64,000 bases of DNA, taken from positions 185,360-249,359 of IMG/VR virus record IMGVR_UViG_3300032007_000006; one strand, given 5' to 3'. This document shows, one piece after another, positions 1 to 64,000 of this stretch (within the stretch, counting starts at the first letter, position 1; each line of letters starts with the position of its first letter). A program made the translations under genes and the position numbers. This DNA comes from a virus. Lineage: Duplodnaviria > Heunggongvirae > Uroviricota > Caudoviricetes. Below the pieces are notes generated by a model. The model ran no database searches. It saw only the letters and a program-made list of their open reading frames with translations, and was not told the origin of the DNA.

Positions 1-63
1 TCCAGAAACGTATACTTCAAAGGCCTTGAAGGCCAGATTTATTTCAGTTCCAGCAATTCTCAT
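1..63 (-). CDS. Partial CDS running off the left edge (N-terminal 21 aa). Possibly the anaerobic RNR activase NrdG: MRIAGTEINLAFKAFEVYVSG resembles the NrdG N-terminus ...F.VSGC.
   Basis: ATG at 63 preceded by GGAGG; sits immediately downstream of nrdD on the same strand; only 21 aa visible. Confidence 0.3.
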   Translation of the reverse strand, partial: MRIAGTEINLAFKAFEVYVSG

Positions 64-88
64 GCCTGCCTCCATATGAAACTCAAAA

Positions 89-111
89 GGGGAGAAGAAA
101 TGCTTCTCCCC
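89..111 (-). terminator. Stem-loop ggggagaag/cttctcccc followed by a T-run on the minus strand, downstream of nrdD
   Basis: Perfect 9-bp stem, 5-nt loop, TTTTGAGT after it on the minus strand. Confidence 0.5.
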
Positions 112-134
112 TTTCATTCATTTTATTCTAGATT

Positions 135-3134
135 CTAGGCTACATCCTTTTCCTTTGCAGATTCAATGGCTTCATGCTCCACTTCATCAGTATAGAACTG
201 CCTCTGTGGGAAGTCAAATGTCCTTCTTACAGGATGCCAGTTGGCAACCGTGGTCAAAAATCCAACCACCCTTGTCATATGATTGACGCAAGGCCTTCCG
301 CAGGTAGGACAGGTTTCTCCACCAACCCAGAGGTGCTTTTCTTCACAGCAATTGAGCAGATAGTTGATGGCCCAGTAGACAACGCCACATTTGGCCGCAT
401 ACTCCATCAGGGAGACCATCACCTTAGGATCCTTTATCTTCTCGCCAACATTGATGTGGGCAATGGCTCCACCAGAGAGGTGACGATCAAAGAGTCCCTG
501 CAGCTTCAGTCTGTCAAGCATGTCGGCCTTGACAATGAGTGGAATGAACTGATTGCTGTATAATGGAACGCCAATGTCATAGCCAAGCATCTTGTCCTTG
601 CTGGCCAGCTTGATTGCGGAAGTCTCTGCAGGAACCTGCTCTACATTGTGGGGAGCCTTGTACTGAGCTTCGGCGCGGTCGATCCATTTGTTGATGTTTT
701 TGAGAATCCTTAGAACAAGATTCTGTCCTTCTTCCGTGAGAATGTCCTTGCCAAGCAATTGAACGGCTTCATTGATTCCAACAACTCCAAATGTGCTGTA
801 CTGCTTACTGAGATCCATGTAGCCTTGGGTGTAGAGAGGAGCGGCACCAAGTTCAATGCGTTTTCGTACCAGCCGACGCTTGCAGGCATTGATCTTTGCG
901 GCAACAGCATAGATTTCCTCAAGACCTTCCATGAACTTGTCTACATCTCCCTTGGCCTTGTATGCAATGCGAGGAAGATTTGCAGTCACCACGCCAAGAG
1001 AGCCAATCTTGGTTGAACCTGCGCCAAAGGAGTTAAAGTATGGATTGTCCTTGTTTGAGCGCAGACGACAGCAGGAAGACAATGTGGACGTGTCTCCGTT
1101 GTATATGTTGATCCAGCCGTATTCAAGATTTGCATTGGCAATAAAGTTGAGGAACTCCTTGTCCTTGATAGAGCCGTCTTCCTCCTTGCAGAAACAGGCT
1201 GTAGTTACAGGGAACGTGATTGGACTTCTGGCCAGCTCCTCATTCATCACTTCAACATATATCTTCTGAAGAAGCTTCACAGTCTCTTTCTTGGCATTGT
1301 AGTCTGGGCAGAGGGAGTCAAGGAAGGTGTCATCATAGAGGGATATATTTGTGAATGCGGACTGATTTCCTCTAAACTCCCAGTTGACCGTGTAGACAAA
1401 TGCAGTCAATCTCTCCTTGATGTACTGCTCTGGGTTGCCAATCACTGTATGGCCATCCATTCCATTTTCAAGCAGAAGGTCTACATAGCGGGAAGCAACC
1501 AACAGAAGATCAGCGAAGCCAGTGGCTCCAAGAGTGGAATTTGCGGCTACTACAACAAACTGCTCAACCTGTCGTAGGAAAGTATCGAGTGATTTTGGTG
1601 GAAATACTCTAATTCGTTTAGAAATGCTGTCCAATCCATTGAATGCAATGTCATTTGTGCTGTAGTTAAAGCAGTTGTGGCCAATTATTCCATTGGTATA
1701 GAATCTGCCACTGGAAGTGGTGATGTCATAGACATACTTGTCGTTGAAATCAACTTCTTCCTTCTTTAAAACATGCATTGTTTCAAAACGACCATCAACT
1801 GCACGTTTCTTGAACAGCACGTCAACATGATCCTTTAGCTTGTAGGACATGTCAACAATGGAGTCATTTTCATCTGGAATAGAAAATGAAACTCTGTACA
1901 TTGGCTGCAGCTGGTCAATACGAGTATTTCCTCTTGCTGGAGCAACGCATGAAGTGCGAACACGATTCATTCCGATTCTAGTTGCAATTTCTGCAATTTG
2001 CTGCACCATCCCAAGACTAATCACGCGAATGTCCACAACGCCAGTATGCTTGTTTACCGTTCCATCAGTATCAATCAAACCAGCAACAAGAGCCTTTAAG
2101 GCATCAGTTTTCCAAATCAGACAGTCGCTTGGAAGTCTTTTGTTGAATGCACGAGTGCCAATGTTGACGGCATGCCAGAGTGCATCTTCCCTATGACCAA
2201 AATCTACAGAACGAACTGAATCTACATCATCAACCTTTCCAGTTGTAATGTTGTCATAAAGTTTTTCTATATGCTCCATGTAGGAACTTTCAAGAATGTT
2301 CTTTTGATGGAGAGTAAGCGTTGTTGGATTAAGGGAACCATCGCCAATCAAGGCTCCAGTAAGATAGGCTCTATTGAAGTCAACATCCATTGCATTTTGC
2401 ACAACATCAGCTGATGCAACGTCACATCCAAGGATTTCATCACCAATTTCAACATCGGAAGCAAACTTTTCGCTTCCATCAGCAAGAATGCAGGGATGAT
2501 CCTCGGTTACGCTAAAAACAGTACCTTTCTTCGTTTCAAAGCGGTACATCTTCTTTTTGTTCTTGTGACGAACTACTCGTTCAAGAGCAACCCATTTTCT
2601 GTCTTCATAGACTTCCAGTTCCAATGGCTTCAAGTCGGCTTCTTCCCAGTCCTCCTTTTTTACAACATAAGCCATGTTTTCAAAGAATAACTGTTCCAAA
2701 GTCATCATTCTAACTTTTTTGCCATCTTTGACAAGAATAGTTGTTCCAGGATGGTATGAATACGGACTGGCAATATCCGTAAAGTCGTTGATATAGATGT
2801 CGCCAGTCAACTGAGCTTCAATGATGTCATTTGCCGTTTCAAGACCATAGGCCTTCTTCAGCTCCTTCCACAGCAGAAAGTAGCTGTTGTAGCGTTTCAG
2901 TGGCTTTGGAAGTTCAAAGTTGTACTCAATGCCAGTCTTTGCCACGACATTGGCATTTGCATCAACAGACACGTCGGCTGATGGACCATTGGAGTTGAAG
3001 AAGTTCTTGCTGAACTTGTTCAAGTCCATCTGCTCTCCTATTCCATCAAGCGTGAACAGCTCCTTTCCATATTTCGACCAGAGATGCATCATCAAAGTGT
3101 CGAAGTCTGTGTCCCAAGAAATGCGAAAGTACAT
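135..3134 (-). CDS. nrdD: Anaerobic ribonucleoside-triphosphate reductase NrdD (class III RNR) interrupted by an intein; 999 aa
   Basis: C-terminal glycyl-radical motif TRVVGFL and the Zn-ribbon CPTCG..C; the length excess over ~600-aa NrdD is explained by the intein; GGAGGA SD before the ATG at 3134. Confidence 0.85.
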   Translation of the reverse strand: MYFRISWDTDFDTLMMHLWSKYGKELFTLDGIGEQMDLNKFSKNFFNSNGPSADVSVDANANVVAKTGIEYNFELPKPLKRYNSYFLLWKELKKAYGLETANDIIEAQLTGDIYINDFTDIASPYSYHPGTTILVKDGKKVRMMTLEQLFFENMAYVVKKEDWEEADLKPLELEVYEDRKWVALERVVRHKNKKKMYRFETKKGTVFSVTEDHPCILADGSEKFASDVEIGDEILGCDVASADVVQNAMDVDFNRAYLTGALIGDGSLNPTTLTLHQKNILESSYMEHIEKLYDNITTGKVDDVDSVRSVDFGHREDALWHAVNIGTRAFNKRLPSDCLIWKTDALKALVAGLIDTDGTVNKHTGVVDIRVISLGMVQQIAEIATRIGMNRVRTSCVAPARGNTRIDQLQPMYRVSFSIPDENDSIVDMSYKLKDHVDVLFKKRAVDGRFETMHVLKKEEVDFNDKYVYDITTSSGRFYTNGIIGHNCFNYSTNDIAFNGLDSISKRIRVFPPKSLDTFLRQVEQFVVVAANSTLGATGFADLLLVASRYVDLLLENGMDGHTVIGNPEQYIKERLTAFVYTVNWEFRGNQSAFTNISLYDDTFLDSLCPDYNAKKETVKLLQKIYVEVMNEELARSPITFPVTTACFCKEEDGSIKDKEFLNFIANANLEYGWINIYNGDTSTLSSCCRLRSNKDNPYFNSFGAGSTKIGSLGVVTANLPRIAYKAKGDVDKFMEGLEEIYAVAAKINACKRRLVRKRIELGAAPLYTQGYMDLSKQYSTFGVVGINEAVQLLGKDILTEEGQNLVLRILKNINKWIDRAEAQYKAPHNVEQVPAETSAIKLASKDKMLGYDIGVPLYSNQFIPLIVKADMLDRLKLQGLFDRHLSGGAIAHINVGEKIKDPKVMVSLMEYAAKCGVVYWAINYLLNCCEEKHLWVGGETCPTCGRPCVNHMTRVVGFLTTVANWHPVRRTFDFPQRQFYTDEVEHEAIESAKEKDVA
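1674..2759 (-). mobile_element. Intein inside nrdD carrying a LAGLIDADG homing endonuclease; the N-terminal boundary is approximate
   Basis: Block A-like SYHPGTTILVKDGKK, Block B TEDH, two LAGLIDADG motifs (LTGALIGDGSL and LVAGLIDTDGTV), C-terminal IIGHN followed by +1 Cys (CFNYS). Confidence 0.65.
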
Positions 3135-3171
3135 TATCAGTCCTCCGAGAAACTGGAAGTTAGTAACGGCC

Positions 3172-3180
3172 TATTTACAA
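3172..3180 (-). promoter_or_regulatory. TTGTAAATA late-promoter-like motif about 40 nt upstream of the nrdD ATG
   Basis: Same 9-mer recurs upstream of other genes in this window (see findings). Confidence 0.35.
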
Positions 3181-3237
3181 ATTAGAGTGTAATTTTTAGA
3201 GACTATAAAAATAAGCCGTGTCAATGAAATCAATATG

Positions 3238-3552
3238 TTACTGTATAATCTTGGATTTCTCTTCAGACTTTTTTTCTAGCTTGTCTTTTGTACGATTCGC
3301 TATGTTGAAGGTCATTTCATAGGCTTTAAGTGCGCTTTCCTTGGCTTTCTCATACTCCGGAAAGAATTCCAGACCAAGATTGAAAAGATAGGCCAGGAAG
3401 TATCCCTGCAGGATGCTGTTCTTCCATTCAATCTCTGGAATGGCCACAACCCTGCTGTCTTTTCTTTGCAGGTCTGCTTCAGTTTCATAGTCTGAATTAG
3501 CCGCATATTCCTTTGTCAAGTTTTTTGACAGCATTTCAAGTTCATTTTCCAT
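3238..3552 (-). CDS. Hypothetical protein (104 aa)
   Basis: ORF with an internal ATG preceded by AGGAGGATACAT. Confidence 0.5.
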   Translation of the reverse strand: MENELEMLSKNLTKEYAANSDYETEADLQRKDSRVVAIPEIEWKNSILQGYFLAYLFNLGLEFFPEYEKAKESALKAYEMTFNIANRTKDKLEKKSEEKSKIIQ

Positions 3553-3569
3553 ATGTATCCTCCTAATGC

Positions 3570-3601
3570 AAAAAGGAGGAGGGTCAATGCGGCCCTCCTC
3601 C
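3570..3601 (-). terminator. Rho-independent terminator (stem ggaggaggg/ccctcctcc plus T-run)
   Basis: 9-bp GC-rich stem followed by TTTTT on the minus strand, downstream of the 3630-4427 gene. Confidence 0.55.
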
Positions 3602-3629
3602 AGCATTTAATACGCGATGCTAGCGAAGT

Positions 3630-4427
3630 CTATGCAAGACGATCTGCCCATTCGGCAGCAAGATCCCAGAGACCGCGGTTGAAGCTAATGCTCTGTCCAA
3701 TGGAAGAGATTCCTCTTGTGTGAAAGCGGCGCTTGGGAGAACGGCCAGCCACGCCACCCTTGAAGATGTTCTCCTGCACCTTGTTAAAGGTGCTCCAGAG
3801 AGAGTCGTTGTTGTGATCCTCGTTGTTTCTCGCTTCCAGAAAGTCGGAAGGCTTGAGATAGGAGCGGGAGCTTTCAATGAAGTGAAGCTTGAGAGCCGCT
3901 TCTGCAAAATTGACCTGGCTGAGATAGTCCATGTGAATGCCGCGCCACTGGTCAATCTGATCATTCACTTGGGTGCCATGCGCCACAAAGTTTTTGGTTG
4001 CTTCGGCAATGTTTTCAAAGAGGGAGTCGCGTCCCATGTGACGGATTCTGGCCTGGGCAAACTCATCGCCAACCATGAGGCCATTGGCGCACACAAAGCG
4101 ATAGAGACCATAGTAGAGCTTGTAGGACGACTTGGCATCATGGGAATTGACAAGCACTACCTGCCCAGTCACGCCATTTTCATTCTCTTTAGCATTTTCG
4201 GCCTGAAAGACAACCACATGGCGAACAACGTCCGGATTATTCTTGCGAGGCTTCACCTGATTGGCCGAAACGGGATTCCAGCCTAAGTCCTGCATCAGAT
4301 GCACGACTTCGTGAGTGGGAACGGTGTTGTACTTCTTGGATACGGTTCCCTCTTCAGGAGCGCCAAAAATGGCCGGAATGCGAGAGGGGTCAAAGGCCTT
4401 GGGATCGAGGTGGTTGTATCCGAACAT
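3630..4427 (-). CDS. Hypothetical protein (265 aa); possibly a DUF932-like phage/plasmid protein
   Basis: Start MFGYNHL preceded by AGGAGGAAAGGAG; no catalytic motif recognised. Confidence 0.5.
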   Translation of the reverse strand: MFGYNHLDPKAFDPSRIPAIFGAPEEGTVSKKYNTVPTHEVVHLMQDLGWNPVSANQVKPRKNNPDVVRHVVVFQAENAKENENGVTGQVVLVNSHDAKSSYKLYYGLYRFVCANGLMVGDEFAQARIRHMGRDSLFENIAEATKNFVAHGTQVNDQIDQWRGIHMDYLSQVNFAEAALKLHFIESSRSYLKPSDFLEARNNEDHNNDSLWSTFNKVQENIFKGGVAGRSPKRRFHTRGISSIGQSISFNRGLWDLAAEWADRLA

Positions 4428-4520
4428 ATTGGCTCCTTTCCTCCTCATGGAGGGGATGGGGTTCTCTCAACTGACGAATACAGACTATCAAAGGCCTGGC
4501 CAGATGTCAAGCGATTTCGA

Positions 4521-5063
4521 TCATTTTTTTCGCGACTGCCGGACGCGCCGGCCAGCCTGGCCGTGCCGCTTCAATGTTGAAGAGGACGCTGGCATGGAAT
4601 TAAGTCTTGCAAGCGCCTCTTCATCAACCATGTCTGACTTTTCTATGTCTATATGCGTATACAAATCTCTGGAATGCTCTGTGACATATCTCTTGAGAAT
4701 CTTGTCAAAATATTCTCTGGCGTCAACAACAGCGTTTTCAAACTTTTTGTCCTTGTCTATCAGAACCATTGCTGAACGTTCAAGATGCCTCTGAACTGCT
4801 GGAGAAGCCTCAACAGCATACCATTGCGCCACTTTTGGATAGTTGAACTTGATCCATCTTGTGGCGCAGAGCTTCAGAAACTTGGCCTCTTCTTCGGAAA
4901 TGCTTCCTTTTTGCAGATAGACGTTTATTTCCCTGACGAGTTCCAGATAGTGTCCTGCATCTATGCAGTCATCCATCTCAACGCTTTCATCGGTTGGTTC
5001 ATATTTCGGAATTTTTGCCTCCCTTTTCAAAGGGGCTTCCTTCATTTCAATATCCATTTCCAT
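4521..5063 (-). CDS. Hypothetical protein (180 aa), partner-protein paralog A of the duplicated module
   Basis: Shares a conserved core FLKLCA[TS]RWIKF.Y.K.AQWYA..AS.A...HLE.SAMVLID with the 6136-6546 product. Confidence 0.6.
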   Translation of the reverse strand: MEMDIEMKEAPLKREAKIPKYEPTDESVEMDDCIDAGHYLELVREINVYLQKGSISEEEAKFLKLCATRWIKFNYPKVAQWYAVEASPAVQRHLERSAMVLIDKDKKFENAVVDAREYFDKILKRYVTEHSRDLYTHIDIEKSDMVDEEALARLNSMPASSSTLKRHGQAGRRVRQSRKK

Positions 5064-5072
5064 CTCATTCTC

Positions 5073-6155
5073 CTAGAAAAAGTTGTCTATAGAAGAGGAA
5101 CTGAATGTGGCGTCTTCAACTATTTCACATTTTTCATCTAAAAAACTGAATTTTCTATCTTCCACTTCAAGAAATGAAGTGTCATTCATGCATTCAGTTT
5201 CGTAGACTAAAGGAACCTTCCTGCAGAAGGAATCATCAACCACAAGAGGACAGGTATAGGTCCAGTTGACGCAATGATGAACCCTTCTAAAGGTTACGCC
5301 CATGCACGATACGGACACGGAAGACGGACATAGAACAGCAGAAGGAATGCTTTTGACATATGTACCAAAAGTCCGATACATGTCTGTAATTCCACCACTG
5401 GCCTGTTGAGTTGGAGTCTGGTCTATTGATGGCATGTCAAGAGTCAACGAAAGCTGACCACGCTTTCCATTCAGAATGTAGGCATTCACGTCATCATTGA
5501 ACCGTCCATAATATCTGTATTCCTTTCTGGTGTCTCCAAAAAAGACGTTCATGGCCTTCCATCGGTAGGAATATCTGGCCATGACTGAACCAACGCCGCC
5601 GATGAAGTCTCCAATCTGTGAAAAGGCCGTAATGTACAGCCATGGAGCAGAATTGAGAAGATGGAAATACTTGAGACAGCAATGATCAAAAACAGACAGT
5701 CCTTCGCTTTCTTCACGAGCAAAAAGGGCGGCCCTGATTCTTGGAAAGAATGCTTCTCCAGTGCTCTTCTTTATCATGGCCCTACGCATGACCACGTCAA
5801 CGTAGTCGTCATCCAGAACAATGAACCATCGGTATCCAAGTTCTCTTGCAATGCGGAACTGTTCATTTCTGGCCCATACTGTAGCCTTTCTTGAAAGGCT
5901 TTTTCCCCAGTAGCAGTCCACAAGATCCATGTCATATCGCTTTTCCGCTTCTTCCTTGCTGAAGACATAGATGGAGTCATCTCCAAACGTCTTTCTGTAT
6001 TCGCGAATGGTTGGATCATCATCTGAAAGGACAACTACACGCTTTGCATGAGAATTGACCTCATCCAGAAGCGCCCAAGTATGAGTCTTTAGAAATTCAG
6101 GACGAGTATAGGACAGAATCAATATAACATAGTCTTTAGGACTTTGTGGTCTCAT
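5073..6155 (-). CDS. GT-A-like (DxD) putative glycosyltransferase with a Cys-rich C-terminal region, paralog 1
   Basis: N-terminal VILILSYTRPEF (GT2-like), VVVLSDDD, and YWGKS..TVWARN.F.IA..GYRWFIVLDDDY; start taken at MRPQSPKDYV with a GAGGAG SD. Confidence 0.5.
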   Translation of the reverse strand: MRPQSPKDYVILILSYTRPEFLKTHTWALLDEVNSHAKRVVVLSDDDPTIREYRKTFGDDSIYVFSKEEAEKRYDMDLVDCYWGKSLSRKATVWARNEQFRIARELGYRWFIVLDDDYVDVVMRRAMIKKSTGEAFFPRIRAALFAREESEGLSVFDHCCLKYFHLLNSAPWLYITAFSQIGDFIGGVGSVMARYSYRWKAMNVFFGDTRKEYRYYGRFNDDVNAYILNGKRGQLSLTLDMPSIDQTPTQQASGGITDMYRTFGTYVKSIPSAVLCPSSVSVSCMGVTFRRVHHCVNWTYTCPLVVDDSFCRKVPLVYETECMNDTSFLEVEDRKFSFLDEKCEIVEDATFSSSSIDNFF

Positions 6156-6546
6156 CTTTGCTGTACTCCTCAATGCTTCTGTCCGAAATGTCACGCTTTA
6201 GCACCTTGTCTATATGTCCAGCACCTTTGACTACTCCATATTCAACGGCCTTGTCCAAATCAATGAGAACCATTGCCGACTTTTCCAGCAAATGCTTCAT
6301 TGCTGAACTGGCTTTTGTTGCATACCATTGAGCAGTCTTTCCATAATGAAACTTGATCCATCTGGACGCACACAGCTTCAAAAACGTTGCTTCCGACTTT
6401 GAAATTTCTCCTTTTTTCAAGGAACTGTTGATATAGTTTAAAAGTTCAACATAATTGTCCACGTCAACGCAATCGTTTAGAGAATAGTCGGCGTCAGATG
6501 GTTCAAAAGGAGGAATTGCAAATTTTGTAGTATACTTTTCTTCCAT
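6136..6546 (-). CDS. Hypothetical protein (136 aa), partner-protein paralog B
   Basis: Paralog of the 4521-5063 product; its 3' end overlaps the start of the GT-like gene. Confidence 0.6.
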   Translation of the reverse strand: MEEKYTTKFAIPPFEPSDADYSLNDCVDVDNYVELLNYINSSLKKGEISKSEATFLKLCASRWIKFHYGKTAQWYATKASSAMKHLLEKSAMVLIDLDKAVEYGVVKGAGHIDKVLKRDISDRSIEEYSKDETTKS

Positions 6547-6558
6547 TTACCCTCTTCC

Positions 6559-7626
6559 TCAGCAGAAGTCATTGATTGACGCTTCTTCAAGAGACATGCT
6601 TTCAACAACCTCACACTGTCTGTCCATAATCCTGTATTTTTTCTTCCCGCTGGGAACAGTTTTATTATGCATGCATTCCGACTGAAAGTCAAGAGGTTTT
6701 TCTCTGCACAGAGATTCGTCCACAACCATTGGACAGGTAGTGGACCATTTAATAAGATGATGCACCCTAGGAACAACTGAACCCATGCATGAAACTGATA
6801 CCGATGATGGACATGCAACTACAGAAGTCAAGCTCTTGATATAAGTTCCAAATGTCTTGTAGATATCAGTTATTCCACCAGCAGATTTCTGCGTTGGCTC
6901 CTGATTTATTACCACCTGCATCATGGTCAAGGACATTTGGCCAAGTTTTCCATTCAGAATGTATCCATTAACGTCATCATTCAATTTTCCGTAGTATCGG
7001 TACTCCTTTTCCGTATCACAGAAAAAGACGTTCATTGCCTTCCATCGGTACGGTATCCTGGTAAAAATTGAATTTATTCCACCAACAAAGTCTCCACACT
7101 GGGCCGTGGCCGTCACATGCATCCATGGCGCTGAATTGAGAACATTGAAATACTTGACACAGCACTTGTCAAATATTGACCCATGTTCATCGGAAGGAGC
7201 GAAAATAAGTTCCTTGAACGTAGGGAAAAACTCGGTCTTGTCATCATTGCGGATCATCTTCTTCCGCATGACAATTTCTCTGTAGTCATCATCCAGTACA
7301 ATGAACCATCTGTATCCAAGACTTCTCGCAATCTCAAATTGAGCATTTCTGGCCCATACTGTGGCCTTTCTTGTAAGACTTTTTCCCCAGTAGCAGTCTA
7401 TCGTGTCTATGTCATACTTTCTTTCAATTTCTACTTTGCTGAAAACTGCTATATTCTCCTTTCCATACATTGTTTCATATTCAGGAATGGTTTTGTCGTC
7501 ATCAGACAGAACAACAACTCTTCTGGCCTTGGACTTGACCTTGTCCAGAATATGCCATGTATGACTCTTTAAAAATTCTGGACGTTCATGAGAAAGTATC
7601 AAAATGACGAAGTCCTTGCAGTCCAT
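6559..7626 (-). CDS. GT-A-like (DxD) putative glycosyltransferase with a Cys-rich C-terminal region, paralog 2
   Basis: Roughly 50% identical to the 5073-6155 product across its length, including the LDDDY and C-terminal CPSSVSVSCMG..HH...W..TCP motifs. Confidence 0.5.
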   Translation of the reverse strand: MDCKDFVILILSHERPEFLKSHTWHILDKVKSKARRVVVLSDDDKTIPEYETMYGKENIAVFSKVEIERKYDIDTIDCYWGKSLTRKATVWARNAQFEIARSLGYRWFIVLDDDYREIVMRKKMIRNDDKTEFFPTFKELIFAPSDEHGSIFDKCCVKYFNVLNSAPWMHVTATAQCGDFVGGINSIFTRIPYRWKAMNVFFCDTEKEYRYYGKLNDDVNGYILNGKLGQMSLTMMQVVINQEPTQKSAGGITDIYKTFGTYIKSLTSVVACPSSVSVSCMGSVVPRVHHLIKWSTTCPMVVDESLCREKPLDFQSECMHNKTVPSGKKKYRIMDRQCEVVESMSLEEASINDFC

Positions 7627-7651
7627 TGATTGTCATATCTCCATCGCTTAC

Positions 7652-8056
7652 TTATGTGTACACCTTGCGCTTTTTAAGCCACCACCAGAAATCCCATGAC
7701 AGTTTTCTGCTGGGCATCTGTCGTTTTGCTACTGTTATCCAAGGAACGTCATCAAAGTTTGCATGAGTGAGAATGCCCCAGTCCATATATGCAATCTCGC
7801 TCAACCATCCATTGGGATAGTTGCCACCCCATATCCTCCAATAGCGTTCCCATTTCCAGTGAACGCCAAAATGCTCCTTGCAGAGTATCCATCCTCTGTA
7901 TCCACTCCAGTCAATCTGATTTGTGGTGTCCATTATCTCCTTGAGATATATGTCTGCTATTTCGGAATATTCATGCTTTCTGGGAGAAATGAATATTTCA
8001 AGGCCTAGCATGCTTCTGGCTCCATAGGCTTTTCTATGCGATCTCCAATCTGCCAT
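7652..8056 (-). CDS. Hypothetical Trp-rich protein (134 aa)
   Basis: ORF only. Confidence 0.4.
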   Translation of the reverse strand: MADWRSHRKAYGARSMLGLEIFISPRKHEYSEIADIYLKEIMDTTNQIDWSGYRGWILCKEHFGVHWKWERYWRIWGGNYPNGWLSEIAYMDWGILTHANFDDVPWITVAKRQMPSRKLSWDFWWWLKKRKVYT

Positions 8057-8226
8057 CCATTGAACAGCCTGTTGTTGAAGACTGGTGCCTTGACGCCGCT
8101 GCAGGATGTCAGCGTCTTTACTGGACCTTCTGGATGAACTTCAAGACATCCAATTTCAAGATGCTTTCCTGTCCATATCCAGTAGTATCCATTTTCATCA
8201 GGAAGATGTTCTGTCCAGCTCGTCAT
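8005..8226 (-). CDS. Hypothetical small protein (73 aa)
   Basis: Internal ATG preceded by AAGGAGG. Confidence 0.35.
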   Translation of the reverse strand: MTSWTEHLPDENGYYWIWTGKHLEIGCLEVHPEGPVKTLTSCSGVKAPVFNNRLFNGWQIGDRIEKPMEPEAC

Positions 8227-8290
8227 TTTCTCTACCTCCTTAAACTGCATGTCAAGCATGCTTCATGCTAGAGTTTTTGTCAAGCAAAAT

Positions 8291-9220
8291 CTAGATTTTC
8301 AGGTTTGAAACTTGTGGCTTCAAGTCGGAAGTCATTTTGCAGCATGTACATCCAATCTTCTTCCATTGATCACTAATCTTGTCTAAATTTGCGGGAAGAT
8401 GAATGTCTGCTATGCAGACCTGCTTCATCTTCATCTTCTTGGCATACTGAAGAAGCGATGCAGCTAGTCCATCAAGAATGTCCTTGTTCAAGTCATCTGG
8501 ATTCATGTTGAACGCTGGAATGTACAGTTCCGAATCCCTGCAATGAGCAAAGACAACGCATTCAAACTTTTCAAAGGAGCAGATTGAAAATGGCCTGAAC
8601 ATTTTTCTGTTGTCATACCATTCGCGGACCATTTCAATCTCTTCTGGAAGATTGACGCTTTTGTCCAGATAGAGAGTCATTTCATTCCAGATGCGATTCC
8701 AGCTGGCTTCATCAAACTCCCTGCATCGAATGGGCAGACGCTTCGCATTCTTTTCATTGCCTGCAAGAATGTAAGTTGCATCTGAAATCTTGTAGCCTTC
8801 GCTGGCATAGAAGGCCATTCCTTCGCTGTTTGCAGCCACGCATCCAAGATTGATTTTCAATGCATTCCTTTCGCGGCAGATTTTATAGAACTCCTTCATT
8901 AAACTGTATCCAATGCATTTGCGCCTGAAATTTTTGTCAACATACAGTTCCTCAATGCGAAATACGCTTTCTGAAGGAATATACTTCAAGTATCCAATCA
9001 CTCTGCCTGTGTCTAAATCTCTTGCATAAACTACGCCAAAATGCTTTCCTGGTTCAGTAGATTCCTCTTTCTCTTCTTTGTCTTCAACATCTGCTGAAAT
9101 GGAATCAAGCAGTCGATCAGTTTCTTCATTCAGTTTTTGACTTAATTCCTGCAACTGATCAAGCAATGCATCATCTGTAGTGTGGCTTCCAGGATGCAGA
9201 CTTCCAATAGTCAATTTCAT
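8291..9220 (-). CDS. GNAT-family N-acetyltransferase domain protein with an about 150-aa C-terminal extension (309 aa)
   Basis: GNAT core VIGYLKY...ELYVDKNFRRKCIGYSLMKEFYKICRERNALKINLGC. Confidence 0.55.
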   Translation of the reverse strand: MKLTIGSLHPGSHTTDDALLDQLQELSQKLNEETDRLLDSISADVEDKEEKEESTEPGKHFGVVYARDLDTGRVIGYLKYIPSESVFRIEELYVDKNFRRKCIGYSLMKEFYKICRERNALKINLGCVAANSEGMAFYASEGYKISDATYILAGNEKNAKRLPIRCREFDEASWNRIWNEMTLYLDKSVNLPEEIEMVREWYDNRKMFRPFSICSFEKFECVVFAHCRDSELYIPAFNMNPDDLNKDILDGLAASLLQYAKKMKMKQVCIADIHLPANLDKISDQWKKIGCTCCKMTSDLKPQVSNLKI

Positions 9221-9231
9221 TCGCTCTCCTT

Positions 9232-9269
9232 GAATAAAAAGAAAGGCTCCCTTCCCGTTGGGAGCCTTT
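9232..9269 (-). terminator. Rho-independent terminator after the OMP gene
   Basis: Stem aaaggctccc/gggagccttt plus T-run on the minus strand. Confidence 0.55.
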
Positions 9270-9300
9270 CAGTGCATCTTTCTATCTGCTGACGTTCAGA

Positions 9301-9945
9301 CTAGAAAGTAAAGCGGAAGGCAAGCTGAGTGTCAATGCCGCGAATCTCGGCCTTGGTGTGGCGCTTTTCAATGCGGCCAAGGTCAACATAGCGGGCAGAC
9401 AGGTCAATGCCGAAGTTTTCAGTAACGGGAACATAGAAGCCGCCACCAGCATTCCAAGCGAAGGTCGTGGCGCTGTGAGTGCCAGAGAACCAGTTGGCGC
9501 CAAGGCCAGCGGTGATGTAGGGCTTCACATAGGGAACAGTGTCAAAGTCATATGCGGCGTTGAAGAAGACAGTGTGGCTGTCAAAGTCAACGGAAGTGCG
9601 ATCAAGATTGATCTTGGTGTTGCCAGTGTAGAGATATTCAACTTCCAGACGGAAGGGAAGGTCATACTTCGGACGGAAATTGTAGCCTACGGAGAGACCA
9701 GTGTTCCACTGGTTGGTGTAGCCGTGACGCCAGGACTGCGTGAGTGCGCCACGCACGTCATCCTGCATCTGGAAAGTCACGCCGACTTTTGGTGCAATGT
9801 AGAAGCCCCATACGTTGGAAGCAGGTTCAGCAGAAACTGCGGCAGGCTGAGCATTCTTTTCCCAGCAGTAGTTCTCGGCCTGAGCGGCCACGGAAGTGAA
9901 AACAAGAGTGGCCACGATGGCCAGAACACTAAAAATGCGTTTCAT
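9301..9945 (-). CDS. Phage-encoded outer-membrane beta-barrel protein (OmpW/OmpX/Ail-Lom-like), 214 aa
   Basis: Signal peptide MKRIFSVLAIVATLVFTSVAAQA; alternating amphipathic beta-strands; C-terminal ...LAFRFTF with a terminal aromatic. Confidence 0.7.
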   Translation of the reverse strand: MKRIFSVLAIVATLVFTSVAAQAENYCWEKNAQPAAVSAEPASNVWGFYIAPKVGVTFQMQDDVRGALTQSWRHGYTNQWNTGLSVGYNFRPKYDLPFRLEVEYLYTGNTKINLDRTSVDFDSHTVFFNAAYDFDTVPYVKPYITAGLGANWFSGTHSATTFAWNAGGGFYVPVTENFGIDLSARYVDLGRIEKRHTKAEIRGIDTQLAFRFTF

Positions 9946-10045
9946 TATGCAAATCTCCTATAATGATATGTTGTTCATTGTCCTGCTCGGTTAAAGATAT
10001 TGCACTTCAATCAAGCAAAGGTATTTATGAGTGAAAAATCTTGTA

Positions 10046-10288
10046 CTAGGTAGGTTTCATCCTGACCTCCTTTTGCGAAGCAAGATACTGCCTTAGAGCA
10101 ACTACGGCCAGATGAATGCATTGCCGCTGGACCTCCTTTTGATTTCCTTCTTCCATTGCCTTCACAACGTCAGCAAATTCGGCGGCAATGCATTCAAGGC
10201 CTTTGAAGCGTGGATGAACTTCAATGGCCTTGGCAAGATGTTTTTTCATCTCGCCAAGAAATCCATCAACATCCTCTTGACTAGACAT
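10046..10288 (-). CDS. Small all-alpha protein (80 aa), possibly a MazG/HisE-like NTP pyrophosphohydrolase
   Basis: E..AAEFADV.KAMEE pattern; its start overlaps the stop of the upstream gene (ATGTCTAG). Confidence 0.3.
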   Translation of the reverse strand: MSSQEDVDGFLGEMKKHLAKAIEVHPRFKGLECIAAEFADVVKAMEEGNQKEVQRQCIHLAVVALRQYLASQKEVRMKPT

Positions 10289-11846
10289 TCCCAATTCCAG
10301 CACGTTCAAGAATGCAGTTATAGTTGGAAAGCGTCTTGAGCATGAACTTCATCGGATTGATGTCGCCACCAACGATGTACTGGAAGAGAGTCGGACTAAA
10401 TCCAGACACAAGAATGGTGCCATATTCATCTCTGGACACAGGAACGTTGGCCTGTCTGGAGTTGACATTCCAGAACACCAGCGTAGGACGCTCAACCTTG
10501 GTCTTCTTGAAGAGAAGGTCAATCTTGTGGAAGAGAGTCTTCTTCCTTGCATCCAGCTTCTTCTTGGCCTCTTCCCGAGTATTGGAATACCACCACTCCT
10601 CTGGATTCTCTATCTCATCAAACTCCATGTCGGAGATGATGACCAGATTCTTCGGACAGTCCTCTGGATTGGAGTCCTGTGCCAGAGAAATGTAGAGCTT
10701 GAACATCTTCTCGATGTTGGTGTTAAGACCACCATGCCTTTCCATCTTCAAGAAACGGCTGTAGAGCGAATCTTCAGGATCCAGCTTGAGACATTCTGGA
10801 TGCTGAGAGAATGTAATCACGCAGTTCTTGAAAGGTCCCTTGGCCTTCTCAGCAAAGTACATTGCAAGAGACGTGGAAACAAAGATGGGTACAGGCTTGG
10901 AAGAGTTGTTAGCCATGCTTGTGCAATAGGTGCCATACATGGAGCCAGACACGTCTGCAACCACGAGAGAGGAAGTACCATTTGTCCAGTCGGGAAGAGC
11001 CTTCCACATCTCTTCAACGACAGAATCCCTTGCATTTACATTGCATTCCTTGCGTACAAGATCGTATGGCATCAGAGTGCCAGAGTTGATCTTCTCCTTT
11101 CCCTTGGAAACATTCTCAATGAATGCCCCATACCTCTCGCCGTCATGCTTCCAGAAGGCCTGACGATACTTGAGACCAGCACCAGAGGGAAGCTTGGAGT
11201 ATTCCACTTCATCCCACTTGCCTTCGGAGATCTTCTGCTCCACAACATTGATATACTTGCGGAGAGGAACGATCAACTTGCGAGCATTCCTATCGGAGCC
11301 ACAGCAGGCTTCAGAAATGCGTCTGGCATGACGGATGGCCTCTGGATTGTGCCTGTTGTTGGCCAGAGGAAACCACTTTGCAAGCAGGGAAATGCTCTTT
11401 TCCTCTTCCATGAGATCCCAGTCTTCCTTGATCTGATTCTTGACCACCCTGCAGGCCACGTCAAACCATTCAGGCTTTGCATCGTGCATGATGGAAAAGA
11501 GGTCGGACCAGCGGCCATACTCTCCAATCTCCTTGAAGAGGGACTCAACCACTTCTTCATCATCAATCTTATTCAGAAGAAACTTGAAGCACCTCACGAA
11601 GGAAGAGCGTTCGCCCATGCCGTTTCGCACGTCACGCAGAAAAAAGAGATTCTTGACTGCAAGAGGAAGGTCCTCATTGAGAGCCTTGGCATACAGCTCC
11701 TCAATGCGCGGATCTCCTCGCATGCCACCAGCCATGGAGAAAAAGTCGAGATTTGCGTCCGTGGTTGTATTAAGACAAACTGCACCATTTTCGGTGAAGG
11801 TCTTGGTGGCCTCTTCGGCAAAGTTCTGGGCGAAGGTATTCATCAT
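10281..11846 (-). CDS. vWA-domain protein (MIDAS DVSGSM) with an N-terminal TROVE/Ro60-like region (DUF2828-like), 521 aa
   Basis: LVVADVSGSMYG matches the vWA MIDAS D-x-S-G-S motif; a 444-aa antisense ORF was rejected. Confidence 0.55.
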   Translation of the reverse strand: MMNTFAQNFAEEATKTFTENGAVCLNTTTDANLDFFSMAGGMRGDPRIEELYAKALNEDLPLAVKNLFFLRDVRNGMGERSSFVRCFKFLLNKIDDEEVVESLFKEIGEYGRWSDLFSIMHDAKPEWFDVACRVVKNQIKEDWDLMEEEKSISLLAKWFPLANNRHNPEAIRHARRISEACCGSDRNARKLIVPLRKYINVVEQKISEGKWDEVEYSKLPSGAGLKYRQAFWKHDGERYGAFIENVSKGKEKINSGTLMPYDLVRKECNVNARDSVVEEMWKALPDWTNGTSSLVVADVSGSMYGTYCTSMANNSSKPVPIFVSTSLAMYFAEKAKGPFKNCVITFSQHPECLKLDPEDSLYSRFLKMERHGGLNTNIEKMFKLYISLAQDSNPEDCPKNLVIISDMEFDEIENPEEWWYSNTREEAKKKLDARKKTLFHKIDLLFKKTKVERPTLVFWNVNSRQANVPVSRDEYGTILVSGFSPTLFQYIVGGDINPMKFMLKTLSNYNCILERAGIGNV

Positions 11847-11913
11847 GCTGTTCCTCCTTGAACGAGAATTGATAAGAGCACTTTAGCCTATTCCGAAAGG
11901 GCTGTCAACCCCG

Positions 11914-12345
11914 CTAGGCATATTTTTTGTAGGTGTCAAGAAATGGCTTTCCGAGAACGTTTTCAATCGGCTGGCATTCGCTCCAGATTTCCGTTTCGTA
12001 GGAATTAAGACTTTCTGGCTCTGAAGCAATCTTCTCGGCTGAAACAAGCCTTTTTGTGGTGCAGTGCCTAATTCCTTCGGTACTGTGAAGCCAGTATCGA
12101 ATCTTCCACTCTTCATTTTCTGAATTTCTCACAAATACAGGCTGTCCAGGCTTGAATTTAGCCTCAATGCCTCTAGTGCCAAGAAGAGCTTCATTTCCAT
12201 TGTACGGAATGCAGTATTTCCAGCTGATGCCGTTAATGCACTTGAACGGACTTGTGGGTTCATTGTCATCTTCATACCCGAAAATGGTAAGATCCCAAGT
12301 AGAATTGCTGTGGTCTCTAACGAGAACAAGATCTCCAGTCTGCAT
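11914..12345 (-). CDS. Hypothetical protein (143 aa) with a repeated L/V-VR(D/N)S.N..W motif
   Basis: Start MQTGDLVLV with a GGAGGA SD, overlapping the upstream stop (TAATG); paralogous to the next gene. Confidence 0.45.
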   Translation of the reverse strand: MQTGDLVLVRDHSNSTWDLTIFGYEDDNEPTSPFKCINGISWKYCIPYNGNEALLGTRGIEAKFKPGQPVFVRNSENEEWKIRYWLHSTEGIRHCTTKRLVSAEKIASEPESLNSYETEIWSECQPIENVLGKPFLDTYKKYA

Positions 12346-12860
12346 TATGCCATATCCTCCTTCATTGAACAGGAAAATCCAGTTGCGGCGCACGGAACAA
12401 CCCTTGAATTGTATGGATTGGGATTTTCTGGTTCTGTATAGAATTTTGGAGTCCACCAGGACCATTCGCTTTCTGGTCTGGAAATATCGGCTTCCGGAAT
12501 AAGAAAGACATGCTTTTTCTCTTCCTCACGCTCTATGAAACTTGGAGGAATTGTGCATATCTCTACGCTTCCATCATCTGTCGTACCATAGTAGAATCCA
12601 ATCTTCTTCAAGCCATCAAGATCTCTGTAGCAGCACATGTCGCCTTTCTTCCAGCCATCGGCTGGAAGCGAAGTGTCCTGAAGATTTTCATGCCACTTGA
12701 GAGAAACCCATTCATTCCACTCGTTTCCCATGCTGTCTACGCATTTAATTTGATTTACCCAGGAAGTGTCAAACGTTTTAAAGACAGTCGTCTTCCATTG
12801 TTCATTTCTGGAATCCCTCACAAGAATGACTTCATTCGTTTTAATGTCGATTGAACTCAT
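12345..12860 (-). CDS. Hypothetical protein (171 aa), paralog of the 11914-12345 product
   Basis: ILVRDSRNEQWK versus LVLVRDHSNSTW and PVFVRNSENEEWK. Confidence 0.5.
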   Translation of the reverse strand: MSSIDIKTNEVILVRDSRNEQWKTTVFKTFDTSWVNQIKCVDSMGNEWNEWVSLKWHENLQDTSLPADGWKKGDMCCYRDLDGLKKIGFYYGTTDDGSVEICTIPPSFIEREEEKKHVFLIPEADISRPESEWSWWTPKFYTEPENPNPYNSRVVPCAATGFSCSMKEDMA

Positions 12861-12916
12861 TTAAACCTCCTTCCCTCAAGACGATATGGTAGTTATGCCA
12901 TACCCAGCGGAAAATG

Positions 12917-13315
12917 TCAACCCCTCTGCTCCTCCTGCTCCTCCTGCTCCTCCTGCTCCTCGCAGAGTTTTGGCAGACTGACCTGAAGCCTATGCTCAAG
13001 CTCAAGGACACGAGCTCCCTGTGCGTCCAGACGCTCTGTAGTTGCCGTCCATCTTATTCTGTTTAGAACATTTTCCTCTTTCAGAGCATCAATCTCCTCA
13101 TCCAGTTTTAAAAATTTAGATCTCTTCTGGATGGCAGATTCTCTTAATTTTTCTTCAATATCATGAATGAAATTATTGGCGTTTGCATACAGACTTTTTG
13201 CTTCCAGTTCAGCATGATCTATGTCTTTTCGGAGAGTTTTTACGCCAGCGGCAAAAAAGACTGCGGCGGTACAGGCTCCTACAGCCGCAGATATTGAACA
13301 AAGCAGTATTTCCAT
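12917..13315 (-). CDS. Membrane-anchored coiled-coil protein (132 aa) with a C-terminal EEQ repeat
   Basis: N-terminal TM segment (LCSISAAVGACTAAVFFAAG), heptad-like region, (EEQ)x4 encoded by a ctcctgctc repeat at 12926-12960. Confidence 0.5.
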   Translation of the reverse strand: MEILLCSISAAVGACTAAVFFAAGVKTLRKDIDHAELEAKSLYANANNFIHDIEEKLRESAIQKRSKFLKLDEEIDALKEENVLNRIRWTATTERLDAQGARVLELEHRLQVSLPKLCEEQEEQEEQEEQRG

Positions 13316-13469
13316 TTCTTCTCCTACTGTTCGGAAAATATTACCTTAGTCAGTTCATTGCATGTGTTAAAGGCCAAATTCAACGGAAGACGGTATTTCC
13401 ACTCTTCAGTCCTATAGTAGGTGTATGGATCCATCATAATCTGGTATCTCACATCTCACAAGATGAAAA

Positions 13470-13499
13470 AGCCTAGCATTTTCTGCTAGGCCTGTCAAG
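13470..13499 (-). promoter_or_regulatory. Sigma70-like promoter TTGACAGG-N16-TAGGCT overlapping a hairpin
   Basis: -35 TTGACA, 17-bp spacer, -10 TAGGCT on the minus strand, upstream of the 12917-13315 gene. Confidence 0.45.
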
Positions 13500-13517
13500 C
13501 GAAAAAATATTAAAGTT

Positions 13518-14336
13518 TTATGACTTGAACTTCTTTAGTTTAGTCACTGGAAATATCTTTGTAGCATCTCTCAAAATCTTAGTCAAATCGGCACGTCTGT
13601 ACTTCACTGTGCGGCTGATGACCTTCTTCTGAGCGACCTTGCCAATGTAGGCATTGACTGCTATTGCCCATTCAAAGTCAAAAGTCTTCGAGTTGTTGAA
13701 TCCATTTGGATGATGACGCATCAACCATGCCATATGATCGCTGTCGCCAGTCAAGGCTACTTCAAAAACAATGGTTCGAGACTTGTTTACAAACAAATGG
13801 GAAACCCAGGTCTCCTTCCAGTAAGATTTCATGTTGATCACGTCAACCACAGTAGAGGCCTTTTCAATATGAGTGAATGGCTCTCCAAAAAAGTTTGTCA
13901 AATGAGAAACGCATCCAAAAAAGTCTATTTTCTTGAGACATTTCAGAATGGCCTCATAAATTGGACCACGAGTCTTGAGAATGTCCTGTCTAAATGTCTC
14001 TCTATTGGCATCTCTTGCAGCCCTTGAAGTTTTAAACGTCTGACCAGCCTGTCTATAGGCCTGTGCATTTCCACGCATGCTTCCAGTTCCTGCTGAAGCG
14101 CCAGCAACAGTCTTGACAGACTTGCCAATATATTGCTTGAGAACGTCATTCGCGGCATTAATGTCCTGCATCTTTTCAAGGCTGCCACCTCTGTCTGGAT
14201 GGTTTGTCAATGCAAGCTTCTTGTGAAGCTGACGCAGTTCAATGGCCGTTTTTGGAAACTCCGAGAGTCCAAAGATTTTCAGTGCGGTCATTGGATCCAT
14301 TATGGCTTCTTCAAGCCACTCTTTAAAGCTTTTCAT
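13518..14336 (-). CDS. J-domain (DnaJ-like, HPD) protein with an N-terminal capsid-targeting-sequence-like peptide MKSFKEWLEE (272 aa)
   Basis: LHKKLALTNHPDRGGS is a canonical J-domain helix II plus HPD; the N-terminus matches the T4 CTS consensus MKTYQEFIAE; paralog of the 14392-15213 product. Confidence 0.7.
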   Translation of the reverse strand: MKSFKEWLEEAIMDPMTALKIFGLSEFPKTAIELRQLHKKLALTNHPDRGGSLEKMQDINAANDVLKQYIGKSVKTVAGASAGTGSMRGNAQAYRQAGQTFKTSRAARDANRETFRQDILKTRGPIYEAILKCLKKIDFFGCVSHLTNFFGEPFTHIEKASTVVDVINMKSYWKETWVSHLFVNKSRTIVFEVALTGDSDHMAWLMRHHPNGFNNSKTFDFEWAIAVNAYIGKVAQKKVISRTVKYRRADLTKILRDATKIFPVTKLKKFKS

Positions 14337-14391
14337 ATTCCTACCTTTGCCTCATTCATCCACTGTCTAGAATCTTTCATATGCAATCCAA

Positions 14392-15213
14392 CTACTTCAT
14401 TGGAATTCCGTAATATGCTGTCTTTATCTTTGATGGAGAAAGCAGCTTTTTTGGATCCTTTAAAATGGAAAGGTCTACACTTTTATATTTTTTCTTTCTT
14501 AAAACAACTTTCTTGTTTGAAGCCCTGCCTTTATAGAAATCAACGGCGATTGCCCATTCAAAGTCAAAATTCTTTGAATTTTCAAATCCATTGGAAGTAT
14601 TACGCATGCGCCAGGCCATGTGATCCGTATCGCCAGTTAATTCAATGCCAAAAACTTCCATTCCAGACTTGTCTGTAAAGACATAGCGAATCCAAGGCTC
14701 CTTGGCATGATCCTTCATTTTAACAATTTCTTCAACAGTGGATATTTTTGTAAGCGTATGTTCAAATTTTATACCCAATACCTCTGAAAAGTGCTTTGCG
14801 AATACAAAAGTAGGAAGTTTTTCAAGAAAAGCCGCAATCGCTCTATATATTGGTCCATGCGTCTTGAGAATGTCCTTCTCAAATTCGTCACGATTTGCAT
14901 TGGCTCTGGCTCTTGAGGTTTTAAACGTTTCTCCAGCCTGCCTATATGTTTGAGATGCGCTGGTCCTTGTTCCACTTCTAGCAATGCTCTTGACGGACTT
15001 GCCAATCCACTGCTTCAATACGTCGTTAGCCGCATTGATGTCCTTCATCTTTTCAAGACTTCCACCACGATCAGGATGGTTTGTCAAGGCAAGCTTCTTA
15101 TGCAAGTTTCTTAATTCAGTTGCAGTCTTTGGAAATTCGGAAAGACCAAAAATTTTCAACGCTGTTTTTGGATCCATAATGGCTTCAATAAGCCAATCTT
15201 TGAATGATTTCAT
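14392..15213 (-). CDS. J-domain (HPD) protein with N-terminal CTS-like MKSFKDWLIE (273 aa), paralog
   Basis: LHKKLALTNHPDRGGS; preceded by an AGTAAATAA motif 20 nt upstream. Confidence 0.7.
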   Translation of the reverse strand: MKSFKDWLIEAIMDPKTALKIFGLSEFPKTATELRNLHKKLALTNHPDRGGSLEKMKDINAANDVLKQWIGKSVKSIARSGTRTSASQTYRQAGETFKTSRARANANRDEFEKDILKTHGPIYRAIAAFLEKLPTFVFAKHFSEVLGIKFEHTLTKISTVEEIVKMKDHAKEPWIRYVFTDKSGMEVFGIELTGDTDHMAWRMRNTSNGFENSKNFDFEWAIAVDFYKGRASNKKVVLRKKKYKSVDLSILKDPKKLLSPSKIKTAYYGIPMK

Positions 15214-15222
15214 TTTCAGCCT

Positions 15223-15798
15223 TTAGATCAAATTATTTACTTTAAAATGATGATAGAGCATTGCATGGGAATCAACAACGTCGGAAACTGGACTGGATGA
15301 ATTTTTTCTATGCAGAAGACCAGCCATGTCCATGTCATACTTCTGCCTATAGGCCTCAACCATTGCATCCTTATCTGCATTGCCTTTTCCAGCGAAAGTC
15401 TTCTTTACAGTCGTTGGAGGATACTTGTGAAACTCTATTCCTATGGAATGCATCAAAGTTTTTAACGTTCCAGTGCATTCTGCTATGTTGAAAACCAGAC
15501 CAGACGCTCCAAGGGCATAGTCCTCCATGGCAACAACCTTAACGTCCTCAAGCACCATAATGGAAATGAACCAGTCGGCCAGAACAAAATAGCGTTCTTC
15601 TGGACATTCAATATTAAACTGCGTTTGAGGAAATACATTGGGAACGTCCCATTCCTTTCTCAGCAGTTCTTCCTTCTTTGAAACGTTGTTCTGGTTGAAC
15701 CAGTATCTGCATGTCTTGTGTTCAAATGGACCATCATCGTCATCATAAATGCACAAGGCTGGACAGTTGATTGAATAGTCTATTCCTCCATACACCAT
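15223..15798 (-). CDS. RuvC-like Holliday junction resolvase (191 aa)
   Basis: GIDYS (catalytic Asp region), VAMEDYA (Glu region), KKTFAGKGNADKDAMVEA (the KQ.V.G.G.A.K.QV equivalent), DVVDSHAML (DxxD); the ATG MVYGG was chosen because the ORF-track start is a TTG. Confidence 0.55.
   Translation of the reverse strand: MVYGGIDYSINCPALCIYDDDDGPFEHKTCRYWFNQNNVSKKEELLRKEWDVPNVFPQTQFNIECPEERYFVLADWFISIMVLEDVKVVAMEDYALGASGLVFNIAECTGTLKTLMHSIGIEFHKYPPTTVKKTFAGKGNADKDAMVEAYRQKYDMDMAGLLHRKNSSSPVSDVVDSHAMLYHHFKVNNLI
15233..15241 (-). promoter_or_regulatory. AGTAAATAA late-promoter-like motif upstream of the CTS J-domain gene
   Basis: Variant of the recurring TGTAAATA motif. Confidence 0.3.
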
Positions 15799-15856
15799 AT
15801 GGCCTCCATAAAAGAAGAGGAGGAGCAATAGCTCCTCCTTCAACCTCTAGACTAAT

Positions 15857-17404
15857 TTAGTCCTTGTTCATCCATATGTCAATGACCGTCTTGACCTTTT
15901 CCCATATCCGCTTTTCGCTAATTCGCCCTTCGTATTCCATCATGTACCATTCCTCAATTCTTTTCATGATGTTCTTCACGTCAAAGTTCTTGTTCATGAA
16001 CATCATGCGGACATTGGCATCAACAATGTCCCTATACTGCTTTTCAAGAAAGGCCATTATCATGCTGGGAGTGGACGAAGCGAACCAGTTCCTTACAAAT
16101 GTCTTGGCTTCATCTTCATCTTCATCGTTTATTCCCTTTCCAATGACTTTGAAGAACTCCCTTACAAGATCATCCAGTTCTTCTACACTGTCTTTTTCGG
16201 CAGATTCACTAGTCTTTTCAGTGTTCCAGTTGATTTTCCTGCTGGTTGGAGAAAGATCGAACCCAAACACTTCAGTCTGACAAACGTCTCCATCTTCATC
16301 GAGATACTTCACGACATAGACATTGGAACCGTAGTCAAAAGCCATCACCTGAACAACGTTTCCGTTGTAGAGTTCCGCATACTCTCCAGATTCAAATTTC
16401 CTTTCAGGCTCATTTCCATCGGAAATACGCTCAAGCAGATGATCCTTCTTGATCCACCATTCAACAGGTTCATACCCATCAAAGAAGCGGATCTTGTATG
16501 GATATCCAATTTCATCATTGGAATCAACTACAATCACGCGACCAATGACATTCTCTTCATCGGAATTTTCAAAGTCATATTCCTCAAGATTGGCTTTAAT
16601 CAAGTCTCCAACGCCAATTTCAGGAGTAAATTCTTCATCCTTCCAGACGGTTCTTTCCAGAGGAGCATTGATTTCCGAAACGACCTTGTAGCGGCAGCAT
16701 CTGGCCTTCGCATTGCCATAGTCATTCGGAATGGAAACAACGTCAGCCGGATTAATCTTGACCAGAACAAGCCTGTCGCCTAGACCAGAAAAAGACTTGA
16801 CATAGGAATAGGCGCAGAAGTGAAGTCCAGAAGAGCAGGTGTTGTTGGGATCATCATCAACTTCATTGCGTGGCATTTCCACTATAGCTCCAATGGAATT
16901 GTCAAACTTGCCAGTATGCTTATCCTTGAAATTGCCAGAAACTACCTTGTAGGCCATGATATCGCCATCTTCGGCGATTGTGAATCCACCTTCCTCCTGA
17001 CATGCTTCAATGAAAGCCCAAAGCTGATTTCTAATGCGATAGGAAGGATTTTCCCTCATCTTCCGCACGAAATTCACCATTGGATCAAGAGGCAGTCCTT
17101 CATCATGCATGGACTGTATCTGCCTGCAGAGAGAGCCATATATCGGTTCCCCGTCAATGTAGATGGTGTCGCTTCCGAAGCTGATGCCAGAACCTTCAAT
17201 ATTGGCCTTTTCGCACCACTCGCGAATTTCTTCATTATTCTTCACGTTAAGGACTTCCTTCAAGTCCTTCCAAGGAGCCTTTTTCTTGATAAGTTCAAGA
17301 ATTTTTTCACGCTTTTCGGAATCAGAATCGCCAATAAGCCAGGTTCTTCCTTCTCCACACACAAACAGCATGCTGCCAGTAGACATGTAGGTATATTCTT
17401 CCAT
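15857..17404 (-). CDS. rIIB: rIIB-like protein (about 280-aa rIIB core plus an about 230-aa C-terminal extension), 515 aa
   Basis: Core GLHFCAYSYVKSF...LVKINPADVVSIPNDYGNAKARCCRYKVV resembles the conserved rIIB C-terminal block as I recall it; AAGGAGG SD before MEEYTYM. Confidence 0.45.
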   Translation of the reverse strand: MEEYTYMSTGSMLFVCGEGRTWLIGDSDSEKREKILELIKKKAPWKDLKEVLNVKNNEEIREWCEKANIEGSGISFGSDTIYIDGEPIYGSLCRQIQSMHDEGLPLDPMVNFVRKMRENPSYRIRNQLWAFIEACQEEGGFTIAEDGDIMAYKVVSGNFKDKHTGKFDNSIGAIVEMPRNEVDDDPNNTCSSGLHFCAYSYVKSFSGLGDRLVLVKINPADVVSIPNDYGNAKARCCRYKVVSEINAPLERTVWKDEEFTPEIGVGDLIKANLEEYDFENSDEENVIGRVIVVDSNDEIGYPYKIRFFDGYEPVEWWIKKDHLLERISDGNEPERKFESGEYAELYNGNVVQVMAFDYGSNVYVVKYLDEDGDVCQTEVFGFDLSPTSRKINWNTEKTSESAEKDSVEELDDLVREFFKVIGKGINDEDEDEAKTFVRNWFASSTPSMIMAFLEKQYRDIVDANVRMMFMNKNFDVKNIMKRIEEWYMMEYEGRISEKRIWEKVKTVIDIWMNKD

Positions 17405-17598
17405 TACTTGCCCGCCTCCTTTATTTTCTTGTAGAGTGCCCGCAGAATTGCTTCGTCTTCTTCCGATACGTCGTTGCACATGGCCTGCATGAAGTCAACG
17501 AGATCATCGGCAGAATCAAAATTAGCAAGATCAACAGGCCTCTGGCTTTTTGCAGGCGTTATCACAGTTCCATCAACCTGATACTTGTCTTTGTCCAT
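17404..17598 (-). CDS. Hypothetical small protein (64 aa)
   Basis: ORF only. Confidence 0.35.
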   Translation of the reverse strand: MDKDKYQVDGTVITPAKSQRPVDLANFDSADDLVDFMQAMCNDVSEEDEAILRALYKKIKEAGK

Positions 17599-17720
17599 TG
17601 CCTTCTCCTAAAAAATGTCTGGCAGGGATGGGCTGATTTGAACAGCCGAGTGACGGAGTCAAAGTCCGTTGCCTTAACCAGCTTGGCTACATCCCCACAT
17701 TCTGCATTTAATGCAGTTCC

Positions 17721-18011
17721 CTAGCCATCAAAGACGCATGCTTCAATGGTATGTACGTTGTCAATGCGAAAGGCGCGCCAGTCATCCTTTTCAAGGTCAT
17801 ACACATTCAGAACCTCATCATTGGCACGACGGCCAGAATTTTTGAGCTCGACATCCTTTTCTTCTAGAACACGACGTTCAAGAGTGCAAATCATTTCACG
17901 AATGGTGCCATCCTTCTTAGTAAAGACAACCTTTGCCGGACCATTGTGAAGAATGTCGCGGATAAAAGCCTTGTTTTGGGAACAAGTGTGGTTCTTGTGA
18001 TCAATCTTCAT
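17721..18011 (-). CDS. Hypothetical protein (96 aa)
   Basis: ORF only. Confidence 0.4.
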   Translation of the reverse strand: MKIDHKNHTCSQNKAFIRDILHNGPAKVVFTKKDGTIREMICTLERRVLEEKDVELKNSGRRANDEVLNVYDLEKDDWRAFRIDNVHTIEACVFDG

Positions 18012-18087
18012 GGAATTGCTCCTTGGTTTAATGTTGGATGCCGTTTTCTCTTGACAGGTTCATTTCTAGCATAGGACGCCAAAGGTG

Positions 18088-18417
18088 TCAAGAGAAATCT
18101 TCAATGCTTTTCGCAAGCCGGCAAGACGCACCCAAAGCATCAGCCAACCCTTTGAAATCATTGATGAAAAGACTGCTCCCATTTAGCCGGATTGATGCAG
18201 AAAATAAACCATCCATTTTGGCTTCAAGCAGAACTTCTCCATCTCGGTCTAAAACGTGTCGAACTGTTCCCTTTCTTCCTTCAATGTCAATCTCTTCATC
18301 TATGGAAAAAGGCTTTTCTTCATCAAAGGCCCGCTTCAGAAGAAATGGATTGAAAACGCCAGTTGCGGCAATCTGTTTCATCAATGCATCTCTGTTGACT
18401 ACAATATAGACTGGCAT
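18088..18417 (-). CDS. Hypothetical protein (109 aa)
   Basis: ORF only. Confidence 0.4.
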   Translation of the reverse strand: MPVYIVVNRDALMKQIAATGVFNPFLLKRAFDEEKPFSIDEEIDIEGRKGTVRHVLDRDGEVLLEAKMDGLFSASIRLNGSSLFINDFKGLADALGASCRLAKSIEDFS

Positions 18418-18465
18418 GTTTCATTCCTGCTTCAGTTTTCCAGCCAGTCTATTGAAAAAGGTCCT

Positions 18466-18723
18466 TCAAGTTGAAGGTTCTTCCTTAACTTCTTCCTTGT
18501 CAAAAAAGAACTGATTCCATTCTTCAACAGTCACTTCTGCACATTTCTTTTCCTCGCCAAAGGGGCATGAAAAGCATCCAACAGGACAGTGCGCCTTAGG
18601 ATCAGTGCATAGACTGGCCAGTTCAGCAGGTTCCACAAGCATGTCAAAAACTCTGGCCTTTGCTCCAATAATTCCAGATGGCCAAAATGACAGTCTCATT
18701 TCAATGCCTTCGCTCATTGTCAA
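18466..18723 (-). CDS. Small Cys-rich protein (85 aa), CPVG...CPF family
   Basis: C-x6-C-x3-C-x2-C pattern (CTDPKAHCPVGCFSCPF); paralog of the next gene. Confidence 0.4.
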   Translation of the reverse strand: MTMSEGIEMRLSFWPSGIIGAKARVFDMLVEPAELASLCTDPKAHCPVGCFSCPFGEEKKCAEVTVEEWNQFFFDKEEVKEEPST

Positions 18724-19028
18724 TGCACCTCGCTAGTTTCTCTATCAAGAATTTCAAAAAGTTCCATCCAGTCTTCAACACGAACGTCCTCACACCATAT
18801 AGGACGTTCGCCTTTATGCTTGTCTGTGTAGGATTTCCATTTAAATGGACACTGTACTATATTTCCAACAGGACATCCACCACCTTTCTTTACATCCTCT
18901 CGACAAGTTTTAGCCAAAAAGACCATATTCAATTTGGCATCAAGATACAAGCAATTTTCACTGTTATCAAGACCAATGCAGACCTTGATTTTTACATCAG
19001 ACTTTTTATCCATTTGCGTCAACTCCAA
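18720..19028 (-). CDS. Small Cys-rich protein (102 aa), CPVG...CPF family paralog
   Basis: GGCPVGNIVQCPF...EDW..F motif shared with the 18466-18723 product. Confidence 0.4.
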   Translation of the reverse strand: MELTQMDKKSDVKIKVCIGLDNSENCLYLDAKLNMVFLAKTCREDVKKGGGCPVGNIVQCPFKWKSYTDKHKGERPIWCEDVRVEDWMELFEILDRETSEVH

Positions 19029-19219
19029 ATAAAATTAAGCATTGCCGCACAGAAGGCCACAACGATTCCAGTTCTGAATAGACCTCTTGAAAGTGCAATG
19101 TGACTTGAACTTTTTTCATCATCTCTAGCGGCATAAGCCAAAATTCTATGAATGACCGAAGCGGTTAGAGCAGATCCAGAAAAAAGCATCATCAAGAATA
19201 ATATGATTGAAGTCATCAT
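19019..19219 (-). CDS. Small hydrophobic membrane protein (66 aa)
   Basis: Two predicted TM helices. Confidence 0.35.
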   Translation of the reverse strand: MMTSIILFLMMLFSGSALTASVIHRILAYAARDDEKSSSHIALSRGLFRTGIVVAFCAAMLNFIWS

Positions 19220-19428
19220 TCCTTAAACCCGCATTTTTCCATCATTAATGAAAAAAGAAAATCAAGCAGAGAAAATACAGAAAAAAACAGTATAGCAAGA
19301 GGACTTAAAATTGCTCCTGCAAGAAACATGACAAGAAAAATAATGATTGTCGCTAAAGTCATAAAGACAAGCCTCAACCTATTATTTGAGAAATCTGCCT
19401 CTTTTCGCAACCGAATAATTTTTAGCAT
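19216..19428 (-). CDS. Small hydrophobic membrane protein (70 aa)
   Basis: TM helices; 4-nt overlap with the downstream gene. Confidence 0.35.
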   Translation of the reverse strand: MLKIIRLRKEADFSNNRLRLVFMTLATIIIFLVMFLAGAILSPLAILFFSVFSLLDFLFSLMMEKCGFKE

Positions 19429-19469
19429 GCCTTCATGGAAGAGTCAAGCAAAAAATTGGACAAGAAGAA

Positions 19470-19502
19470 GGCGGCTTGGTTGAATCCAGACCGCCTTCTG
19501 CT
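19470..19502 (-). terminator. Hairpin gaaggcggc...gccgccttc downstream of the 19522-19941 gene
   Basis: 9-bp stem; weak T-run. Confidence 0.3.
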
Positions 19503-19521
19503 CTCCTAGACTTGCATTGTC

Positions 19522-19941
19522 TTAAATGAGCTGTGCAACAATGGTGAACTTGAGATCCGAATCTTTCACGTCTACAGGCTTGATAACAATTCTAAGGGAA
19601 TCAAGCACCTCCTTAGTGAAATGGTATCCCTCAATGTATTCGCTGTTGTAGACGCCCACAATGTGGCGACCAATTGCCGTTTCAAAGCCAGAACAGAAAA
19701 CGTAGATAAAGCTTTTTTGATCATCAGTCAGCGTAGACATAAACTCATCAATATGCTCCTTCGCAAAAGCATTTCTCATATAGTCAAGAAATGGATTCTT
19801 TTCTTCAGGAGTTTCTATGCCGGCCTGGGTTTCAACGGCTTCCTGGGCTTCTTTGGCTTCAGAGGTCGTTTCGGTTTCCTGGGGTTCTTTAACGACATTT
19901 TCTTGAATCTCTTCAACAGCAGAATCTTTAACTTCTTCCAT
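19522..19941 (-). CDS. Hypothetical protein with an acidic N-terminus (139 aa)
   Basis: ORF only. Confidence 0.45.
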   Translation of the reverse strand: MEEVKDSAVEEIQENVVKEPQETETTSEAKEAQEAVETQAGIETPEEKNPFLDYMRNAFAKEHIDEFMSTLTDDQKSFIYVFCSGFETAIGRHIVGVYNSEYIEGYHFTKEVLDSLRIVIKPVDVKDSDLKFTIVAQLI

Positions 19942-19964
19942 AATGCTCCTCCTATTAGTTTGAT

Positions 19965-20666
19965 TTATACGCTTTTGTAGAACTTCTTCGTGCAGTGGAA
20001 ATGACTGCTTCCATCAGCAGAAGTGTGATCAATTTTAAATTCGTAGTCGTTGGGGTCATTCTTGACAATATCCACTTTAGTTGTTTTGTCATTTACCTGA
20101 TCCTTAGGGAAGAAATCTAAAACCTTTTTAATCTCATCATTAACGATGTCACATCCAGTGCATTTTCTTGCTGGAGTTTTTTCTTTCTCTTCCTTCTTCT
20201 TTGTTTCACATCCGCACTGACATTTTTCACTGCTGGACTTTTTGGAAGAATTGCGCCAGTCAATCCAGCAAGGCATGCCAAAATCCTTGAACAAAGAATC
20301 TTCAAAAAATCTATTGAATGGACGCAACATGTCCTTCCAGTCTCTCACTGGAGATACCCAATCATCAAAAAACGAATTAACAGCAGGAATATTGTCCTTT
20401 TTGTCTTCCTTTTTTGATTCTACAGACTTTTCCACATTCTTTCTGGAAGCAAGAATGTAGGCATCTTCTGGACTGAGACCATATTTGAAAATGTAGTCAT
20501 CATACATCTTTCTGCATTCATCGCTCATTTTTCTGGATGGGCAGAAGGCTTCTCTAGTAAGATTAAGCGCCTTGGTAGAATCAAGACCTTTGCTAAGGTA
20601 GTCATTATACATCTTGTTGAACTTTTCATACTCGGCTACGTTTTCAAAAACTCTTTTCTCAATCAT
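19965..20666 (-). CDS. Hypothetical protein (233 aa) with a CQCGC...CTGC cluster
   Basis: ORF only. Confidence 0.45.
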   Translation of the reverse strand: MIEKRVFENVAEYEKFNKMYNDYLSKGLDSTKALNLTREAFCPSRKMSDECRKMYDDYIFKYGLSPEDAYILASRKNVEKSVESKKEDKKDNIPAVNSFFDDWVSPVRDWKDMLRPFNRFFEDSLFKDFGMPCWIDWRNSSKKSSSEKCQCGCETKKKEEKEKTPARKCTGCDIVNDEIKKVLDFFPKDQVNDKTTKVDIVKNDPNDYEFKIDHTSADGSSHFHCTKKFYKSV

Positions 20667-20683
20667 GACTGTTCTCCTTCAAT

Positions 20684-21802
20684 CTATTGATTTTGGAAGA
20701 CATAGTATGTATCGTTGAATTCCGCCAGCTTGACTTCCGTATCTGGAGCAATGACTGCATCAGTAGGAGCAAGAGCCGTTACTTCCTTTCCCTTTGCATC
20801 TTCCAGAATGACAACGTTTACGCTCATTCCAAGAATGAGCAGAGGCATCTTGACATGCTTTACCTTTGTGGCCTTGAATTTGTGAAACTTCAGAAAGCCA
20901 TTTTCCTCGCATATGTATGATACCACTCTTGAACCTTGGACGCATAGGAAATTCTTGTAGCCAGCATTGAAAAGACTTATGAATCTCTTGTCATCAAACA
21001 GTTCAGGACGCTTGAGAATAAAGGCCTTTTCAATTGTGACTACCATCACTGGGAGTTCATCTTCAACCCAAATCTCGCAAATCTGAGGATAGTCGATGCC
21101 AGCAAAATTCAGCGATGGTTGGCTAGTCTTCTTTATAAAATCTAATATAACACTGGCCTTCTTTTTGTCAAGCATTTTTTTCTTGTCAAAAATAATATTT
21201 CCTATCTTCCAGTACATTTTAAGCTTCTTCACTGGAAGACAGGTCTTGGTGAACTTGAGCACCTTGTCATGCTTGTGATTCATTGCGAAGGAAAACAGAG
21301 AATGAACTTCCCTGGCCAGATGTCCATTCTCGTACATCTTCTTCAGGCATGGAAGAATTTCCTTAGCATACTTCTTGAATACGCAGTTGACAGCAAATTC
21401 ATATTCATCCTGGGAAAGCGTTTCGGCCATGTATCTTACAAAATATTCACGATGCTTTTTCTCGGAGAAAAGACCACGGTCAAAATAGGACATGAACATA
21501 TTGAGAATGGTCAATTCATTGATTGAACCGTGACGATACTTGAGATCCTTGAGATTGTTTCTTTCCTCCGCAAGCAGTTCATCCGATGGAATAATGTCGG
21601 AAGCCATGATGCATATGCCATAGTAGGCCCACCAGGCATTTCTAAGCAGAACGCGCATGAAGGCCTCAAATCTGTCCTGCTCTTGAGACGCTTCAAGCAG
21701 ATAGTCAAACACCAGCGTATGCGAAATGCTGTTGATGCGTTTTGGACCTTCCATAATTTCCAGAAGGCTGTACTTTATTTCATCCTTTTCCATATTCCTC
21801 AT
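20684..21802 (-). CDS. Hypothetical protein (372 aa)
   Basis: ORF only. Confidence 0.45.
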   Translation of the reverse strand: MRNMEKDEIKYSLLEIMEGPKRINSISHTLVFDYLLEASQEQDRFEAFMRVLLRNAWWAYYGICIMASDIIPSDELLAEERNNLKDLKYRHGSINELTILNMFMSYFDRGLFSEKKHREYFVRYMAETLSQDEYEFAVNCVFKKYAKEILPCLKKMYENGHLAREVHSLFSFAMNHKHDKVLKFTKTCLPVKKLKMYWKIGNIIFDKKKMLDKKKASVILDFIKKTSQPSLNFAGIDYPQICEIWVEDELPVMVVTIEKAFILKRPELFDDKRFISLFNAGYKNFLCVQGSRVVSYICEENGFLKFHKFKATKVKHVKMPLLILGMSVNVVILEDAKGKEVTALAPTDAVIAPDTEVKLAEFNDTYYVFQNQ

Positions 21803-21829
21803 CTCCTAACTAGCCAATTAAGGCTTGCA

Positions 21830-22711
21830 CTACAATTTAAAGTCATCAATTCTTGCAAGCTGCTCCTTCAGCCCATTTTTGGCCAGATATGTGAACAGCT
21901 TCATTCCGCCACCCTTTGGCCTGCTTTCCTTCCATACATCTAGAACTTTCTCAACATATTCTTCTGGAATGCAGTCAAAAGAAATAAGCGTTTCGTTCTC
22001 CTTATATCTAGTCTTCTGACTTTCTGTAAGAAATGCAGTTCCAGAAGAAAATATGCCACTCATAAGGTCTCTAGACACTGGCTTCTGTCTGGCTCCATCA
22101 ACAAAGGAGTTTATATTTGAATTGATGTTTGGAATTCCATCAGCCTTGTCTCCATGCACTATCAAGTCTATCAAGGCATGTTCAGGATCCATTTCCTTCG
22201 ATGTTGTTCCCTTGCGTGGAAGATACTGTGAAATCCACGGAAGCTTCTGAAGCTGGGCATAGTCCTTGTCATTAGACACAATAATTGTCTTTTCAACGTC
22301 TTCAAAAAGATTTACATGGCCAATCTTTTCCATGTTTCTGGCCAGAATGGCAATAACGTCATCAGCCTCAAGTCCTCTAATCTGCATGAACTTCCATGGA
22401 GTAACTTCCCTAAGTTCATCTGTAATCTGATTCATGTTTTTGAAGACTTCTTCCCAGTCTATTCCAGAATCAATTCTAGCCTTGGCTCTTCCAGCCTTGT
22501 AGTTTGGAAATATTTCCTTTCTCCAGCATGAACCACCTTCAAGACATATGACCATTTCTCCATAGTCTTCCTTGAACTTTTTGTAATAGGAACGAAGCTG
22601 ATTCAAAAGACAATGCCGAAGAAACTTTATGTCGCATTTTGCGCCTGGATTTCTGGCCAGTTCAACATGCAATGCACTGAACATTGAACCAGAATAGTCA
22701 ACCAGTATCAT
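21830..22711 (-). CDS. rnh: 5'-3' exonuclease / flap endonuclease (T4 RNase H-like), 293 aa
   Basis: FPNYKAGRAKAR (the YKA.R motif), GLEADDVIAIL (EADD), VSNDKDYAQL (DKD..QL): the 5' nuclease family signature. Confidence 0.8.
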   Translation of the reverse strand: MILVDYSGSMFSALHVELARNPGAKCDIKFLRHCLLNQLRSYYKKFKEDYGEMVICLEGGSCWRKEIFPNYKAGRAKARIDSGIDWEEVFKNMNQITDELREVTPWKFMQIRGLEADDVIAILARNMEKIGHVNLFEDVEKTIIVSNDKDYAQLQKLPWISQYLPRKGTTSKEMDPEHALIDLIVHGDKADGIPNINSNINSFVDGARQKPVSRDLMSGIFSSGTAFLTESQKTRYKENETLISFDCIPEEYVEKVLDVWKESRPKGGGMKLFTYLAKNGLKEQLARIDDFKL

Positions 22712-22734
22712 TCATCCTCCCGATGTCCAAAGAA

Positions 22735-22986
22735 CTACATCATTCTATGGCCATTCCCAGTCATGTTTTTGCAGATTGCAATAAGAGAATTCAAGGCCAT
22801 TCCCAAAGATTCAATTCTCTGCTCCATTTTGTCCATTCTCTGCTCAATCTCATTCAGTCTGGAAAATATTACATCCTTTTCTTCCTTTCTCTTGTTTTTG
22901 AGAAGCAGTCTCTTCTTTGCATTTCCATATCCAACTTCATCATCATTGATCAATGATCCATCACTCGCTCTTTTCCATTGATCCAT
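22735..22986 (-). CDS. Hypothetical small coiled-coil protein (83 aa)
   Basis: ORF with a GAAGGAG SD. Confidence 0.35.
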   Translation of the reverse strand: MDQWKRASDGSLINDDEVGYGNAKKRLLLKNKRKEEKDVIFSRLNEIEQRMDKMEQRIESLGMALNSLIAICKNMTGNGHRMM

Positions 22987-23563
22987 CGGCATTATCTCCT
23001 TCATTTAGGAAGTCTTCAATAGTTTTAGGCCTGTTCTTCTTGGCTTCTTCCAGCTTCTCTCTTTGAGCCTTTGAATATCCCTTTCTATAGAAAGGAGCCT
23101 TCTTTGGTCCCTTTGCTATCGTGTCCATATAGGACTTGTTTCTGGCATTGATGGCATTGTATTTTGAATTTTCTTCATCATCCGTTTCAATTGGAATGTC
23201 ATAGAGAACTTCAAGCTGCCTTCGATATTCCAGATGGGTATTCAGTTTTTCCTTTTCAGTTTTGATTCTGGCCACAAAGGCATTGTATGCAATCTGCGTA
23301 TAGAACGCAAATGGATTCTGTGACTTTTCTGGATTAAAATTGCGACAGAATTGTATGCAGGCCAGAATTGCATCCGAAATCATTTCCTGCTTCCAGGTAT
23401 ATCCAGCAAATCTGCCAGATCTGGCCAGATTTTCGCATATTCTCATGATAGCCAGTGCTATCTTGTCTGGTATCTTTTCCTGACCAGATTCGCGCCACTT
23501 TACAATCTCTTCATAAAATTCCTTATTATTAACATAATTATGTGATACTCGCTTTCCTGCCAT
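22961..23563 (-). CDS. 55: Late-transcription sigma factor, T4 gp55 homolog (200 aa)
   Basis: HNYVNNKEF, ALAIMRI, AGYTWKQEMISDAILA, NPFAFYTQIAYNAFVARIKTEKEK align block-by-block with T4 gp55 (YNYVNNKEL ... GLAIM ... SGYT.SWKQEMI ... [21 protein letters not shown]). Confidence 0.85.
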   Translation of the reverse strand: MAGKRVSHNYVNNKEFYEEIVKWRESGQEKIPDKIALAIMRICENLARSGRFAGYTWKQEMISDAILACIQFCRNFNPEKSQNPFAFYTQIAYNAFVARIKTEKEKLNTHLEYRRQLEVLYDIPIETDDEENSKYNAINARNKSYMDTIAKGPKKAPFYRKGYSKAQREKLEEAKKNRPKTIEDFLNEGDNADGSMEKSE

Positions 23564-23622
23564 CTGTTTCCTCCATTAATGAAAATATAATCCATTTGAC
23601 AGAAAAAGGCAAGCAGAAATTT

Positions 23623-24117
23623 TTAGTCTGTTGGAATTTTCACTCTGTCCATTTCATAGGTCTTTTGAAGAAACTTGGATACAAGTTCTGGAAATTTTTG
23701 ATAGACAAACTTCTTTCCCTTTATCATTCTACCTATCATGCCAAACGTTGAAGTTGGACGAGTTGGAAGAGTCCATATGGTATCATGTTCATCTACGAAA
23801 ATAATGCAGTTCTGCTTGTATTTTCTTCCATAATAGTAGAAAAAGCGTTTCAACATTTCCAAATCTATGTCATCTGAAGGAAAGGACACCATGCATTCAA
23901 TCTCTTCAAGATTTTCAGCGTACTTTCCCGTAATTTTCAGTATGTCTAGATCTAATTCATCCTTCATGGCCCTTCTAAGAAACTTTGTATTTGTCAAATT
24001 TTGACTGTATGGAAGTCCACCTTGCCAGGCTGAATTGATAATAAATCTTGTTCCATGATTCCATCTGGCCTTAAACTCATAGTCATAAACTTCATTAAGC
24101 AGAATATCATTCATCAT
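23623..24117 (-). CDS. Hypothetical protein (about 164 aa)
   Basis: ORF only. Confidence 0.4.
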   Translation of the reverse strand: MMNDILLNEVYDYEFKARWNHGTRFIINSAWQGGLPYSQNLTNTKFLRRAMKDELDLDILKITGKYAENLEEIECMVSFPSDDIDLEMLKRFFYYYGRKYKQNCIIFVDEHDTIWTLPTRPTSTFGMIGRMIKGKKFVYQKFPELVSKFLQKTYEMDRVKIPTD

Positions 24118-25234
24118 AGACACGTCCACTCTTCATTGATATTGTGCTTGCACCAAGAATGGATATGAGATTTGCCGACTTGTTCAAGGCATAGTCAATT
24201 TTAGAAACCATTGTTCTGTCATTTGACCATATCTGAACAACATGGCGTCCATCCTGCAGCTGTGTGGATGCGGCTTCAAGCAGTCCAGATGCTCCCATGG
24301 CCTGACATGACAGCACAACAGAAGACCACTCTGCATTGGAAGCAATTTCGGCCTTGACCTTCAAGGCCGCGGCGCATCTGTTTTCATCATACTCAATTCC
24401 AACAACACCATCTTGATTAAGATACAAGATTCTTTCCGTATCCGGCTCTTCATTAATCATTTGCGTAAGCAGAGACAGAGTGGCTGGAGAAGCGTCATAA
24501 ACAAGATCGCCATTGAGGCTTGAATCAACGGCTTTTGCCGAGGCCGCCTTGTAGTTGTCAATAATCTGCGTATTCTCTACGATTTCAAGCAGTATTCTGG
24601 AATGAATGAATGTTGCACGATAGACAATGAAAGTGCCAGGAAGAAGAAGGGTGCTTTTTGGACTGCCAATGTCAGACCATTCCACATTTGGATAAATGGA
24701 ATTGTTCACAAAGCTAAAATCATTTCCAGCATAGGAAACATGCATTTCCTGCAAGGCCTTAATTGATATCAGCTTTTCAGAAAACCATGATGGATCTGGA
24801 CTGGCGGCAAGAGTAATAAGAACGTCACTTCTAGCATCAACGCACTGCACATCTGGAGAGTTCTTTGTTACCTTGACTTCTCCAGTGCTGGTTGAAATAG
24901 ATGCATCCGATGTTGTAAAGACTGCCTTTTTGACTACGCTGTCGGCTGAAATCTCGCGAACGTTCATGTCCACTTCTTCAGCATCATAGTCCGGAAGAAC
25001 TCCCCATTTGACTCCATCAAGATATTTCTTGTCGGTGGACTCCATAAATCCAAACACGTTTGAATATGTTGGATCATTTGGAGCAACCGCAGGATGGTCA
25101 ACAATGTTGCATACGTCAATAATTCTGTTCAACATGTTGAGCCAAGAGTGAACAGTGTCGCTTATCTTGATAGGCTCCAGCATTCTGGCTGCAGTCAACT
25201 TGTCTTCAATCAACGCTCTTGTTTGTTCATTCAT
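24107..25234 (-). CDS. Hypothetical protein (375 aa)
   Basis: ORF only. Confidence 0.45.
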   Translation of the reverse strand: MNEQTRALIEDKLTAARMLEPIKISDTVHSWLNMLNRIIDVCNIVDHPAVAPNDPTYSNVFGFMESTDKKYLDGVKWGVLPDYDAEEVDMNVREISADSVVKKAVFTTSDASISTSTGEVKVTKNSPDVQCVDARSDVLITLAASPDPSWFSEKLISIKALQEMHVSYAGNDFSFVNNSIYPNVEWSDIGSPKSTLLLPGTFIVYRATFIHSRILLEIVENTQIIDNYKAASAKAVDSSLNGDLVYDASPATLSLLTQMINEEPDTERILYLNQDGVVGIEYDENRCAAALKVKAEIASNAEWSSVVLSCQAMGASGLLEAASTQLQDGRHVVQIWSNDRTMVSKIDYALNKSANLISILGASTISMKSGRVYDE

Positions 25235-25300
25235 TCCTTTTGCTCTTCTTCGTCTATGCAGTCAAAATATTTATTTTATATGCTGGAGCCTATCTAAATG

Positions 25301-25642
25301 CTATTCTTCTACCGTTTCATCTTCTGCCACTTCCTTGAACATGGGAATGTCGTGCTCAAGGAAGACAACGCCAGTAAACACCCTGGAAATTATTCTTCCA
25401 TCAGCGCCACGAAGCTTTATTGAAAATGATGTATGATTGTTCTTTGCAATGTTGTACATGATTTCTGCCATTCTATTGTATGCGGCACATGCTTCCTGAT
25501 CGTTCAGAAGAGTAGTTATCTTGAATTGATATGGCGTTCCGCCAAACCAGCACATTACGTCTATGTGATATACCTTGCAGTCTTCAAGTCCTGGAGGAAT
25601 TTCCTTAACTTCTTCATATGGAAGTTCATCCTTTGTCCACAT
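25301..25642 (-). CDS. Hypothetical protein (114 aa)
   Basis: Start MWTKDEL with a GGAGAAAAG SD immediately after the dUTPase stop. Confidence 0.4.
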   Translation of the reverse strand: MWTKDELPYEEVKEIPPGLEDCKVYHIDVMCWFGGTPYQFKITTLLNDQEACAAYNRMAEIMYNIAKNNHTSFSIKLRGADGRIISRVFTGVVFLEHDIPMFKEVAEDETVEE

Positions 25643-25646
25643 TGAT

Positions 25647-26129
25647 CTACTTTTCTCCAGTAGATCCAAAGCCGTTGCTGCCTCTTTCTCTGTCATTGTT
25701 TCTCCTCCAGTATTCTTCTTCCGTCATCTCTTCAATTTCTGTCATTCCGATTGGAATAAGCATAAACTGAGCGATTTTGTCGCCAGGACATATTTTCGCT
25801 GGCGCATCTCCAATGTTGACAAGATGAATGCCAAGTTCGCCAGTGTATCCAGAATCAACAAGCTTTGCACCAAGAGTGAGTTTCTTTTTAGTTGCAACTC
25901 CAGACTTGTTCACGCCCAGAAGAGCCCATCCCTTTGGCACTCCAACTCTTACTCCAGTTTGAACGAGATAGTCCTTTCCTGGAAGAAGTGTCACTTCATC
26001 CATGTCCTCTGGTGCAAAAAAATCAAAACCGGCATCATCGACATGCGCCTTCACTGGAATTTTTCCCTTCCTTCCTTCAATAAGGCAGACTTGAAGTCTT
26101 TCCTTGACATCTTTTGCCGTAAATTCCAT
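25647..26129 (-). CDS. dut: dUTP diphosphatase (dUTPase), 160 aa
   Basis: All five dUTPase motifs: DAGFDFFA, GVNKSGVATKK, KLVDSGYTGELG, DKIAQFML, RERGSNGFGSTG. Confidence 0.88.
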   Translation of the reverse strand: MEFTAKDVKERLQVCLIEGRKGKIPVKAHVDDAGFDFFAPEDMDEVTLLPGKDYLVQTGVRVGVPKGWALLGVNKSGVATKKKLTLGAKLVDSGYTGELGIHLVNIGDAPAKICPGDKIAQFMLIPIGMTEIEEMTEEEYWRRNNDRERGSNGFGSTGEK

Positions 26130-26137
26130 TGTTCCTC

Positions 26138-28339
26138 CTATTCGCAGCAGTATTTTAAATTCCAGCCAACATTGCTGGAAACGTATCTTTCTACAAAATG
26201 CACCGCATCTTTCGTGGCAATGTCTTTATGCAGACCAAATCCGTCATGCATAGGAACGCCAAATCCATATTTTGTTTCCCTAACAGGCATGCCTTCCATT
26301 TCAAGACCATTCATTATGTTCCATAAAAGCATGGATTCAGCCCCTTGATATATATGGGCCAGCTTCTGTCCAAAGGTAACTCTTCTGGACTTTATGTCCA
26401 TCTCCTCTCCCCACGAATTGACAAGTACAGGACGTCCTCCTGCATATTTCTTCATTTTTCCAAACAGAAAATTTCCACCATTCTGCATTTCATTCCAGAG
26501 CGCCGTCACTCTTTCATTTGAAGCCCAGGACGCAATCTGCATCAATCTTATTGGATCGCTTATTCCAGCCACAAGAGCCGAACCAGGAGAATAATGATAG
26601 GTGTCATACAGAGTTGGCATTATTCCATAAGTCTCAACAAGCCAATTCCATTCAGCGGCATTGACAATCCGATCAATGTTCATTGTGCATCCATATCCAA
26701 TCATTGTCAAGAAGTCCTTGACATTTTCCAATGAAATGTCATGGCTTTCATCAACAAGAGACTTTCTGTAGGAATCCTTGTCCTTGACCATTGCATCTAT
26801 TTCTGGAGTATTCTCTGAATAGCCGTACGAATCCAGCAGGCTCTTCATTATTGAAAATACCGCACAGTTGAGATCTATTGAAGAATAGGATGGGAAAACC
26901 TTTTTTCTAAGCCATTTTGGAAACATTTGAACGCAGTTTCCATAGCCATAGAATCTTCCATGCGTTCTTCTTCTAAAATGAAGTCGCATCCATCTTCTGC
27001 CTTCATCCTTCAGTCCATTAGCCAGCATTCCCTCAAGCTGACCAGCAATTTGAGAATTCAATGGTCTTTCTAAATCATTCAATGCATTTTCAATGCCATC
27101 TGGATCAAACTCAACGTTGATCTGCATTTCCGACGTTCCAATGAACTGTGGCTTTGGCTTTTCCTCAATGAGAATGAGAGGCAAATCTACCCTTTGATGT
27201 CCATTAAATTCGCTTTCGTGCATTTCTTGAAGAGTCATTCCTCTTTTAGATCCAATGAAGAGACCTCTTGCTATTTTTTCTATATGCGTAGTCCAGAAAA
27301 GCCTTTCTTCGGCAATGTCTTGTCCATGAATTTTGAAAGCTTCGGAAAATGATGAATATTTTTCAACTGGAGCAGTGGAATCATTCAATGGCCTAAGACC
27401 AGTCCATTCCTTCCATACTTCAGGAAAATCCTTTCTTGCATTGATTTTTAGTCCCTTCTTTAATTTTCCATTGGAATGATTGACATAGCATTGAATGAAC
27501 CATTCCTTTAAAACTCTTGCATCAAGTTCAATAAAACGAATCTGCCCAAGTCTAGCCCTATGAACCAGCCATTTCATTGCAGATGTGGCCGTATAAAGAT
27601 TCTTTCTTCCTATCCAGTGCTTTTCCTGCTTCCAGACATTTGAAATGCCGTCAAATCTCAAAACCGTCTTTGTAATGTTGTTTACTTTTTCATGCACTCT
27701 AACATATGAACCAGATATGTTTCCATTAGACCATCTTTCCTTTGGAGTCATTTCCTGTGATTTTTCAATAAACGCCAAAGTGTTGTAGCTGCTGGCATTA
27801 TATTCGGATAAAAGTCTTGAATCCTTTATGAGATGCCTGCATCCCTTTCCCTCAAGTCCACTGAATGGAAACAGTATGCTTCTAGGAAGACAGTTTCCAA
27901 GAGAAAATGGAGCATCTATAAATGATGGTTCCCTGCAGGCCAAGGCCAAGGCAATGGTTGAAACCATGGCCATGGATACAATTGCATTTTTTATCTTCCA
28001 CTGCTGCCACGTTTTTGTATATCCATGAGAATCCAGAACCCGCTTCAAATCTTCATAAAGACATTCCTTTTCCATGAATATTTCAGGGCAGATGAATATT
28101 CTTGTACATCCACTTTCACCAACGTCTCCCTCCATTAATGGATCAAAAAATGACTGTGGACGCCATCCCTCTGGAATATCGTTTTTCCATTTTTCTACCG
28201 ACATAAGCCAGTCTTTCTCGGAAGGAAGAAAGGCCTTACTCGGAGATTCTTCCAATGCGGAAAGCTTCTTCCGAAGACTTTCAATTGTCCAAAGTTCAGC
28301 ATCATGATGCTGAACTAACGATGCAACGACACTAGACAT
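26138..28339 (-). CDS. Large hypothetical protein (733 aa), function unassigned
   Basis: Long uninterrupted ORF in the gene block; only weak, unconvincing polymerase-like fragments (see the rejected list). Confidence 0.5.
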   Translation of the reverse strand: MSSVVASLVQHHDAELWTIESLRKKLSALEESPSKAFLPSEKDWLMSVEKWKNDIPEGWRPQSFFDPLMEGDVGESGCTRIFICPEIFMEKECLYEDLKRVLDSHGYTKTWQQWKIKNAIVSMAMVSTIALALACREPSFIDAPFSLGNCLPRSILFPFSGLEGKGCRHLIKDSRLLSEYNASSYNTLAFIEKSQEMTPKERWSNGNISGSYVRVHEKVNNITKTVLRFDGISNVWKQEKHWIGRKNLYTATSAMKWLVHRARLGQIRFIELDARVLKEWFIQCYVNHSNGKLKKGLKINARKDFPEVWKEWTGLRPLNDSTAPVEKYSSFSEAFKIHGQDIAEERLFWTTHIEKIARGLFIGSKRGMTLQEMHESEFNGHQRVDLPLILIEEKPKPQFIGTSEMQINVEFDPDGIENALNDLERPLNSQIAGQLEGMLANGLKDEGRRWMRLHFRRRTHGRFYGYGNCVQMFPKWLRKKVFPSYSSIDLNCAVFSIMKSLLDSYGYSENTPEIDAMVKDKDSYRKSLVDESHDISLENVKDFLTMIGYGCTMNIDRIVNAAEWNWLVETYGIMPTLYDTYHYSPGSALVAGISDPIRLMQIASWASNERVTALWNEMQNGGNFLFGKMKKYAGGRPVLVNSWGEEMDIKSRRVTFGQKLAHIYQGAESMLLWNIMNGLEMEGMPVRETKYGFGVPMHDGFGLHKDIATKDAVHFVERYVSSNVGWNLKYCCE

Positions 28340-28353
28340 TAATATGTCCCCTG

Positions 28354-28590
28354 CTACATATGGGCGTCAAGTAGTCTCTTGGCTACTGCGTTCATTAAAA
28401 CAATCTTGAATCGGTTTGATGGACGATTTGGTTCCCTGTCTAGAGAACTGGCCAGTGAAGTTGGCCATCTGCTTGAAGGAGCGTCTTCCCACCCAAGCGA
28501 ATCTCCATCATATATGCTTTCCATTTCCATGTCCATTGGAGACGACTTGTATGGAAGTCTCTCCATCAATGGTCTCTTTTCCTTCGGCAT
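28354..28590 (-). CDS. Hypothetical small protein (78 aa)
   Basis: Start MPKEKRPL with an AAGGAGGG SD. Confidence 0.3.
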   Translation of the reverse strand: MPKEKRPLMERLPYKSSPMDMEMESIYDGDSLGWEDAPSSRWPTSLASSLDREPNRPSNRFKIVLMNAVAKRLLDAHM

Positions 28591-28766
28591 GAATGCCCTC
28601 CTTAGCAACTTTCTCATACGTCTAGGATTTTGTCAAGCATTCGTGGACTGGTCCACAACCTCAGTCAAGTTTGCATTTCATCGCTGCTGTCTGTCAATAG
28701 TTTTATTTGTTCCGGACAGAAAGTTGCACAGAGAGCGGAAAAGGTGCAACCTCTTGAAATAATGGA

Positions 28767-28877
28767 AGAAGCACCTCTAATTGATCTTAATAGAGAGAAA
28801 AGAGAAAAAATATTCTCTCTAAAAGGCAAGATGCTAGAATCATTGTAGAAGCACCTCTAATTGATCTTAATAGAGAG
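28767..28877. repeat. Two perfect 31-bp direct repeats (agaagcacctctaattgatcttaatagagag) 80 bp apart
   Basis: Repeat copies at 28767-28797 and 28847-28877, inside the divergent intergenic region. Confidence 0.7.
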
Positions 28878-28914
28878 GAAGAGAGAAATTTTTATGGAAA
28901 GCTGTAAAGAAGAT

Positions 28915-29058
28915 GTGGTGGCTGAACGCAGTGAAGCCACCACATGGCCACGAAGTGGCCATGATGCAGAACATTGAAGAAATTTCATAGATGGATTTGA
29001 TCACAGAATGCTGACGCATTCTGTGATGGATATGGCCTCACTCCGTTCGGCCATATCC
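28915..29058 (+). other. Four consecutive stem-loops (9, 7, 11 and 10 bp stems) in 144 nt; candidate structured ncRNA, terminator/processing cluster or origin-related region
   Basis: gtggtggct..agccaccac; atggcca..tggccat; atcacagaatg..cattctgtgat; ggatatggcc..ggccatatcc followed by gcgttttc. Confidence 0.4.
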
Positions 29059-29103
29059 GCGTTTTCTTCAGGGAAATAAATATTTTGATGCTGCTTATAA
29101 AAA

Positions 29104-29451
29104 ATGAGCCTGCCTAGTTTTGCTGACTACATGAATCTCTTGACCACCTTGGAATCTATTGTTGAAGAATCTACATACATAGAAGATGTGCTGGAAGCAA
29201 TGACTTCCAGCGGAATAGGAGTAGCGTCTGTCACTACATCGGACATAGGTGGCGTGGTGCTTCCATTAGGCACTTTGGCTCGAAGAAGTCCTATTGATGA
29301 AGAGGGATTAAAGAACAGCAAGGAAGCACAGGACTTTCTGTCTAAACATATTAGACAGTACAAGTCTATCTGGAAAAGTGCTGGAGAAATGGTGGCAAAA
29401 AGCGTTGCCGAACATTTATTTCTGAAAAAGCCAATATTGTCGGCAGTCTAG
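29104..29451 (+). CDS. Hypothetical protein (115 aa)
   Basis: ORF at the start of a plus-strand block; N-terminus MSLPSFADYMN is weakly CTS-like. Confidence 0.4.
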   Translation: MSLPSFADYMNLLTTLESIVEESTYIEDVLEAMTSSGIGVASVTTSDIGGVVLPLGTLARRSPIDEEGLKNSKEAQDFLSKHIRQYKSIWKSAGEMVAKSVAEHLFLKKPILSAV

Positions 29452-29457
29452 GAGTTA

Positions 29458-29994
29458 TTGATGAAAAAACTAACTACAAGAGTTAAGAATAGGTATGATT
29501 CTTCCTACAACTGGAAAACAATCAATCCAGTGCTTCTGGAGGGAGAATTCGGCGTAGATGAATATGGACGTGTAAAAGCTGGAGATGGCACAACAGCATG
29601 GAACAGTCTGCCATATGTAATGGATTCATTTCGTCTGGAGCCACTTTACAGCGTTGACTACGATGATGGAATAGTTCCAGTTTCTCCGCTGTCTGATCAG
29701 GTTCTCTATATTCTTGCGGAAGAAAATCTAGAACTTGACTTTGAGAAGGTATGGATTGATGGCGAAGTTGACAAGCTGTACTTCACGCAAAAGAAGATAT
29801 ACATTGAAAATATTGGAGAGACTAGGATTACGCTTGGCATTAGAAATGCTGAATGGGCCAACGACATTAATTCTCCAGAATGGGGAGATCCACAGATGCA
29901 TCTCTACATTCTAGCCACATGGATTGGTGGAAGAATCATTCTTGACATAGTGGACAATGATCAATTGGCCGACAATGTAGCAAACATGCCGTAA
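29458..29994 (+). CDS. Tail-fibre-associated protein with a conserved N-terminal module of the prophage hyaluronidase (HylP) / tail-fibre type, 178 aa
   Basis: RYDSSYNWKTINPVLLEGEFGVDEYGRVKAGDGTTAWNSLPY matches the R.D....W...N.VL..GE.G.E.....K.GDG.T.W..L.Y module. Confidence 0.45.
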   Translation: MMKKLTTRVKNRYDSSYNWKTINPVLLEGEFGVDEYGRVKAGDGTTAWNSLPYVMDSFRLEPLYSVDYDDGIVPVSPLSDQVLYILAEENLELDFEKVWIDGEVDKLYFTQKKIYIENIGETRITLGIRNAEWANDINSPEWGDPQMHLYILATWIGGRIILDIVDNDQLADNVANMP

Positions 29995-30004
29995 TTCAAG
30001 ATAA

Positions 30005-30036
30005 GAAAAAAGGCGGGAATTTCCCGCCTTTTTTGT
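30005..30036. terminator. Bidirectional rho-independent terminator (aaaaaaggcgggaatttcccgcctttttt) between convergent genes
   Basis: 9-bp GC stem flanked by an A-run and a T-run. Confidence 0.7.
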
Positions 30037-30049
30037 GCATATTAGTTGA

Positions 30050-31096
30050 CTAGAATGGATTGTTGGTTGAAAAGGCGTTTGGCTCGTAAGTGTCATTGCA
30101 GTAGATGCCAAGAAGATTCTGAGGCGTTCCTGCATTGCCAGAATTGTTGTAGTATGTGATGTTGAATGTGCCCTGCTTTGGAAGATCGGCAAGGGTATAT
30201 TCTGATATATTGGACTTGTTTGACCATAATGGCGTAAGATGGTGTCTTGGACTGTCTTCAAGAGTATCATCTGCTGATTCCAGATGGCCATAGAGGTGAA
30301 TGTAGTTTCCTGCTGGCTTTATTCCAGTGATTTGGCCTATGACTGCCGTAGTGAAGAAGTCAAATCTATTGATGGCCTGAATAAGCCATGGACATTCCTG
30401 CACTACAAGGGCAATGGCCTTCATTGCCGTATTGCGAGCATTGAACAGCCATCTGGAGCAGTCTTCACCACGAACAGTAGTATATGGAACGCCATAGGAA
30501 TTGAATATAGTTTTGGCGCTTTCAACCATCAAACTGATGTCCTGGACAATGTTTTCTGCACTGACTGATCCATGCGAACCAGAAGCTACAGAACCATTTG
30601 CATTCTGCATAATGAATGGATCAGCAGACTGCACTCTAAGGGCGTCTTGGGCTGAAAGAGTTAGTCCGCTCTTTATTTTGGTTGATGCGTTGTTGATAGG
30701 AGTCTGAAGTCCCTTCTCCGATGAAAGGAGATGATTGTATACTGGATGTTTTGTGGTTGATCCTTGTACAGTAGGAACATTTTCAGATGGCCAGTATGGC
30801 GTTTTTCCAAGAGTAAACAATGGAGAATTGGAAGCTTTGAAGAGAGTTCCATCAAGCGTTGAAGCCGATTCATAGAATGCAGTTAATTCTCTAATGGCTT
30901 TTGTCGTGTTGCGCTTAATGTTCTCGTCTTCCTGAGCATTTGTTGTGGATGGCTTGAATGAATCTACCAGAAGATGCCAGGAACTTCTATTGCGTCTAAA
31001 ATATTCAATTCTCCAGAGAAGTTCCTTGAAGGCAAGGGGAAGTTCCATCTTTACCTGATATTTTCCATTCAGCTGCTTTTCGTAGTATGTTGCCAT
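30050..31096 (-). CDS. Hypothetical protein (348 aa), probably structural (tail-fibre module)
   Basis: ORF convergent with the tail-fibre-like gene; TTGTAAATA motif 35 nt upstream. Confidence 0.45.
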   Translation of the reverse strand: MATYYEKQLNGKYQVKMELPLAFKELLWRIEYFRRNRSSWHLLVDSFKPSTTNAQEDENIKRNTTKAIRELTAFYESASTLDGTLFKASNSPLFTLGKTPYWPSENVPTVQGSTTKHPVYNHLLSSEKGLQTPINNASTKIKSGLTLSAQDALRVQSADPFIMQNANGSVASGSHGSVSAENIVQDISLMVESAKTIFNSYGVPYTTVRGEDCSRWLFNARNTAMKAIALVVQECPWLIQAINRFDFFTTAVIGQITGIKPAGNYIHLYGHLESADDTLEDSPRHHLTPLWSNKSNISEYTLADLPKQGTFNITYYNNSGNAGTPQNLLGIYCNDTYEPNAFSTNNPF

Positions 31097-31130
31097 ATTT
31101 CTTGTCCTAGCTAGGGAAAGTGTACTGAAA

Positions 31131-31139
31131 TATTTACAA
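31131..31139 (-). promoter_or_regulatory. TTGTAAATA late-promoter-like motif upstream of the 30050-31096 gene
   Basis: CATTGTAAATATTTCAG context identical to the copy at 53692-53700. Confidence 0.4.
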
Positions 31140-31390
31140 TGCTAGCCAAGAAAGCGGTCGTTGCTGAAGAATGACCGATGAATTGGCTTCATCGCATATA
31201 AGTAACTGTGCATCGTCAATAGATGTCTATGTACGGAACGCACAAAAGTGACGCCTGCTAGACATGATGCAGTCAGACCTGAAGGATATATGGTTGGAAT
31301 AGAACTTCCGTAAAATCCTCTGGGCGACATCAGAGCAGGAAGTTTCCATTCTTTAGCGACGGAAATAGTTCATATCTATAAGTTTAAGAC

Positions 31391-31480
31391 CATAGAAAAC
31401 GGGAGGGACACAAGTCCCTCCCGTCTAGGAGAGGAGGTACGCCTCCCGAGGCAGGAGGTGGGACCTCGGGAGGCTCTCAA
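31391..31480. other. GC-rich double hairpin (gggaggg..ccctccc; cctcccgagg..cctcgggagg) in an AT-rich intergenic region
   Basis: Two adjacent perfect stems; local GC far above the window average. Confidence 0.35.
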
Positions 31481-31520
31481 CCCTAGGGCAGCATATATTT
31501 AATGTTGCGAAAAATTTTTC

Positions 31521-31549
31521 TTGACAGATTTCTCCGCATAGACTAGACT
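31521..31549 (+). promoter_or_regulatory. Sigma70-like promoter TTGACAGA-N16-TAGACT
   Basis: -35 TTGACA, 17-bp spacer, -10 TAGACT, 52 nt upstream of the SPFH gene. Confidence 0.5.
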
Positions 31550-31600
31550 TGCTGGCAGGAGCGGGAAGTCTGTTCGCTCATTTTTAAAGGAGGAGATGCA

Positions 31601-32458
31601 ATGAAGGAAATTAGACTGAATCCATTGAAGGCTGGACTGAAACTCTGTGGAGGCCTGCTGGCCATTGGCTTGATTTCTGGTTCATTCTACACTATCGAGC
31701 AGGGAGAGAGGGGCGTTCTTCTGCGTTTTGGAAAAGTTGTTGACGTTGAGGATTCTGGTCTGCATTTCAAAATTCCATTTGTGGACACAGTCAAGAAAAT
31801 GGCTGTTCGCACCATCAAGTGGACATTGAAGACGGCCGTCTATTCCAAAGACATACAGGGAGCGGAAGTCAAGATTTCCCTCAATTTCCACTTGAGTCCA
31901 GCAAGCGTTGGAAATATCTATGCCAATGCTGGCATGGAGTATGACGAGAAGCTGATTCTTCCTCAGCTTCTTTCCGTTTCAAAGGACGTTTTTGGCAAGT
32001 ACAACGCCGTTTCAATTGTTCAAGCTAGAGAGGAGCTTTCAAAGGAAATATGCAAGGCCCTTGAAACCAAGTTTGCTCCAATCGGCATTATTATAGAGTC
32101 TGTGCAGCTTGAAAACATTGACTTCTCGGATTCTTATGAAAAATCCGTTGAAGAGAGAATGAAGGCCGAGGTTGAAGTTCAGAAGGTCAAGCAGAATCTT
32201 GAGCGGGAAAAGATCAATGCCGACATGCTTCGTGCAAAGGCGCAGGGCGAGGCCGATGCAAAGATTGCACAGGCTGAAGCCAATGCAAAGTCAATTGAAC
32301 TGGTAGGCAAGGCAGAGGCAGAGGCCATCCGTGCAAAGTCTGACGCAATGAAGGCCAATCCAGACTATATTAGAATGCTTCAGGCCGAAAAGTGGGATGG
32401 GCGTCTTCCGCAGAGCATCGTTCCCTCTTCTTCCGTTCCAATTTTAAAGTTGCAGTAA
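31601..32458 (+). CDS. SPFH/band-7 (prohibitin/HflC-like) membrane protein, 285 aa
   Basis: N-terminal TM then IEQGERGVLLRFGKVV...FKIPFVDTV, a typical PHB-domain start, followed by a long Ala/Glu/Lys-rich coiled coil; AAGGAGGAG SD. Confidence 0.82.
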   Translation: MKEIRLNPLKAGLKLCGGLLAIGLISGSFYTIEQGERGVLLRFGKVVDVEDSGLHFKIPFVDTVKKMAVRTIKWTLKTAVYSKDIQGAEVKISLNFHLSPASVGNIYANAGMEYDEKLILPQLLSVSKDVFGKYNAVSIVQAREELSKEICKALETKFAPIGIIIESVQLENIDFSDSYEKSVEERMKAEVEVQKVKQNLEREKINADMLRAKAQGEADAKIAQAEANAKSIELVGKAEAEAIRAKSDAMKANPDYIRMLQAEKWDGRLPQSIVPSSSVPILKLQ

Positions 32459-32468
32459 GGTAGGTCAT

Positions 32469-32729
32469 ATGCTGAAAATAGTTGTTCCGATACATGCTTC
32501 GGGATGCAAGGAAGATGATGATGAACATGAAATTCTTGCCAAGATGTGCAGAAACTATGGAAATTCGCATAAGCTTAAGGACTTCTGCGCCTGTCCAGTT
32601 AGAGGAATAGATGACAAGAATTCTCTGCTCTACTGCCCGTTTTCTGGACGAATGTACATGAACTGCACAGAAGTTACAGTCATGGACTGGCATGGCGTAA
32701 TTTGTCTGGAGAAGGCGAATGGCAGTTGA
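32469..32729 (+). CDS. Small Cys-rich protein (86 aa)
   Basis: 7 Cys in 86 aa; immediately downstream of the SPFH gene. Confidence 0.4.
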   Translation: MLKIVVPIHASGCKEDDDEHEILAKMCRNYGNSHKLKDFCACPVRGIDDKNSLLYCPFSGRMYMNCTEVTVMDWHGVICLEKANGS

Positions 32730-32887
32730 CATGCACCAGGAAATTTGCTATTCTGCAAAGACTTCGGCAAGGGGGCTTTCGTTTAATGAGGCCTTTGCCG
32801 AAGTCTTGAATCAGTCTCCTGAGGAGATTGAAAAGGAAGAAATCGACTCCTTCATTTCTGAAGCATTTGAAACGTTCATGAAAATGG

Positions 32888-35371
32888 ATGCAGTCGCTAG
32901 AAACGCAAACCATAAAGCAAAGGGATTTTGCAATGCAGGTTTTTTCAAACAACGCTAGTTTTGAATCCAACATTAATGATGTCAAGGAATATACACTAGG
33001 TGATCCTAGAGTAATCTGCCGCATACTGTCCGACAATCTCTATTCAAACAAGATTGGAAGCATTGTGCGTGAACTGTCGGCCAATGCTCTGGACGCCCAT
33101 AGAATGGTTGGAAAGGAGAATGTTCCCTTTCAGGTATGTCTTCCTGGACTTGATGGACTTTTCAGAAAGGATGAAAGCGTCTTCTCCATTAGGGACTATG
33201 GTCCTGGTCTATGTGAAGAGGACATATACGCTCTTTACACTTCCTACGGTTCTTCATCCAAGCGTTCAGACAATAGTCAGATTGGTGGATTTGGCATCGG
33301 CTCCAAGTCTCCATTTGCCTATGCCGATATTTTCACGGTAACTTCGTGGAACTCTAGATTGATGTCGAAATACATCTGCTTTCTAAGTGGAGACGGTTCT
33401 CCCTGCATAAAGAAGATTGAAAGTGGAGTGTCGGACGAACCTTCTGGAATGTTGATTGAAATCGGCGTAAAGAACGCTGAAGATGCCGAGATTTTCAGGA
33501 ATGAGTGCAATATTCAGTATCCTTTCTATGACGTTGTTCCGAATGGAGGACCATGGAAGAAGAATATTCCAGTATATGAAAATGAATACGGAAAGATATA
33601 TTCTACGGATAATCGTGGATATTCCAGGAGTGGATGGAGTGGATGGCACAACTGGTCCGTGCTTTATGGCCATGTGAATAATTCCATCTATAGATTGGCC
33701 TGGGAATCTTCAGATAATTCCGACTACATGGGAATGAATTGTGGACGTATTGGATACATTACGCTTCCCTTTTTAAATTCCATCTGCATATTGAATATTT
33801 CTGGAACGGACATAGATCTTTCTGCTTCCCGAGAAGATCTGGCCTTTACAGAAAAAACTAAAACAACCATCATAGAGACCTGGAAGAAGTTTATTTCAAA
33901 AGTCTGGAATGAAATATTTTCCGACATCAATGAAGAATGCAAGGTTTCGAGATTTGAAACCTTCTATAAATGGAAGGAAAAGAAATTCAATTTCTCGGCT
34001 TTCAAGGAATGGATAGCCTCTGGAAGGGGAACTGTTGAAGCTATTGAAAAGTATGACGTAAAGACGAATTGTGGCGGAAAATATCTTCCGATATTCATTG
34101 TTGAAAGAGACGCTGTATGGCCAATGCTTGAAAATGGTCTTCGTGGATATGAAGCCACAATGTCATCTTCAAGATATGGAATTATATCCATCAACAAGAT
34201 AGTCAAGTCAATTCTAGCGTGTGGAAGAAGTGAAAACACCCTTGTATCTACTCTAAAAACAAATGCCAAGTCATTGATTGACGTATCCGGAAACAACGAA
34301 GCCTGTCTTTGGGAACTGCTGATAGAAGACAATATTGATTTTAAGCTGATTTTCTTCAACAAGGATGCCACCTTTGCCGCAATGAAGGAAAAGGCAAAGG
34401 AAATCATTGAAAAATCAACTACTCGTCTCTTAATCCACATGTATGCCATTGATGATGCGGAAATGAGAAAGAAGATAGTTGAAGCGTATGGCTGTCCAAA
34501 GGATGAAAGATGCATTGACATCCACATTGCAAAAAAGAAGAAGAATGTTGATGCCATTGCATATTCTGCTCGTAAAGAGCAGGTAAAGGCTAGAGTGAAC
34601 ATGGATGCCTTTGGCTATCAAAGAGGTGCATGTGGAATAGATGGAACTGAAGTGCTTCAGCAGATTCGTTCAAATCTAAAAGAAGAATGGATGACAAGAG
34701 ATGAAATTGAATCTCTAATGTCTTGTGGAGCGATTGTTGTCGTTACAAATGGAATATCGGTTTCCGAAAAGTACAACAACTGGCAGATTCCATTTCTTTC
34801 ATTCATTGGATGTATCTGTCCTTCAAAACTAAAGCGTCCCAGCAAATGGATTCTGCTGAATGAGGTCTCCTACCAGAAGCTACTGAATAGTGGATTCAAG
34901 CCTCTGGAAAAACTACAGGCTGTAAAGACAATCATGAACATACTAAAGGAGTGTGGTGTTGAATATATTGACTTTCTGAAATGGATGGTAATTGAGTCAT
35001 TGGGAGACAGTTTTGGATTTTCAAGACTTGAAGACGCTTGCGACTTTTCCATTACAATTGCTCCAAAGCATCCAGAAAGTGCCATTTCAAAGGCCATAAT
35101 GACATGGAGTCACGTCAAGAATACGCTGTCCTCGAAAATGAGTGGACTTAGCAGACTTCCATATAAAATGATTGAAGGAGAGCATTCATTCTATGTGGAT
35201 GAAGAGCGGAAGGATCTGATTCAGACACTCAAGAACGATTTGGCCTGGAACGAAATCAATGAATGGATAAAGAAGAATCCAATTGTTGAATTTGCCAGGC
35301 GCGTTTATGCTGATGATTCAAGAAAGAATCGAAACGTTGAAATACTGAATCACTATCTGAAATGGGACTAG
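32888..35371 (+). CDS. rIIA: rIIA-like protein with an N-terminal GHKL ATPase domain (827 aa; alternative start at 32933)
   Basis: PRVICRILSDNLYSNKIGSIVRELSANALDAH (N-box), IRDYGPGL (G1), IGGFGIGSKSPFAYADIFTVTSW (G2) match the T4 rIIA N-terminus ([42 protein letters not shown]). Confidence 0.78.
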   Translation: MQSLETQTIKQRDFAMQVFSNNASFESNINDVKEYTLGDPRVICRILSDNLYSNKIGSIVRELSANALDAHRMVGKENVPFQVCLPGLDGLFRKDESVFSIRDYGPGLCEEDIYALYTSYGSSSKRSDNSQIGGFGIGSKSPFAYADIFTVTSWNSRLMSKYICFLSGDGSPCIKKIESGVSDEPSGMLIEIGVKNAEDAEIFRNECNIQYPFYDVVPNGGPWKKNIPVYENEYGKIYSTDNRGYSRSGWSGWHNWSVLYGHVNNSIYRLAWESSDNSDYMGMNCGRIGYITLPFLNSICILNISGTDIDLSASREDLAFTEKTKTTIIETWKKFISKVWNEIFSDINEECKVSRFETFYKWKEKKFNFSAFKEWIASGRGTVEAIEKYDVKTNCGGKYLPIFIVERDAVWPMLENGLRGYEATMSSSRYGIISINKIVKSILACGRSENTLVSTLKTNAKSLIDVSGNNEACLWELLIEDNIDFKLIFFNKDATFAAMKEKAKEIIEKSTTRLLIHMYAIDDAEMRKKIVEAYGCPKDERCIDIHIAKKKKNVDAIAYSARKEQVKARVNMDAFGYQRGACGIDGTEVLQQIRSNLKEEWMTRDEIESLMSCGAIVVVTNGISVSEKYNNWQIPFLSFIGCICPSKLKRPSKWILLNEVSYQKLLNSGFKPLEKLQAVKTIMNILKECGVEYIDFLKWMVIESLGDSFGFSRLEDACDFSITIAPKHPESAISKAIMTWSHVKNTLSSKMSGLSRLPYKMIEGEHSFYVDEERKDLIQTLKNDLAWNEINEWIKKNPIVEFARRVYADDSRKNRNVEILNHYLKWD

Positions 35372-35381
35372 GAGGCAAGTC

Positions 35382-35717
35382 ATGAGCGTTGAGTTTTCTG
35401 TGGAAGCACAGGCCTATGTCAAGGTTGACTTGAAGAAGGTTCTTGAAGGATGGATTGAAGAATTTGTTTCAAAACTTCCTATGCCTGATGGAATAGATGA
35501 CATATTCATTGATCCAAAGACCAGGAAAGCCAGCGCCTCATGGAATTTTGGAACGGAGGAGAATCCATTTGTTGAAATTGGAAGCATATCTGCTTCATGC
35601 AAGGATGTTGTTGTGTATGAAATGGTGAAGAATCTTCTCTATGTTCTTTCAATGTCGGACTCAGACAGTAAATTTCTTGTAGAGTCTGGCATAATAGATG
35701 AAGAGTCTGAAAATTGA
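35382..35717 (+). CDS. Hypothetical protein (111 aa)
   Basis: AGGAGG SD. Confidence 0.45.
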   Translation: MSVEFSVEAQAYVKVDLKKVLEGWIEEFVSKLPMPDGIDDIFIDPKTRKASASWNFGTEENPFVEIGSISASCKDVVVYEMVKNLLYVLSMSDSDSKFLVESGIIDEESEN

Positions 35718-35751
35718 TCTTGACGGCACTAGTCCGTCTATGATAGCATCA

Positions 35752-35803
35752 ATCATAAAGTGTTGATTTTGCGTATATTTCAACACTTTATGATTGATTT
35801 TTT
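35752..35803 (+). terminator. Perfect 15-bp inverted repeat (atcataaagtgttga / tcaacactttatgat) plus T6 run in the 5' leader of the clamp-loader gene; terminator/attenuator or operator
   Basis: 15-bp stem, 14-nt loop, TTTTTT 2 nt downstream; the SD AAGGAGAG follows. Confidence 0.45.
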
Positions 35804-35815
35804 AAGGAGAGTAAT

Positions 35816-36760
35816 ATGAGTGAAGACATTTCCCTCTGGTTTGAAAAGTACCGTCCATCATGTCTTGAGGAATGCATTCTTCCAAAGGCCATGATGAAGA
35901 TATTCAAAGGCTATGTTGAAAAGAAGGAGATGCCAAACCTGATGCTAACTGGCTTTCAGGGCACTGGCAAAACAACTCTCGCGAAGGTGATGGTCAAGGA
36001 ATTGAATGCAGATTCCATGTTTGTTGACTGTTCAACAGACAATGGCAAGGCCATGATTGAAACGCAGGTTGTACCATTTGCAAGCACAATGTCGTTGGGA
36101 AATCAGGAATCCGTCAAGATAATCATATGCGATGAAGCTGATGGACTGTCTGCCGCGGCTCAGAAATCTTTCAGGCCGATTATAGAAAAATATGCTCTTA
36201 CCACTAGGTTTATCTTCACGGCCAACTATCCAGAAAAGATTATTCCAGCCTTGAAGTCCAGATGCGCCTGCTTCGACTTTTCCCAGAAGAAGACGGAGAA
36301 GCCGCAGATGATGGCGGCAACAATGAAGCGTTGCAAGCATATTCTGGATGACAACAAGATCAAGTATGATGCCAAGGTGCTTGGCATGTTTATTGCAAAA
36401 TGGCATCCAGACTTCAGACGCATATTGAATGAACTTCAGTCCTATGCCACTGGAAATGGGGCAATAGATGAAGGTATTTTGACTGCAGGAACAAAGAATG
36501 ACATTGCGGATCAGCTTTATCCTCTCATTCTGGCCAGCGAGTTCACAAAATGCAAGCAGTGGGTTGCAGATTCCATAGACAGTCCAGAAGACATATTTGC
36601 GGCTCTCTATAACAGAATGAACGACTATGTCAAGCCAGAGCATCAGTCCGAATGCATTATCCAGCTGGCCGCATATCAGGAATATTCCAGCCATGTAATG
36701 AATCAGCAGATAAACACCATGGCCTTGCTTGTGGAGCTGATGAACACAATTGGAGGCTAG
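35816..36760 (+). CDS. 44: Clamp-loader AAA+ subunit (T4 gp44 / RFC-like), 314 aa
   Basis: Walker A GFQGTGKTT, Walker B IIICDEAD, sensor SRC (KSRCACFDF). Confidence 0.82.
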   Translation: MSEDISLWFEKYRPSCLEECILPKAMMKIFKGYVEKKEMPNLMLTGFQGTGKTTLAKVMVKELNADSMFVDCSTDNGKAMIETQVVPFASTMSLGNQESVKIIICDEADGLSAAAQKSFRPIIEKYALTTRFIFTANYPEKIIPALKSRCACFDFSQKKTEKPQMMAATMKRCKHILDDNKIKYDAKVLGMFIAKWHPDFRRILNELQSYATGNGAIDEGILTAGTKNDIADQLYPLILASEFTKCKQWVADSIDSPEDIFAALYNRMNDYVKPEHQSECIIQLAAYQEYSSHVMNQQINTMALLVELMNTIGG

Positions 36761-37277
36761 AATGGATGACGACAAATATGAAGACCTCTGTGAAATAGAT
36801 CCAAATGCACAGGAAGAACTGGAGGAAAACGTAGAGCCGCAGTTGTCTATCTTTGATATGGCCAATGACATCTTCAGCCATGGGACATTGATTGAGAAAT
36901 GGGTTGAGCAGAAGGGAGAGATGCCTCCTCAATGGTCAAATTTCATGATATTGAGAATCATGTCCGAGCATCCAGACTGCATATTCTTTGCCAATGAACT
37001 TAACAAGCACTGGCAGCTTCCAGATGAAATGCAGTGGAGATTTCTCAAAAATCTGGTTATAAAGAAGAAGAGATATGGATGGACAAAGAAGACTAGAGTT
37101 GAAGAGGAGAAGGAGCCCATTGTTCTGCTGGCTGAATACTTTCACTGCACAGAAAAGGAGATGCGAAAGAACATCCATGCCATTCCAAGGGAGAAATTGA
37201 TGCATCTGCTGGAAACTCTGGATCCTGAAAGATACAAGCCAAAGAAGACAAAAGGAAGAAAGAAAAAGGAGAAATAG
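36750..37277 (+). CDS. 62: Clamp-loader small subunit, gp62-like (175 aa)
   Basis: Position immediately after the gp44 homolog; FFANELNKHWQLPDEMQWRFLKNLVIKKKRYGWTKK resembles the T4 gp62 ...HFNYLMAAVPRGKRYGKW block. Confidence 0.5.
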   Translation: MEARMDDDKYEDLCEIDPNAQEELEENVEPQLSIFDMANDIFSHGTLIEKWVEQKGEMPPQWSNFMILRIMSEHPDCIFFANELNKHWQLPDEMQWRFLKNLVIKKKRYGWTKKTRVEEEKEPIVLLAEYFHCTEKEMRKNIHAIPREKLMHLLETLDPERYKPKKTKGRKKKEK

Positions 37278-37751
37278 ATGGAAGCGCAGCTTGTTGCAGT
37301 GGATTCTGAAGGAAACATCCAGGATGCCTATGTGCTTGACGTTTCATGGAGAAGCATCAAGGAATCATTTCTTAGTCCAAGAGGAAGGGAAATGATGGCA
37401 AATGAATTGATTGATGAAAGAATAGACAGAACTCCCATGCCTCTGAATGCAGAAATGAAGATTGCATTGGCGGCTTACAAGGCCTCAATGCTCACAAACG
37501 AGACGAAATGGAGTCGAACGCAGAAAGTTGAAGCAATGAAATGGATGGCCAGAGAATGGAATCCTTCCCTAAAATGGAAGGATTTCTGTGATGAAGCTAA
37601 AATGAAGTTCAAAATCATCCCTTGTGGAGCATTGGATGAATACAACTGGTTCTCATGCTGTCTTTTTTTGAAGCAGCTGCTTGACTTTGCATTAAGAAAT
37701 CAAGATTTGAAATGTGTAGTTGCTCCAGTTGCTCCATTGGAAAATGAATAA
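37278..37751 (+). CDS. Hypothetical protein (157 aa)
   Basis: ORF only. Confidence 0.45.
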   Translation: MEAQLVAVDSEGNIQDAYVLDVSWRSIKESFLSPRGREMMANELIDERIDRTPMPLNAEMKIALAAYKASMLTNETKWSRTQKVEAMKWMAREWNPSLKWKDFCDEAKMKFKIIPCGALDEYNWFSCCLFLKQLLDFALRNQDLKCVVAPVAPLENE

Positions 37752-37781
37752 AAACGGGGAGGGCTTTTGCCCTCCCTTTTA
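37751..37781. terminator. Bidirectional rho-independent terminator (aaaaacggggagggcttttgccctccctttt)
   Basis: 9-bp GC stem flanked by A- and T-runs, between convergent genes. Confidence 0.7.
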
Positions 37782-37782
37782 T

Positions 37783-38514
37783 CTATTTCCAGCAGTGTGC
37801 AAATGGATGATGTGGATATTCCACCGTCTTTCTGTCTTCTCTGGCCTGAAGTCTTTGGTTTTTTGAAAACATGAATGATGGATATTCAAAGGGAATGTGA
37901 AGATCCTGTGATAGATAGTCCACTTTATAGGAGTAGTATGTCAATGTAGAGGTCCAAATGATTGGTTCGGCTGATTGGCTTTCAAATGGAACAGTGTCTA
38001 TGGATGTTGGAAGAACCGAATGAAACATCATTCTGATGATTGGAACTTTGGCATTGTTGAGAATGACCAGCATCATTCTGGTGTAGCAGTCTTCATTGTA
38101 GAATCTGTATTGATTCTCAAACATCCATTTGTATAAGGTGAAGTATGAGGTGAAATTTTCATCCATTATGAATGAAAGCATCAAGTCTTCATAGGTCATT
38201 GAATGGGCAAAGACTGGAAGCTTGTCTGCTCCCTGTGGACGTTCAATGTTGATGTTCTTGGCCGTGACACCAGGAAGATTGAACTTCTGGAGAAAGTAGA
38301 CTATGTTGGGAATGTTCTCAAAGACGCAGTAGAAGTTGGAAATTGAAGCGGCCGAGATGTCCATAATGTCATTCTCGCTCAACCATGAAGTGTCTTCTTC
38401 TGTTGCGGCGCATTCCACATTTCCTTCACACATTTTTGGCTCCACATATGAAGGAGCCATCAGTCGTCCCTTTCCTTTCTTCTTTCCGAACTGTATTTGA
38501 TTTTTTGGAGCCAT
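37783..38514 (-). CDS. Hypothetical protein (243 aa), probably structural
   Basis: ORF only; alternative start MAPSYVEPKM. Confidence 0.4.
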   Translation of the reverse strand: MAPKNQIQFGKKKGKGRLMAPSYVEPKMCEGNVECAATEEDTSWLSENDIMDISAASISNFYCVFENIPNIVYFLQKFNLPGVTAKNINIERPQGADKLPVFAHSMTYEDLMLSFIMDENFTSYFTLYKWMFENQYRFYNEDCYTRMMLVILNNAKVPIIRMMFHSVLPTSIDTVPFESQSAEPIIWTSTLTYYSYKVDYLSQDLHIPFEYPSFMFSKNQRLQAREDRKTVEYPHHPFAHCWK

Positions 38515-38525
38515 GGCTTTATATT

Positions 38526-38554
38526 GAAAAGGGAGGGCAGTTTCTGCCCTCCCA
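38526..38554 (-). terminator. Rho-independent terminator (gggagggcag..ctgccctccc)
   Basis: 10-bp stem, T-run on the minus strand. Confidence 0.6.
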
Positions 38555-38585
38555 ATGTCATTTCTATGCTATTTACGCCGCAATA

Positions 38586-39800
38586 CTATTCAGCAGGAAT
38601 GGATGCTTTTTGAACGGTAGGAGCTGCAGCGTATTCAACATTGAGAGTTGGATATTTGGCGGCATCATATGCTACAAGGCCACCCTTGTCGCGGTAGACA
38701 TAGCAGAGCTGAGTGCCGATGCCAGTCTGGCAGTAGTCTGCGGCAGTCTCGCCTTCAGCAAACTGAATTGGTCCCTTTGGTCCACGGCAATTCTTGATGT
38801 TGATCTTGATTTTTGCAGGAGCAAAGAGATTGTTGGTGTCGGCTTCGGCTGCACTCTTTGAAGTGTAGTCCTGGCAGATGCAGAGGCCAGCCCAGTCATT
38901 CTTGGACTCGGCAGTGGCAGTCTCGCCTTCCCAATGCTCAATCACGCAGTTCTCGAAGTTAATGGTGACGTTGGTGGCATTGGTGATGTTGGAAAGACGA
39001 AGTACATTTGACACAGTGTCGAACCAGCAGTTCTTCACGGTGATGACGGAATTGTTGGCGCATCCATAAACATTGATGGCATTGTTGGTGAACTTGCCAA
39101 GAAGCTGGCAGTTTTCAAACACAATGTTCTTGGTGTCGGTTCCGCCCCAAACTTCAAGGCCATTGTAGAGATAGTTGACGCCAACCAGATTGTTAGCATC
39201 GGCTCTATTGGCATACACTTTGACGTCCTTCATGGCAACAGACTTTGGATTGCATCCATAAACCTTCAGTGCACTGTTGCTGCTGTTGTTGACTTTTGCA
39301 ATGCTTCCATCGCGGTTGTCAAGAACGACGCCTTCGGCAACGATTGGACCATCTGACTTGAGAGTGACAGCGACCTTGTCTGAAATATTGGCATCATAAA
39401 GGGAAATGCTCTTGCCGGTGACAGTCTGAGCGGAAGCGGCAGGAATCTGCACTTCCTGGCCATCTACAATCTGCGTTGTGGTGGCTTTGGATTCAAATGT
39501 GCCACCAATGACGACAGTTGGCTTCTCAACGTCCGTATTGATATCAAGAGCGGCGCCATTGTAGGATGGCTCAAGGCCTTTGCCTTCATCAAGAGTCTGA
39601 AGCATGGCGCAGGCGCCTGCTCCAGTAAGCACATACTCATTGCCATCAATGGTTGCTGAGGTGGATTTTACGTTGCCAAGCATTTTGGCGAACTTTTTGG
39701 AAATGGTTTTGGAGAGACCAAGATCGTCAACAGGAAGAACGTTGTTTTCCTGGCCAATATTGGCAACGAAGTTTTCAACTAAAGTGGTATTAAGTGCCAT
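38586..39800 (-). CDS. Right-handed parallel beta-helix (pectate-lyase-like) protein (404 aa); putative tail spike, depolymerase or fibre component
   Basis: Periodic N..NV.G/NC repeats (VYGCNPKSV..., NAINVYGCANNSVITVKNCWFDTVSNV, NVTINFENCVIEH). Confidence 0.5.
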   Translation of the reverse strand: MALNTTLVENFVANIGQENNVLPVDDLGLSKTISKKFAKMLGNVKSTSATIDGNEYVLTGAGACAMLQTLDEGKGLEPSYNGAALDINTDVEKPTVVIGGTFESKATTTQIVDGQEVQIPAASAQTVTGKSISLYDANISDKVAVTLKSDGPIVAEGVVLDNRDGSIAKVNNSSNSALKVYGCNPKSVAMKDVKVYANRADANNLVGVNYLYNGLEVWGGTDTKNIVFENCQLLGKFTNNAINVYGCANNSVITVKNCWFDTVSNVLRLSNITNATNVTINFENCVIEHWEGETATAESKNDWAGLCICQDYTSKSAAEADTNNLFAPAKIKINIKNCRGPKGPIQFAEGETAADYCQTGIGTQLCYVYRDKGGLVAYDAAKYPTLNVEYAAAPTVQKASIPAE

Positions 39801-39846
39801 TTTGCAAAATAGATGATTTGTTATATTTAGTTTTTGTCTGTTTGTT

Positions 39847-39855
39847 TTGTAAATA
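39847..39855 (+). promoter_or_regulatory. TTGTAAATA late-promoter-like motif 21 nt upstream of the 39877 ATG
   Basis: Recurring motif. Confidence 0.35.
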
Positions 39856-39876
39856 ATTTCATTCTTCTGCTGTTCA

Positions 39877-40734
39877 ATGAGTGACGTTTATGTATCCAAG
39901 TATCTAAGAACAGATATACCAGCTTCCAGAAGAAAACCAAAAACGCCTGAAGTGTATGATCCGCATGCGTCAAGGTGTCTTCGTGGACTTAATCCATATC
40001 TTTCCTTTAATAATGAGAATTATGACACTTCAAATGAACAGGAAATAGTCAAGCGGCTCCAGGAAGAGCAAATTCAGATGTTTGGCTACAAAGGCCTTTA
40101 CATTCTTAAAGGACATAATACAGTAGACAAATTGTTTGGAGAAGACATTGGTGCATCATATGACTACTGCTTTCCTATTGAGTTCTTTCCTGAGGATGGT
40201 GATGGTCCAGAAAATTCCTGGGCTGTTGAGATGTATGGATTCTCACAGCTTGATACAATTGCAATACATATTGCCTACGACAGACTGAATGAAGAGATTG
40301 CAAGACTTGGCGACAAGGACAGAAAATTTCCTCTTCCAGGAGATCTGTTTAGATATAATTTGACAAAGCAGCTTTTTGAAATTAAATGGGTTTCTGGAAG
40401 ACTTCACAAGTTTATGAAGGGATGTCCAACAATGTACAAGATTGAAATGCAGCTCTTCAATGTAGGTCAGGAAACGTTCAATACTGGAAATGAAGATATT
40501 GACTTTCTCAATACATTCAATCAAACATATCAATATCCCAATGGAGACAATGAAGAAATTAGAAAGGAATCCGCTGAACTGGCACAACCAGAACCAAATA
40601 TATGGAATCTCAATCTTCAAAATCCTGTTTCATATGAACCAGAACTTGAACCAAGACATTCAAAAAAGATTGAACGTCTTGAACCACAAAAAAGACGCAT
40701 AGGAAATAAAATTCGTTTTGAAAAAGTAAAATAA
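39877..40734 (+). CDS. Hypothetical protein (285 aa), probably virion-associated
   Basis: ORF in a late-type context. Confidence 0.45.
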   Translation: MSDVYVSKYLRTDIPASRRKPKTPEVYDPHASRCLRGLNPYLSFNNENYDTSNEQEIVKRLQEEQIQMFGYKGLYILKGHNTVDKLFGEDIGASYDYCFPIEFFPEDGDGPENSWAVEMYGFSQLDTIAIHIAYDRLNEEIARLGDKDRKFPLPGDLFRYNLTKQLFEIKWVSGRLHKFMKGCPTMYKIEMQLFNVGQETFNTGNEDIDFLNTFNQTYQYPNGDNEEIRKESAELAQPEPNIWNLNLQNPVSYEPELEPRHSKKIERLEPQKRRIGNKIRFEKVK

Positions 40735-40756
40735 ATATTTCTAGAGGCTAAGTGCA

Positions 40757-41143
40757 ATGAAATCATTTTTAGAATACTGCTACGACAAAAAGATGGAGTC
40801 AAATGTTGGATCAATTAAGGAAGAGGCCGACTTTGGCGAAATCAATATAGGTGGATTCATTGAACCAGTAATGAGGAAGATGGCTTCTCTCATTGGCGAT
40901 GAAGGACTGCAGGCTGTCATAGACGTTGTGAGTGGATATGGAAATGAATCGCCTGCCGACTATAAAACGGCTAAGAAAGATCTTATGAAGGCTCTCTGGA
41001 GTTCTGACATTCCAGATGACTGCAGCTGGGCCGAAAAGCAGTTTCCTTTCTGGGCTGGATGTCTTGGCAGAGCCTGCAAGGAGAATGATCCTTCAATTCT
41101 GGCCAAGGTACTTACAGATTTGCAGAAAGAGGTGAAAAAATAA
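40757..41143 (+). CDS. Putative internal (capsid-targeted) protein with N-terminal CTS-like MKSFLEY (128 aa)
   Basis: N-terminal CTS-like peptide; AATAAATAT motif upstream. Confidence 0.45.
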   Translation: MKSFLEYCYDKKMESNVGSIKEEADFGEINIGGFIEPVMRKMASLIGDEGLQAVIDVVSGYGNESPADYKTAKKDLMKALWSSDIPDDCSWAEKQFPFWAGCLGRACKENDPSILAKVLTDLQKEVKK

Positions 41144-41634
41144 TGAAAACATTCAAGGAATATCTTCAAGAGCATGATGAATCATGTCGTATTGATGAGG
41201 GAATGTTTGACAAGCTTTTCCAGAAAGCCATGGAAAAACTGGCCATTCTCATCGGTCCAAACAGAATGGCCACTCTTGAAAAGATTCTTTCCAGATGGAA
41301 AGGAAAGGACATAGACAAGAGAACATTGAAAAATGAACTTGAGGCTTCCTTTAAGACTTTTAAGCTTGATCCTGCGGCTTCAAAGGAAATTCAATCTGAA
41401 TGCGTAGATGAAGATGAAGAGCCAGTTGATGAAAGCATTGTTGATCTGCTCATTTGCGCCAATTATGGTTTTTGGACTGCAATCATGGTAAAGGCCGCTC
41501 TTGGTCTTGGAATTCCGATTGTTCTTGGCATTATTCGTGCCGCTATTCAAGCTTCTGCTTCTGCAAAACGCAAGAAAAATGCTTTTGCTAAAGCCAAACA
41601 GGATTTGGATCAACTAAACAAGCAGCTGCGGTAA
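41143..41634 (+). CDS. Putative internal protein with N-terminal CTS MKTFKEYLQE (163 aa); C-terminal hydrophobic segment
   Basis: Near-perfect match to the T4 CTS MKTYQEFIAE. Confidence 0.5.
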   Translation: MKTFKEYLQEHDESCRIDEGMFDKLFQKAMEKLAILIGPNRMATLEKILSRWKGKDIDKRTLKNELEASFKTFKLDPAASKEIQSECVDEDEEPVDESIVDLLICANYGFWTAIMVKAALGLGIPIVLGIIRAAIQASASAKRKKNAFAKAKQDLDQLNKQLR

Positions 41635-41655
41635 AGTCTAGAAATTTTTTTGAGA

Positions 41656-41681
41656 CAGCCTCCCTTTGGGGAGGCTTTTTT
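41656..41681 (+). terminator. Rho-independent terminator (gcctccctttggggaggc plus T6)
   Basis: Stem plus TTTTTT. Confidence 0.65.
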
Positions 41682-41683
41682 AT

Positions 41684-41712
41684 TGACAGGTTTTAAATGA
41701 TGATGTAGACTC
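41684..41712 (+). promoter_or_regulatory. Sigma70-like promoter TTGACAGG-N16-TAGACT
   Basis: -35, 17-bp spacer, -10 TAGACT; upstream of the HD-hydrolase gene. Confidence 0.5.
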
Positions 41713-41735
41713 TAAAAAAATAAGAGGAGGAACTT

Positions 41736-42476
41736 ATGGCTAGAAGAAAGAAAAAGACTGAAGAATCTATAGAGGAAAATCTTGAGCAGAGTCAAGATGC
41801 TGTTCTTTCTGTAGAAAAGGAAGAACCCAAGGAAGAACCCAAGGAAGAACCCAAGGAAGAACCCAAGGAAGAATCCAAGGAAGAATCCAAGGAAGAACCC
41901 AAGGAAGAACCCAAGGAAGAACAAAAAAAGTCTGCAAGAAAAAATCCAGAGACCATAAAGAATGAGCTTATGGAAGAATATGCCGATGCCATTGAGTGGA
42001 TGACAACTTTGCATGAAGGAGATGTAGACAAGATTGGCGTTCCATACTGGACGCATCCGATGGCCGTTGCCATTCGTGTCAAGTCACTAGCCAAGCAGGC
42101 AGGCGTGAATGTCAAGCTGGCCGTTGTTTCAGCCCTTCTGCATGATGTTGTTGAAGATGGCCATGCTTCTATCAAAGAAGTTGAAGCTAGATACGGAAAG
42201 GACGTGGCCAAGGTTGTCGGCATCTTGACAAGAGACCCAAAGTTGAGCTATATGGAGTATATCAAGGAGATTGTGGCTTCGGCAAGCAAGTCGGCCATGA
42301 TAGTCAAGTATGCAGATTTGCTTCATAATACTAGTCCTAGGCGTTTAGCCAATCTTTCTACACAAGATCGTGCCCGCTTGACAAAAAAGTATGAACCAGC
42401 AAAGAGAATACTTGAAAATGCATTTCCATTGCTGAAGTCTCTTGTTTTAAAGCCTTTAAAGAGAAAACAGTCTTAA
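41736..42476 (+). CDS. SpoT/RelA-type HD-domain (p)ppGpp hydrolase (small alarmone hydrolase-like) with an N-terminal KEEP tandem repeat, 246 aa
   Basis: VPYWTHPMAVAIRV ... ALLHDVVEDG matches the SpoT hydrolase HD signature (H...HD.VED); AAGAGGAGG SD. Confidence 0.7.
   Translation: MARRKKKTEESIEENLEQSQDAVLSVEKEEPKEEPKEEPKEEPKEESKEESKEEPKEEPKEEQKKSARKNPETIKNELMEEYADAIEWMTTLHEGDVDKIGVPYWTHPMAVAIRVKSLAKQAGVNVKLAVVSALLHDVVEDGHASIKEVEARYGKDVAKVVGILTRDPKLSYMEYIKEIVASASKSAMIVKYADLLHNTSPRRLANLSTQDRARLTKKYEPAKRILENAFPLLKSLVLKPLKRKQS
41817..41924 (+). repeat. 12-bp tandem repeat x9 (aaggaagaaccc) encoding (KEEP)9
   Basis: Nine near-perfect copies, two with c->t (KEES). Confidence 0.8.
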
Positions 42477-42501
42477 ACCCACAAGTAAAAGGATGCATTC
42501 T

Positions 42502-43551
42502 ATGTTCAGAATGGTTGAGACAGACAAGGCAAAGGCCGTATTTTCTGATGAATTCAACTCCATTTTTGACAAAAAAAGTGGAGAGACGGCCTACTGGGGA
42601 TGCAATTTAGAGAATGATCCTGAGTGCGCCCCATTTCCCATGATTCTTGACATGGAAATAACGACTTCATGCTATGGAATTGGAACTGTCCATGGCAGGA
42701 AGAAGGATGCCGCTCTGAAGTCCAATCCGTGTCCATTTTGCTACAAGGCCAATCATCCAGAAGGGAAGTCCATGTCTCTGGACATGGCTAGAAACATTCT
42801 GGACAAGCTTCCCAAAGGACTAACGCAGATTGCCTATGGTGCAGACGCTTCCCTTGTTGGCAATCCAGAATGGTACAGCATATTCAGTCTCTCCAGAAAG
42901 ATGGGATTCATTCCTAATGTCACTGTTGCCGACATTTCTGATGAAACTGCGGAGAAGCTGGCTTCAGTCTGTGGTGCTGTGGCTGTTTCCTGGTATGGAG
43001 ACAAGGAATGCTGCTTTGGCTCTGTTGAGGCACTTCACAGATATGGACTAAAGCATGTCAATATTCACTGCATGCTGTCCAAGGAGACGCTTGCAAGGAC
43101 GTTTGAAGTCATTGACTGCATTGCAACGGATCCACGTCTCAAGGATCTTTATGCCATTGTCTTTCTTTCCTTGAAAAGAAAAGGAAGGGGAGAGCGTTTT
43201 CACAGGCTTTCCAGCGAAGAGTTCAATCAGGTTGTAGAGAAGTGCAGGAAACTTGGCATTTCCTTCGGATTTGACTCCTGCTCTGCATCCAAGTATCTGT
43301 CCTATGCCAAGGACAATGGTCTTGAATGGACTGAGTCCTACTGCGACATGTGCGAATCTGGCAGGATGTCCTACTACATCAACGTAGACGGAATGGGCTA
43401 TCCCTGCTCTTTCTCCGAAGGAATCATAAAGCCGATTGACGTGTGCAAGGCCAGATTTTTCATTGATGACGTATGGAATCATCCAATCACCCAGTGCTTC
43501 AGGGAACTGTCGTTGATGAATGGATGCAGATGCACCCTCTACAATGTTTAG
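42502..43551 (+). CDS. Cys-rich protein (349 aa), possible Fe-S / radical-SAM-like enzyme; unassigned
   Basis: More than 20 Cys including TSCYGIG...NPCPFCY and YCDMCESG; no canonical CxxxCxxC. Confidence 0.45.
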   Translation: MFRMVETDKAKAVFSDEFNSIFDKKSGETAYWGCNLENDPECAPFPMILDMEITTSCYGIGTVHGRKKDAALKSNPCPFCYKANHPEGKSMSLDMARNILDKLPKGLTQIAYGADASLVGNPEWYSIFSLSRKMGFIPNVTVADISDETAEKLASVCGAVAVSWYGDKECCFGSVEALHRYGLKHVNIHCMLSKETLARTFEVIDCIATDPRLKDLYAIVFLSLKRKGRGERFHRLSSEEFNQVVEKCRKLGISFGFDSCSASKYLSYAKDNGLEWTESYCDMCESGRMSYYINVDGMGYPCSFSEGIIKPIDVCKARFFIDDVWNHPITQCFRELSLMNGCRCTLYNV

Positions 43552-43591
43552 AAGGTCATTTTCGTGTAAATACCTATAGGAGAAATGCACC

Positions 43592-43939
43592 ATGAGCAAA
43601 ACTATTGATGCTTTGAAAACAGCCATTGACTCTATGGCCAAAATCATTGATGACTTGAAGTCTGAAAATGAAAGGCTGAAAAATGAGAACATGTGGCTGA
43701 AAGGCAAGGTGGAGATGTATGAATTGAAGGAGAAGGGGCGTCAGACTCCATACAGTCCTACATTTCCAACACTGCCGTCAGTGCCTACATGGCCCTCCAT
43801 TCCTCCGTGGAACAAAGAGCCAATCATAACATGGACCGACAACCATGTCGAGCCATCTTCCACTTTCAGAAAGAGTTCCTCCAGCATTGAATTGGGCCAG
43901 GCACAAGAGAACATCAAAGTCTCGTGCTGCATTCAATAA
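43592..43939 (+). CDS. Coiled-coil / Pro-rich protein (115 aa)
   Basis: AGGAG SD; heptad repeats then a PTFPTLPSVPTWPSIPPW segment. Confidence 0.45.
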   Translation: MSKTIDALKTAIDSMAKIIDDLKSENERLKNENMWLKGKVEMYELKEKGRQTPYSPTFPTLPSVPTWPSIPPWNKEPIITWTDNHVEPSSTFRKSSSSIELGQAQENIKVSCCIQ

Positions 43940-43949
43940 TGGAGTATAG

Positions 43950-44582
43950 ATGGATAATCTTTCAACCGATAATTTTGAAGCAGGAAAGACTGTTGAGAAG
44001 CCTAAACGCTGCATAAAGTGTCTTTCCTGGATTCTATTGATTGTGATAGGATCATTTCTGCTCTTCTTTATTGGAGATTTCATATGCCGGAATTTCTGCG
44101 ACAGAGGAGTGGCTTTTGCGGCTTCGACAAACGATGTTGCTGGAGTTCACAATGTCATGGATCATGCCTATCCAAAGCTGTCTGATGCAAAGCGTCAAAA
44201 GTATCTGGACAGCATTCTCAAATGGTCCAGGGAATATGATCTCTGTCCAGTAACTGTAGCGTCAATTATCTGGAAGGAAAGCAAATTCAATGAAAAATGC
44301 CGATATCAGGGAGCAATTGGTCCAATGCAGACTATTCCTAGATATCATAGACAGAGAATGGCCAGTGCAGGAATCAGGCACTCGGATCTTGATACCATAG
44401 ACAAGGGAGTGCAGATCGGCTGCATTGTGTTCAGGCACTATATGGACAAGTCCAGAGGAAATGTCTCAAAAGCCTTGAAATACTACAATGGATGCGTAAA
44501 TGCCAAGAATCCAAAGTATGTTCGAGACATTATTGGAATGCGAGACAAGTCCAAATCTAAAAGGACAAAAAGGAAGTCCTAA
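43950..44582 (+). CDS. Membrane-anchored lytic transglycosylase (SLT domain), 210 aa
   Basis: N-terminal TM (LSWILLIVIGSFLLFFIG); catalytic E-S plus AIGPMQT (WKESKFNEKCRYQGAIGPMQ). Confidence 0.75.
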   Translation: MDNLSTDNFEAGKTVEKPKRCIKCLSWILLIVIGSFLLFFIGDFICRNFCDRGVAFAASTNDVAGVHNVMDHAYPKLSDAKRQKYLDSILKWSREYDLCPVTVASIIWKESKFNEKCRYQGAIGPMQTIPRYHRQRMASAGIRHSDLDTIDKGVQIGCIVFRHYMDKSRGNVSKALKYYNGCVNAKNPKYVRDIIGMRDKSKSKRTKRKS

Positions 44583-44607
44583 TTTTTCATAGTCAAGGAG
44601 GTGCTTT

Positions 44608-44913
44608 ATGGCTAACGTAAAAATAATGAAGCTGGTGTCATCCGAGGAGATCATTTGTGATTTGGTTGAGGAGAAGGAAGACTGCTATGTAGTTAAAAAT
44701 CCTTTCTGCATTGCTCCAACTCTTTCTACAAATGCTGGAAAGGTTTCCGTTTTTCCCTGGAGTCTTGCAACCATGCAGTTTAGTGAAACTGAATATCCAA
44801 TAGGAAAACGATTTGTAATGCTTTTTGCTGACGCCCCAGAAAGTCTGGCCGCATCATACATTGGACAGGCCACTGGACTTTCTGTTCCGACTGGCGGACT
44901 GATTACCGGCTAA
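44608..44913 (+). CDS. Hypothetical protein (101 aa)
   Basis: AAGGAGG SD. Confidence 0.45.
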   Translation: MANVKIMKLVSSEEIICDLVEEKEDCYVVKNPFCIAPTLSTNAGKVSVFPWSLATMQFSETEYPIGKRFVMLFADAPESLAASYIGQATGLSVPTGGLITG

Positions 44914-44921
44914 AACGTGAA

Positions 44922-44946
44922 TGGGGAGCATATGCTCCCCATTTTC
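44922..44946 (+). terminator. Rho-independent terminator (tggggagcatatgctcccca plus ttttc)
   Basis: 10-bp palindromic stem. Confidence 0.65.
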
Positions 44947-45154
44947 ATGTCATTCAACTAGATTGGCTTTAGGTCCTTCTGTCCAGTCAAAATTTGGCTT
45001 TGGACTTTCTTCCTTCAGTATTGGCCGATCTGGAGTTCCAATGACCATAGTTGGAGGACATCTTCTCATGAGACAGTTTTCCTTGAGACATGTCCTGCAG
45101 TCCTTTTCACAAATGAGTTCCATAATGGCTTCTTTCCTGGTGATATTTTAATGC

Positions 45155-45183
45155 TTGACAGACATTTAAAAAATAGATAGTAT
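45155..45183 (+). promoter_or_regulatory. Sigma70-like promoter TTGACAGA-N16-TAGTAT
   Basis: -35, 17-bp spacer, -10 TAGTAT upstream of 45215. Confidence 0.5.
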
Positions 45184-45214
45184 GCATTTCTGCACAGAGT
45201 TGAGGGAGCATTGA

Positions 45215-45619
45215 ATGACTGTTGAAGAATATGAAGCCGAAGCCTTGAATGATCTTCAAATTGACGTAACAAAACTGGAAGACTGTGCCAGAATTTTAGG
45301 CCTGAAAAAGGCTAAATGGGCCAGATATCTTTATGATGAGGAATGCATCTTAGCGGAAACGGAAGAACGTCTGAATGAGATGTACCGCGACAAGTTTCAT
45401 TTTTATATGTATGAATTTGATCAGAAAATAGAGAAAAAATCCATAGAGATATACGTCAAGGGAGATCCTACATACAAGGAAGCCGAAAAAATGTACAAAA
45501 AGCAGAAGGCCAAGCTGAAGCTTGTGGAACAGGTCATTGCGGCGCTTGACAAGCAGAGTTTTTCAATGAACATTATCTTGAAGCATATGGCCTGGGAATC
45601 TGGCGCTTCTGCAACATAG
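45215..45619 (+). CDS. Hypothetical protein (134 aa)
   Basis: ORF only. Confidence 0.45.
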   Translation: MTVEEYEAEALNDLQIDVTKLEDCARILGLKKAKWARYLYDEECILAETEERLNEMYRDKFHFYMYEFDQKIEKKSIEIYVKGDPTYKEAEKMYKKQKAKLKLVEQVIAALDKQSFSMNIILKHMAWESGASAT

Positions 45620-45646
45620 GCAAATATTTTTAATATGGAATAAAAA

Positions 45647-45913
45647 ATGAATTTAATATACAGGGAATATCGCAAATGGCTTGATGGCATTGAGGCCAAC
45701 ATCAGAATGAACTTTCCTGGATGGAATGTGGAACTGCGAGAGCATCGCAAGGGAATATTTGCTCTCTACTTCGGAAATCCATTGGCTAGTCAATGTGACA
45801 GAACCTTCTATCTCAACATGGAGCAGGTAGAATTTCTTGAAACGGCCAGAGAACTTGATCTAGCCAAATTTTTTGAGGATGGCACGTTCTGTCGTCATCC
45901 ATTGGGAGCGTAG
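45647..45913 (+). CDS. Hypothetical protein (88 aa)
   Basis: ORF only. Confidence 0.4.
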   Translation: MNLIYREYRKWLDGIEANIRMNFPGWNVELREHRKGIFALYFGNPLASQCDRTFYLNMEQVEFLETARELDLAKFFEDGTFCRHPLGA

Positions 45914-45932
45914 AGTGATTGGAATCCATAAG

Positions 45933-46958
45933 ATGAATGAGTCCTATGCCAGGATGGAATATGATGAGGACAAGGAATTAAGTCTCATATACAATGCTCT
46001 GAGCTACTATCCAGAAAACTACAGGTTTATGCCAGCATTCAAGAATGGCATGTGGGATGGACAGATTCATCTTATGGATGCCTCTACTGGAGCATTTCCC
46101 CTTGGCTTGACAAGACATGTTCTCAAGACGGCCAAGGAGCTTGGCATCGAGTTCAAAGTGGACTCTGAAGTGGCCAGATGCTTTGTAGACATGGGATTCA
46201 ATGAGGCGCACTTTCAGTCATTTCTGGACGCCACAAGGTTTTTCTCTGGAGGAAAGGAGATATTCCCAAGAGACGATCAAATTGAAGCAACCAGACGCGC
46301 ACTGGAAAGCAGACGATGCATCAATCTCTGTCCCACTTCATTCGGCAAGTCGCTGTCCATTACAATGGAATGCCTCTATCTTGTTCAGCAGGGAAAGACT
46401 TGCATCATTGTCGTGCCAACAAAGGGACTTGTGGAGCAGTTTGCGAATGATATCAAGGACTATGCCACCAATGAAAAGGGAGAACTTGAGTCATGGATGC
46501 CGAAGCTTCAGTTGATATATGGTGGAAAAGACAAGGATCTCAAGGATGACACTCAAATCTGCATATCAACCTGGCAGTCTCTGTACAGCATCTGGAAAAG
46601 CGACAAGAAGTACATGAACCAGTTTGACTGCATATGCTTGGATGAGTGTTTTGATGGAGAATCGTTAGTAGCAATGGCTGATGGTTCTTGTAAAAAAATA
46701 AAAGATATTGTCGTTGGAGATAAAATCTTAAACTATTCTGAAGATAAAAAGATTTTTAAAGAAGATATTGTTGAATCTGTACATAAAAATCTGTATGTTT
46801 CAATGAAAGAAAAAATGCTTGAATTGTTGTTTGATAATGGAACTATCATTCAATGCACAGCAAATCACAAGTTTTTAACAAAAAGAGGATGGAAGCGAGC
46901 AGATGAATTAAATGGAGATGATGAAATTGTAGAGCATGTCGCACCATCGACCATATAG
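45933..46958 (+). CDS. SF2 (DExH, UvsW-like) helicase N-terminal extein fused to a split-intein N-fragment (IntN about 103 aa)
   Basis: Helicase motif I CPTSFGKS, Ia, motif II LDE then the intein CFDGESLVAMADGS (Block A) ... TANHKF (Block B), then a stop. Confidence 0.7.
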   Translation: MNESYARMEYDEDKELSLIYNALSYYPENYRFMPAFKNGMWDGQIHLMDASTGAFPLGLTRHVLKTAKELGIEFKVDSEVARCFVDMGFNEAHFQSFLDATRFFSGGKEIFPRDDQIEATRRALESRRCINLCPTSFGKSLSITMECLYLVQQGKTCIIVVPTKGLVEQFANDIKDYATNEKGELESWMPKLQLIYGGKDKDLKDDTQICISTWQSLYSIWKSDKKYMNQFDCICLDECFDGESLVAMADGSCKKIKDIVVGDKILNYSEDKKIFKEDIVESVHKNLYVSMKEKMLELLFDNGTIIQCTANHKFLTKRGWKRADELNGDDEIVEHVAPSTI

Positions 46959-47962
46959 CAAAATTAAAGAATCTTCTAATGCAATTTTAGAAAGTAACAA
47001 TCAATACACAAGAATCGAATTTATCAATCGCGAAAGAATCGAATTAAACAATGGATTAAAACTGACTGGAACAGAAAAACAAAAGTTTTTAAAGATAATT
47101 ACACATTTAAAAACTGAAATGTGGAGAGAAAGTGTTGACTATATTGTAAATGGAGATTTTAATGAACGATATGAAGAAATTAGAAAGAAAGTCAACTATA
47201 AGAATAATTCTGAATTATTAAAACATCGAATAGCAACAGGACAATTAGATCCGAGAACATGCTTAGGAAAAGATCCTTGGAATAAAGGAAAGCATTATAA
47301 AAGAAAAGTGCCGTTTAGTGATATTGAACGACAGCGTCATAGAGAATGCAAGCTTGGAACAAAAAATCCAATGTATGGTGTGTTACATTCTCAAGAATAT
47401 AAGAAAATCGTATCGGATAGAATGAAAGAAAAGATTTTAAAAGGAGAGTTTACACCCAATACAAACAATAGATATACACATTTTGATGTAACATACAGAG
47501 GAAAGGTATTTCGTTCTTCATGGGAAGCAGTGTTTTATTGCAAATATCATGAAACTTATCAGTATGAAAAATTAAGGATTCCGTATACCTTTGATAATGA
47601 AAATCACATTTATATTGTTGATTTCATTAATGAGCAAGATAAAATCGCTGTAGAAATAAAGCCATCTAGCATTCTAGAGCGTAATAGCAAAGAACAAGCC
47701 AAATTAAACGCTTTAAAGACATGGTGCATCAACAATGAATATAAATTATGGGTTGTCGATGAAAATGACATTAGAAATATTGTATATGAATTGAATAGTT
47801 TAGAGGAATTTGACTACTCCACACAGCAAAAACTAATAAAGCAATTTGGAGTTAAAAATGAGACTTCTAGCTGTTAAAGAGATTGAAAAACCCAATACGG
47901 TATATAATCTTTCTGTAAAAAATGATCACAACTATATTGTTAATGGTGCAGTAGTTTCAAAC
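46647..47962 (+). mobile_element. Split intein plus free-standing HE cassette fracturing the helicase gene
   Basis: IntN 46647-46955, HE 46936-47877, IntC 47846-47962; strongly AT-rich relative to the exteins. Confidence 0.65.
46936..47877 (+). CDS. Free-standing homing endonuclease (PD-(D/E)xK C-terminal domain) located between the split-intein halves, 313 aa
   Basis: HIYIVDF...IAVEIKP (D...E.K), GTKNPMYG motif shared with the second free-standing HE; different frame from both helicase fragments; AT-rich. Confidence 0.55.
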   Translation: MSHHRPYSKIKESSNAILESNNQYTRIEFINRERIELNNGLKLTGTEKQKFLKIITHLKTEMWRESVDYIVNGDFNERYEEIRKKVNYKNNSELLKHRIATGQLDPRTCLGKDPWNKGKHYKRKVPFSDIERQRHRECKLGTKNPMYGVLHSQEYKKIVSDRMKEKILKGEFTPNTNNRYTHFDVTYRGKVFRSSWEAVFYCKYHETYQYEKLRIPYTFDNENHIYIVDFINEQDKIAVEIKPSSILERNSKEQAKLNALKTWCINNEYKLWVVDENDIRNIVYELNSLEEFDYSTQQKLIKQFGVKNETSSC

Positions 47963-48790
47963 TGCCATCGAGGCAGTGGTCGTGCGATTCAGGCTGTAAT
48001 GACTTCAGCAAAGGACGTTGGAATTCGTACAGGATGGACTGGAACTCTGGCCAATGAGCAGATAAATGAAATGCTCATTCGTGGACTTTTTGGAGAGCCG
48101 AGACAGATTGTCACCACGATTGAATTGATGGACAAGAAAATAGTGGCTCAGCTGAAGATAAGCATAATGAAACTGATTTATCCTGATGGATGGGGAAGGT
48201 CATTCAAGCTGCTGGACTATGCAAATCAATGCAAGTATTTTGAGGAGCTGCAGGAGAGAACGGATGCCATAGCAGGAATGGCTTTGAACAGAAACGAAAC
48301 TGGCTTGATGCTCTACAGAAAGATTGCCCATGGAGAAGCAATCTTTGAAGCATTAAAACGTATGGCTCCCGAAAGAAACATATATCTTGTCCATTCTGGC
48401 CATTTTCAGAGAAATGAAGAGAAGTTCAAGTCTTTTGAAGACTTAAAGCCGTTGCTTGAGCAGGAAAAGGATGCAGTGCTTGTCGCAAACTATCAGCTGG
48501 TCGGCACTGGCGTATCAATCAAGAACCTTCATTTCGTGATGTTTGCCGCTCCAATCAAGTCCTACATCACCACAATTCAGAGTATTGGACGTGGTCTTAG
48601 AGTGTCAGCCACGAAAAAGAGCGTTGAACTGATAGACATAGTGGATGACATGTCCTATAGGGCCAGAGTGAACATAGTTCAGAACTATGCCTTGAAGCAT
48701 TATGCCGAACGATACAAGATATACGCGGCAAATGGATTTGACTGCTCCATGGATTCCATGCACATAGAGCCAAAGGAAAAGACATTCTAG
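47846..48790 (+). CDS. Split-intein C-fragment (IntC 39 aa) fused to the helicase C-terminal extein
   Basis: VYNLSVKNDHNYIVNGAVVSN (Blocks F/G) then +1 Cys; CH completes motif II LDE|CH; motif VI QSIGRGLR. Confidence 0.7.
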   Translation: MELKMRLLAVKEIEKPNTVYNLSVKNDHNYIVNGAVVSNCHRGSGRAIQAVMTSAKDVGIRTGWTGTLANEQINEMLIRGLFGEPRQIVTTIELMDKKIVAQLKISIMKLIYPDGWGRSFKLLDYANQCKYFEELQERTDAIAGMALNRNETGLMLYRKIAHGEAIFEALKRMAPERNIYLVHSGHFQRNEEKFKSFEDLKPLLEQEKDAVLVANYQLVGTGVSIKNLHFVMFAAPIKSYITTIQSIGRGLRVSATKKSVELIDIVDDMSYRARVNIVQNYALKHYAERYKIYAANGFDCSMDSMHIEPKEKTF

Positions 48791-48798
48791 AAATAAGA

Positions 48799-48828
48799 AG
48801 GGAGCCTTTTGGCTCCCTATATTTTTAC
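48799..48828. terminator. Bidirectional terminator (agggagccttttggctccct plus atattttta)
   Basis: 8-bp stem, T-rich tail. Confidence 0.6.
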
Positions 48829-49379
48829 TTTATCTTGAATGAAACCAATTTTCCATCCTTGAACTTGGCTCGAAGTTTTCCCGCCATGGAGCAGGAGATA
48901 TTAATTCTTGAAGTGCCATCATCCTTCTTTTTCTTGAGATAGATGTCCATTAGCATGGACTTGTCCATCTGCGTCTTAAAGATGCTTTCCTTGGGAGCGT
49001 TTTCATCCTCCCTCCATTCGATAAAGTCTTCAGACTGAAGCATCTTGGCCAGATCATTGACAGCGGTGTCAATAGTTTCTCCAATTTCAAGGACTTCCCT
49101 CAGATTCTGAAGGATTCCAAACCAGTGAAGAGCAAAGGATTTCTTTCGCTCATAGTCATTAAGGATTTCAAGGATTTTTTCGTTTGGATTGTTGACATTT
49201 GTCTGCATTTCGGAGGCCAGCTTGTCTCCAGCGGCAAACAGTTCAATCAAGTCATTTTCAGACTTTTCCTTCCAGAATGTTTCTGGATGGTTGCTCTTCA
49301 TCCAGGCCTTCAAGGCTCTGGCAGAGGCTGTTGGATCATGTACTAGGGCTTCTGTGAGCCATTTCTGGAATGAAGTCAT
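48825..49379 (-). CDS. Putative internal protein with N-terminal CTS MTSFQKWLTE (184 aa)
   Basis: CTS-like N-terminus; AGGAG SD. Confidence 0.5.
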   Translation of the reverse strand: MTSFQKWLTEALVHDPTASARALKAWMKSNHPETFWKEKSENDLIELFAAGDKLASEMQTNVNNPNEKILEILNDYERKKSFALHWFGILQNLREVLEIGETIDTAVNDLAKMLQSEDFIEWREDENAPKESIFKTQMDKSMLMDIYLKKKKDDGTSRINISCSMAGKLRAKFKDGKLVSFKIK

Positions 49380-49387
49380 GGATTCTC

Positions 49388-49951
49388 CTAAAAGTAGAAG
49401 TTCTTTACTTTGCCATTGGCAAAGATGATATTGAAGTTGACGCCTCCATTAAGTTTCACCATTCCCTTGTAGGTGTCAATTTGACGGAGAATGTCTTTTT
49501 CGTTGACGTCGTCAAAGAATGGAACGGTAAATTTTCCCTGTTCCATGTTGTAATACTTGTGCTTCTTTGCAAAGGCCACAAGTTTCTTGATCGCCTCTTC
49601 CTGACTGTCACCTTTTGAAATGCAGGAAAGAACATCCATTAGATTTTTGGAATATATCATGTATCTTCCCTTGATCATTTCATATCTGTCGGCCATTTTC
49701 AAGGCCTGCCTGCATTCAATCTGCCAGCGTCCAGCGTGGTCTTTCTTGGCAAAGGCCACCATATTGGCGACATGCTTGTCCATTTTGGTGAAGAACTTGC
49801 CAATGGGCTTGCCTGCATAGATGAGGTCATCAACTTCATCAATATAGAGCGAAGTTCTGTCAGTGACATACTGAACGGCCGACATGTCGGAAAGAAACTT
49901 GGTATATTCTCTGTCTGCGGATTCAGCAAGATATGTAGAAAATGATTTCAT
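49388..49951 (-). CDS. Putative internal protein with N-terminal CTS MKSFSTYLAE (187 aa)
   Basis: Internal ATG of the ORF-track ORF; CTGTAAATA motif 24 nt upstream. Confidence 0.5.
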   Translation of the reverse strand: MKSFSTYLAESADREYTKFLSDMSAVQYVTDRTSLYIDEVDDLIYAGKPIGKFFTKMDKHVANMVAFAKKDHAGRWQIECRQALKMADRYEMIKGRYMIYSKNLMDVLSCISKGDSQEEAIKKLVAFAKKHKYYNMEQGKFTVPFFDDVNEKDILRQIDTYKGMVKLNGGVNFNIIFANGKVKNFYF

Positions 49952-49974
49952 TTTATAATTTGACATAGTAGAGA

Positions 49975-49983
49975 TATTTACAG
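49975..49983 (-). promoter_or_regulatory. CTGTAAATA late-promoter-like motif
   Basis: Upstream of the CTS gene at 49951. Confidence 0.35.
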
Positions 49984-50040
49984 TAGTAGATAGTCTATGT
50001 GTGCAGTTTTTTTGTGTTTGAATAATTTGTTGGAAGTATC

Positions 50041-50128
50041 TTTTCCATGCTCCATCAACTTTGATGTAGCAATCGCTAGCGGAATTTATAGTTTTCTGGG
50101 AATATGAGACTTTAATATGCGTAGCCAT
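50041..50128 (-). pseudogene. Truncated duplicate of the 5' end of the 50200-50757 gene
   Basis: MATHIKVSYSQKTINSASDCYIKVDGAWKRYF versus MPAYVKVSNAYKTVNSEYDCYIKVNGAWKICDQ; the reading frame then runs into the unrelated CTS gene. Confidence 0.4.
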
Positions 50129-50199
50129 AAAAGCTTCCGAAATTTAGAGTTAGTCTATTGGTTCGGCTCACCCTCTCTTTATAACATTATCCTTCTATA

Positions 50200-50757
50200 T
50201 TAGGTTCTTTCTGTATATTCAATTCTGTCATCTTGAATGTTAAATCCCCATTGACTAAGACCACTATATGAACTACCTTGTCTTGGCCAGGTAATTTCAA
50301 ATGAAGGATTTGATGATGTGGCAGTATACTGCAATGATACCCATTTTTGATATCGTCTATCTATGTCAACATAATAGAGATCACCATAATTATTTTGATT
50401 ATAAAGCCAGACATTATTTCCAGATGCATATGCTCCATATGCTTTCACAAACATCGAATTTCTTAGAACTGTTCCTTGTACTCCACTATCGCCAGCTGCT
50501 ATCCAAACTTTTGCATTGAAGCAAATCGTTATAACGCTTCCAACCGGTACACTTGAAAGATAATTTGTTCCATCATCTCTATGAATTATTCCCCATTTAG
50601 TTGCAGGACGAGTTTTTGTATAGCATATTTTCCATGCTCCATCAACCTTTACATAAATTTGATCACAAATTTTCCATGCTCCATTGACTTTTATATAGCA
50701 GTCGTATTCAGAGTTGACAGTTTTATATGCATTTGAAACCTTTACATATGCTGGCAT
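50200..50757 (-). CDS. Hypothetical protein (185 aa) adjacent to the tail fibre; putative distal fibre or assembly component
   Basis: Internal repeat YIKVNGAWKIC / YVKVDGAWKIC. Confidence 0.45.
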   Translation of the reverse strand: MPAYVKVSNAYKTVNSEYDCYIKVNGAWKICDQIYVKVDGAWKICYTKTRPATKWGIIHRDDGTNYLSSVPVGSVITICFNAKVWIAAGDSGVQGTVLRNSMFVKAYGAYASGNNVWLYNQNNYGDLYYVDIDRRYQKWVSLQYTATSSNPSFEITWPRQGSSYSGLSQWGFNIQDDRIEYTERT

Positions 50758-50766
50758 AATATTCTC

Positions 50767-53670
50767 CTAGTTGATGTACTTGAAGTATATGTCGCCATCA
50801 TTGCCACCAGACGGATCACCTGTTCCATAGCGTATTGTCGCTCCAGCAGTAATTGCTCCAGAATTTAGATATGTCAACTGATGTGCTCCGCCAACATTTG
50901 CATTTGAAGCAGTCAATGTTCCACCATTCATGTACATTAACTGCGTTGTAGAACCAACTGTATCTCCAGATGCAGTTAATGTTCCTGCATTGAGATATAT
51001 CGGTTTCTTTGCACTTCCAACTGTATCTCCAGATGCTGTTATCTTTCCACCACTTAGATATACTGGATTTTTGGCATTGCCAACATTGGACGTTGATTTT
51101 GTAAGTTTTCCTGAACTTAGGAATATAGGCTCTGTTCCGGAACCAACTGTTGTTGTGGTCTTTGTCAGTGTTCCTCCAGTCAGATATATGGGTTCGGTTT
51201 CTGAACCGACTGTGGATGTAGATGCAGTTATTGTTCCACCTGTCAGATATACTGGCTTTATTCCTGAACCAACTGTTGAATTTGAAACACTAATTGCTCC
51301 ATTGTTGAGATATACTGGCTTTATTCCGGAACCAACTGTTGATGTTGATGCCGTTGCAACGCCTTTATTGAGATAAATCGGAACAATTCCAGAACCGATT
51401 GTGGAGAGACCAAGTTTTGATGCAGTAGTTGCTATATGATTAAGCTGCTTTTTGTCGCCGCGAATATAGTATATTTTTCCAGTGAATTCATTGGAAGCAA
51501 TGCGTCCGTGACCAATTGTTTCGTATATTTCGTTGATGCAATGTGCATTGCTTGTAGATACATACTGTCCGCTTGCATTTGCTTCCCAGCGAATGTCATT
51601 TTTGATGTCATAGACAATGGCATCCTTGATGTTTTTAGAATTCAGAGCGGCAATGGTAACTTCAGCATCTTCAGTTGATTCGCAGACGTATACGCCTTTT
51701 ACCATATAGTCGGCCTGCCAGGCCTGATCTGCTGGATTTCGCTTGCTTTTTGCTCCAAACAGCATCATTCCTTCATCCATCATGTGGATGACGTTCATTG
51801 GATTTGTTGCTGGATCAATTGGAATAAGTGGAGTCGGTTCTGGAACTGGATCATTCTGACGTTCTATGTATTGAACATAGGATTCTCCAAGAAAGTCCGT
51901 TATATTTTTTATTTCTTCAAATATGGAATTTCCTACGAGACTTTTCAGTCCTCTGCAAAGTTCCTCTGGTGCCATGGAACCAAATAAAAGTTCCTTTAGA
52001 TTGTGTGGACCAGATTTTGGTTCATCTTCATCAACGCATACTGGAGCTGAATTAAACAAGTCAATAAGATCTTCTCCAATGGCATCTTTAAGAAGAATTG
52101 TTTCCTTTAGCAAGGAGCCTGTAGACATTCTTTTCCAGATGCTGCACATTGTTTCGTTGACTGCCAGATCTCCAAATAGAAGATCTCCAATGTCTACTGG
52201 ACTTGGATCAGATGAAGATATTTTCCAGCTGTCATTCTTGCTTTCTTCAAGAAGACACGTTTTTGTTTTAGATGCAGATTCGCTGGAAGAAACTGAATAT
52301 GTTACGTCCTGATAAATTCCTGGAACAATTGTATCGTATGTTGCTTCAATAAGACTCCAGGAATTTCCAGAATATGCAAAAAGGCCGGTCTTGCTGCATT
52401 CAAATTCCGAATCAAAGAATCCAGAGTTGACATTCAGTTTTACAGCAATGCATGCGGCATCTCCTTCCTTTGGTGAAGGAACCATTGTTCTTATTGGAGA
52501 TGGATTTCCTCCTCCGCCATTTAAGGCATACTTGATGAATTCCTGCTTGATAAGCGATTCCATTGTTGTAACGCTGGAATTGCCAGAAACAGTCTTTATT
52601 GCTGCAGTAGATGAAGGATTTTCAGCCTGCTGTGCAGTAGTTGACGTTAGTGTTGATGGATAGAGATACTGCTTGGAATTGTATGTAGGAACTGGAAGAT
52701 TATACTCATTTTGAGAATGGCCTTTATAGTCATATCTCGTTTGATTTAATCTGGCCCAGTTTCCATTTAAGCGTCTCCAAAGCTGCTGTCGTTTAGTTGT
52801 AGATTCAACCATGCATCTTTTATTAGTGTCTGTTAGCCACTCATAAAATGGAAGACCAATGCGGTCGATTATTTTGACTGTTTCTGTAGCCAGTCCACCA
52901 GTTGTAAATCTATCCCATACTTCTGAAAAATTTGCATTGCCATTAAAGAAAAACTGCCGCAGTCCTCCAATTGGACGACTTCCTTGAACAGGAGACAATT
53001 TGTCCAGCCAGTCATAGAAGGCTGAACTAAAAATGTCTTCTATGACATGCATCAATGAATTAGCCAGTCCTTGTGAATCTCCATGCAGATTGCGACAGGC
53101 TCGTCCAAATATGTCATCTGTATCTGCATCGGTTCTATCTCTTGCACCGAATAGCATTTCGGCCAGATCGGCTGGTTCTCCAATGCTTGTACCAGTTTTT
53201 AGCGTATTATCTGGATTATGAGTCTTGTTGTAAAAGTAGGAATAAAGACTTCCCCAGGTATTGATATTTCTTTGAAGCAGCTTGTCTATGCTCTGTACAA
53301 GACCAAACTTGTGGGCCTTTATTCTTTTCGTTTCTGTGCCATCAAACGTTGTGCCAGTTCCACCAACCTTTGAAACTCTTGAGTTTTCTGGAACATCTGT
53401 TCCATCTGGCTTTTTCGTGGCGATCTCCTCTTCAAAGAATGGAGATCTCTTTCGCCCAGGAATTGGAGTAGTCCATGCAATAGTAACTGGAGTATCATGC
53501 GTTTCGGTTAATCCGAGCGTGTATATAAGATCATTAATTCTCTGCCACCATTCCCCCATAATGTTTGTATAGTCAAGTGGAGTGACGGCATATATTTCCT
53601 TCAATTGAGTGCATCCTTTAATGAATTCGCTCAATCTAGATTTGGTTGAATTATTTCCTGCGTCAGGCAT
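50767..53670 (-). CDS. Tail fibre protein (967 aa) with nine C-terminal 19-aa repeats
   Basis: Repeats VGSG.KP.YL..G..T.S.ST x9 at about 50800-51400; TTGTAAATA 22 nt upstream. Confidence 0.6.
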   Translation of the reverse strand: MPDAGNNSTKSRLSEFIKGCTQLKEIYAVTPLDYTNIMGEWWQRINDLIYTLGLTETHDTPVTIAWTTPIPGRKRSPFFEEEIATKKPDGTDVPENSRVSKVGGTGTTFDGTETKRIKAHKFGLVQSIDKLLQRNINTWGSLYSYFYNKTHNPDNTLKTGTSIGEPADLAEMLFGARDRTDADTDDIFGRACRNLHGDSQGLANSLMHVIEDIFSSAFYDWLDKLSPVQGSRPIGGLRQFFFNGNANFSEVWDRFTTGGLATETVKIIDRIGLPFYEWLTDTNKRCMVESTTKRQQLWRRLNGNWARLNQTRYDYKGHSQNEYNLPVPTYNSKQYLYPSTLTSTTAQQAENPSSTAAIKTVSGNSSVTTMESLIKQEFIKYALNGGGGNPSPIRTMVPSPKEGDAACIAVKLNVNSGFFDSEFECSKTGLFAYSGNSWSLIEATYDTIVPGIYQDVTYSVSSSESASKTKTCLLEESKNDSWKISSSDPSPVDIGDLLFGDLAVNETMCSIWKRMSTGSLLKETILLKDAIGEDLIDLFNSAPVCVDEDEPKSGPHNLKELLFGSMAPEELCRGLKSLVGNSIFEEIKNITDFLGESYVQYIERQNDPVPEPTPLIPIDPATNPMNVIHMMDEGMMLFGAKSKRNPADQAWQADYMVKGVYVCESTEDAEVTIAALNSKNIKDAIVYDIKNDIRWEANASGQYVSTSNAHCINEIYETIGHGRIASNEFTGKIYYIRGDKKQLNHIATTASKLGLSTIGSGIVPIYLNKGVATASTSTVGSGIKPVYLNNGAISVSNSTVGSGIKPVYLTGGTITASTSTVGSETEPIYLTGGTLTKTTTTVGSGTEPIFLSSGKLTKSTSNVGNAKNPVYLSGGKITASGDTVGSAKKPIYLNAGTLTASGDTVGSTTQLMYMNGGTLTASNANVGGAHQLTYLNSGAITAGATIRYGTGDPSGGNDGDIYFKYIN

Positions 53671-53691
53671 GGCTTCTGCAAAATGTCTTGA

Positions 53692-53700
53692 TATTTACAA
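53692..53700 (-). promoter_or_regulatory. TTGTAAATA late-promoter-like motif upstream of the tail-fibre gene
   Basis: CATTGTAAATATCAAG context. Confidence 0.4.
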
Positions 53701-53759
53701 TGATTGAAGATAGACGACTGTTTTATAAAATGTAAATAATCGAACATAAAACATCTCAT

Positions 53760-54062
53760 ATGCCTTCAAATCCAGCAGTTCCAGGTGCAACGGCAACGCA
53801 TGTGCATGGAATTCCAAAAACAGTTACAGCCACTAATCTTCCAGGAACAGTAATGTTTGGAAAACTGTATCCTCTTCATATGGGAGATCCATGGTTTGTG
53901 CATTATGTTCCTGAATGGGAATCGGCCCATCCAACAGTTGTATCGAATGGAGCACCAAACGTTCTCTGCGATAAGAGACCGCTAGCCATTACGGAATTGT
54001 CAAATGTTCAGTGTGGACAAATAACGCTGTCGCCGATGCAGATAGTTATCATAAAACCCTAG
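53760..54062 (+). CDS. Hypothetical protein (100 aa)
   Basis: ATGTAAATAAT motif 21 nt upstream. Confidence 0.35.
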   Translation: MPSNPAVPGATATHVHGIPKTVTATNLPGTVMFGKLYPLHMGDPWFVHYVPEWESAHPTVVSNGAPNVLCDKRPLAITELSNVQCGQITLSPMQIVIIKP

Positions 54063-54083
54063 ATTGGCAGATATAGGGATGGG

Positions 54084-54112
54084 TTGACAGGACCACAGAA
54101 ATCTGCTATTTT
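54084..54112 (+). promoter_or_regulatory. Sigma70-like promoter TTGACAGG-N16-TATTTT
   Basis: Upstream of the endolysin gene and CTS gene cluster. Confidence 0.45.
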
Positions 54113-54255
54113 CTTCATGTTTGAGGAGAAAAGGACATTTTCTGACAAGGAGTCCTGACGTGGCGAAGTTAAATATTTTGCAGTGCATCCTGAAGACGCC
54201 GATGGGTGGAGCATTCTCCGTCGTTGTTCTGTCGGTGCTTCTGGGTGGAGATTAT

Positions 54256-54774
54256 ATGGCAAAGCAAATTACCGAGAATTTCACTCTCGAAGAAATGTAT
54301 CGTTCCGCTACGGCAGAATCTAGAAGAATTGACAATCGTCCTTCAAAGGAAATTGAAGAAAATCTAACGCATCTGGTAAAGAACGTTCTTCAGCCTCTTA
54401 GAGATCATTTTGGAGTTGCCATCAGAGTAACTTCAGGATATCGTTCTCCCGCATTAAATCGCGCAATTGGTGGTTCTCCGTCATCCTGGCATTCTCATGG
54501 ATGCGCCGCCGACATTCAAATTCCATCTGGAAAGGTGTCCCTCAAGACTATTTTTGAGTACATCTACAACAATCTTCCATACACGGAACTCATTGCAGAA
54601 GGCATTGACAGAAATGGAAGAGTTTCATGGGTTCATGTGGCTCTTGTAAAGGGACGCGAAGCCAAGAACAATCTTGATCCCGCTGGTCGTCTCTGCACGA
54701 AATACATGAAATCATCTGAAGGGGCAGTCTACAGGGCTTCCTTTGACAAAATCAGGGGAATGATGAAAATCTAG
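54256..54774 (+). CDS. Peptidase M15 (VanY / L-Ala-D-Glu peptidase-like) endolysin, 172 aa
   Basis: SGYRSPALNRAIGGSPSSWHSHGCAADI, the M15 Zn-binding H...D...H signature. Confidence 0.7.
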   Translation: MAKQITENFTLEEMYRSATAESRRIDNRPSKEIEENLTHLVKNVLQPLRDHFGVAIRVTSGYRSPALNRAIGGSPSSWHSHGCAADIQIPSGKVSLKTIFEYIYNNLPYTELIAEGIDRNGRVSWVHVALVKGREAKNNLDPAGRLCTKYMKSSEGAVYRASFDKIRGMMKI

Positions 54775-54788
54775 TAGGAGATTGTTTG

Positions 54789-55124
54789 ATGAAATCGTTT
54801 GCAGACTATGTAAATGAAGCAGGAATCACTGATGGACCACAAAAGGCCAAGTGGATCATTGACAAGAAGCGTCGTGGAGAGATTATTCTGAAGGCTGGAA
54901 CCAAGATGCTTTTCAGAATGTGCAAGTATCAAAACATGATTGAACCATACTCCGTCAAAATGATTTACTCTACCACGCGGAAAAATCCTGGTAAGCTCTT
55001 CCCAACATTGAAGGATGCTATGGCCCATATTGACAAGATGTTCGCCTATGCAATCCTTGAAAAGTACATTGTAGAGCCTATGTCTAAGGATGTTCAAGAC
55101 TGGCTTGAAAAATGCGTATTCTAG
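54789..55124 (+). CDS. Putative internal protein with CTS MKSFADYVNE (111 aa)
   Basis: First gene of a 5-gene tandem CTS cluster. Confidence 0.5.
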   Translation: MKSFADYVNEAGITDGPQKAKWIIDKKRRGEIILKAGTKMLFRMCKYQNMIEPYSVKMIYSTTRKNPGKLFPTLKDAMAHIDKMFAYAILEKYIVEPMSKDVQDWLEKCVF

Positions 55125-55138
55125 TCAAGGATGCTTAA

Positions 55139-55465
55139 ATGAACACATTCAACGACTATATTCTTGGTAAACCAGTTAAATCTTCCAAAAGAAAGGCCAA
55201 GTGGAGCATAGACAGGAAAAATCCAAACTATGTCAAGCTGAAATGCGGTCAAAAAGTCTTGTATGTGCTGAACAAGATTGTAGGTCGCAAAACTGACAGA
55301 CCTTATATGGTTTCACTTTCATCTGGAGGCGCAAATGCCTGCAGAACGTTCAATGATGCAATGACTTTTATAGAGCATATGCTGACTACAGCAAACTTTG
55401 ATCTATATGAAGTGGAACCAATGAAGATGGAAGTGAAGAATTGGCTTGAAAGAGTTGAAAATTAG
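55139..55465 (+). CDS. Putative internal protein with CTS-like MNTFNDYILG (108 aa)
   Basis: Paralogous architecture to its neighbours (C-terminal ...W.E(K/R)...). Confidence 0.5.
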   Translation: MNTFNDYILGKPVKSSKRKAKWSIDRKNPNYVKLKCGQKVLYVLNKIVGRKTDRPYMVSLSSGGANACRTFNDAMTFIEHMLTTANFDLYEVEPMKMEVKNWLERVEN

Positions 55466-55474
55466 GAAAAGTGT

Positions 55475-55963
55475 ATGAATACGTTCAAGGAATACATTAA
55501 AAATCATCTAACTGAAGATAGTATAGACAATCCGTGGTCTAAAATAAGAACTTTGGGCATTTCTTCGGAAAATCGTCAAATTTCTCCATCTCAGTTTGAA
55601 GAATGGATTAGAGCATGGAAGAAGCTGGCCAGTGAAGGCAATTACAGCGACATGCAGTGGAAAAAGGGAAATCGAGTCGGTGCTGTTGTTGTTAGGCGTG
55701 GAAACAAGTCTTATTTCACGTTGAAAAAGTTTCCTGCCTCATCTATCGGAGATGCCTTCTATCGCTTGGAACTTAGTTATGGACTAAAGGTTTCTGCATC
55801 CTTCAAAAGGCCGCATTGGGATTTCAAGACGCTGGAAGATGCTTTGATGGTAGCGCAAAGATGCAAAGAACAGGATCGCAGCGCCGATGGTCTTGCATTT
55901 CCTGCTTCAATGCCTGGCACTATCAAGGACTGGCTGGAAAAAGACATTACAGGGGAAAAGTAG
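55475..55963 (+). CDS. Putative internal protein with CTS MNTFKEYIKN (162 aa)
   Basis: CTS-like N-terminus. Confidence 0.5.
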   Translation: MNTFKEYIKNHLTEDSIDNPWSKIRTLGISSENRQISPSQFEEWIRAWKKLASEGNYSDMQWKKGNRVGAVVVRRGNKSYFTLKKFPASSIGDAFYRLELSYGLKVSASFKRPHWDFKTLEDALMVAQRCKEQDRSADGLAFPASMPGTIKDWLEKDITGEK

Positions 55964-55965
55964 AT

Positions 55966-56553
55966 ATGAATACGTTTAAGGAATATATTCTAGGGGAAGA
56001 GGTTGAGAAGAATGACCTTTTCATTGGAATGCCTGTTCTGAAATGGGAAAAAAGCGATCCTTTCACTATTCTTCTTAAAGGAGAGTTTCTTAACTGCCAG
56101 TCTAAAGAGACTAGGCAGAAACTGAAAGCAGACATGGAGTCTGGACGTCTAAGCAAGACGCAAATAGCCAGAGCAAAGAAGCAGGCTATTGAATTTATTG
56201 GTTCTGTTGTCAATGCATCCATGATGGCCAATCAGTACAGTCTCTCCATTTCAGAATATGCCAAGCAGATTTCAAGAAACGGAGTTCTTCTTGCTCCAGC
56301 AACGGATGAAACTTCCTATTTTGTCTGCGCCCATAGAAGCGTTTCTGGAATGGATGCAAAGGCTGTTCTTCCAGTCAAGGATTTAAAGAATATTCAGTCT
56401 GACATGACAAAGGTTCTTGTCTCTGAACTGAAAACAGGCAAAAATCCATTTCTGTGTCTTGACAGGGCGGCAAAGCCGAAAGACATTGTCGTTCCCAAGC
56501 CATCAAAAACCATGATTGACTGGATTGGCGAACCATACGTTAAAAACATATAA
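55966..56553 (+). CDS. Putative internal protein with CTS MNTFKEYILGEE (195 aa)
   Basis: Internal ATG 3 nt after the upstream stop. Confidence 0.5.
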   Translation: MNTFKEYILGEEVEKNDLFIGMPVLKWEKSDPFTILLKGEFLNCQSKETRQKLKADMESGRLSKTQIARAKKQAIEFIGSVVNASMMANQYSLSISEYAKQISRNGVLLAPATDETSYFVCAHRSVSGMDAKAVLPVKDLKNIQSDMTKVLVSELKTGKNPFLCLDRAAKPKDIVVPKPSKTMIDWIGEPYVKNI

Positions 56554-56556
56554 CGA

Positions 56557-56565
56557 TTGTAAATA
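56557..56565 (+). promoter_or_regulatory. TTGTAAATA late-promoter-like motif 21 nt upstream of the 56586 ATG
   Basis: GATTGTAAATATCAAAAC context. Confidence 0.4.
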
Positions 56566-56585
56566 TCAAAACAATATCTTGCAAG

Positions 56586-57710
56586 ATGAATACATTCAAC
56601 GAATATATTTTTGAAGCTGGAGCCACTACGGCAGAACCTCTTCACTGGGCCATTGATCCACATGTGGACAGATGCATTCTTCTGAAGCGTGGCAGAAAGT
56701 CCATTCTTGGAATTGACTTTGATGGAAAGAACTACACCGTAATGACAGATCCAAAGGACAAGTCTTCCATGGGATGTCAGAAGAGCAAGTTTGTGGACGC
56801 CTTTGCCATGGCGCAGGAACTGCTCAATGACAAGCTGGAAGGTGCCTTGATTCCAGCATGTCCTTCCAATATCCGTCGCTGGCTCAAGCGTGGACCAGAA
56901 AAGTCCGAAGATGATGGAATTGAAATGTCTAATGAAAGCGTTTCGGAATCTTCAGATGAATGGGAAACTGCAACGTCTTCCATTCCCAAGGACTATTTTG
57001 AATGGATCAAGGGAAAGAACGAAGGCGAAGTTGTTTTAAGACGCCGCAGGAAAAACTACATTAAAGTGTGCAAAAGAATTCCTGATCCAGCAAATTCCAA
57101 GTTTTTTAAGGAATGGATTAAGGAAAAGCCATACTGCATGAAGATGTATGCCTATTCCATGGAGAATAAGTCACATCTTAAACTGGAATACGCCACCCTT
57201 GAAGAACTGTTGAAGAGTGCCGAATCCTACAAAAAAATGGACTACAGTGCCAACGCATTGAACTTTCCTGCCATGCCAGACGATGTCAAGGAATGGCTGG
57301 AAAAAGGATACAAGAATCCAAGCTCGGAAGTTGTTTCTGAGGCTGCAGAACATGTATTCAGATGGGAAATATTCAAGAAGTATGCCAACAAAGTGTCTCT
57401 CATTCTTGATGGCCGCTATGAAGTGGCCTCTATCTATAGAAACTTTGGAAAGAGTGCAGACGTTCTTCCTTATGCTATTGAAATCTATTCCTTCAATCAT
57501 GCCTGCGAATTTGCTGGTCTTGAAAAGACCATCGCGGATGCAGTGGCCAGAGTTGCAAAGGAGCTTATCCATCCAATCAAGCTGAAAGGCGATCCTCAAA
57601 TGGCTGGCGTATCTGCCGCCGATGTCAAGATTCCTCCAATGCCTACTTCTGCAAGGCTGTGGCTTGACAAGTCATTTGACGAAGCAACCATTCTATCCGA
57701 GAAAAAGTAG
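56586..57710 (+). CDS. Putative internal protein with CTS MNTFNEYIFE (374 aa)
   Basis: Largest member of the cluster. Confidence 0.55.
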   Translation: MNTFNEYIFEAGATTAEPLHWAIDPHVDRCILLKRGRKSILGIDFDGKNYTVMTDPKDKSSMGCQKSKFVDAFAMAQELLNDKLEGALIPACPSNIRRWLKRGPEKSEDDGIEMSNESVSESSDEWETATSSIPKDYFEWIKGKNEGEVVLRRRRKNYIKVCKRIPDPANSKFFKEWIKEKPYCMKMYAYSMENKSHLKLEYATLEELLKSAESYKKMDYSANALNFPAMPDDVKEWLEKGYKNPSSEVVSEAAEHVFRWEIFKKYANKVSLILDGRYEVASIYRNFGKSADVLPYAIEIYSFNHACEFAGLEKTIADAVARVAKELIHPIKLKGDPQMAGVSAADVKIPPMPTSARLWLDKSFDEATILSEKK

Positions 57711-57820
57711 CATTTCTTTAAATATTAAGCTTTATAGCATATAAGGGGGTGGGACTGTTGTGTCCTGCTCCCTTTCTTTCTTGTCGCTTCCTTTTGGACT
57801 TTTCCACGGAGGAAACTGAA

Positions 57821-59266
57821 ATGCAAATGGTCAAGGAAATGCTTGAGTTCATTGTAGACACAAGGCTTGCTGGAGAAGACAACGTCAAGACTGGAATTCC
57901 ATTCCACCTCCAAAAGCAGGAAGCCACATTGATTGTAATGTGGGGAGACAAGACGCATTCCATCCTGTCGGCCGACAAGTATTCCGATTCTGATGCCCTT
58001 GCTTCCGTCCATGAATATCCTGCTCCTGGAGAATATAAAATCTCCATCTATGTCGAATCTCCATACTCCTGGTCGGATGTATACATCTCTACGCTTGACT
58101 GCCAGGATGCCATATTCAACTGCATTCCTTCCCTGTTCAACGAGAAAACAGAATGCATGCGATACTTCAAGCAGACTTTGGTGGAGCTTCCAACTCCGCT
58201 GCCGCGAATGAAGGGATCCATTCAGTTCACTCTGTCCAATCCCGCAACTGGATGCAATGGAATAAAATTGAATGAAAACTTCTCGTTCCTCTTCATTCAC
58301 TGCAGCTCCTTAAGAAAGATTCATCCAAAGCTGTTCTCCAGCAACAAGCATTCCATCAGCTTCTCCTACTGCTTCTATGGATGCAGCAAGCTTGAAGAGC
58401 TTCATAATGAGATGTTCAAGGGATGCTCCACTGTTCTGTCCTATGCCTTCTGCTTCTTTGGATGCTATGAATTGAAGACTATCCCAAGCGATCTGTTCAA
58501 GGACTCGTTCAAGGCGCAGGGATTTAGAGGCGTGTTCAAGGACTGCCTTGGCCTGCGGTCCATTCCAGAAAACCTTTTCAGTGGATCTTGCTCGGCCGAA
58601 CTGTTTTCCGAAGCATTTCAGAACTGCATTTCCCTTCAAAGCATTCCAGAGAGACTGTTCTCCAGATGTCCAAACGTAGTTGGATTCTCCTCCACCTTCG
58701 AAAATTGCATATGCGTGACAAGCGTTCCAGAAAACCTCTTCAAGTGGTGTCCGAGAGTGCTGCACTTTAGATCCACCTTTTCCAAGAGCGGATTGAAGCA
58801 TGTTCCAGAAGACCTGTTTGCCGACAAGAAGTATGTCTCTTCCTATTCCTACGTATTCAGCTGGTGTGACATCGAGGACGTGCCTGGAAAGCTGTTCAAG
58901 GACTCCATCTATGCTGTGGACTTTTCTGGATGCTTTTATGGATGCAACCATCTCAGAAGCGTTGGAAGGGAGCTGTTTGCCAATGCCATATATGCAAGAC
59001 GATTCAGCCACTGTTTTTATGGCTGCAAGAATTTAAAAAAGGCTACCATCGAAATTTCTTCAAGAACGGTAGACACGGCCTATCTTTTTATTGAAAAGAA
59101 GGAAGATGCTGAAATTACAGTTGTAGCGCAGCGATTGTCTTCTACTGCAAAAATGCTTACACTAAAAAGCGAAAAGCTTGGAATTACTGTTGAAGAAAAG
59201 TCATTTGTCAAGGCTACGCTCAGAGCACTCTGGGAGTCAATTCTAAAAATTATGAGACACGACTAG
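57821..59266 (+). CDS. BspA-type leucine-rich-repeat (LRR_5-like) protein, 481 aa
   Basis: About 12 repeats of the F..C..L..IP..LF pattern (SIPENLFSGSCSAELFSEAFQNCISLQSIPERLF...); GGAGGA SD. Confidence 0.6.
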   Translation: MQMVKEMLEFIVDTRLAGEDNVKTGIPFHLQKQEATLIVMWGDKTHSILSADKYSDSDALASVHEYPAPGEYKISIYVESPYSWSDVYISTLDCQDAIFNCIPSLFNEKTECMRYFKQTLVELPTPLPRMKGSIQFTLSNPATGCNGIKLNENFSFLFIHCSSLRKIHPKLFSSNKHSISFSYCFYGCSKLEELHNEMFKGCSTVLSYAFCFFGCYELKTIPSDLFKDSFKAQGFRGVFKDCLGLRSIPENLFSGSCSAELFSEAFQNCISLQSIPERLFSRCPNVVGFSSTFENCICVTSVPENLFKWCPRVLHFRSTFSKSGLKHVPEDLFADKKYVSSYSYVFSWCDIEDVPGKLFKDSIYAVDFSGCFYGCNHLRSVGRELFANAIYARRFSHCFYGCKNLKKATIEISSRTVDTAYLFIEKKEDAEITVVAQRLSSTAKMLTLKSEKLGITVEEKSFVKATLRALWESILKIMRHD

Positions 59267-59282
59267 CAGAGATAAATCCTCT

Positions 59283-59311
59283 TGACAGGTCCTCTAAATG
59301 TTGGTATGCTC
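59283..59311 (+). promoter_or_regulatory. Sigma70-like promoter TTGACAGG-N16-TATGCT
   Basis: -35, 17-bp spacer, -10 TATGCT upstream of the second LRR gene. Confidence 0.5.
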
Positions 59312-59343
59312 TTTCTGAAATGCCAGCATAGGAGGACCTTTTT

Positions 59344-60972
59344 ATGTCTGAAGAATTTGCCAGCAATGAATTTGCTATAGACGTTCTATGTGATGAAAAT
59401 GGCTTTGTCGCCCTTCCGTTCCGATGCCTTGAAGAGGAAGGCCTTGAAGTAGACTGGGGTGGAGAAGCAGAAACTCTTTCAAAAGGAAGACTGTTTCTTG
59501 CAGAGCACAGATATCCAGAATCAAAAACCTGGCACAGGATTGTGATTAGGTGTGATGACTGGTCGAAAGTATGGATGGTCGCGATTGATTCATCTGTAGA
59601 AATTTTAAGCCGACTTGCTCCACAGAATGCCGTCAGCAAGGCTAGACACTGTACATGGAGATTTTTAACTCCACTTCCTAAAGTGGCTGGAATGCTGGTG
59701 TATGACTGGACAGAACTTCCATGCGATGCAGATGACAATTTTATTGTACGCGACTTTGAAACAACCGAAGCTCCCAACTCGCTTGAGCATTCCATGTGCT
59801 TCTTTGGAAAGATAGAAGAAATTCCACACGACTTCTTCTCAAACATTGAGGCTTCGTCCTTCAAAGGAGCATTTCAAGGATGCATTATCAAGTGTTCTAT
59901 TCCATATTCTCTCTTTTCTAAACAAGGCTCTGCAAAGTCTTTTGCATCATGCTTTGAAGAAGTGGAGTTTAAAGTTCAATTTCCTCTATATGAAGAAATG
60001 TTTGGAGACTGCACATCGGCAGAAAATTTTACTGGACTGTTTAGAGGTTCCAATCTGAACTACATTCCTGAAGGACTGTTCAAGGGATGCAAAGCGGCCA
60101 AGTCCTATAAGTCCTGCTTTAGTAGAACCAGAATAAAAGAGATTCCCAATGTAAAACTCTTTGGAGATTCTCCAGAAGCAGAAAACTTTAGCTTCTGCTT
60201 CAATGGATGCCATGAAATTGAAGTCGCTCCATCAAGAATCTTTTCTGGAACAAATGGAAAGGATTTTTCCTACTGCTTTGCCAACTGCACTCAACTTGAA
60301 ACGGTCGAAGCTCCATTTGTAGACTGCAGCAATGCCGAAAACTTTTTCGGATGCTTTAAAAACTGCTCTTCTCTGCTGGCATTGAGTGGTGTCGTGTTTC
60401 TATCTGCAGGCAAGGCCACAGATTTTGGCGAATGCTTTGAAGGATGCGAAAAGCTTGCCACAGTGTCGGATACGCTGTTTCAAAATACGCATGCGGCTGA
60501 AAACTTTGATGCAGTGTTCAAGGACTGCAAAGGAATAAAGAGCCTTCCGAAAGGACTGTTCTCGAAATGTCCAAATGCCGCATACTTCAATGCATCATTT
60601 ATGAACTGCATTTCTCTTGATGAAATTGCGGCAGATATATTCAGAGGATGCAAGGAAGCGGAAGAATTTGAATCAACATTTCAGGGATGCATTAATCTTT
60701 TTGTAGTGCCAGTTACTTTGTTTGCATGGTGCGAAAATGTCATTACGTTCAAGAAATGTTTTGATGGATGCATCAATGCCTTTGACAGCATGAAACTGTA
60801 CATTGCTTCCTCCTATGTTGCAGACGCTTCTTATTTTGTTCCATCAAACGCAACGTTCTTGAAGAATGCTGGAACTGTAGTGTTGATTAAGGAAGGAACA
60901 AAGACAGAAAGGACATTCATGCTTGAAGAAAGAAAAAATCCATATCTCAAGATTGAAACTCTGCATGCGTAG
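59344..60972 (+). CDS. BspA-type leucine-rich-repeat protein, paralog (542 aa)
   Basis: Same repeat pattern (F.GC..L..IP..LF); AGGAGG SD. Confidence 0.6.
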   Translation: MSEEFASNEFAIDVLCDENGFVALPFRCLEEEGLEVDWGGEAETLSKGRLFLAEHRYPESKTWHRIVIRCDDWSKVWMVAIDSSVEILSRLAPQNAVSKARHCTWRFLTPLPKVAGMLVYDWTELPCDADDNFIVRDFETTEAPNSLEHSMCFFGKIEEIPHDFFSNIEASSFKGAFQGCIIKCSIPYSLFSKQGSAKSFASCFEEVEFKVQFPLYEEMFGDCTSAENFTGLFRGSNLNYIPEGLFKGCKAAKSYKSCFSRTRIKEIPNVKLFGDSPEAENFSFCFNGCHEIEVAPSRIFSGTNGKDFSYCFANCTQLETVEAPFVDCSNAENFFGCFKNCSSLLALSGVVFLSAGKATDFGECFEGCEKLATVSDTLFQNTHAAENFDAVFKDCKGIKSLPKGLFSKCPNAAYFNASFMNCISLDEIAADIFRGCKEAEEFESTFQGCINLFVVPVTLFAWCENVITFKKCFDGCINAFDSMKLYIASSYVADASYFVPSNATFLKNAGTVVLIKEGTKTERTFMLEERKNPYLKIETLHA

Positions 60973-60990
60973 AAGGAAACAGGAGTGCAT

Positions 60991-61749
60991 ATGAAAGTAG
61001 GCCAGGTTGGAGAAGGAAAGGTTTATCTGCTTAACAAGGGAGGCAAGGTCTGGACAGACATTGCCGCGAGGTTTGTCCGTTCTGAGAGGCCTGTAGAGGA
61101 GATCATACAGTCGGACTATGATCCAAAGATTGTTAGAAACATTCTGGAGTCTGGACACTATGCGGCGACAGAATTTGATCTTCTTCTTTTTGGAGTTGAA
61201 GGCTATTCCAGAGTATGCGAAGTGCAGCTTGTACGCAAGCGTCTTGCATCCTATCTCATCAAGTCTGGACGAGCTGAACTGCATGGGAAGAGGACTTTTT
61301 CAATTGTTGCTCCAGACAATGTGCTGGACAGAAAGTTCACTGTAGACGTGAAGGGAGAAAAAGTGGCGCTGTCTGGACGCGACCTGGCCAGCATCTCCGA
61401 GCAATGGTATGAGAGTGGTCTTGAAGCTGGACTTCCAGAGGAGGATCTGCGGTATTTCAAGCCACAGGCTACGGAATTCAAGGCCATCATAGGGATGAAT
61501 GTTCATGCCTTAAGGGACTGGCTGAAAATACGGATGTGCCAGAATGCACAGGCCGAGATAAGAGATCTGGCGACCAAAATGTGCCATCTGGCGAAGGAAG
61601 CCTATCCTGACCTGATAGAAGGAGCAGGACCATCCTGCAAGGTGCTTGGCTACTGTCCTGAAGGCAGACTCCAGAACGCCAAGTGTAGGGGAAAGATACC
61701 GCTGAAGGAAGACCTGCTTGAAGCATGGAAAGCATACAAGTCAAAGTAG
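60991..61749 (+). CDS. thyX: Flavin-dependent thymidylate synthase ThyX (253 aa)
   Basis: ThyX signature R-[HK]-R-x7-S (VRKRLASYLIKSGR) plus YAATEFDLLLFGVEGYSRVCEVQL; AGGAG SD before the ATG at 60991. Confidence 0.78.
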   Translation: MKVGQVGEGKVYLLNKGGKVWTDIAARFVRSERPVEEIIQSDYDPKIVRNILESGHYAATEFDLLLFGVEGYSRVCEVQLVRKRLASYLIKSGRAELHGKRTFSIVAPDNVLDRKFTVDVKGEKVALSGRDLASISEQWYESGLEAGLPEEDLRYFKPQATEFKAIIGMNVHALRDWLKIRMCQNAQAEIRDLATKMCHLAKEAYPDLIEGAGPSCKVLGYCPEGRLQNAKCRGKIPLKEDLLEAWKAYKSK

Positions 61750-61757
61750 AATGAAGA

Positions 61758-61779
61758 GGGAGAAGCATATGCTTCTCCC
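61758..61779 (+). terminator. Rho-independent terminator (gggagaagcatatgcttctccc) after thyX
   Basis: 11-bp palindromic stem followed by TTGTAAATATT. Confidence 0.55.
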
Positions 61780-61788
61780 TTGTAAATA
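61780..61788 (+). promoter_or_regulatory. TTGTAAATA late-promoter-like motif directly after the terminator, 32 nt upstream of the kinase gene
   Basis: Recurring motif. Confidence 0.4.
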
Positions 61789-61820
61789 TTGAATGATCTC
61801 CATAGCATAGAAATTAATCA

Positions 61821-62195
61821 ATGAAAGGATATATTGAGTGGCTTAATGAGAATAAGCTGTTTGAAAAGGCCTTGAATGTTGGTGCTAAAAGCGCAATGCC
61901 TAAAGAAAATCAAGCAGTTATCTTGTCTGGTGGTGCGGGATGCTTTGCCGCCACTACTATGGTCAAAACTTCTTCTGGCCACAAGGCAATAAAGGATGTT
62001 GCAGAAGGAGACATAGTTGAATCGTGGAATGAAGAAACTGGACAGCTTGAATGGAATCCAGTTCTAAAGGTCAATGTATTTCCACCTGTAAAAAGAATGA
62101 TGCGATTGACTTTTGACAATGGCGAGGAAGTCATTTGCACGGAAGATCACGAATTTCTGGTTGATGGAAAATGGGTGCAAGCTAAGGATTTATAG
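61821..62195 (+). CDS. P-loop NMP-kinase-like protein N-terminal extein (with CTS-like MKGYIEWLNE) fused to a split-intein N-fragment
   Basis: ...AVILSGGAG then the intein CFAATTMVKTSSG (Block A) ... TEDHEF (Block B), then a stop. Confidence 0.6.
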   Translation: MKGYIEWLNENKLFEKALNVGAKSAMPKENQAVILSGGAGCFAATTMVKTSSGHKAIKDVAEGDIVESWNEETGQLEWNPVLKVNVFPPVKRMMRLTFDNGEEVICTEDHEFLVDGKWVQAKDL

Positions 62196-63465
62196 CAATG
62201 ATAATTTATAGACATCGCAATAAACCAGAAAATATTATATTTGATAGTATTGATGTAAAAGATATTATTAAAGAAATAACACATTTATATGCGTTGTCTA
62301 ATCCAATGTTTATTCAATTTGGAGATTTATCTTTAACTGCTTTGAATATTTTTATTATTAATAATATAAACAAATCGTTTAACGATAATAAACTTATTAA
62401 AGAATGCACTAAAGCACTTAATGAAGTGTTGAAAGTTAATTATCAATGTAAACCATCAAGTAAATTTTTAAACTATGGATATTATATTGAATGTGGTCAT
62501 TCTGAAGAAGAAGCAAAAATAATAGTTTCTAATATTCAAAAAAGTCGTTCTAATAGATGTGTTGAATATTGGATCAATAAAGGATTTACTAATGAAGAAG
62601 CATTGATTAAAGTAAATCAAGTACAAAAGCAATATGCAGAAAAATCAGCAGAAAAATTATCTTTAGATTATTGGTTAAAATATGGATTATCTTATGATGA
62701 AGCAATTATTAAGCAAAAGGAATATAATTTAAAAATTGCATCTTCGTCAAAAGAGCATTTAAAACAAATTAATCATAAATCTGATGAAGAAATTGAACAG
62801 ATTAGAAAAGTACGATACAATACTAGAGATCCACAAATATGCGCTCTTCGTCATAATATTAGTATAGATGATGCAAAAGCAATTGTTAAAGATCGTATAG
62901 CACGTTCTACCTGTTGTGGAACAAAAAATGGAATGTACGGTCATAAATCTCCATTAAGATCTGGTGCAGCATATAGTGGTTATTATAAAGACTTTTATTT
63001 TAGAAGCTTTTCTGAATATTGTTTTATTAAACTTCATGAAAGTGAAGACATACATTCAGCCGAAGATAAATTTAAAGTTGTTTGGAAAGAGGGAAAAACT
63101 TATCGACCAGATTTTATTATTGGTGATACAATCTATGAGATAAAATGTGACTATATGTTGGATAATGATGAAACAAAACTTAAATTGAAAGCTTTAAAAG
63201 AAATGTATCCAGAATATAAAATTATTCTTGTTCCTGCAAAATCTATTCCTAAACCTCCAAAAGAAATTGTTTTGAATGATATTGAAAATGGAAATTTGCG
63301 TATAGTTGAGTCAAAAATGAAAAAGTTTAAACAGTTTATGGAGAAATATAAATGAAAGTTATAAAAAAGGAATACATAGACTGGAATGAAGATGTCTATG
63401 ACTTGGTCGTTGAAAGGGCTCACAGCTATGTCATTGGAACTAAATCTGACATCATTGTTCATAAC
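61941..63465 (+). mobile_element. Split intein plus free-standing HE cassette inserted in the P-loop of the kinase gene
   Basis: IntN 61941-62192, HE 62198-63355, IntC 63352-63465. Confidence 0.6.
62198..63355 (+). CDS. Free-standing homing endonuclease (PD-(D/E)xK) between the split-intein halves, 385 aa
   Basis: RPDFIIGDTIYEIKCDY (PD...E.K), GTKNGMYG motif shared with the HE at 46936-47877; extremely AT-rich. Confidence 0.5.
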   Translation: MIIYRHRNKPENIIFDSIDVKDIIKEITHLYALSNPMFIQFGDLSLTALNIFIINNINKSFNDNKLIKECTKALNEVLKVNYQCKPSSKFLNYGYYIECGHSEEEAKIIVSNIQKSRSNRCVEYWINKGFTNEEALIKVNQVQKQYAEKSAEKLSLDYWLKYGLSYDEAIIKQKEYNLKIASSSKEHLKQINHKSDEEIEQIRKVRYNTRDPQICALRHNISIDDAKAIVKDRIARSTCCGTKNGMYGHKSPLRSGAAYSGYYKDFYFRSFSEYCFIKLHESEDIHSAEDKFKVVWKEGKTYRPDFIIGDTIYEIKCDYMLDNDETKLKLKALKEMYPEYKIILVPAKSIPKPPKEIVLNDIENGNLRIVESKMKKFKQFMEKYK

Positions 63466-64000
63466 TCTGGAAAAGGAATGGTGTTGAACAACATCCTCAA
63501 CATTCCCAACGCCAGAGTGTTTGACGTAGACAAGTTAAAGAATGACATCATCAAGATGCGTCCAAAGTCCATGGCCGATGCATTTCTCAAGCAGACTGGA
63601 AAAAACCTGAAGCAGATCAATCTTGGCAATCCAGATGACGTGGCCTTGATACACAAGTTTGTCTCGGACAACAAGTACGACAAGAAAGTCATCAATCAGT
63701 TCTTTCTCAGCAATGGAGATGTCTGGCCTGATGGCACTCCAAAGCCAGAAAAGAACCTTCACAAGCCTAATGTAGTGTTCGACGTCACTCTCAAGGATGA
63801 AAAGAAGATGTTTGAACTTTGCAGGCTTCTTCAGTTCTATGGATGGGAGAAGAAGAACATTCATCTGGTATGGATTCTGAATGACTTCGAGATTGCTTCC
63901 ATGCAGAACCAGGAAAGGGACAGAAAGGTTCCGCAGGACATTCTGAAGCAGACTCATGTTGGCGCTTCGGACACCATGAGGGAGATCGTCACAAACTTCG
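63352..64000 (+). CDS. Split-intein C-fragment (38 aa) fused to the kinase C-terminal extein; partial, runs off the window
   Basis: VYDLVVERAHSYVIGTKSDIIVHN then +1 Ser; SGKGMV completes the Walker A GGAG|SGKG; no stop up to 64000. Confidence 0.6.
   Translation, partial: MKVIKKEYIDWNEDVYDLVVERAHSYVIGTKSDIIVHNSGKGMVLNNILNIPNARVFDVDKLKNDIIKMRPKSMADAFLKQTGKNLKQINLGNPDDVALIHKFVSDNKYDKKVINQFFLSNGDVWPDGTPKPEKNLHKPNVVFDVTLKDEKKMFELCRLLQFYGWEKKNIHLVWILNDFEIASMQNQERDRKVPQDILKQTHVGASDTMREIVTNF

Follow-up and report, generated by a model that had tools for sequence, protein, structure and literature searches.

Two adjacent genes, here called A and B, occupy part of a 64,000-nucleotide stretch of viral DNA (the window) and encode proteins dominated by leucine-rich repeats (LRRs) of the kind known from bacterial BspA-type surface proteins. 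The locus raises two questions, namely what kind of protein A and B are, and where a phage would make use of them, on the virion, inside the host cell or on the bacterial surface.

Architecture of the gene pair

Two paralogous open reading frames had been proposed by the sequence-only reading of this DNA, and this description is borne out: both frames lie on the + strand (Table 1), and the paralogy extends over the full length of the proteins (34% identity, E 3e-33 by BLASTP), with the N-terminal domains aligning as well. A and B form a tandem pair of paralogs sharing a module that is carried by phages and made up of an Ig domain of the PKD-like type, a solenoid of BspA-like LRRs and, at the C-terminus, a small cap.

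Table 1. Features of the A/B locus; positions refer to the window
Feature	Positions	Strand	Description and evidence
Intrinsic-terminator hairpin, U-rich tail	57743..57774	+	Between upstream 374-aa gene and A; scan, -22.1 kcal/mol, z -5.2
Shine-Dalgarno of A, GGAGG	57808..57812	+	8 nt 5' of ATG; direct sequence reading
Gene A	57821..59266	+	481 aa from ATG; ORF and start call, ortholog alignment, AF2 model, phrog_9915 E 3e-53
A, overall architecture			PKD-like beta-sandwich and linker, ~10 LRR units of 27 aa, C-terminal alpha/beta cap with terminal amphipathic helix
A residues ~6-95, PKD-like Ig domain	57836..58105	+	WGDG...HEY..PG.Y.I motif; ortholog motif, P0019 alignment, modelled beta-strands
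A residues 154-421, LRR solenoid	58280..59083	+	Period z 16.3; repeats in register, one strand per unit; Foldseek LRR matches
A, repeat unit of 27 aa			F-x3-F-x-[GDN]-C-x2-L-x2-I-P-x2-L-F-x8
Sigma-70-type promoter of B	59282..59310	+	TTGACA-17-TATGCT, TG-extended; scan, conservation, site class
Shine-Dalgarno of B, AGGAGG	59330..59335	+	8 nt 5' of ATG; direct sequence reading
Gene B	59344..60972	+	542 aa; paralog of A with same architecture, ~13 LRR units of 26-29 aa; AF2 model, phrog_9915 E 3e-45
B residues 147-495, LRR solenoid	59782..60828	+	Period z 9.8; register and DSSP
ThyX	60991..61749	+	Starts 18 nt after B, no terminator between; Thy1 Pfam match on identical contig; phrog_85
Palindromic terminator-like hairpin	61756..61781	+	Ends the putative B-ThyX unit; scan, -19.2 kcal/mol, z -5.95

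The AF2 models of both proteins (pLDDT 91.7 for each; pTM 0.89 for A and 0.90 for B) consist of an N-terminal PKD-like beta-sandwich, the horseshoe-shaped LRR solenoid and the C-terminal cap, and the solenoids contribute one short beta-strand per repeat, every 26-27 residues. A failure of the repeats to model as an LRR solenoid had been named beforehand as the outcome that would speak against the assignment; both models are high-confidence solenoids. The top PDB matches returned by Foldseek are the LRR ectodomains of LGR4, Toll and the Nogo receptor, accompanied by the LRR_5 protein 4gt6.

For the N-terminal domain of A, the match to the Pfam PKD models (PF00801 / PF18911) is weak (residues 62-86, E 0.28). 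The domain aligns to the N-terminal modules of the protein P0019, one of which is recognised by Pfam as PKD at 27.5 bits, above the gathering score of 23.5, and the motif WGDG...H.Y..PG.Y is invariant across 14 orthologs of A. The same module was found in about 100 protein clusters; three of the five module-bearing proteins whose sequences were read carry two to three PKD-LRR-cap units, and a signal-peptide-like N-terminal stretch is present in none of the five. The N-terminal extensions of the multi-unit homologs, candidate tail anchors, gave no PHROG match.

Hydropathy and Pfam revealed no signal peptide, lipobox, transmembrane (TM) segment, T9SS CTD or cell-wall anchor in A and B. Both proteins start with a hydrophilic stretch (mean KD 0.08 and 0.27 over the first 30 aa), and hydrophobic peaks occur solely within the LRR core. 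Without a signal peptide or TM segment the two proteins cannot act as secreted bacterial adhesins, and such a role was rejected. Pfam and PHROG, which return the LRR family only, recognised no baseplate- or fibre-anchoring domain in either protein.

Repeat unit and family

Internal repetition is well above chance when compared with shuffled sequences (z = 16.3 in A, 9.8 in B). The motif F..C..L..IP..LF that had been pointed out earlier is real, but the period of about 23 aa given with it is not: the repeats recur every 27 aa, occasionally 26-29, and a 23-aa period scores at background level (z = 1.2 and 0.5 in A and B, respectively).

The earlier assignment to the BspA/LRR_5 family stands at the superfamily level, with a mixed picture in Pfam. 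LRR_5 (PF13306) gives 25.0 bits for A, just under its gathering score of 27.7, and the Pfam scan of B gave no match at all. An idealised consensus repeat (the 27-mer in seven copies) reaches 37.9 bits on LRR_5, above the gathering score; eight of 14 A orthologs match the family at E<=0.01 (best 3.6e-7), whereas four B orthologs put through the scan all gave no match, and among solved sequences a profile search placed 4gt6, 4fs7 and TpLRR nearest. On the phage side, both proteins match PHROG 9915, a family of phage LRR proteins without functional annotation (E 3.3e-53 for A, 2.7e-45 for B). Membership in DUF285/PARCEL was rejected: the NCBIfam scan yielded PARCEL at 11.5 bits only (TIGR02167 in A; cutoff 30), and PF03382 matches neither A nor B nor the consensus repeat, being carried by many of their distant homologs only.

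The phage and its relatives

Over positions 49344-64000 the window matches a metagenomic contig of 326 kb at 100% identity; the genome, at least 326 kb in size, belongs to an uncultured jumbo phage that is only distantly T4-like. The label "T4-like phage" attached to it earlier could not be established, as a search of 50,697 phage records for near-identical DNA, run with the locus and 25 kb of the window, returned only a tRNA-sized match, and rIIA is ~31% identical to its best matches. Orthologs with 44-95% identity came from metagenome assemblies; each of the four contexts inspected, among them the 326-kb contig and one of 384 kb, is a syntenic phage-like locus in which the gene pair is conserved. 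A scan of IMG/VR yielded distant LRR homologs (<=38% identity) and no orthologs. In comparison with the 384-kb relative, amino acid identity amounts to 91% for ThyX and 77% for the M15 peptidase, as against 62% for A and 52% for B; A and B diverge faster than the adjacent enzymes. Per-position entropy among the orthologs indicated that variability is not focused on the concave-face strand positions of the repeats, and with no hypervariable concave face this test did not discriminate.

These relatives bear on the origin of the pair, which might be sought in bacterial BspA-type adhesin genes captured recently (morons) and acting on the bacterial surface or having no role for the phage. The distant homologs do include bacterial proteins named as BspA-family surface proteins, some of them with BACON, PKD or DUF285 domains. 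However, the nearest cellular homolog, obtained from a scan of genome contigs restricted to two peptide patterns, is a single Bacteroidaceae MAG match of 23% identity, from which neither host nor donor was inferred; the syntenic orthologs place the genes in phage-like loci in all four contexts inspected, and the promoter of B bears the marks of selection within this lineage (see below). Recent capture is very improbable: the absence of export signals, lipobox and anchor included, and the long-term conservation in the phage lineage have largely refuted it. The suggestion that the proteins mimic host LRR factors likewise found no support, the hosts being bacteria and the pattern-limited scan having returned no close cellular homolog.

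None of the genes immediately around A and B is structural: they encode the M15 peptidase, ThyX and a cluster of uncharacterised paralogs. On the opposite strand, some 4 kb upstream, a 967-aa protein carries approximately ten 21-aa fibre-like repeats at its C-terminus; it has no match in Pfam and no sequence match in the PDB, its conservation is limited to the N-terminal ~300 aa, and the lengths among relatives are 945-967, 982, 1512 and 2092 aa. Along these lines, A and B could be conceived as non-virion assembly or accessory factors that bind the tip of this or other fibres or act as chaperones for them. They are near to, and syntenic with, the variable fibre-like gene and the M15 peptidase gene in four related contigs, and LRRs are generic protein-binding scaffolds. 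Yet the pair is on the other strand, six genes away and in different transcription units, and no fibre chaperone is known to have an LRR fold, which makes an accessory function of this kind improbable.

Transcription signals

Each gene had been credited with a promoter of its own or a strong Shine-Dalgarno sequence. The latter is found in front of both, and B has a sigma-70-like promoter, but the scan found no sigma-70-type promoter for A, which directly follows a strong, conserved terminator hairpin whose structure is kept in the 384-kb relative with a different sequence. The B promoter hardly varies among three phages with B proteins of 52-75% identity, and this pattern indicates that it is under purifying selection. 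Nine other sites share its class; nine of the ten in total are intergenic and correctly oriented, one of them upstream of rIIA. The gene of the 967-aa fibre-like protein carries a TTGTAAATAT motif rather than a promoter of this type. As ThyX starts 18 nt after B and a terminator is met only past ThyX, B and ThyX are probably co-transcribed.

The rIIA-upstream class of the promoter and the apparent co-transcription with ThyX suggest early expression, which would be atypical for a virion protein; calling the class "early" is an analogy with T4, and to this extent the argument is weakened. Together with the missing tail-anchor domain, these signals leave room for an early intracellular binding role, and it is a tentative possibility that A and B are early, non-virion proteins whose LRR surface binds cytoplasmic proteins of the host for takeover, anti-defence or regulation. 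The missing signal peptide and TM segment are in line with such a location, and fast divergence suits an arms race with host proteins equally well as it suits receptor binding. The more specific proposal that the stand-alone PKD-LRR pair serves as early decoys or inhibitors, neutralising host defence or regulatory proteins and co-transcribed with genes of nucleotide metabolism, is unlikely; if true, it would be the first intracellular function assigned to this widespread viral LRR class.

Several observations count against a virion role, namely the lack of an anchor domain, the non-structural neighbours, the rIIA-class promoter of B and the lack of a hypervariable concave face; the TTGTAAATAT motif at the fibre-like gene, unlike B, belongs to the same list.

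LRR blocks in tail modules and the case for a virion-exposed pair

LRR proteins of this type had been considered unusual in a phage, a view that does not hold. BFVD contains 36-50 matches to the fold at E<=1e-3, from phage and giant-virus proteins many of which are already named BspA-family or LRR, and published jumbo-phage annotations list LRR/DUF285-type proteins, as in vB_VhaM_pir03 (PMC7765460). DUF285/PARCEL proteins are also known from large viral genomes, including that of Aureococcus anophagefferens virus (PMC7765460, PMC10720644). In phage Goslar, three proteins of the virion-associated DUF7941 family, with LRR or beta-helix domains, have been proposed to take part in host recognition (2026 preprint, 10.64898/2026.04.21.720040).

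The genomic settings of the related blocks are instructive. In Klebsiella Reipivirus ST16-OXA48phi5.4, gp35 joins Tail_P2_I (131 bits) to Big_2 and LRR_5/DUF285 and represents a fusion to a P2-like baseplate gpI; in Phapecoctavirus ESCO5, the "tail protein" gp226 combines RCC1, Big_2 and LRR and adjoins a tail fibre; and on the viral contig L008 a phrog_9915 protein (E 7e-200) lies between a baseplate wedge gene and a tail-fibre gene. The pairing of an Ig-like domain with LRRs thus recurs in Reipivirus and Phapecoctavirus tail proteins. The 384-kb relative has a third LRR paralog, situated within a series of large ORFs, and a 1202-aa protein carrying a Peptidase_S74 fibre-chaperone domain is encoded two genes away. 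In large phages, LRR blocks are as a rule parts of tail proteins and probably bind the host surface.

This evidence argues against an early intracellular role, as in every informative context the related LRR blocks occur in tail or baseplate proteins or modules. The PKD and other Ig-like domains of phages reportedly occur in virion structural proteins, and the homologs of more than 1100 aa with two to three tandem PKD-LRR units resemble fibres, not effectors. Given the confidently modelled fold, the related blocks in tail, baseplate and fibre modules, the faster divergence of A and B and the length-variable fibre-like 967-aa protein encoded nearby, we favour, with moderate confidence, a reading in which they are ligand-binding proteins exposed on the virion that would serve in accessory host recognition or adhesion. 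Virion incorporation, a ligand and an effect on host range would all follow from it: the virion of a jumbo myovirus-like phage would display A and B, their LRR surface would bind a structure on the host cell surface, and the Ig-like and cap domains may dock the proteins or close their ends as rigid pieces.

Annotations of BspA-like LRR proteins are numerous among large phages and giant viruses; the literature searched yielded no experimentally assigned function for any of them, only such annotations and a single structural preprint making a proposal. A and B offer a compact and well-modelled example, with one PKD-LRR-cap unit per gene, conserved synteny, fast evolution and defined transcription signals. 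If exposed on the virion, they would be candidate host-range determinants of an uncultured jumbo-phage lineage known from metagenome assemblies only; if early and intracellular, they would represent a new way of using the fold. Under either reading, a known class is extended and no new class is revealed.

Comparison with known systems

With the BspA-type/TpLRR proteins (PF13306; PDB 4gt6, 4fs7, 6mlx), A and B have in common the core F..C..L..I.IP motif and the solenoid fold, although the units there measure ~23 aa as compared with 27 aa, and A and B are phage-encoded and devoid of export or anchoring signals. The 26-residue repeats of DUF285/PARCEL (PF03382, TIGR02167) are similar in unit length (26-27 aa) to those of A and B and belong to the same LRR clan, yet the corresponding HMMs are not matched. 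The DUF7941-LRR proteins of the chimallivirus Goslar, proposed to form a "fibre cloud", also come from a jumbo phage and also contain LRR domains proposed for host recognition; this likeness is one of description, and A and B have no DUF7941 module. Reipivirus gp35 and ESCO5 gp226 carry at the N-terminus a virion-anchoring or other domain (Tail_P2_I, RCC1 propeller) and are located in tail modules, whereas A and B stand alone next to ThyX and have a PKD-like domain in place of Big_2; common to both sides are 29-36% identity over ~250 aa of repeats, PHROG 9915, and an Ig-like domain placed before the LRRs.

Tandem LRR Proteins and Their Predicted Fold

Genes A and B, which follow each other on the plus strand, encode paralogous proteins (34% identity, E 3e-33 across the repeats by BLASTP) whose N-terminal parts can also be aligned, such that the paralogy claimed in the sequence-only reading spans their entire length; no third copy was found within the 64-kb window. 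Self-comparison gave a single, sharp repeat period of 27 residues (z against shuffles: A 16.3, B 9.8), and the previously suggested repeat of ~23 aa remained at background level (z 1.2 and 0.5). When aligned in register, the units number about 10 in A and about 13 in B, where they are 26-29 aa long, and follow the consensus F-x3-F-x-[G/D/N]-C-x2-L-x2-I-P-x2-L-F-x8; positions F, C, L, I/P and L/F hardly change among 14 orthologs, and the remaining ones vary.

In the AlphaFold2 models of A (14 orthologs as input; pLDDT 91.7, pTM 0.89) and B (6 sequences; pLDDT 91.7, pTM 0.90), a beta-sandwich at the N-terminus is followed by a short helical linker and then by the solenoid, in which every 26-27 residues contribute one short strand; the C-terminus forms a small alpha/beta cap. 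A Foldseek search of the PDB matched LRR ectodomains (LGR4, Toll, Nogo receptor, LRRTM2) as well as the LRR_5 'cell surface protein' 4gt6. Since the repeats of both proteins are modelled as an LRR solenoid, this part of the earlier claim stands. The N-terminal domain carries the invariant motif WGDG...HEY..PG.Y.I and aligns to the N-terminal modules of the homologous protein P0019, one of which exceeds the Pfam PKD threshold; on these grounds it is classed, by sequence, as PKD-like.

The proposed BspA/LRR_5 membership holds for the wider branch and falls short of the Pfam family in its strict sense. Protein A reaches 25.0 bits on LRR_5, slightly below the gathering score of 27.7, B gave no match to this model, and 8 of the 14 A orthologs match it at E<=0.01, while seven copies of an idealised 27-mer score 37.9 bits on LRR_5 and find no match in DUF285. 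With the PARCEL/DUF285 model TIGR02167 the score is no higher than 11.5 bits, and the closest solved sequences by ortholog profile, with weak matches, are 4gt6, 4fs7 and TpLRR. Strong matches were obtained for both proteins with PHROG 9915 (E 3e-53 for A, 3e-45 for B), a family without annotated function. Taken together, these scores place A and B as a 27-residue variant within the BspA-like branch of the LRR clan, outside strict PF13306 membership.

Coordinates of the features discussed (window positions)
Feature	Position	Strand	Details
Glucosyltransferase-like gene	6559-7626	-	355 aa
tRNA-Gln	17620-17696	-	anticodon TTG; inside 316-nt gap after rIIB
Fibre-like gene	50767-53670	-	967 aa
Five paralogous genes	54786-57710	+	111, 108, 162, 195, 374 aa
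Hairpin with U-rich tail	57743-57774		between upstream gene and A; -22.1 kcal/mol, z -5.2
Gene A	57821-59266	+	481 aa counted from ATG; GGAGG Shine-Dalgarno 8 nt upstream
B promoter	59282-59310		TTGACA-17-TATGCT, TG extension
Gene B	59344-60972	+	542 aa; AGGAGG Shine-Dalgarno 8 nt upstream
Palindromic hairpin			after ThyX; -19.2 kcal/mol, z -5.95
Promoter class	4510(-), 13498(-), 15882(-), 21171(-), 31521, 32726, 41683, 45155, 54084, 59282		TTGACA-N16-18-TAnnnT
TTGTAAATA(T) motif	3178(-), 31137(-), 53698(-), 61782(+)		weaker at 57719(+)
Apparent fractured gene	61821-64000		continuing in contig L004:12478-14923

Transcription Signals

Each gene had been credited with its own promoter or a strong Shine-Dalgarno sequence; B has both, its promoter being of the sigma-70 type, and A has the latter, no sigma-70-type promoter being found between the strong upstream hairpin and its start. 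In a related phage on a 384-kb contig this hairpin is kept in structure and differs in sequence. The B promoter is almost unchanged across three phages that share no more than 52-75% identity in protein B, and nine of the ten sites of its class in the window are intergenic and correctly oriented, the genes downstream including rIIA, the M15 peptidase and B. This promoter class and the GGAGG-type Shine-Dalgarno sequences suggest a host with canonical sigma-70/sigma-A promoters, not a member of the Bacteroidota. ThyX starts 18 nt past B; given this spacing, the promoter and the hairpin after ThyX, the two genes look like one host-RNAP-dependent transcription unit, which by analogy with T4 is probably expressed early.

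A second recurrent motif, TTGTAAATA(T), lies 20-45 nt ahead of the start codon in four genes (the fibre-like one, one of 348 aa, the intein-bearing one and NrdD), followed at two sites by ATAGCATA[GT]AA; its sites were simply counted, and it may be a phage-specific (late or middle) promoter.

The main rival to a virion-exposed role of A and B is that they are early-expressed intracellular binding proteins. The points that speak for this less probable alternative are the conserved B promoter, the apparent B-ThyX operon, the finding that neither protein has an anchoring domain, and immediate neighbours that are not structural genes.

Source Genome and Neighbouring Genes

The source genome is that of an uncultured jumbo phage. 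The stretch 49344-64000 of the window recurs with 100% identity on a 326-kb metagenomic contig from ENA, and a 352-kb contig carries an identical B protein. Apart from a tRNA-sized match, neither the locus nor 25 kb of the window had a DNA match among phage records, and the best matches of rIIA reach only about 31% identity; with the large contigs, this leaves the earlier label 'T4-like' valid in a remote sense only. The window also holds rIIB, NrdD, ThyX, inteins and a glucosyltransferase-like gene, and a gp45-type clamp is present in a more distant relative. The glucosyltransferase-like protein matches PHROG 842 'beta-glucosyl-HMC-alpha-glucosyltransferase' (E 6e-37), which hints at T-even-like DNA hypermodification in a jumbo phage. 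The sole megablast match of the window (~60 nt, 86-88% identity, Staphylococcus phage fragments) is explained by the tRNA-Gln.

At the window end, where GC falls to 0.33, an apparent fractured gene comprises a 124-aa ORF with a ~40-aa N-extein (end ...ILSGGAG|C) and an N-terminal Hint/intein half, a 385-aa ORF that stands by itself and weakly matches an endonuclease, and a 304-aa ORF starting with a C-terminal intein-splicing segment. The layout resembles the split-intein-plus-homing-endonuclease arrangements reportedly described by Dassa et al. in 2009.

The order large variable minus-strand protein, M15 peptidase, several small paralogs and A is retained in four related contigs, with B and ThyX coming after A in the closer relatives. 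Amino-acid identity to the 384-kb relative is 91% for ThyX, 80% for the 374-aa paralog, 77% for the M15 peptidase, 62% for A and 52% for B; in the most distant relative the peptidase retains 88% and A 44%. By these figures A and B diverge clearly faster than the adjoining enzymes.

The cluster of five tandem genes sits between the M15 peptidase and A in all four contigs. Four of its proteins start with MNTF.[ED]YI and the first with MKSFADYV, each of the five closes with a ..WLEK/WLER/DWIGE-type motif, and the longest (374 aa) seems to hold three copies. No PHROG match was found for the 108-, 162- and 374-aa members scanned, nor a Pfam match for the latter two. In the 967-aa protein a 21-aa repeat (VGSG.KPVYL..G.....S.ST) recurs about ten times in tandem close to the C-terminus; the protein ends in GDIYFKYIN and has no Pfam or PDB sequence match. 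Its counterparts measure 982, 1512 or 2092 aa, conserved in the N-terminal ~300 aa only (about 50%), a combination typical of tail fibres.

Role of A and B and Related Modules in Other Phages

On the best-supported reading, held with middling confidence, A and B would be binding proteins displayed on the virion that aid host recognition. This reading draws on five points: every informative homolog is located in the tail, an Ig-like domain is combined with LRRs, divergence is fast, both proteins lack export signals, and a fibre-like gene lies nearby, the C-terminal half of whose product varies between relatives. A function in fibre assembly appears improbable. That A and B represent a captured bacterial adhesin is harder still to accept, as export signals are missing, conservation within the phage lineage is long, and a scan restricted to two peptide patterns found no close cellular homolog.

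In favour of virion exposure, an LRR block homologous to A and B (29-36% identity, about 250 aa) sits within tail proteins of cultured phages, the PHROG 9915 protein of viral contig L008 lies between baseplate wedge and tail fibre, and a third LRR paralog of the 384-kb relative belongs to a series of large ORFs, and a protein of 1202 aa that bears a Peptidase_S74 fibre chaperone domain is encoded two genes away. Among 1.84 billion representatives, about 100 clusters contain the PKD-like module; three of five module-bearing sequences read have two or three [PKD-LRR-cap] units within a single polypeptide, and none of the five has a signal-peptide-like N-terminus. The metagenomic proteins P0133, P0135 and P0139 (1100-1355 aa) contain three complete tandem units, closed, as are A and B, by ...VYVP.(G)STT..TF....A..LGLTI; A and B thus each correspond to one unit of an architecture in which modules are concatenated.

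Such proteins had been regarded as unusual in a T4-like phage, a view at odds with 36 (A) and 50 (B) BFVD matches at E<=1e-3 from Bacillus phage G, Klebsiella phages Eowyn and N1M2, Aeromonas phage D3, giant viruses and uncultured phages, several of them without a name beyond Myoviridae or Siphoviridae sp., and with LRR genes listed in published jumbo-phage and giant-virus annotations (PMC7765460, PMC10720644). Fold, family and presence in large phages are already known; the useful corrections concern the 27-residue period, the PKD-like domain, the jumbo-phage origin and the transcription-unit structure. A 2026 preprint proposed a host-recognition role for three Goslar proteins of the virion-associated DUF7941 family with LRR or beta-helix domains (10.64898/2026.04.21.720040). 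The tail proteins of cultured phages that contain the homologous LRR block are Klebsiella Reipivirus gp35, which combines Tail_P2_I, Big_2 and LRR_5/DUF285, and the Phapecoctavirus ESCO5 'tail protein', which adjoins a tail fibre and unites RCC1, Big_2 and LRR.

Follow-up and report, generated by a model that had tools for sequence, protein, structure and literature searches.

Introduction

Fractured genes, in which the two parts of a split intein are separated by a free-standing endonuclease gene, have been known since 2009, mainly in phages and often in T4-like ones (Dassa, London, Stoddard, Schueler-Furman & Pietrokovski, NAR 37:2560; PMC2677866). Among natural split inteins, gp41-1 is described in the literature as high-performing. 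In the T4 capsid targeting sequence (CTS) of IPII/IPIII, positions 4 and 7 matter for targeting, and positions 8 and 10 for processing by gp21 (Mullaney & Black 1996, reviewed in PMC9026906). The sole trace that we found in the literature of the kinase family considered below is ORF241c of RB43, which is listed with an E-value of 0.36 for the Zeta toxin family of Pfam. Our literature searches found no report of a TnsA-like endonuclease in split inteins, nor of a CTS-bearing Zeta-like phage protein.

Here, we describe a locus from a giant (~326-kb), distantly T4-like phage, which is very likely a genuine fractured gene: a mini-intein would have been split by an endonuclease gene, and trans-splicing would restore a kinase.

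Organization of the locus

The window, i.e. the whole stretch of DNA that was analysed (64,000 nucleotides), contained the following features near its end, the last one being located on the source contig:

61756..61781, plus strand: hairpin with an 11-bp stem, directly after thyX (60985-61749); -23.1 kcal/mol, z = -3.6
61781..61788, plus strand: promoter-like element TGTAAATA, ending 32 nt upstream of the ORF A ATG
61821-62195, plus strand: ORF A, frame 0, MKGY...AVILSGGAG / CFAATTMV...TEDHEF...AKDL-stop
61821..61850, plus strand: CTS-like decapeptide MKGYIEWLNE; a second LxE (LFE) ends at codon 15
61821..61940, plus strand: N-extein, 40 codons, the last part being the first half of Walker A (ILSGGAG)
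61941..62195, plus strand: IntN, 84 codons (61941-62192; Cys1; block B TEDH) and a TAG stop
62198..63355, plus strand: ORF B, free-standing gene for a putative homing endonuclease, frame 2, 385 aa
63352..63465, plus strand: IntC, 38 codons with ...IIVHN at the end, opening ORF C, frame 1
63466..64000, plus strand: C-extein from Ser+1 (the invariant Walker A Ser41), SGKG; 178 of the 266 codons inside the window
window-equivalent 64285-64314 (L001 12088-12117): terminator-like hairpin, downstream of the ORF C end

The layout described by an earlier, sequence-only reading, with an IntN ending in a stop, a 385-aa gene in another frame and a 38-aa IntC followed by Ser at +1, was found as such. Likewise, the Walker A motif GGAGSGKG was cut by the intein as that reading had it, GGAG ending the N-extein and SGKG opening the C-extein. 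The N-extein aligned end to end with intein-less homologues. The ORF B ATG was located 2 nt past the IntN stop and was preceded, at 8 nt, by AAGGA; the ORF C ATG overlapped the stop of ORF B (ATGA) and had GGAG at the same distance upstream. ORF C, which reads MKVIKKEY...SDIIVHN / SGKGMVLNN with Ser at +1, continues past position 64000. The rest of the C-extein, whose retrieval had been proposed as a check, was recovered from the 326-kb source contig (ena:ERZ27256887:k141_1848205), on which the full ORF C occupies L001 11155-12069 and would end at window-equivalent 64266 by the L001 offset. The C-extein end and the downstream terminator, both outside the window, were taken from this contig, whose ORF A and ORF B proteins are identical to those of the window.

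The GC content was 22-32% in ORF B versus 41-48% in the flanks, with a sharp change whose boundaries coincided with the ORF edges. Indeed, the endonuclease gene was as AT-rich as had been announced, with a coding GC of 25.8%, compared with 41% in ORF A and 45% in ORF C. Independent assemblies, ENA ERZ27256887 and Logan SRR9008756, both encoded the identical ORF A and ORF B proteins, and a JGI 3300026539 contig encoded an identical ORF A protein, after which the contig ended. Moreover, diverged copies of the three-ORF cassette were present in at least three other phage lineages. A megablast search of positions 61000-64000 against 50,697 phage records returned zero matches. An Rfam scan of positions 61500-64000 at E ≤ 1 returned nothing, so that neither a group I intron nor another known RNA element was in evidence.

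Promoter-like element and hairpins

The hairpin following thyX is likely the terminator of the upstream unit; the L001 consensus scan listed the same hairpin on the minus strand, because its stem is palindromic. The TGTAAATA element was identical at 7 of 8 positions to the T4 late -10 box TATAAATA. Nine copies were counted in the window versus 1.4 expected, a number that no shuffle reached, and eight of these nine were located 22-40 nt upstream of an ORF start on the same strand. The element preceded both a head-closure gene and nrdD. The exact T4 late promoter sequence TATAAATA had no copies in the window. Of the late-type promoter claimed from the sequence, the enriched, promoter-like element thus stands, whereas late timing would be conjecture, since TGTAAATA also precedes nrdD.

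The three ORFs are probably carried on one transcript, as we infer from the 2-nt gap and the 4-nt overlap between them, and from their position between two hairpins and behind one TGTAAATA.

Splice junction, allelic states and selection

The predicted spliced protein was 306 aa long. An intein-less natural homologue (P0001) was also 306 aa long and 96% identical, with 100% query coverage, and reads ...ILAGGAGSGKGMV..., the GGAGSGKG motif being unbroken. The suggested check on whether intein-less homologues are contiguous was therefore positive, since they were contiguous and equal in length to the predicted splice product. The DNA of this intein-less allele (L015) aligned with the source contig on both sides and lacked exactly L001 9744-11268, i.e. 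1,525 nt, which correspond to the sum of IntN, its stop, the endonuclease gene and IntC.

Overall, three states of the locus were observed in related metagenomic phages: empty, occupied by a contiguous mini-intein at the same site, or occupied by a split intein and a nuclease gene, the last of these in four diverged lineages. The contiguous mini-intein was found at the identical GGAG/C...HN/SGKG site (P0040). Two alleles (L014 and L008) had flanks that were 98-99% identical, and L014 lacked exactly the 1,206-nt endonuclease cassette; it formed a single ORF across the site (...AKDL-TLAEAT-KKEY...). Of the downstream mismatches between the two, 7 out of 22 were located at 18 nt or less from the junction. 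L008, L010 and L011 had the same three-ORF cassette, with identities of 47-66% for the endonuclease.

Values of pN were well below pS in the N-extein, IntN, endonuclease, IntC and C-extein, which indicates purifying selection on every part. IntC was 84-87% identical between lineages, with a dN/dS of about 0.02-0.03; dN/dS values are rough, since synonymous sites were saturated in most comparisons.

The split intein

Pfam PT-HINT matched ORF A with 39.4 bits (cut-off 27.7; 8.7e-10). The Intein_splicing model reached 28.2 bits, below its cut-off of 35.8, and the end of the model weakly matched ORF C residues 2-38. The sequence features of a class 1 (split) intein were all present, namely the block A Cys1 (C41), the block B T-x-x-H (TEDH), the terminal His-Asn and the Ser at +1, and they were conserved in five alleles. 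Among solved structures, the nearest to IntN was that of the gp41-1 intein (6qaz, E = 4.8e-7). In this phage, at least four inteins, with three architectures among them, are located in NrdD, UvsW, the kinase and PolB, and the phage is therefore a good system in which to follow the spread of inteins and endonucleases.

The endonuclease encoded by ORF B

The N-terminal region of the ORF B protein was helical, with three repeats of ~33 aa (first three residues at 95, 124 and 158). The GTKNGMYG motif occupied residues 241-248, and the C-terminal part was a TnsA-like PD-(D/E)xK nuclease with E273, D305, E314 and K316. The restriction-endonuclease-like fold and the E...PD...(D/E)xK series were both found; the nuclease has a TnsA-like PD-(D/E)xK fold, and the endonuclease type had thus been named correctly from the sequence. 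The helical repeats probably bind DNA.

In a six-frame translation of the window, GTKNGMYG at 62918 and GTKNPMYG at 47356 were the only two matches, and the motif is indeed common to both free-standing endonucleases. In the window's other endonuclease, GTKNPMYG was covered by a Pfam match to NUMOD3. This DNA-binding module is common to several endonuclease families, and the GTKN motif alone therefore defines no single mobile-element family. The assignment of the two cassettes to one such family, for which this motif had been put forward, can be kept on another ground: their nuclease domains are homologous, both being TnsA-like.

Pfam assigned no family to the ORF B protein, PF08722 included; the latter was matched by 4 of 14 aligned relatives, among them the window's other endonuclease with 26.6 bits versus a cut-off of 26.5. 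A phmmer search of the protein against the PDB gave chance lectin matches only, and the ORF B family profile gave only weak matches to T7 endonuclease I (E = 0.2-0.8), which were used solely to align motifs. In the Vsr-type active site, a catalytic His replaces the lysine of ExK. ORF B was also considered as a Vsr-like or EDxHD homing endonuclease (Dassa 2009; I-Bth0305I); it did not qualify as a member of that class and the assignment was rejected.

Support for homing was indirect, and came from the presence/absence polymorphism between flanks that are 98-99% identical, the foreign GC content and the purifying selection. ORF B encodes a putative homing endonuclease, which would act on alleles that lack it.

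Fold and family of the kinase

The extein belongs to a phage family, PHROG 5268, which is uncharacterised and has, as modelled, a P-loop fold of the Zeta-toxin/polynucleotide-kinase (PNK) type. The AF2 model of the spliced protein had a pLDDT of 87, with low values (57-70) for residues 1-30. The first Foldseek matches in the PDB were AvrRxo1, zeta/PezT and the Clostridium thermocellum polynucleotide kinase (E 1e-6 to 1e-4); the top 18 matches all belonged to the Zeta/AvrRxo1/PNK group, with TM-scores that were low on the query (0.37-0.43). S41, K43, D62, D146, R191 and R193 were invariant in the family alignment, in keeping with the P-loop kinase fold of this group, their roles being assigned by analogy. 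D62 (in FDVD), ~20 residues past the Walker A lysine, occupies what we take to be the place of the catalytic Asp of Zeta toxin, and R191 and R193 are presumably the two lid arginines, as in Zeta/PNK kinases.

Pfam Zeta_toxin (PF06414) scored 17.8 bits on the spliced extein, below the cut-off of 22.3, and we therefore named the protein Zeta/PNK-like and not a Zeta toxin; PF06414 was precomputed on many homologues at 32-43% identity. The kinase family profile gave only P-loop-local matches in the PDB (dynein, VirB11, adenylate kinase), which were uninformative on the family, and weak profile matches fell on AK1. A Walker A motif that ends in GKG, and not in GK[ST], is unusual outside adenylate-kinase-like enzymes. 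We rejected an assignment to adenylate or dNMP kinases, whose only basis was the P-loop GGAGSGKG. The P-loop kinase recognized by the sequence-only reading was borne out by the fold and could be refined, the nearest structures in Foldseek being Zeta toxin, AvrRxo1 and polynucleotide kinase, with adenylate/dNMP kinases further away. Kinase activity and substrate are predictions.

Upstream, the locus directly follows thyX (60985-61749). The gene order in L008/L009 was thyX-nrdD-[kinase]-nrdG-dCMP deaminase-...-dUTPase, and in a Klebsiella phage two deoxyribonucleotidase genes followed the kinase gene; this neighbourhood hints at nucleotide metabolism. Members of the kinase family were also found in cultured T4-like phages of Klebsiella, Enterobacter, Cronobacter, Citrobacter and Aeromonas; Klebsiella phage phi1_146002, Citrobacter phage CfP1 and Cronobacter phage leB are examples.

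The CTS-like N-terminus and possible packaging

The decapeptide MKGYIEWLNE matched MKTYQEFIAE of T4 IPII/IPIII at positions 1, 2, 4, 6, 7 (aromatic), 8 and 10, and thus has the hydrophobic/aromatic residues at 4 and 7 and the (L/I)xE at 8-10 of a T4-type CTS. The CTS-like N-terminus that had been pointed out is a real, recurrent pattern, present at the starts of eight ORFs in the window and in none of 100 shuffles. In the kinase family alignment, E15 was nearly invariant. In the window and L001, which cover ~75 kb out of 326 kb of genome, a tblastn search with T4 gp18-22, gp67 and gp68 matched terminase only and returned nothing for gp20, gp21, gp22, gp67 or gp68.

Judged by this N-terminus, the kinase may be targeted to the capsid. 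It is conceivable, albeit doubtful, that the PHROG 5268 family consists of packaged and injected kinases akin to the Zeta/AvrRxo1 effectors, from which the prohead protease would remove the CTS at the conserved LxE. If so, the injected effector would have to be trans-spliced before loading, and the supply of an ejection protein would be tied to the activity of a selfish element. We give roughly even chances to a kinase that is not packaged, in which the N-terminal helix and LxE would belong to the family fold or to a common phage N-terminus, and which would act in the cytoplasm as a (d)NMP/nucleoside-type kinase. This would fit the nucleotide-metabolism genes around the kinase in three lineages (thyX here; L008/L009; the Klebsiella phage), the adenylate-kinase-like P-loop with its weak AK1 matches, the absence of gp21, gp22 and gp20 homologues from the 64 kb + 21 kb searched, and the TGTAAATA copy upstream of nrdD, a non-structural gene. 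However, the decapeptide agrees with the experimentally defined T4 CTS at the targeting (4, 7) and processing (8, 10) positions. The pattern also spans about six unrelated ORF families in the window and is absent from the shuffles, which speaks for a portable tag. Almost all members of the kinase family had an [L/I]xE immediately ahead of the core, residues 1-30 were modelled with low confidence, and the fold is closer to Zeta, AvrRxo1 and PNK than to NMP kinases.

Proposed origin and alternative explanations

From the allele comparison, the PHROG 5268 kinase gene would have gained a mini-intein of the gp41-1 class between G40 and S41 (GGAG/SGKG). A free-standing gene for a TnsA-like PD-(D/E)xK endonuclease would then have been inserted into the intein linker, the usual position of an intein's endonuclease domain, so that the intein became a split intein. 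Translation would yield three products: an N-fragment, in which the CTS-like peptide is followed by 30 more residues of extein and by IntN; the endonuclease; and a C-fragment, in which IntC precedes 266 residues of extein. IntN and IntC would associate and trans-splice, with Cys1 and Ser+1 as nucleophiles and with cyclisation of Asn38, to give a 306-aa kinase with an intact P-loop, in which a tryptic junction peptide would span ...AVILSGGAGSGK.... Kinase activity should depend on splicing, because the Walker A motif is incomplete in each of the two fragments. The endonuclease would serve its own spread only, by cutting alleles that lack it, after which repair would copy the cassette in.

Could the halves instead be held together non-covalently by the intein fragments? 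A study of the fragmented NrdA of an Aeromonas phage describes such a case in a T4-like phage, in which a gene split by a homing endonuclease yields a working enzyme without ligation, held together by domains derived from the mobile element (PMC3045599). In the present locus, however, the break lies inside the P-loop, and a complex would leave ~120 intein residues in the ATP-binding loop; the full class 1 catalytic set is conserved, and the nearest relative, gp41-1, splices well according to the literature. We consider assembly of this kind very improbable. A dead gene, whose kinase would have been lost to the insertion and whose intein halves would be remnants in decay, is also very improbable. 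Homing-endonuclease insertions can inactivate non-essential genes, and the split allele is rare in databases (the ORF A search returned at least five clusters, but was limited by its word index and gives no frequency). Against decay, Cys1, TxxH, HN, Ser+1 and the three frames were intact in four lineages with extein identities of 43-73%, the ribosome-binding sites and the ATGA start/stop overlap were kept, and pN was well below pS everywhere, down to the low dN/dS of IntC. We therefore rejected a pseudogene.

A sequencing or assembly artefact, which would conceal one contiguous intein-endonuclease ORF, is barely credible and was also rejected. The data do come from metagenomic assemblies only; however, independent assemblies in different archives encode identical proteins, the three-frame layout is kept in diverged cassettes, a separate start codon and Shine-Dalgarno-like sequence are present for each ORF, and the GC content of the endonuclease gene changes sharply at the ORF edges. 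Trans-splicing of a fractured gene is thus retained as the explanation of the locus.

Comparison with known systems

With fragments of 84/38 aa here, and of 88/37 aa in gp41-1, the two split inteins are of similar size. They also share class 1 chemistry (Cys1, Ser+1) and the same kind of locus (PDB 6qaz, 6riz), but have only ~40% of residues in common in the aligned stretch, and differ in host protein and insertion site. With its Ser+1 junction, this gp41-1-related split intein is a candidate tool for protein ligation. Unlike the N-terminal domain of TnsA (Tn7) and T7 endonuclease I, ORF B adds long helical repeats and a NUMOD3-like motif, and unlike TnsA it is lodged in an intein gene and belongs to no transposon. 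The extein resembles Zeta/PezT, AvrRxo1 and PNK in its Walker A lysine, the downstream Asp D62 and the lid arginines R191 and R193; it differs in an extra C-terminal, beta-rich region (~229-306) without counterpart, in a Walker A motif ending in GKG and in having no antitoxin partner. The CTS-like tag shares with the CTS of T4 IPII/IPIII aromatic residues at 4 and 7, a Leu or Ile at 8 and a Glu at 10, but is borne by a fragment of 124 aa, which has to be joined to its partner by splicing first. It suggests a testable idea, namely that some T4-like phages may package a Zeta/AvrRxo1-like kinase.

As in the fractured genes of Dassa 2009, an N-part with IntN and a stop, a free-standing endonuclease ORF, and IntC with a C-part lie on one strand (PMC2677866). 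The ORF between the intein halves has its own frame, ATG and ribosome-binding site and encodes a nuclease fold, and the joined exteins reproduce an uninterrupted homologue (P0001), the corresponding DNA difference being an exact deletion. Further likenesses are the length of IntC (38 aa, inside their range of 33-54), the existence of an endonuclease-less allele, as for their gp41-7, and control elements belonging to the endonuclease gene in some copies (PMC2677866); L008 has a hairpin and TATAAATA in a 59-nt spacer before this gene. In contrast, the spacer in the window is 2 nt versus their 27-51 nt, and IntN (84 aa) is slightly under their 88-105 aa (PMC2677866). The host is a P-loop kinase, which is not among their eight enzymes of DNA synthesis and repair, and the nuclease is a canonical TnsA-like PD-(D/E)xK, whereas theirs were GIY-YIG and Vsr-like only (PMC2677866).

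With unusual clarity, this natural series of alleles illustrates the proposed invasion of a mini-intein by an endonuclease, giving a split intein. The hosts of fractured genes now include a non-replication enzyme, a predicted kinase, and a TnsA-like PD-(D/E)xK nuclease with NUMOD3-like and helical-repeat modules is a third endonuclease type, beyond the two of 2009. The kinase locus is thus a real, added case of a fractured gene, new in its host gene and in its type of nuclease.

Structure of the kinase locus

On the + strand at 61821-64000, three closely packed ORFs were found in three different frames.

Features of the kinase locus
61821-62195, +: ORF A (N-extein and IntN), 124 aa; MKGYIEWLNENKLFEKALNVGAKSAMPKENQAVILSGGAG, then CFAATTMVKTSS...EVICTEDHEFLVDGKWVQAKDL, then TAG
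62198-63355, +: ORF B (endonuclease), 385 aa; start 2 nt past the ORF A stop, AAGGA 8 nt upstream
62480-62770: three tandem helical repeats of ~33 aa (endonuclease residues 95-190), [YW][YW][LI]xxGxSxEEAxxxVxxxQ
From 63352, +: ORF C (IntC and C-extein); MKVIKKEYIDWNEDVYDLVVERAHSYVIGTKSDIIVHN, then SGKGMVLNN..., continuing beyond the window; GGAG 8 nt upstream

The ATG of ORF C overlaps the stop codon of ORF B (ATGA). The sequence-only reading had described a split Walker A motif, an IntN ending in a stop, a 38-aa IntC with a +1 Ser and a 385-aa AT-rich ORF in another frame, all of which were confirmed at these positions; the GC content of ORF B was 22-32%, versus 41-48% for the genome. A HINT domain was detected in ORF A (Pfam PT-HINT, 39.4 bits; cut-off 27.7), and residues 2-38 of ORF C matched the last 34 positions of the Pfam Intein_splicing model. 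The remainder of the C-extein past 64000 was recovered from the 326,324-bp source contig (ENA ERZ27256887), giving a full-length ORF C of 304 aa and a predicted splice product of 306 aa (40 + 266). On that contig, a terminator-like hairpin lies 19 nt past the ORF C stop; a second hairpin, with the promoter-like element TGTAAATA directly after it, was found between thyX and ORF A, so the three ORFs look like a single transcription unit.

Searched by exact sequence, ORF A and ORF B turned up both on the ENA contig and in the independent Logan assembly SRR9008756, which ruled out an assembly artefact. A JGI contig (3300026539) contains ORF A and then ends. The phage is jumbo-sized and distantly related to the T4 group: its terminase shares 35-42% identity with the terminases of T4-like phages, and T4 gp2 and baseplate genes are present on related contigs.

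Extein junction and intein

When the spliced sequence was used as a query, 47 homologues were returned. The best of these, P0001, covers the whole query (100%) at 96% identity, reads without interruption through ...AVILAGGAGSGKGMVLNN..., and has the same length as the predicted splice product (306 aa); intein-less homologues, whose contiguity had been proposed as a check, are thus contiguous. The DNA of its contig aligned with the source contig to the last extein codon and again from the Ser+1 codon, and lacked exactly 1,525 nt, corresponding to IntN, stop, endonuclease gene and IntC. The extein junction, GGAG/SGKG, is therefore correctly assigned.

Ser+1 is S41, invariant in the Walker A loop of the family, so the intein nucleophile is a residue that the host protein cannot change, as is usual at intein insertion sites. 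Cys1, the block B T-x-x-H, the terminal His-Asn and Ser+1 were kept in all alleles. The closest solved structure to the fused IntN and IntC was the gp41-1 intein (6qaz, E = 4.8e-7), and NrdJ-1 was also listed; both stem from the original fractured genes. Moreover, the intein is homologous to the other split intein of the window, in the UvsW gene (27% identity, E = 5e-15).

The extein

The extein matched PHROG 5268, of unknown function, at 1.5e-57, and Pfam Zeta_toxin at 17.8 bits, which falls short of the 22.3 cut-off. An AlphaFold model, computed for P0001 from a 33-sequence alignment, had a mean pLDDT of 87. Among PDB structures, its top Foldseek matches were AvrRxo1, zeta/PezT toxins and the Clostridium thermocellum polynucleotide kinase (E 1e-6 to 1e-4), with adenylate and deoxynucleoside kinases ranking lower (E ~1e-3). 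The proposed P-loop kinase fold was thus borne out; between adenylate/dNMP kinase and another family, which the sequence-only reading had left to be decided, the matches favour another family. K43, D62, D146, R191 and R193, invariant in the family, would fit the catalytic layout of Zeta/PNK-like kinases, and on the model the extein is a putative P-loop phosphotransferase of this kind.

Homologues of about 38% identity were found in 215 cultured T4-like phages, whose hosts include Klebsiella, Enterobacter, Cronobacter, Citrobacter and Aeromonas, under conflicting annotations (hypothetical protein, zeta toxin family, polynucleotide kinase, head morphogenesis protein). In T4-like phages of Klebsiella, Yersinia and Citrobacter (L006, 3974-4807; L017 and L018, 1501-2334), the gene lies near hoc and inh in a variable region, most of its neighbours being on the other strand, and a conserved CAATAAATA stands some 25-30 nt ahead of its ATG.

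The endonuclease

No Pfam family matched ORF B directly. PF08722 (TnsA-like N-terminal domain) was matched by distant homologues and by the other endonuclease of the window, and in the family profile FRS..E and PDF aligned with their counterparts in T7 endonuclease I. Together with an AlphaFold model (pLDDT 81, pTM 0.41), whose domain arrangement is uncertain, this placed ORF B in the PD-(D/E)xK superfamily, as originally read; Vsr-like/EDxHD membership was rejected in favour of a canonical PD-(D/E)xK enzyme. E273, D305, E314 and K316 were conserved across alleles. The N-terminal two-thirds is helical and is probably the DNA-recognition part; its three repeats, which were conserved in homologues and matched no Pfam family, probably form a modular DNA-binding array.

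The two endonucleases of the window had been assigned to one mobile-element family on the basis of a shared GTKN(P/G)MYG motif. In the other endonuclease, this motif lies within a Pfam NUMOD3 match (residues 140-157, 22.1 bits; cut-off 20.4) and so represents a generic DNA-binding module, which is no proof of kinship. The nuclease domains themselves, only ~25% identical, were related (BLASTP E = 0.004), and on this the assignment stands.

Allelic states of the locus

[quoted passage not shown] Contigs L014 and L008 have flanks that are 98-99% identical on both sides, but L014 lacks 1,206 nt, corresponding to the IntN stop, spacer and endonuclease gene, and reads as a single ORF (...VQAKDL-TLAEAT-KKEYLES...). 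Seven of the 22 downstream mismatches lie within 18 nt of the junction, in the stretch where the linker codons AEAT (L014) give way to MKIV (L008), providing the IntC start codon. In Dassa et al. (2009; PMC2677866), the gene-breaking model has an endonuclease gene enter a mini-intein gene at the usual endonuclease-domain position, yielding a split intein. By sequence comparison, the pair is what this model would predict, gain and loss fitting the data equally. In the L008 cassette, the endonuclease gene is also preceded by a hairpin and a perfect copy of TATAAATA (the T4 late -10 box), matching the remark in that paper that control elements travel with such a gene. The window cassette is tighter, with a spacer of only 2 nt.

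In pairwise comparisons, pN was far below pS in every segment, with dN/dS of ~0.02-0.03 for IntC, ~0.09-0.12 for the C-extein and ~0.23 for the endonuclease, ratios that are rough as synonymous sites were near saturation. They nevertheless argue against a decaying pseudogene. In more distant lineages of the same kinase family, P0045 (JGI) starts with an IntC (...SDIIVHN/SGKGF), and P0063 and P0064 (Logan) are N-fragments of 120-140 aa with HINT domains; the fractured state therefore reaches beyond close relatives of the phage.

Other interrupted genes

Interrupted genes on the window and source contig (L001)
45873-48790, +: first fractured gene, UvsW-type helicase (Pfam UvsW_N, ResIII, DEAD) split at the DEC/F box
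45873-46958, +: UvsW IntN ORF
46936-47877: UvsW-locus endonuclease, 313 aa, overlapping both neighbours; TnsA-like_N 26.6 bits, NUMOD3 22.1 bits
47846-48790, +: UvsW IntC ORF, +1 Cys
135-3134, -: NrdD (anaerobic ribonucleotide reductase), 999 aa; contiguous intein at residues 136-487, LAGLIDADG_3 match
L001 17893-20669, ~8 kb past the window end: third fractured gene, DNA polymerase B split after YSDTD

The NrdD intein, of classical architecture, shares the genome with the split ones, and TGTAAATA lies 38 nt upstream of the nrdD start. The PolB intein starts with Ser, not Cys (IntN ~119 aa; IntC 38 aa, ending VHN; +1 Ser), and its insert is a 332-aa AT-rich ORF with ...IEFYGDYWH..., Vsr/EDxHD-like in look. 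A similar layout, with similar fragment sizes, is seen in the Aes123 PolB1 split intein, a cysteine-less one from Aeromonas phages of the T4-like kind (PMC11923092). In a related phage, nrdD consists of two ORFs (429 and 347 aa), separated by a 369-aa zinc-finger ORF (Pfam zf-Di19) in L007 and L008 (1-3443) and adjoining without it in L009 (1056-3443); here too, then, an inserted gene is polymorphic for presence and absence. No intein was detected at these split nrdD genes.

N-terminal peptide and promoter-like element

CTS-like starts and TGTAAATA sites
41143, 40757, 54789, 56586, 61821, +: CTS-like ORF starts
15213, 14336, 49379, -: CTS-like ORF starts
3172, 31131, 39848, 43565, 49975, 53692, 53731, 56558, 61781: TGTAAATA

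The N-termini of T4 IPII and IPIII are both MKTYQEFIAE, and mutational work on the T4 capsid targeting sequence (CTS) assigned targeting to positions 4 and 7 and processing to positions 8 and 10 (PMC9026906). The kinase N-terminus, MKGYIEWLNE, agrees at all four. The pattern M-x-x-[FY]-x-[EDK]-[FWY]-[ILVC]-x-[ED] begins eight ORFs of the window (including MKSFKEWLEE, MKTFKEYLQE, MKSFADYVNE, MNTFNEYIFE and MTSFQKWLTE), which fall into some six unrelated families, and begins none in 100 shuffles; the CTS-like reading of the kinase N-terminus accordingly held. A looser variant outside the pattern, MNTFNDYILG, begins the ORF at 55139 (+). This recurrence suggests a large set of prohead-targeted proteins. 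Two of the starts belong to adjacent paralogues (13518-14336 and 14392-15213, both -; 272 and 273 aa) with near-identical N-termini, MKSFK(E/D)WL(E/I)EAIMDP...TALKIFGLSEFPKT, one having a weak DnaJ-like match.

Across the kinase family, [L/I]-x-E directly precedes the conserved core, E15 being nearly invariant; homologues in T4-like phages start MKSF(K/L)(D/E)F...(L/I)DE/ALITFGG, with conserved AATAAATA before, and residues 1-30 are the least confident stretch of the P0001 model. The N-terminus would fit a removable targeting peptide. No prohead protease was found in the ~75 kb examined, and packaging of the kinase in the capsid seems possible but somewhat doubtful. A rival clue to its role, and the best one, comes from gene order: nucleotide-metabolism genes adjoin the kinase gene in three lineages, which may hint at a function there.

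Nine copies of TGTAAATA were present in the window versus 1.4 expected, eight of them 22-40 nt ahead of a start codon on the same strand, often without a Shine-Dalgarno sequence. The element is identical to the T4 late box at 7/8 positions, and no exact TATAAATA occurs within the window. Of the late-type promoter first proposed, the promoter-like signal appears real, making TGTAAATA a candidate phage-specific promoter; "late" found no clear support, as the element precedes nrdD as well as a head-closure gene.

Comparison with known fractured genes

In the searchable literature, whose coverage is incomplete, no report was found of a kinase host, Walker A site, TnsA-like endonuclease, very short spacer or tag of this kind. 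The host protein here is a kinase, whereas the fractured genes of Dassa et al. encode DNA synthesis or repair enzymes; the endonuclease is TnsA-like, whereas theirs are GIY-YIG or Vsr-like. The locus further differs from them in its insertion site inside Walker A, its very short spacer and the possible capsid-targeting tag on its N-fragment. Its splicing and homing, and the chemistry and packaging of the kinase, are inferred. With high confidence, the locus has the architecture of the fractured genes of 2009, every defining feature tested being present.
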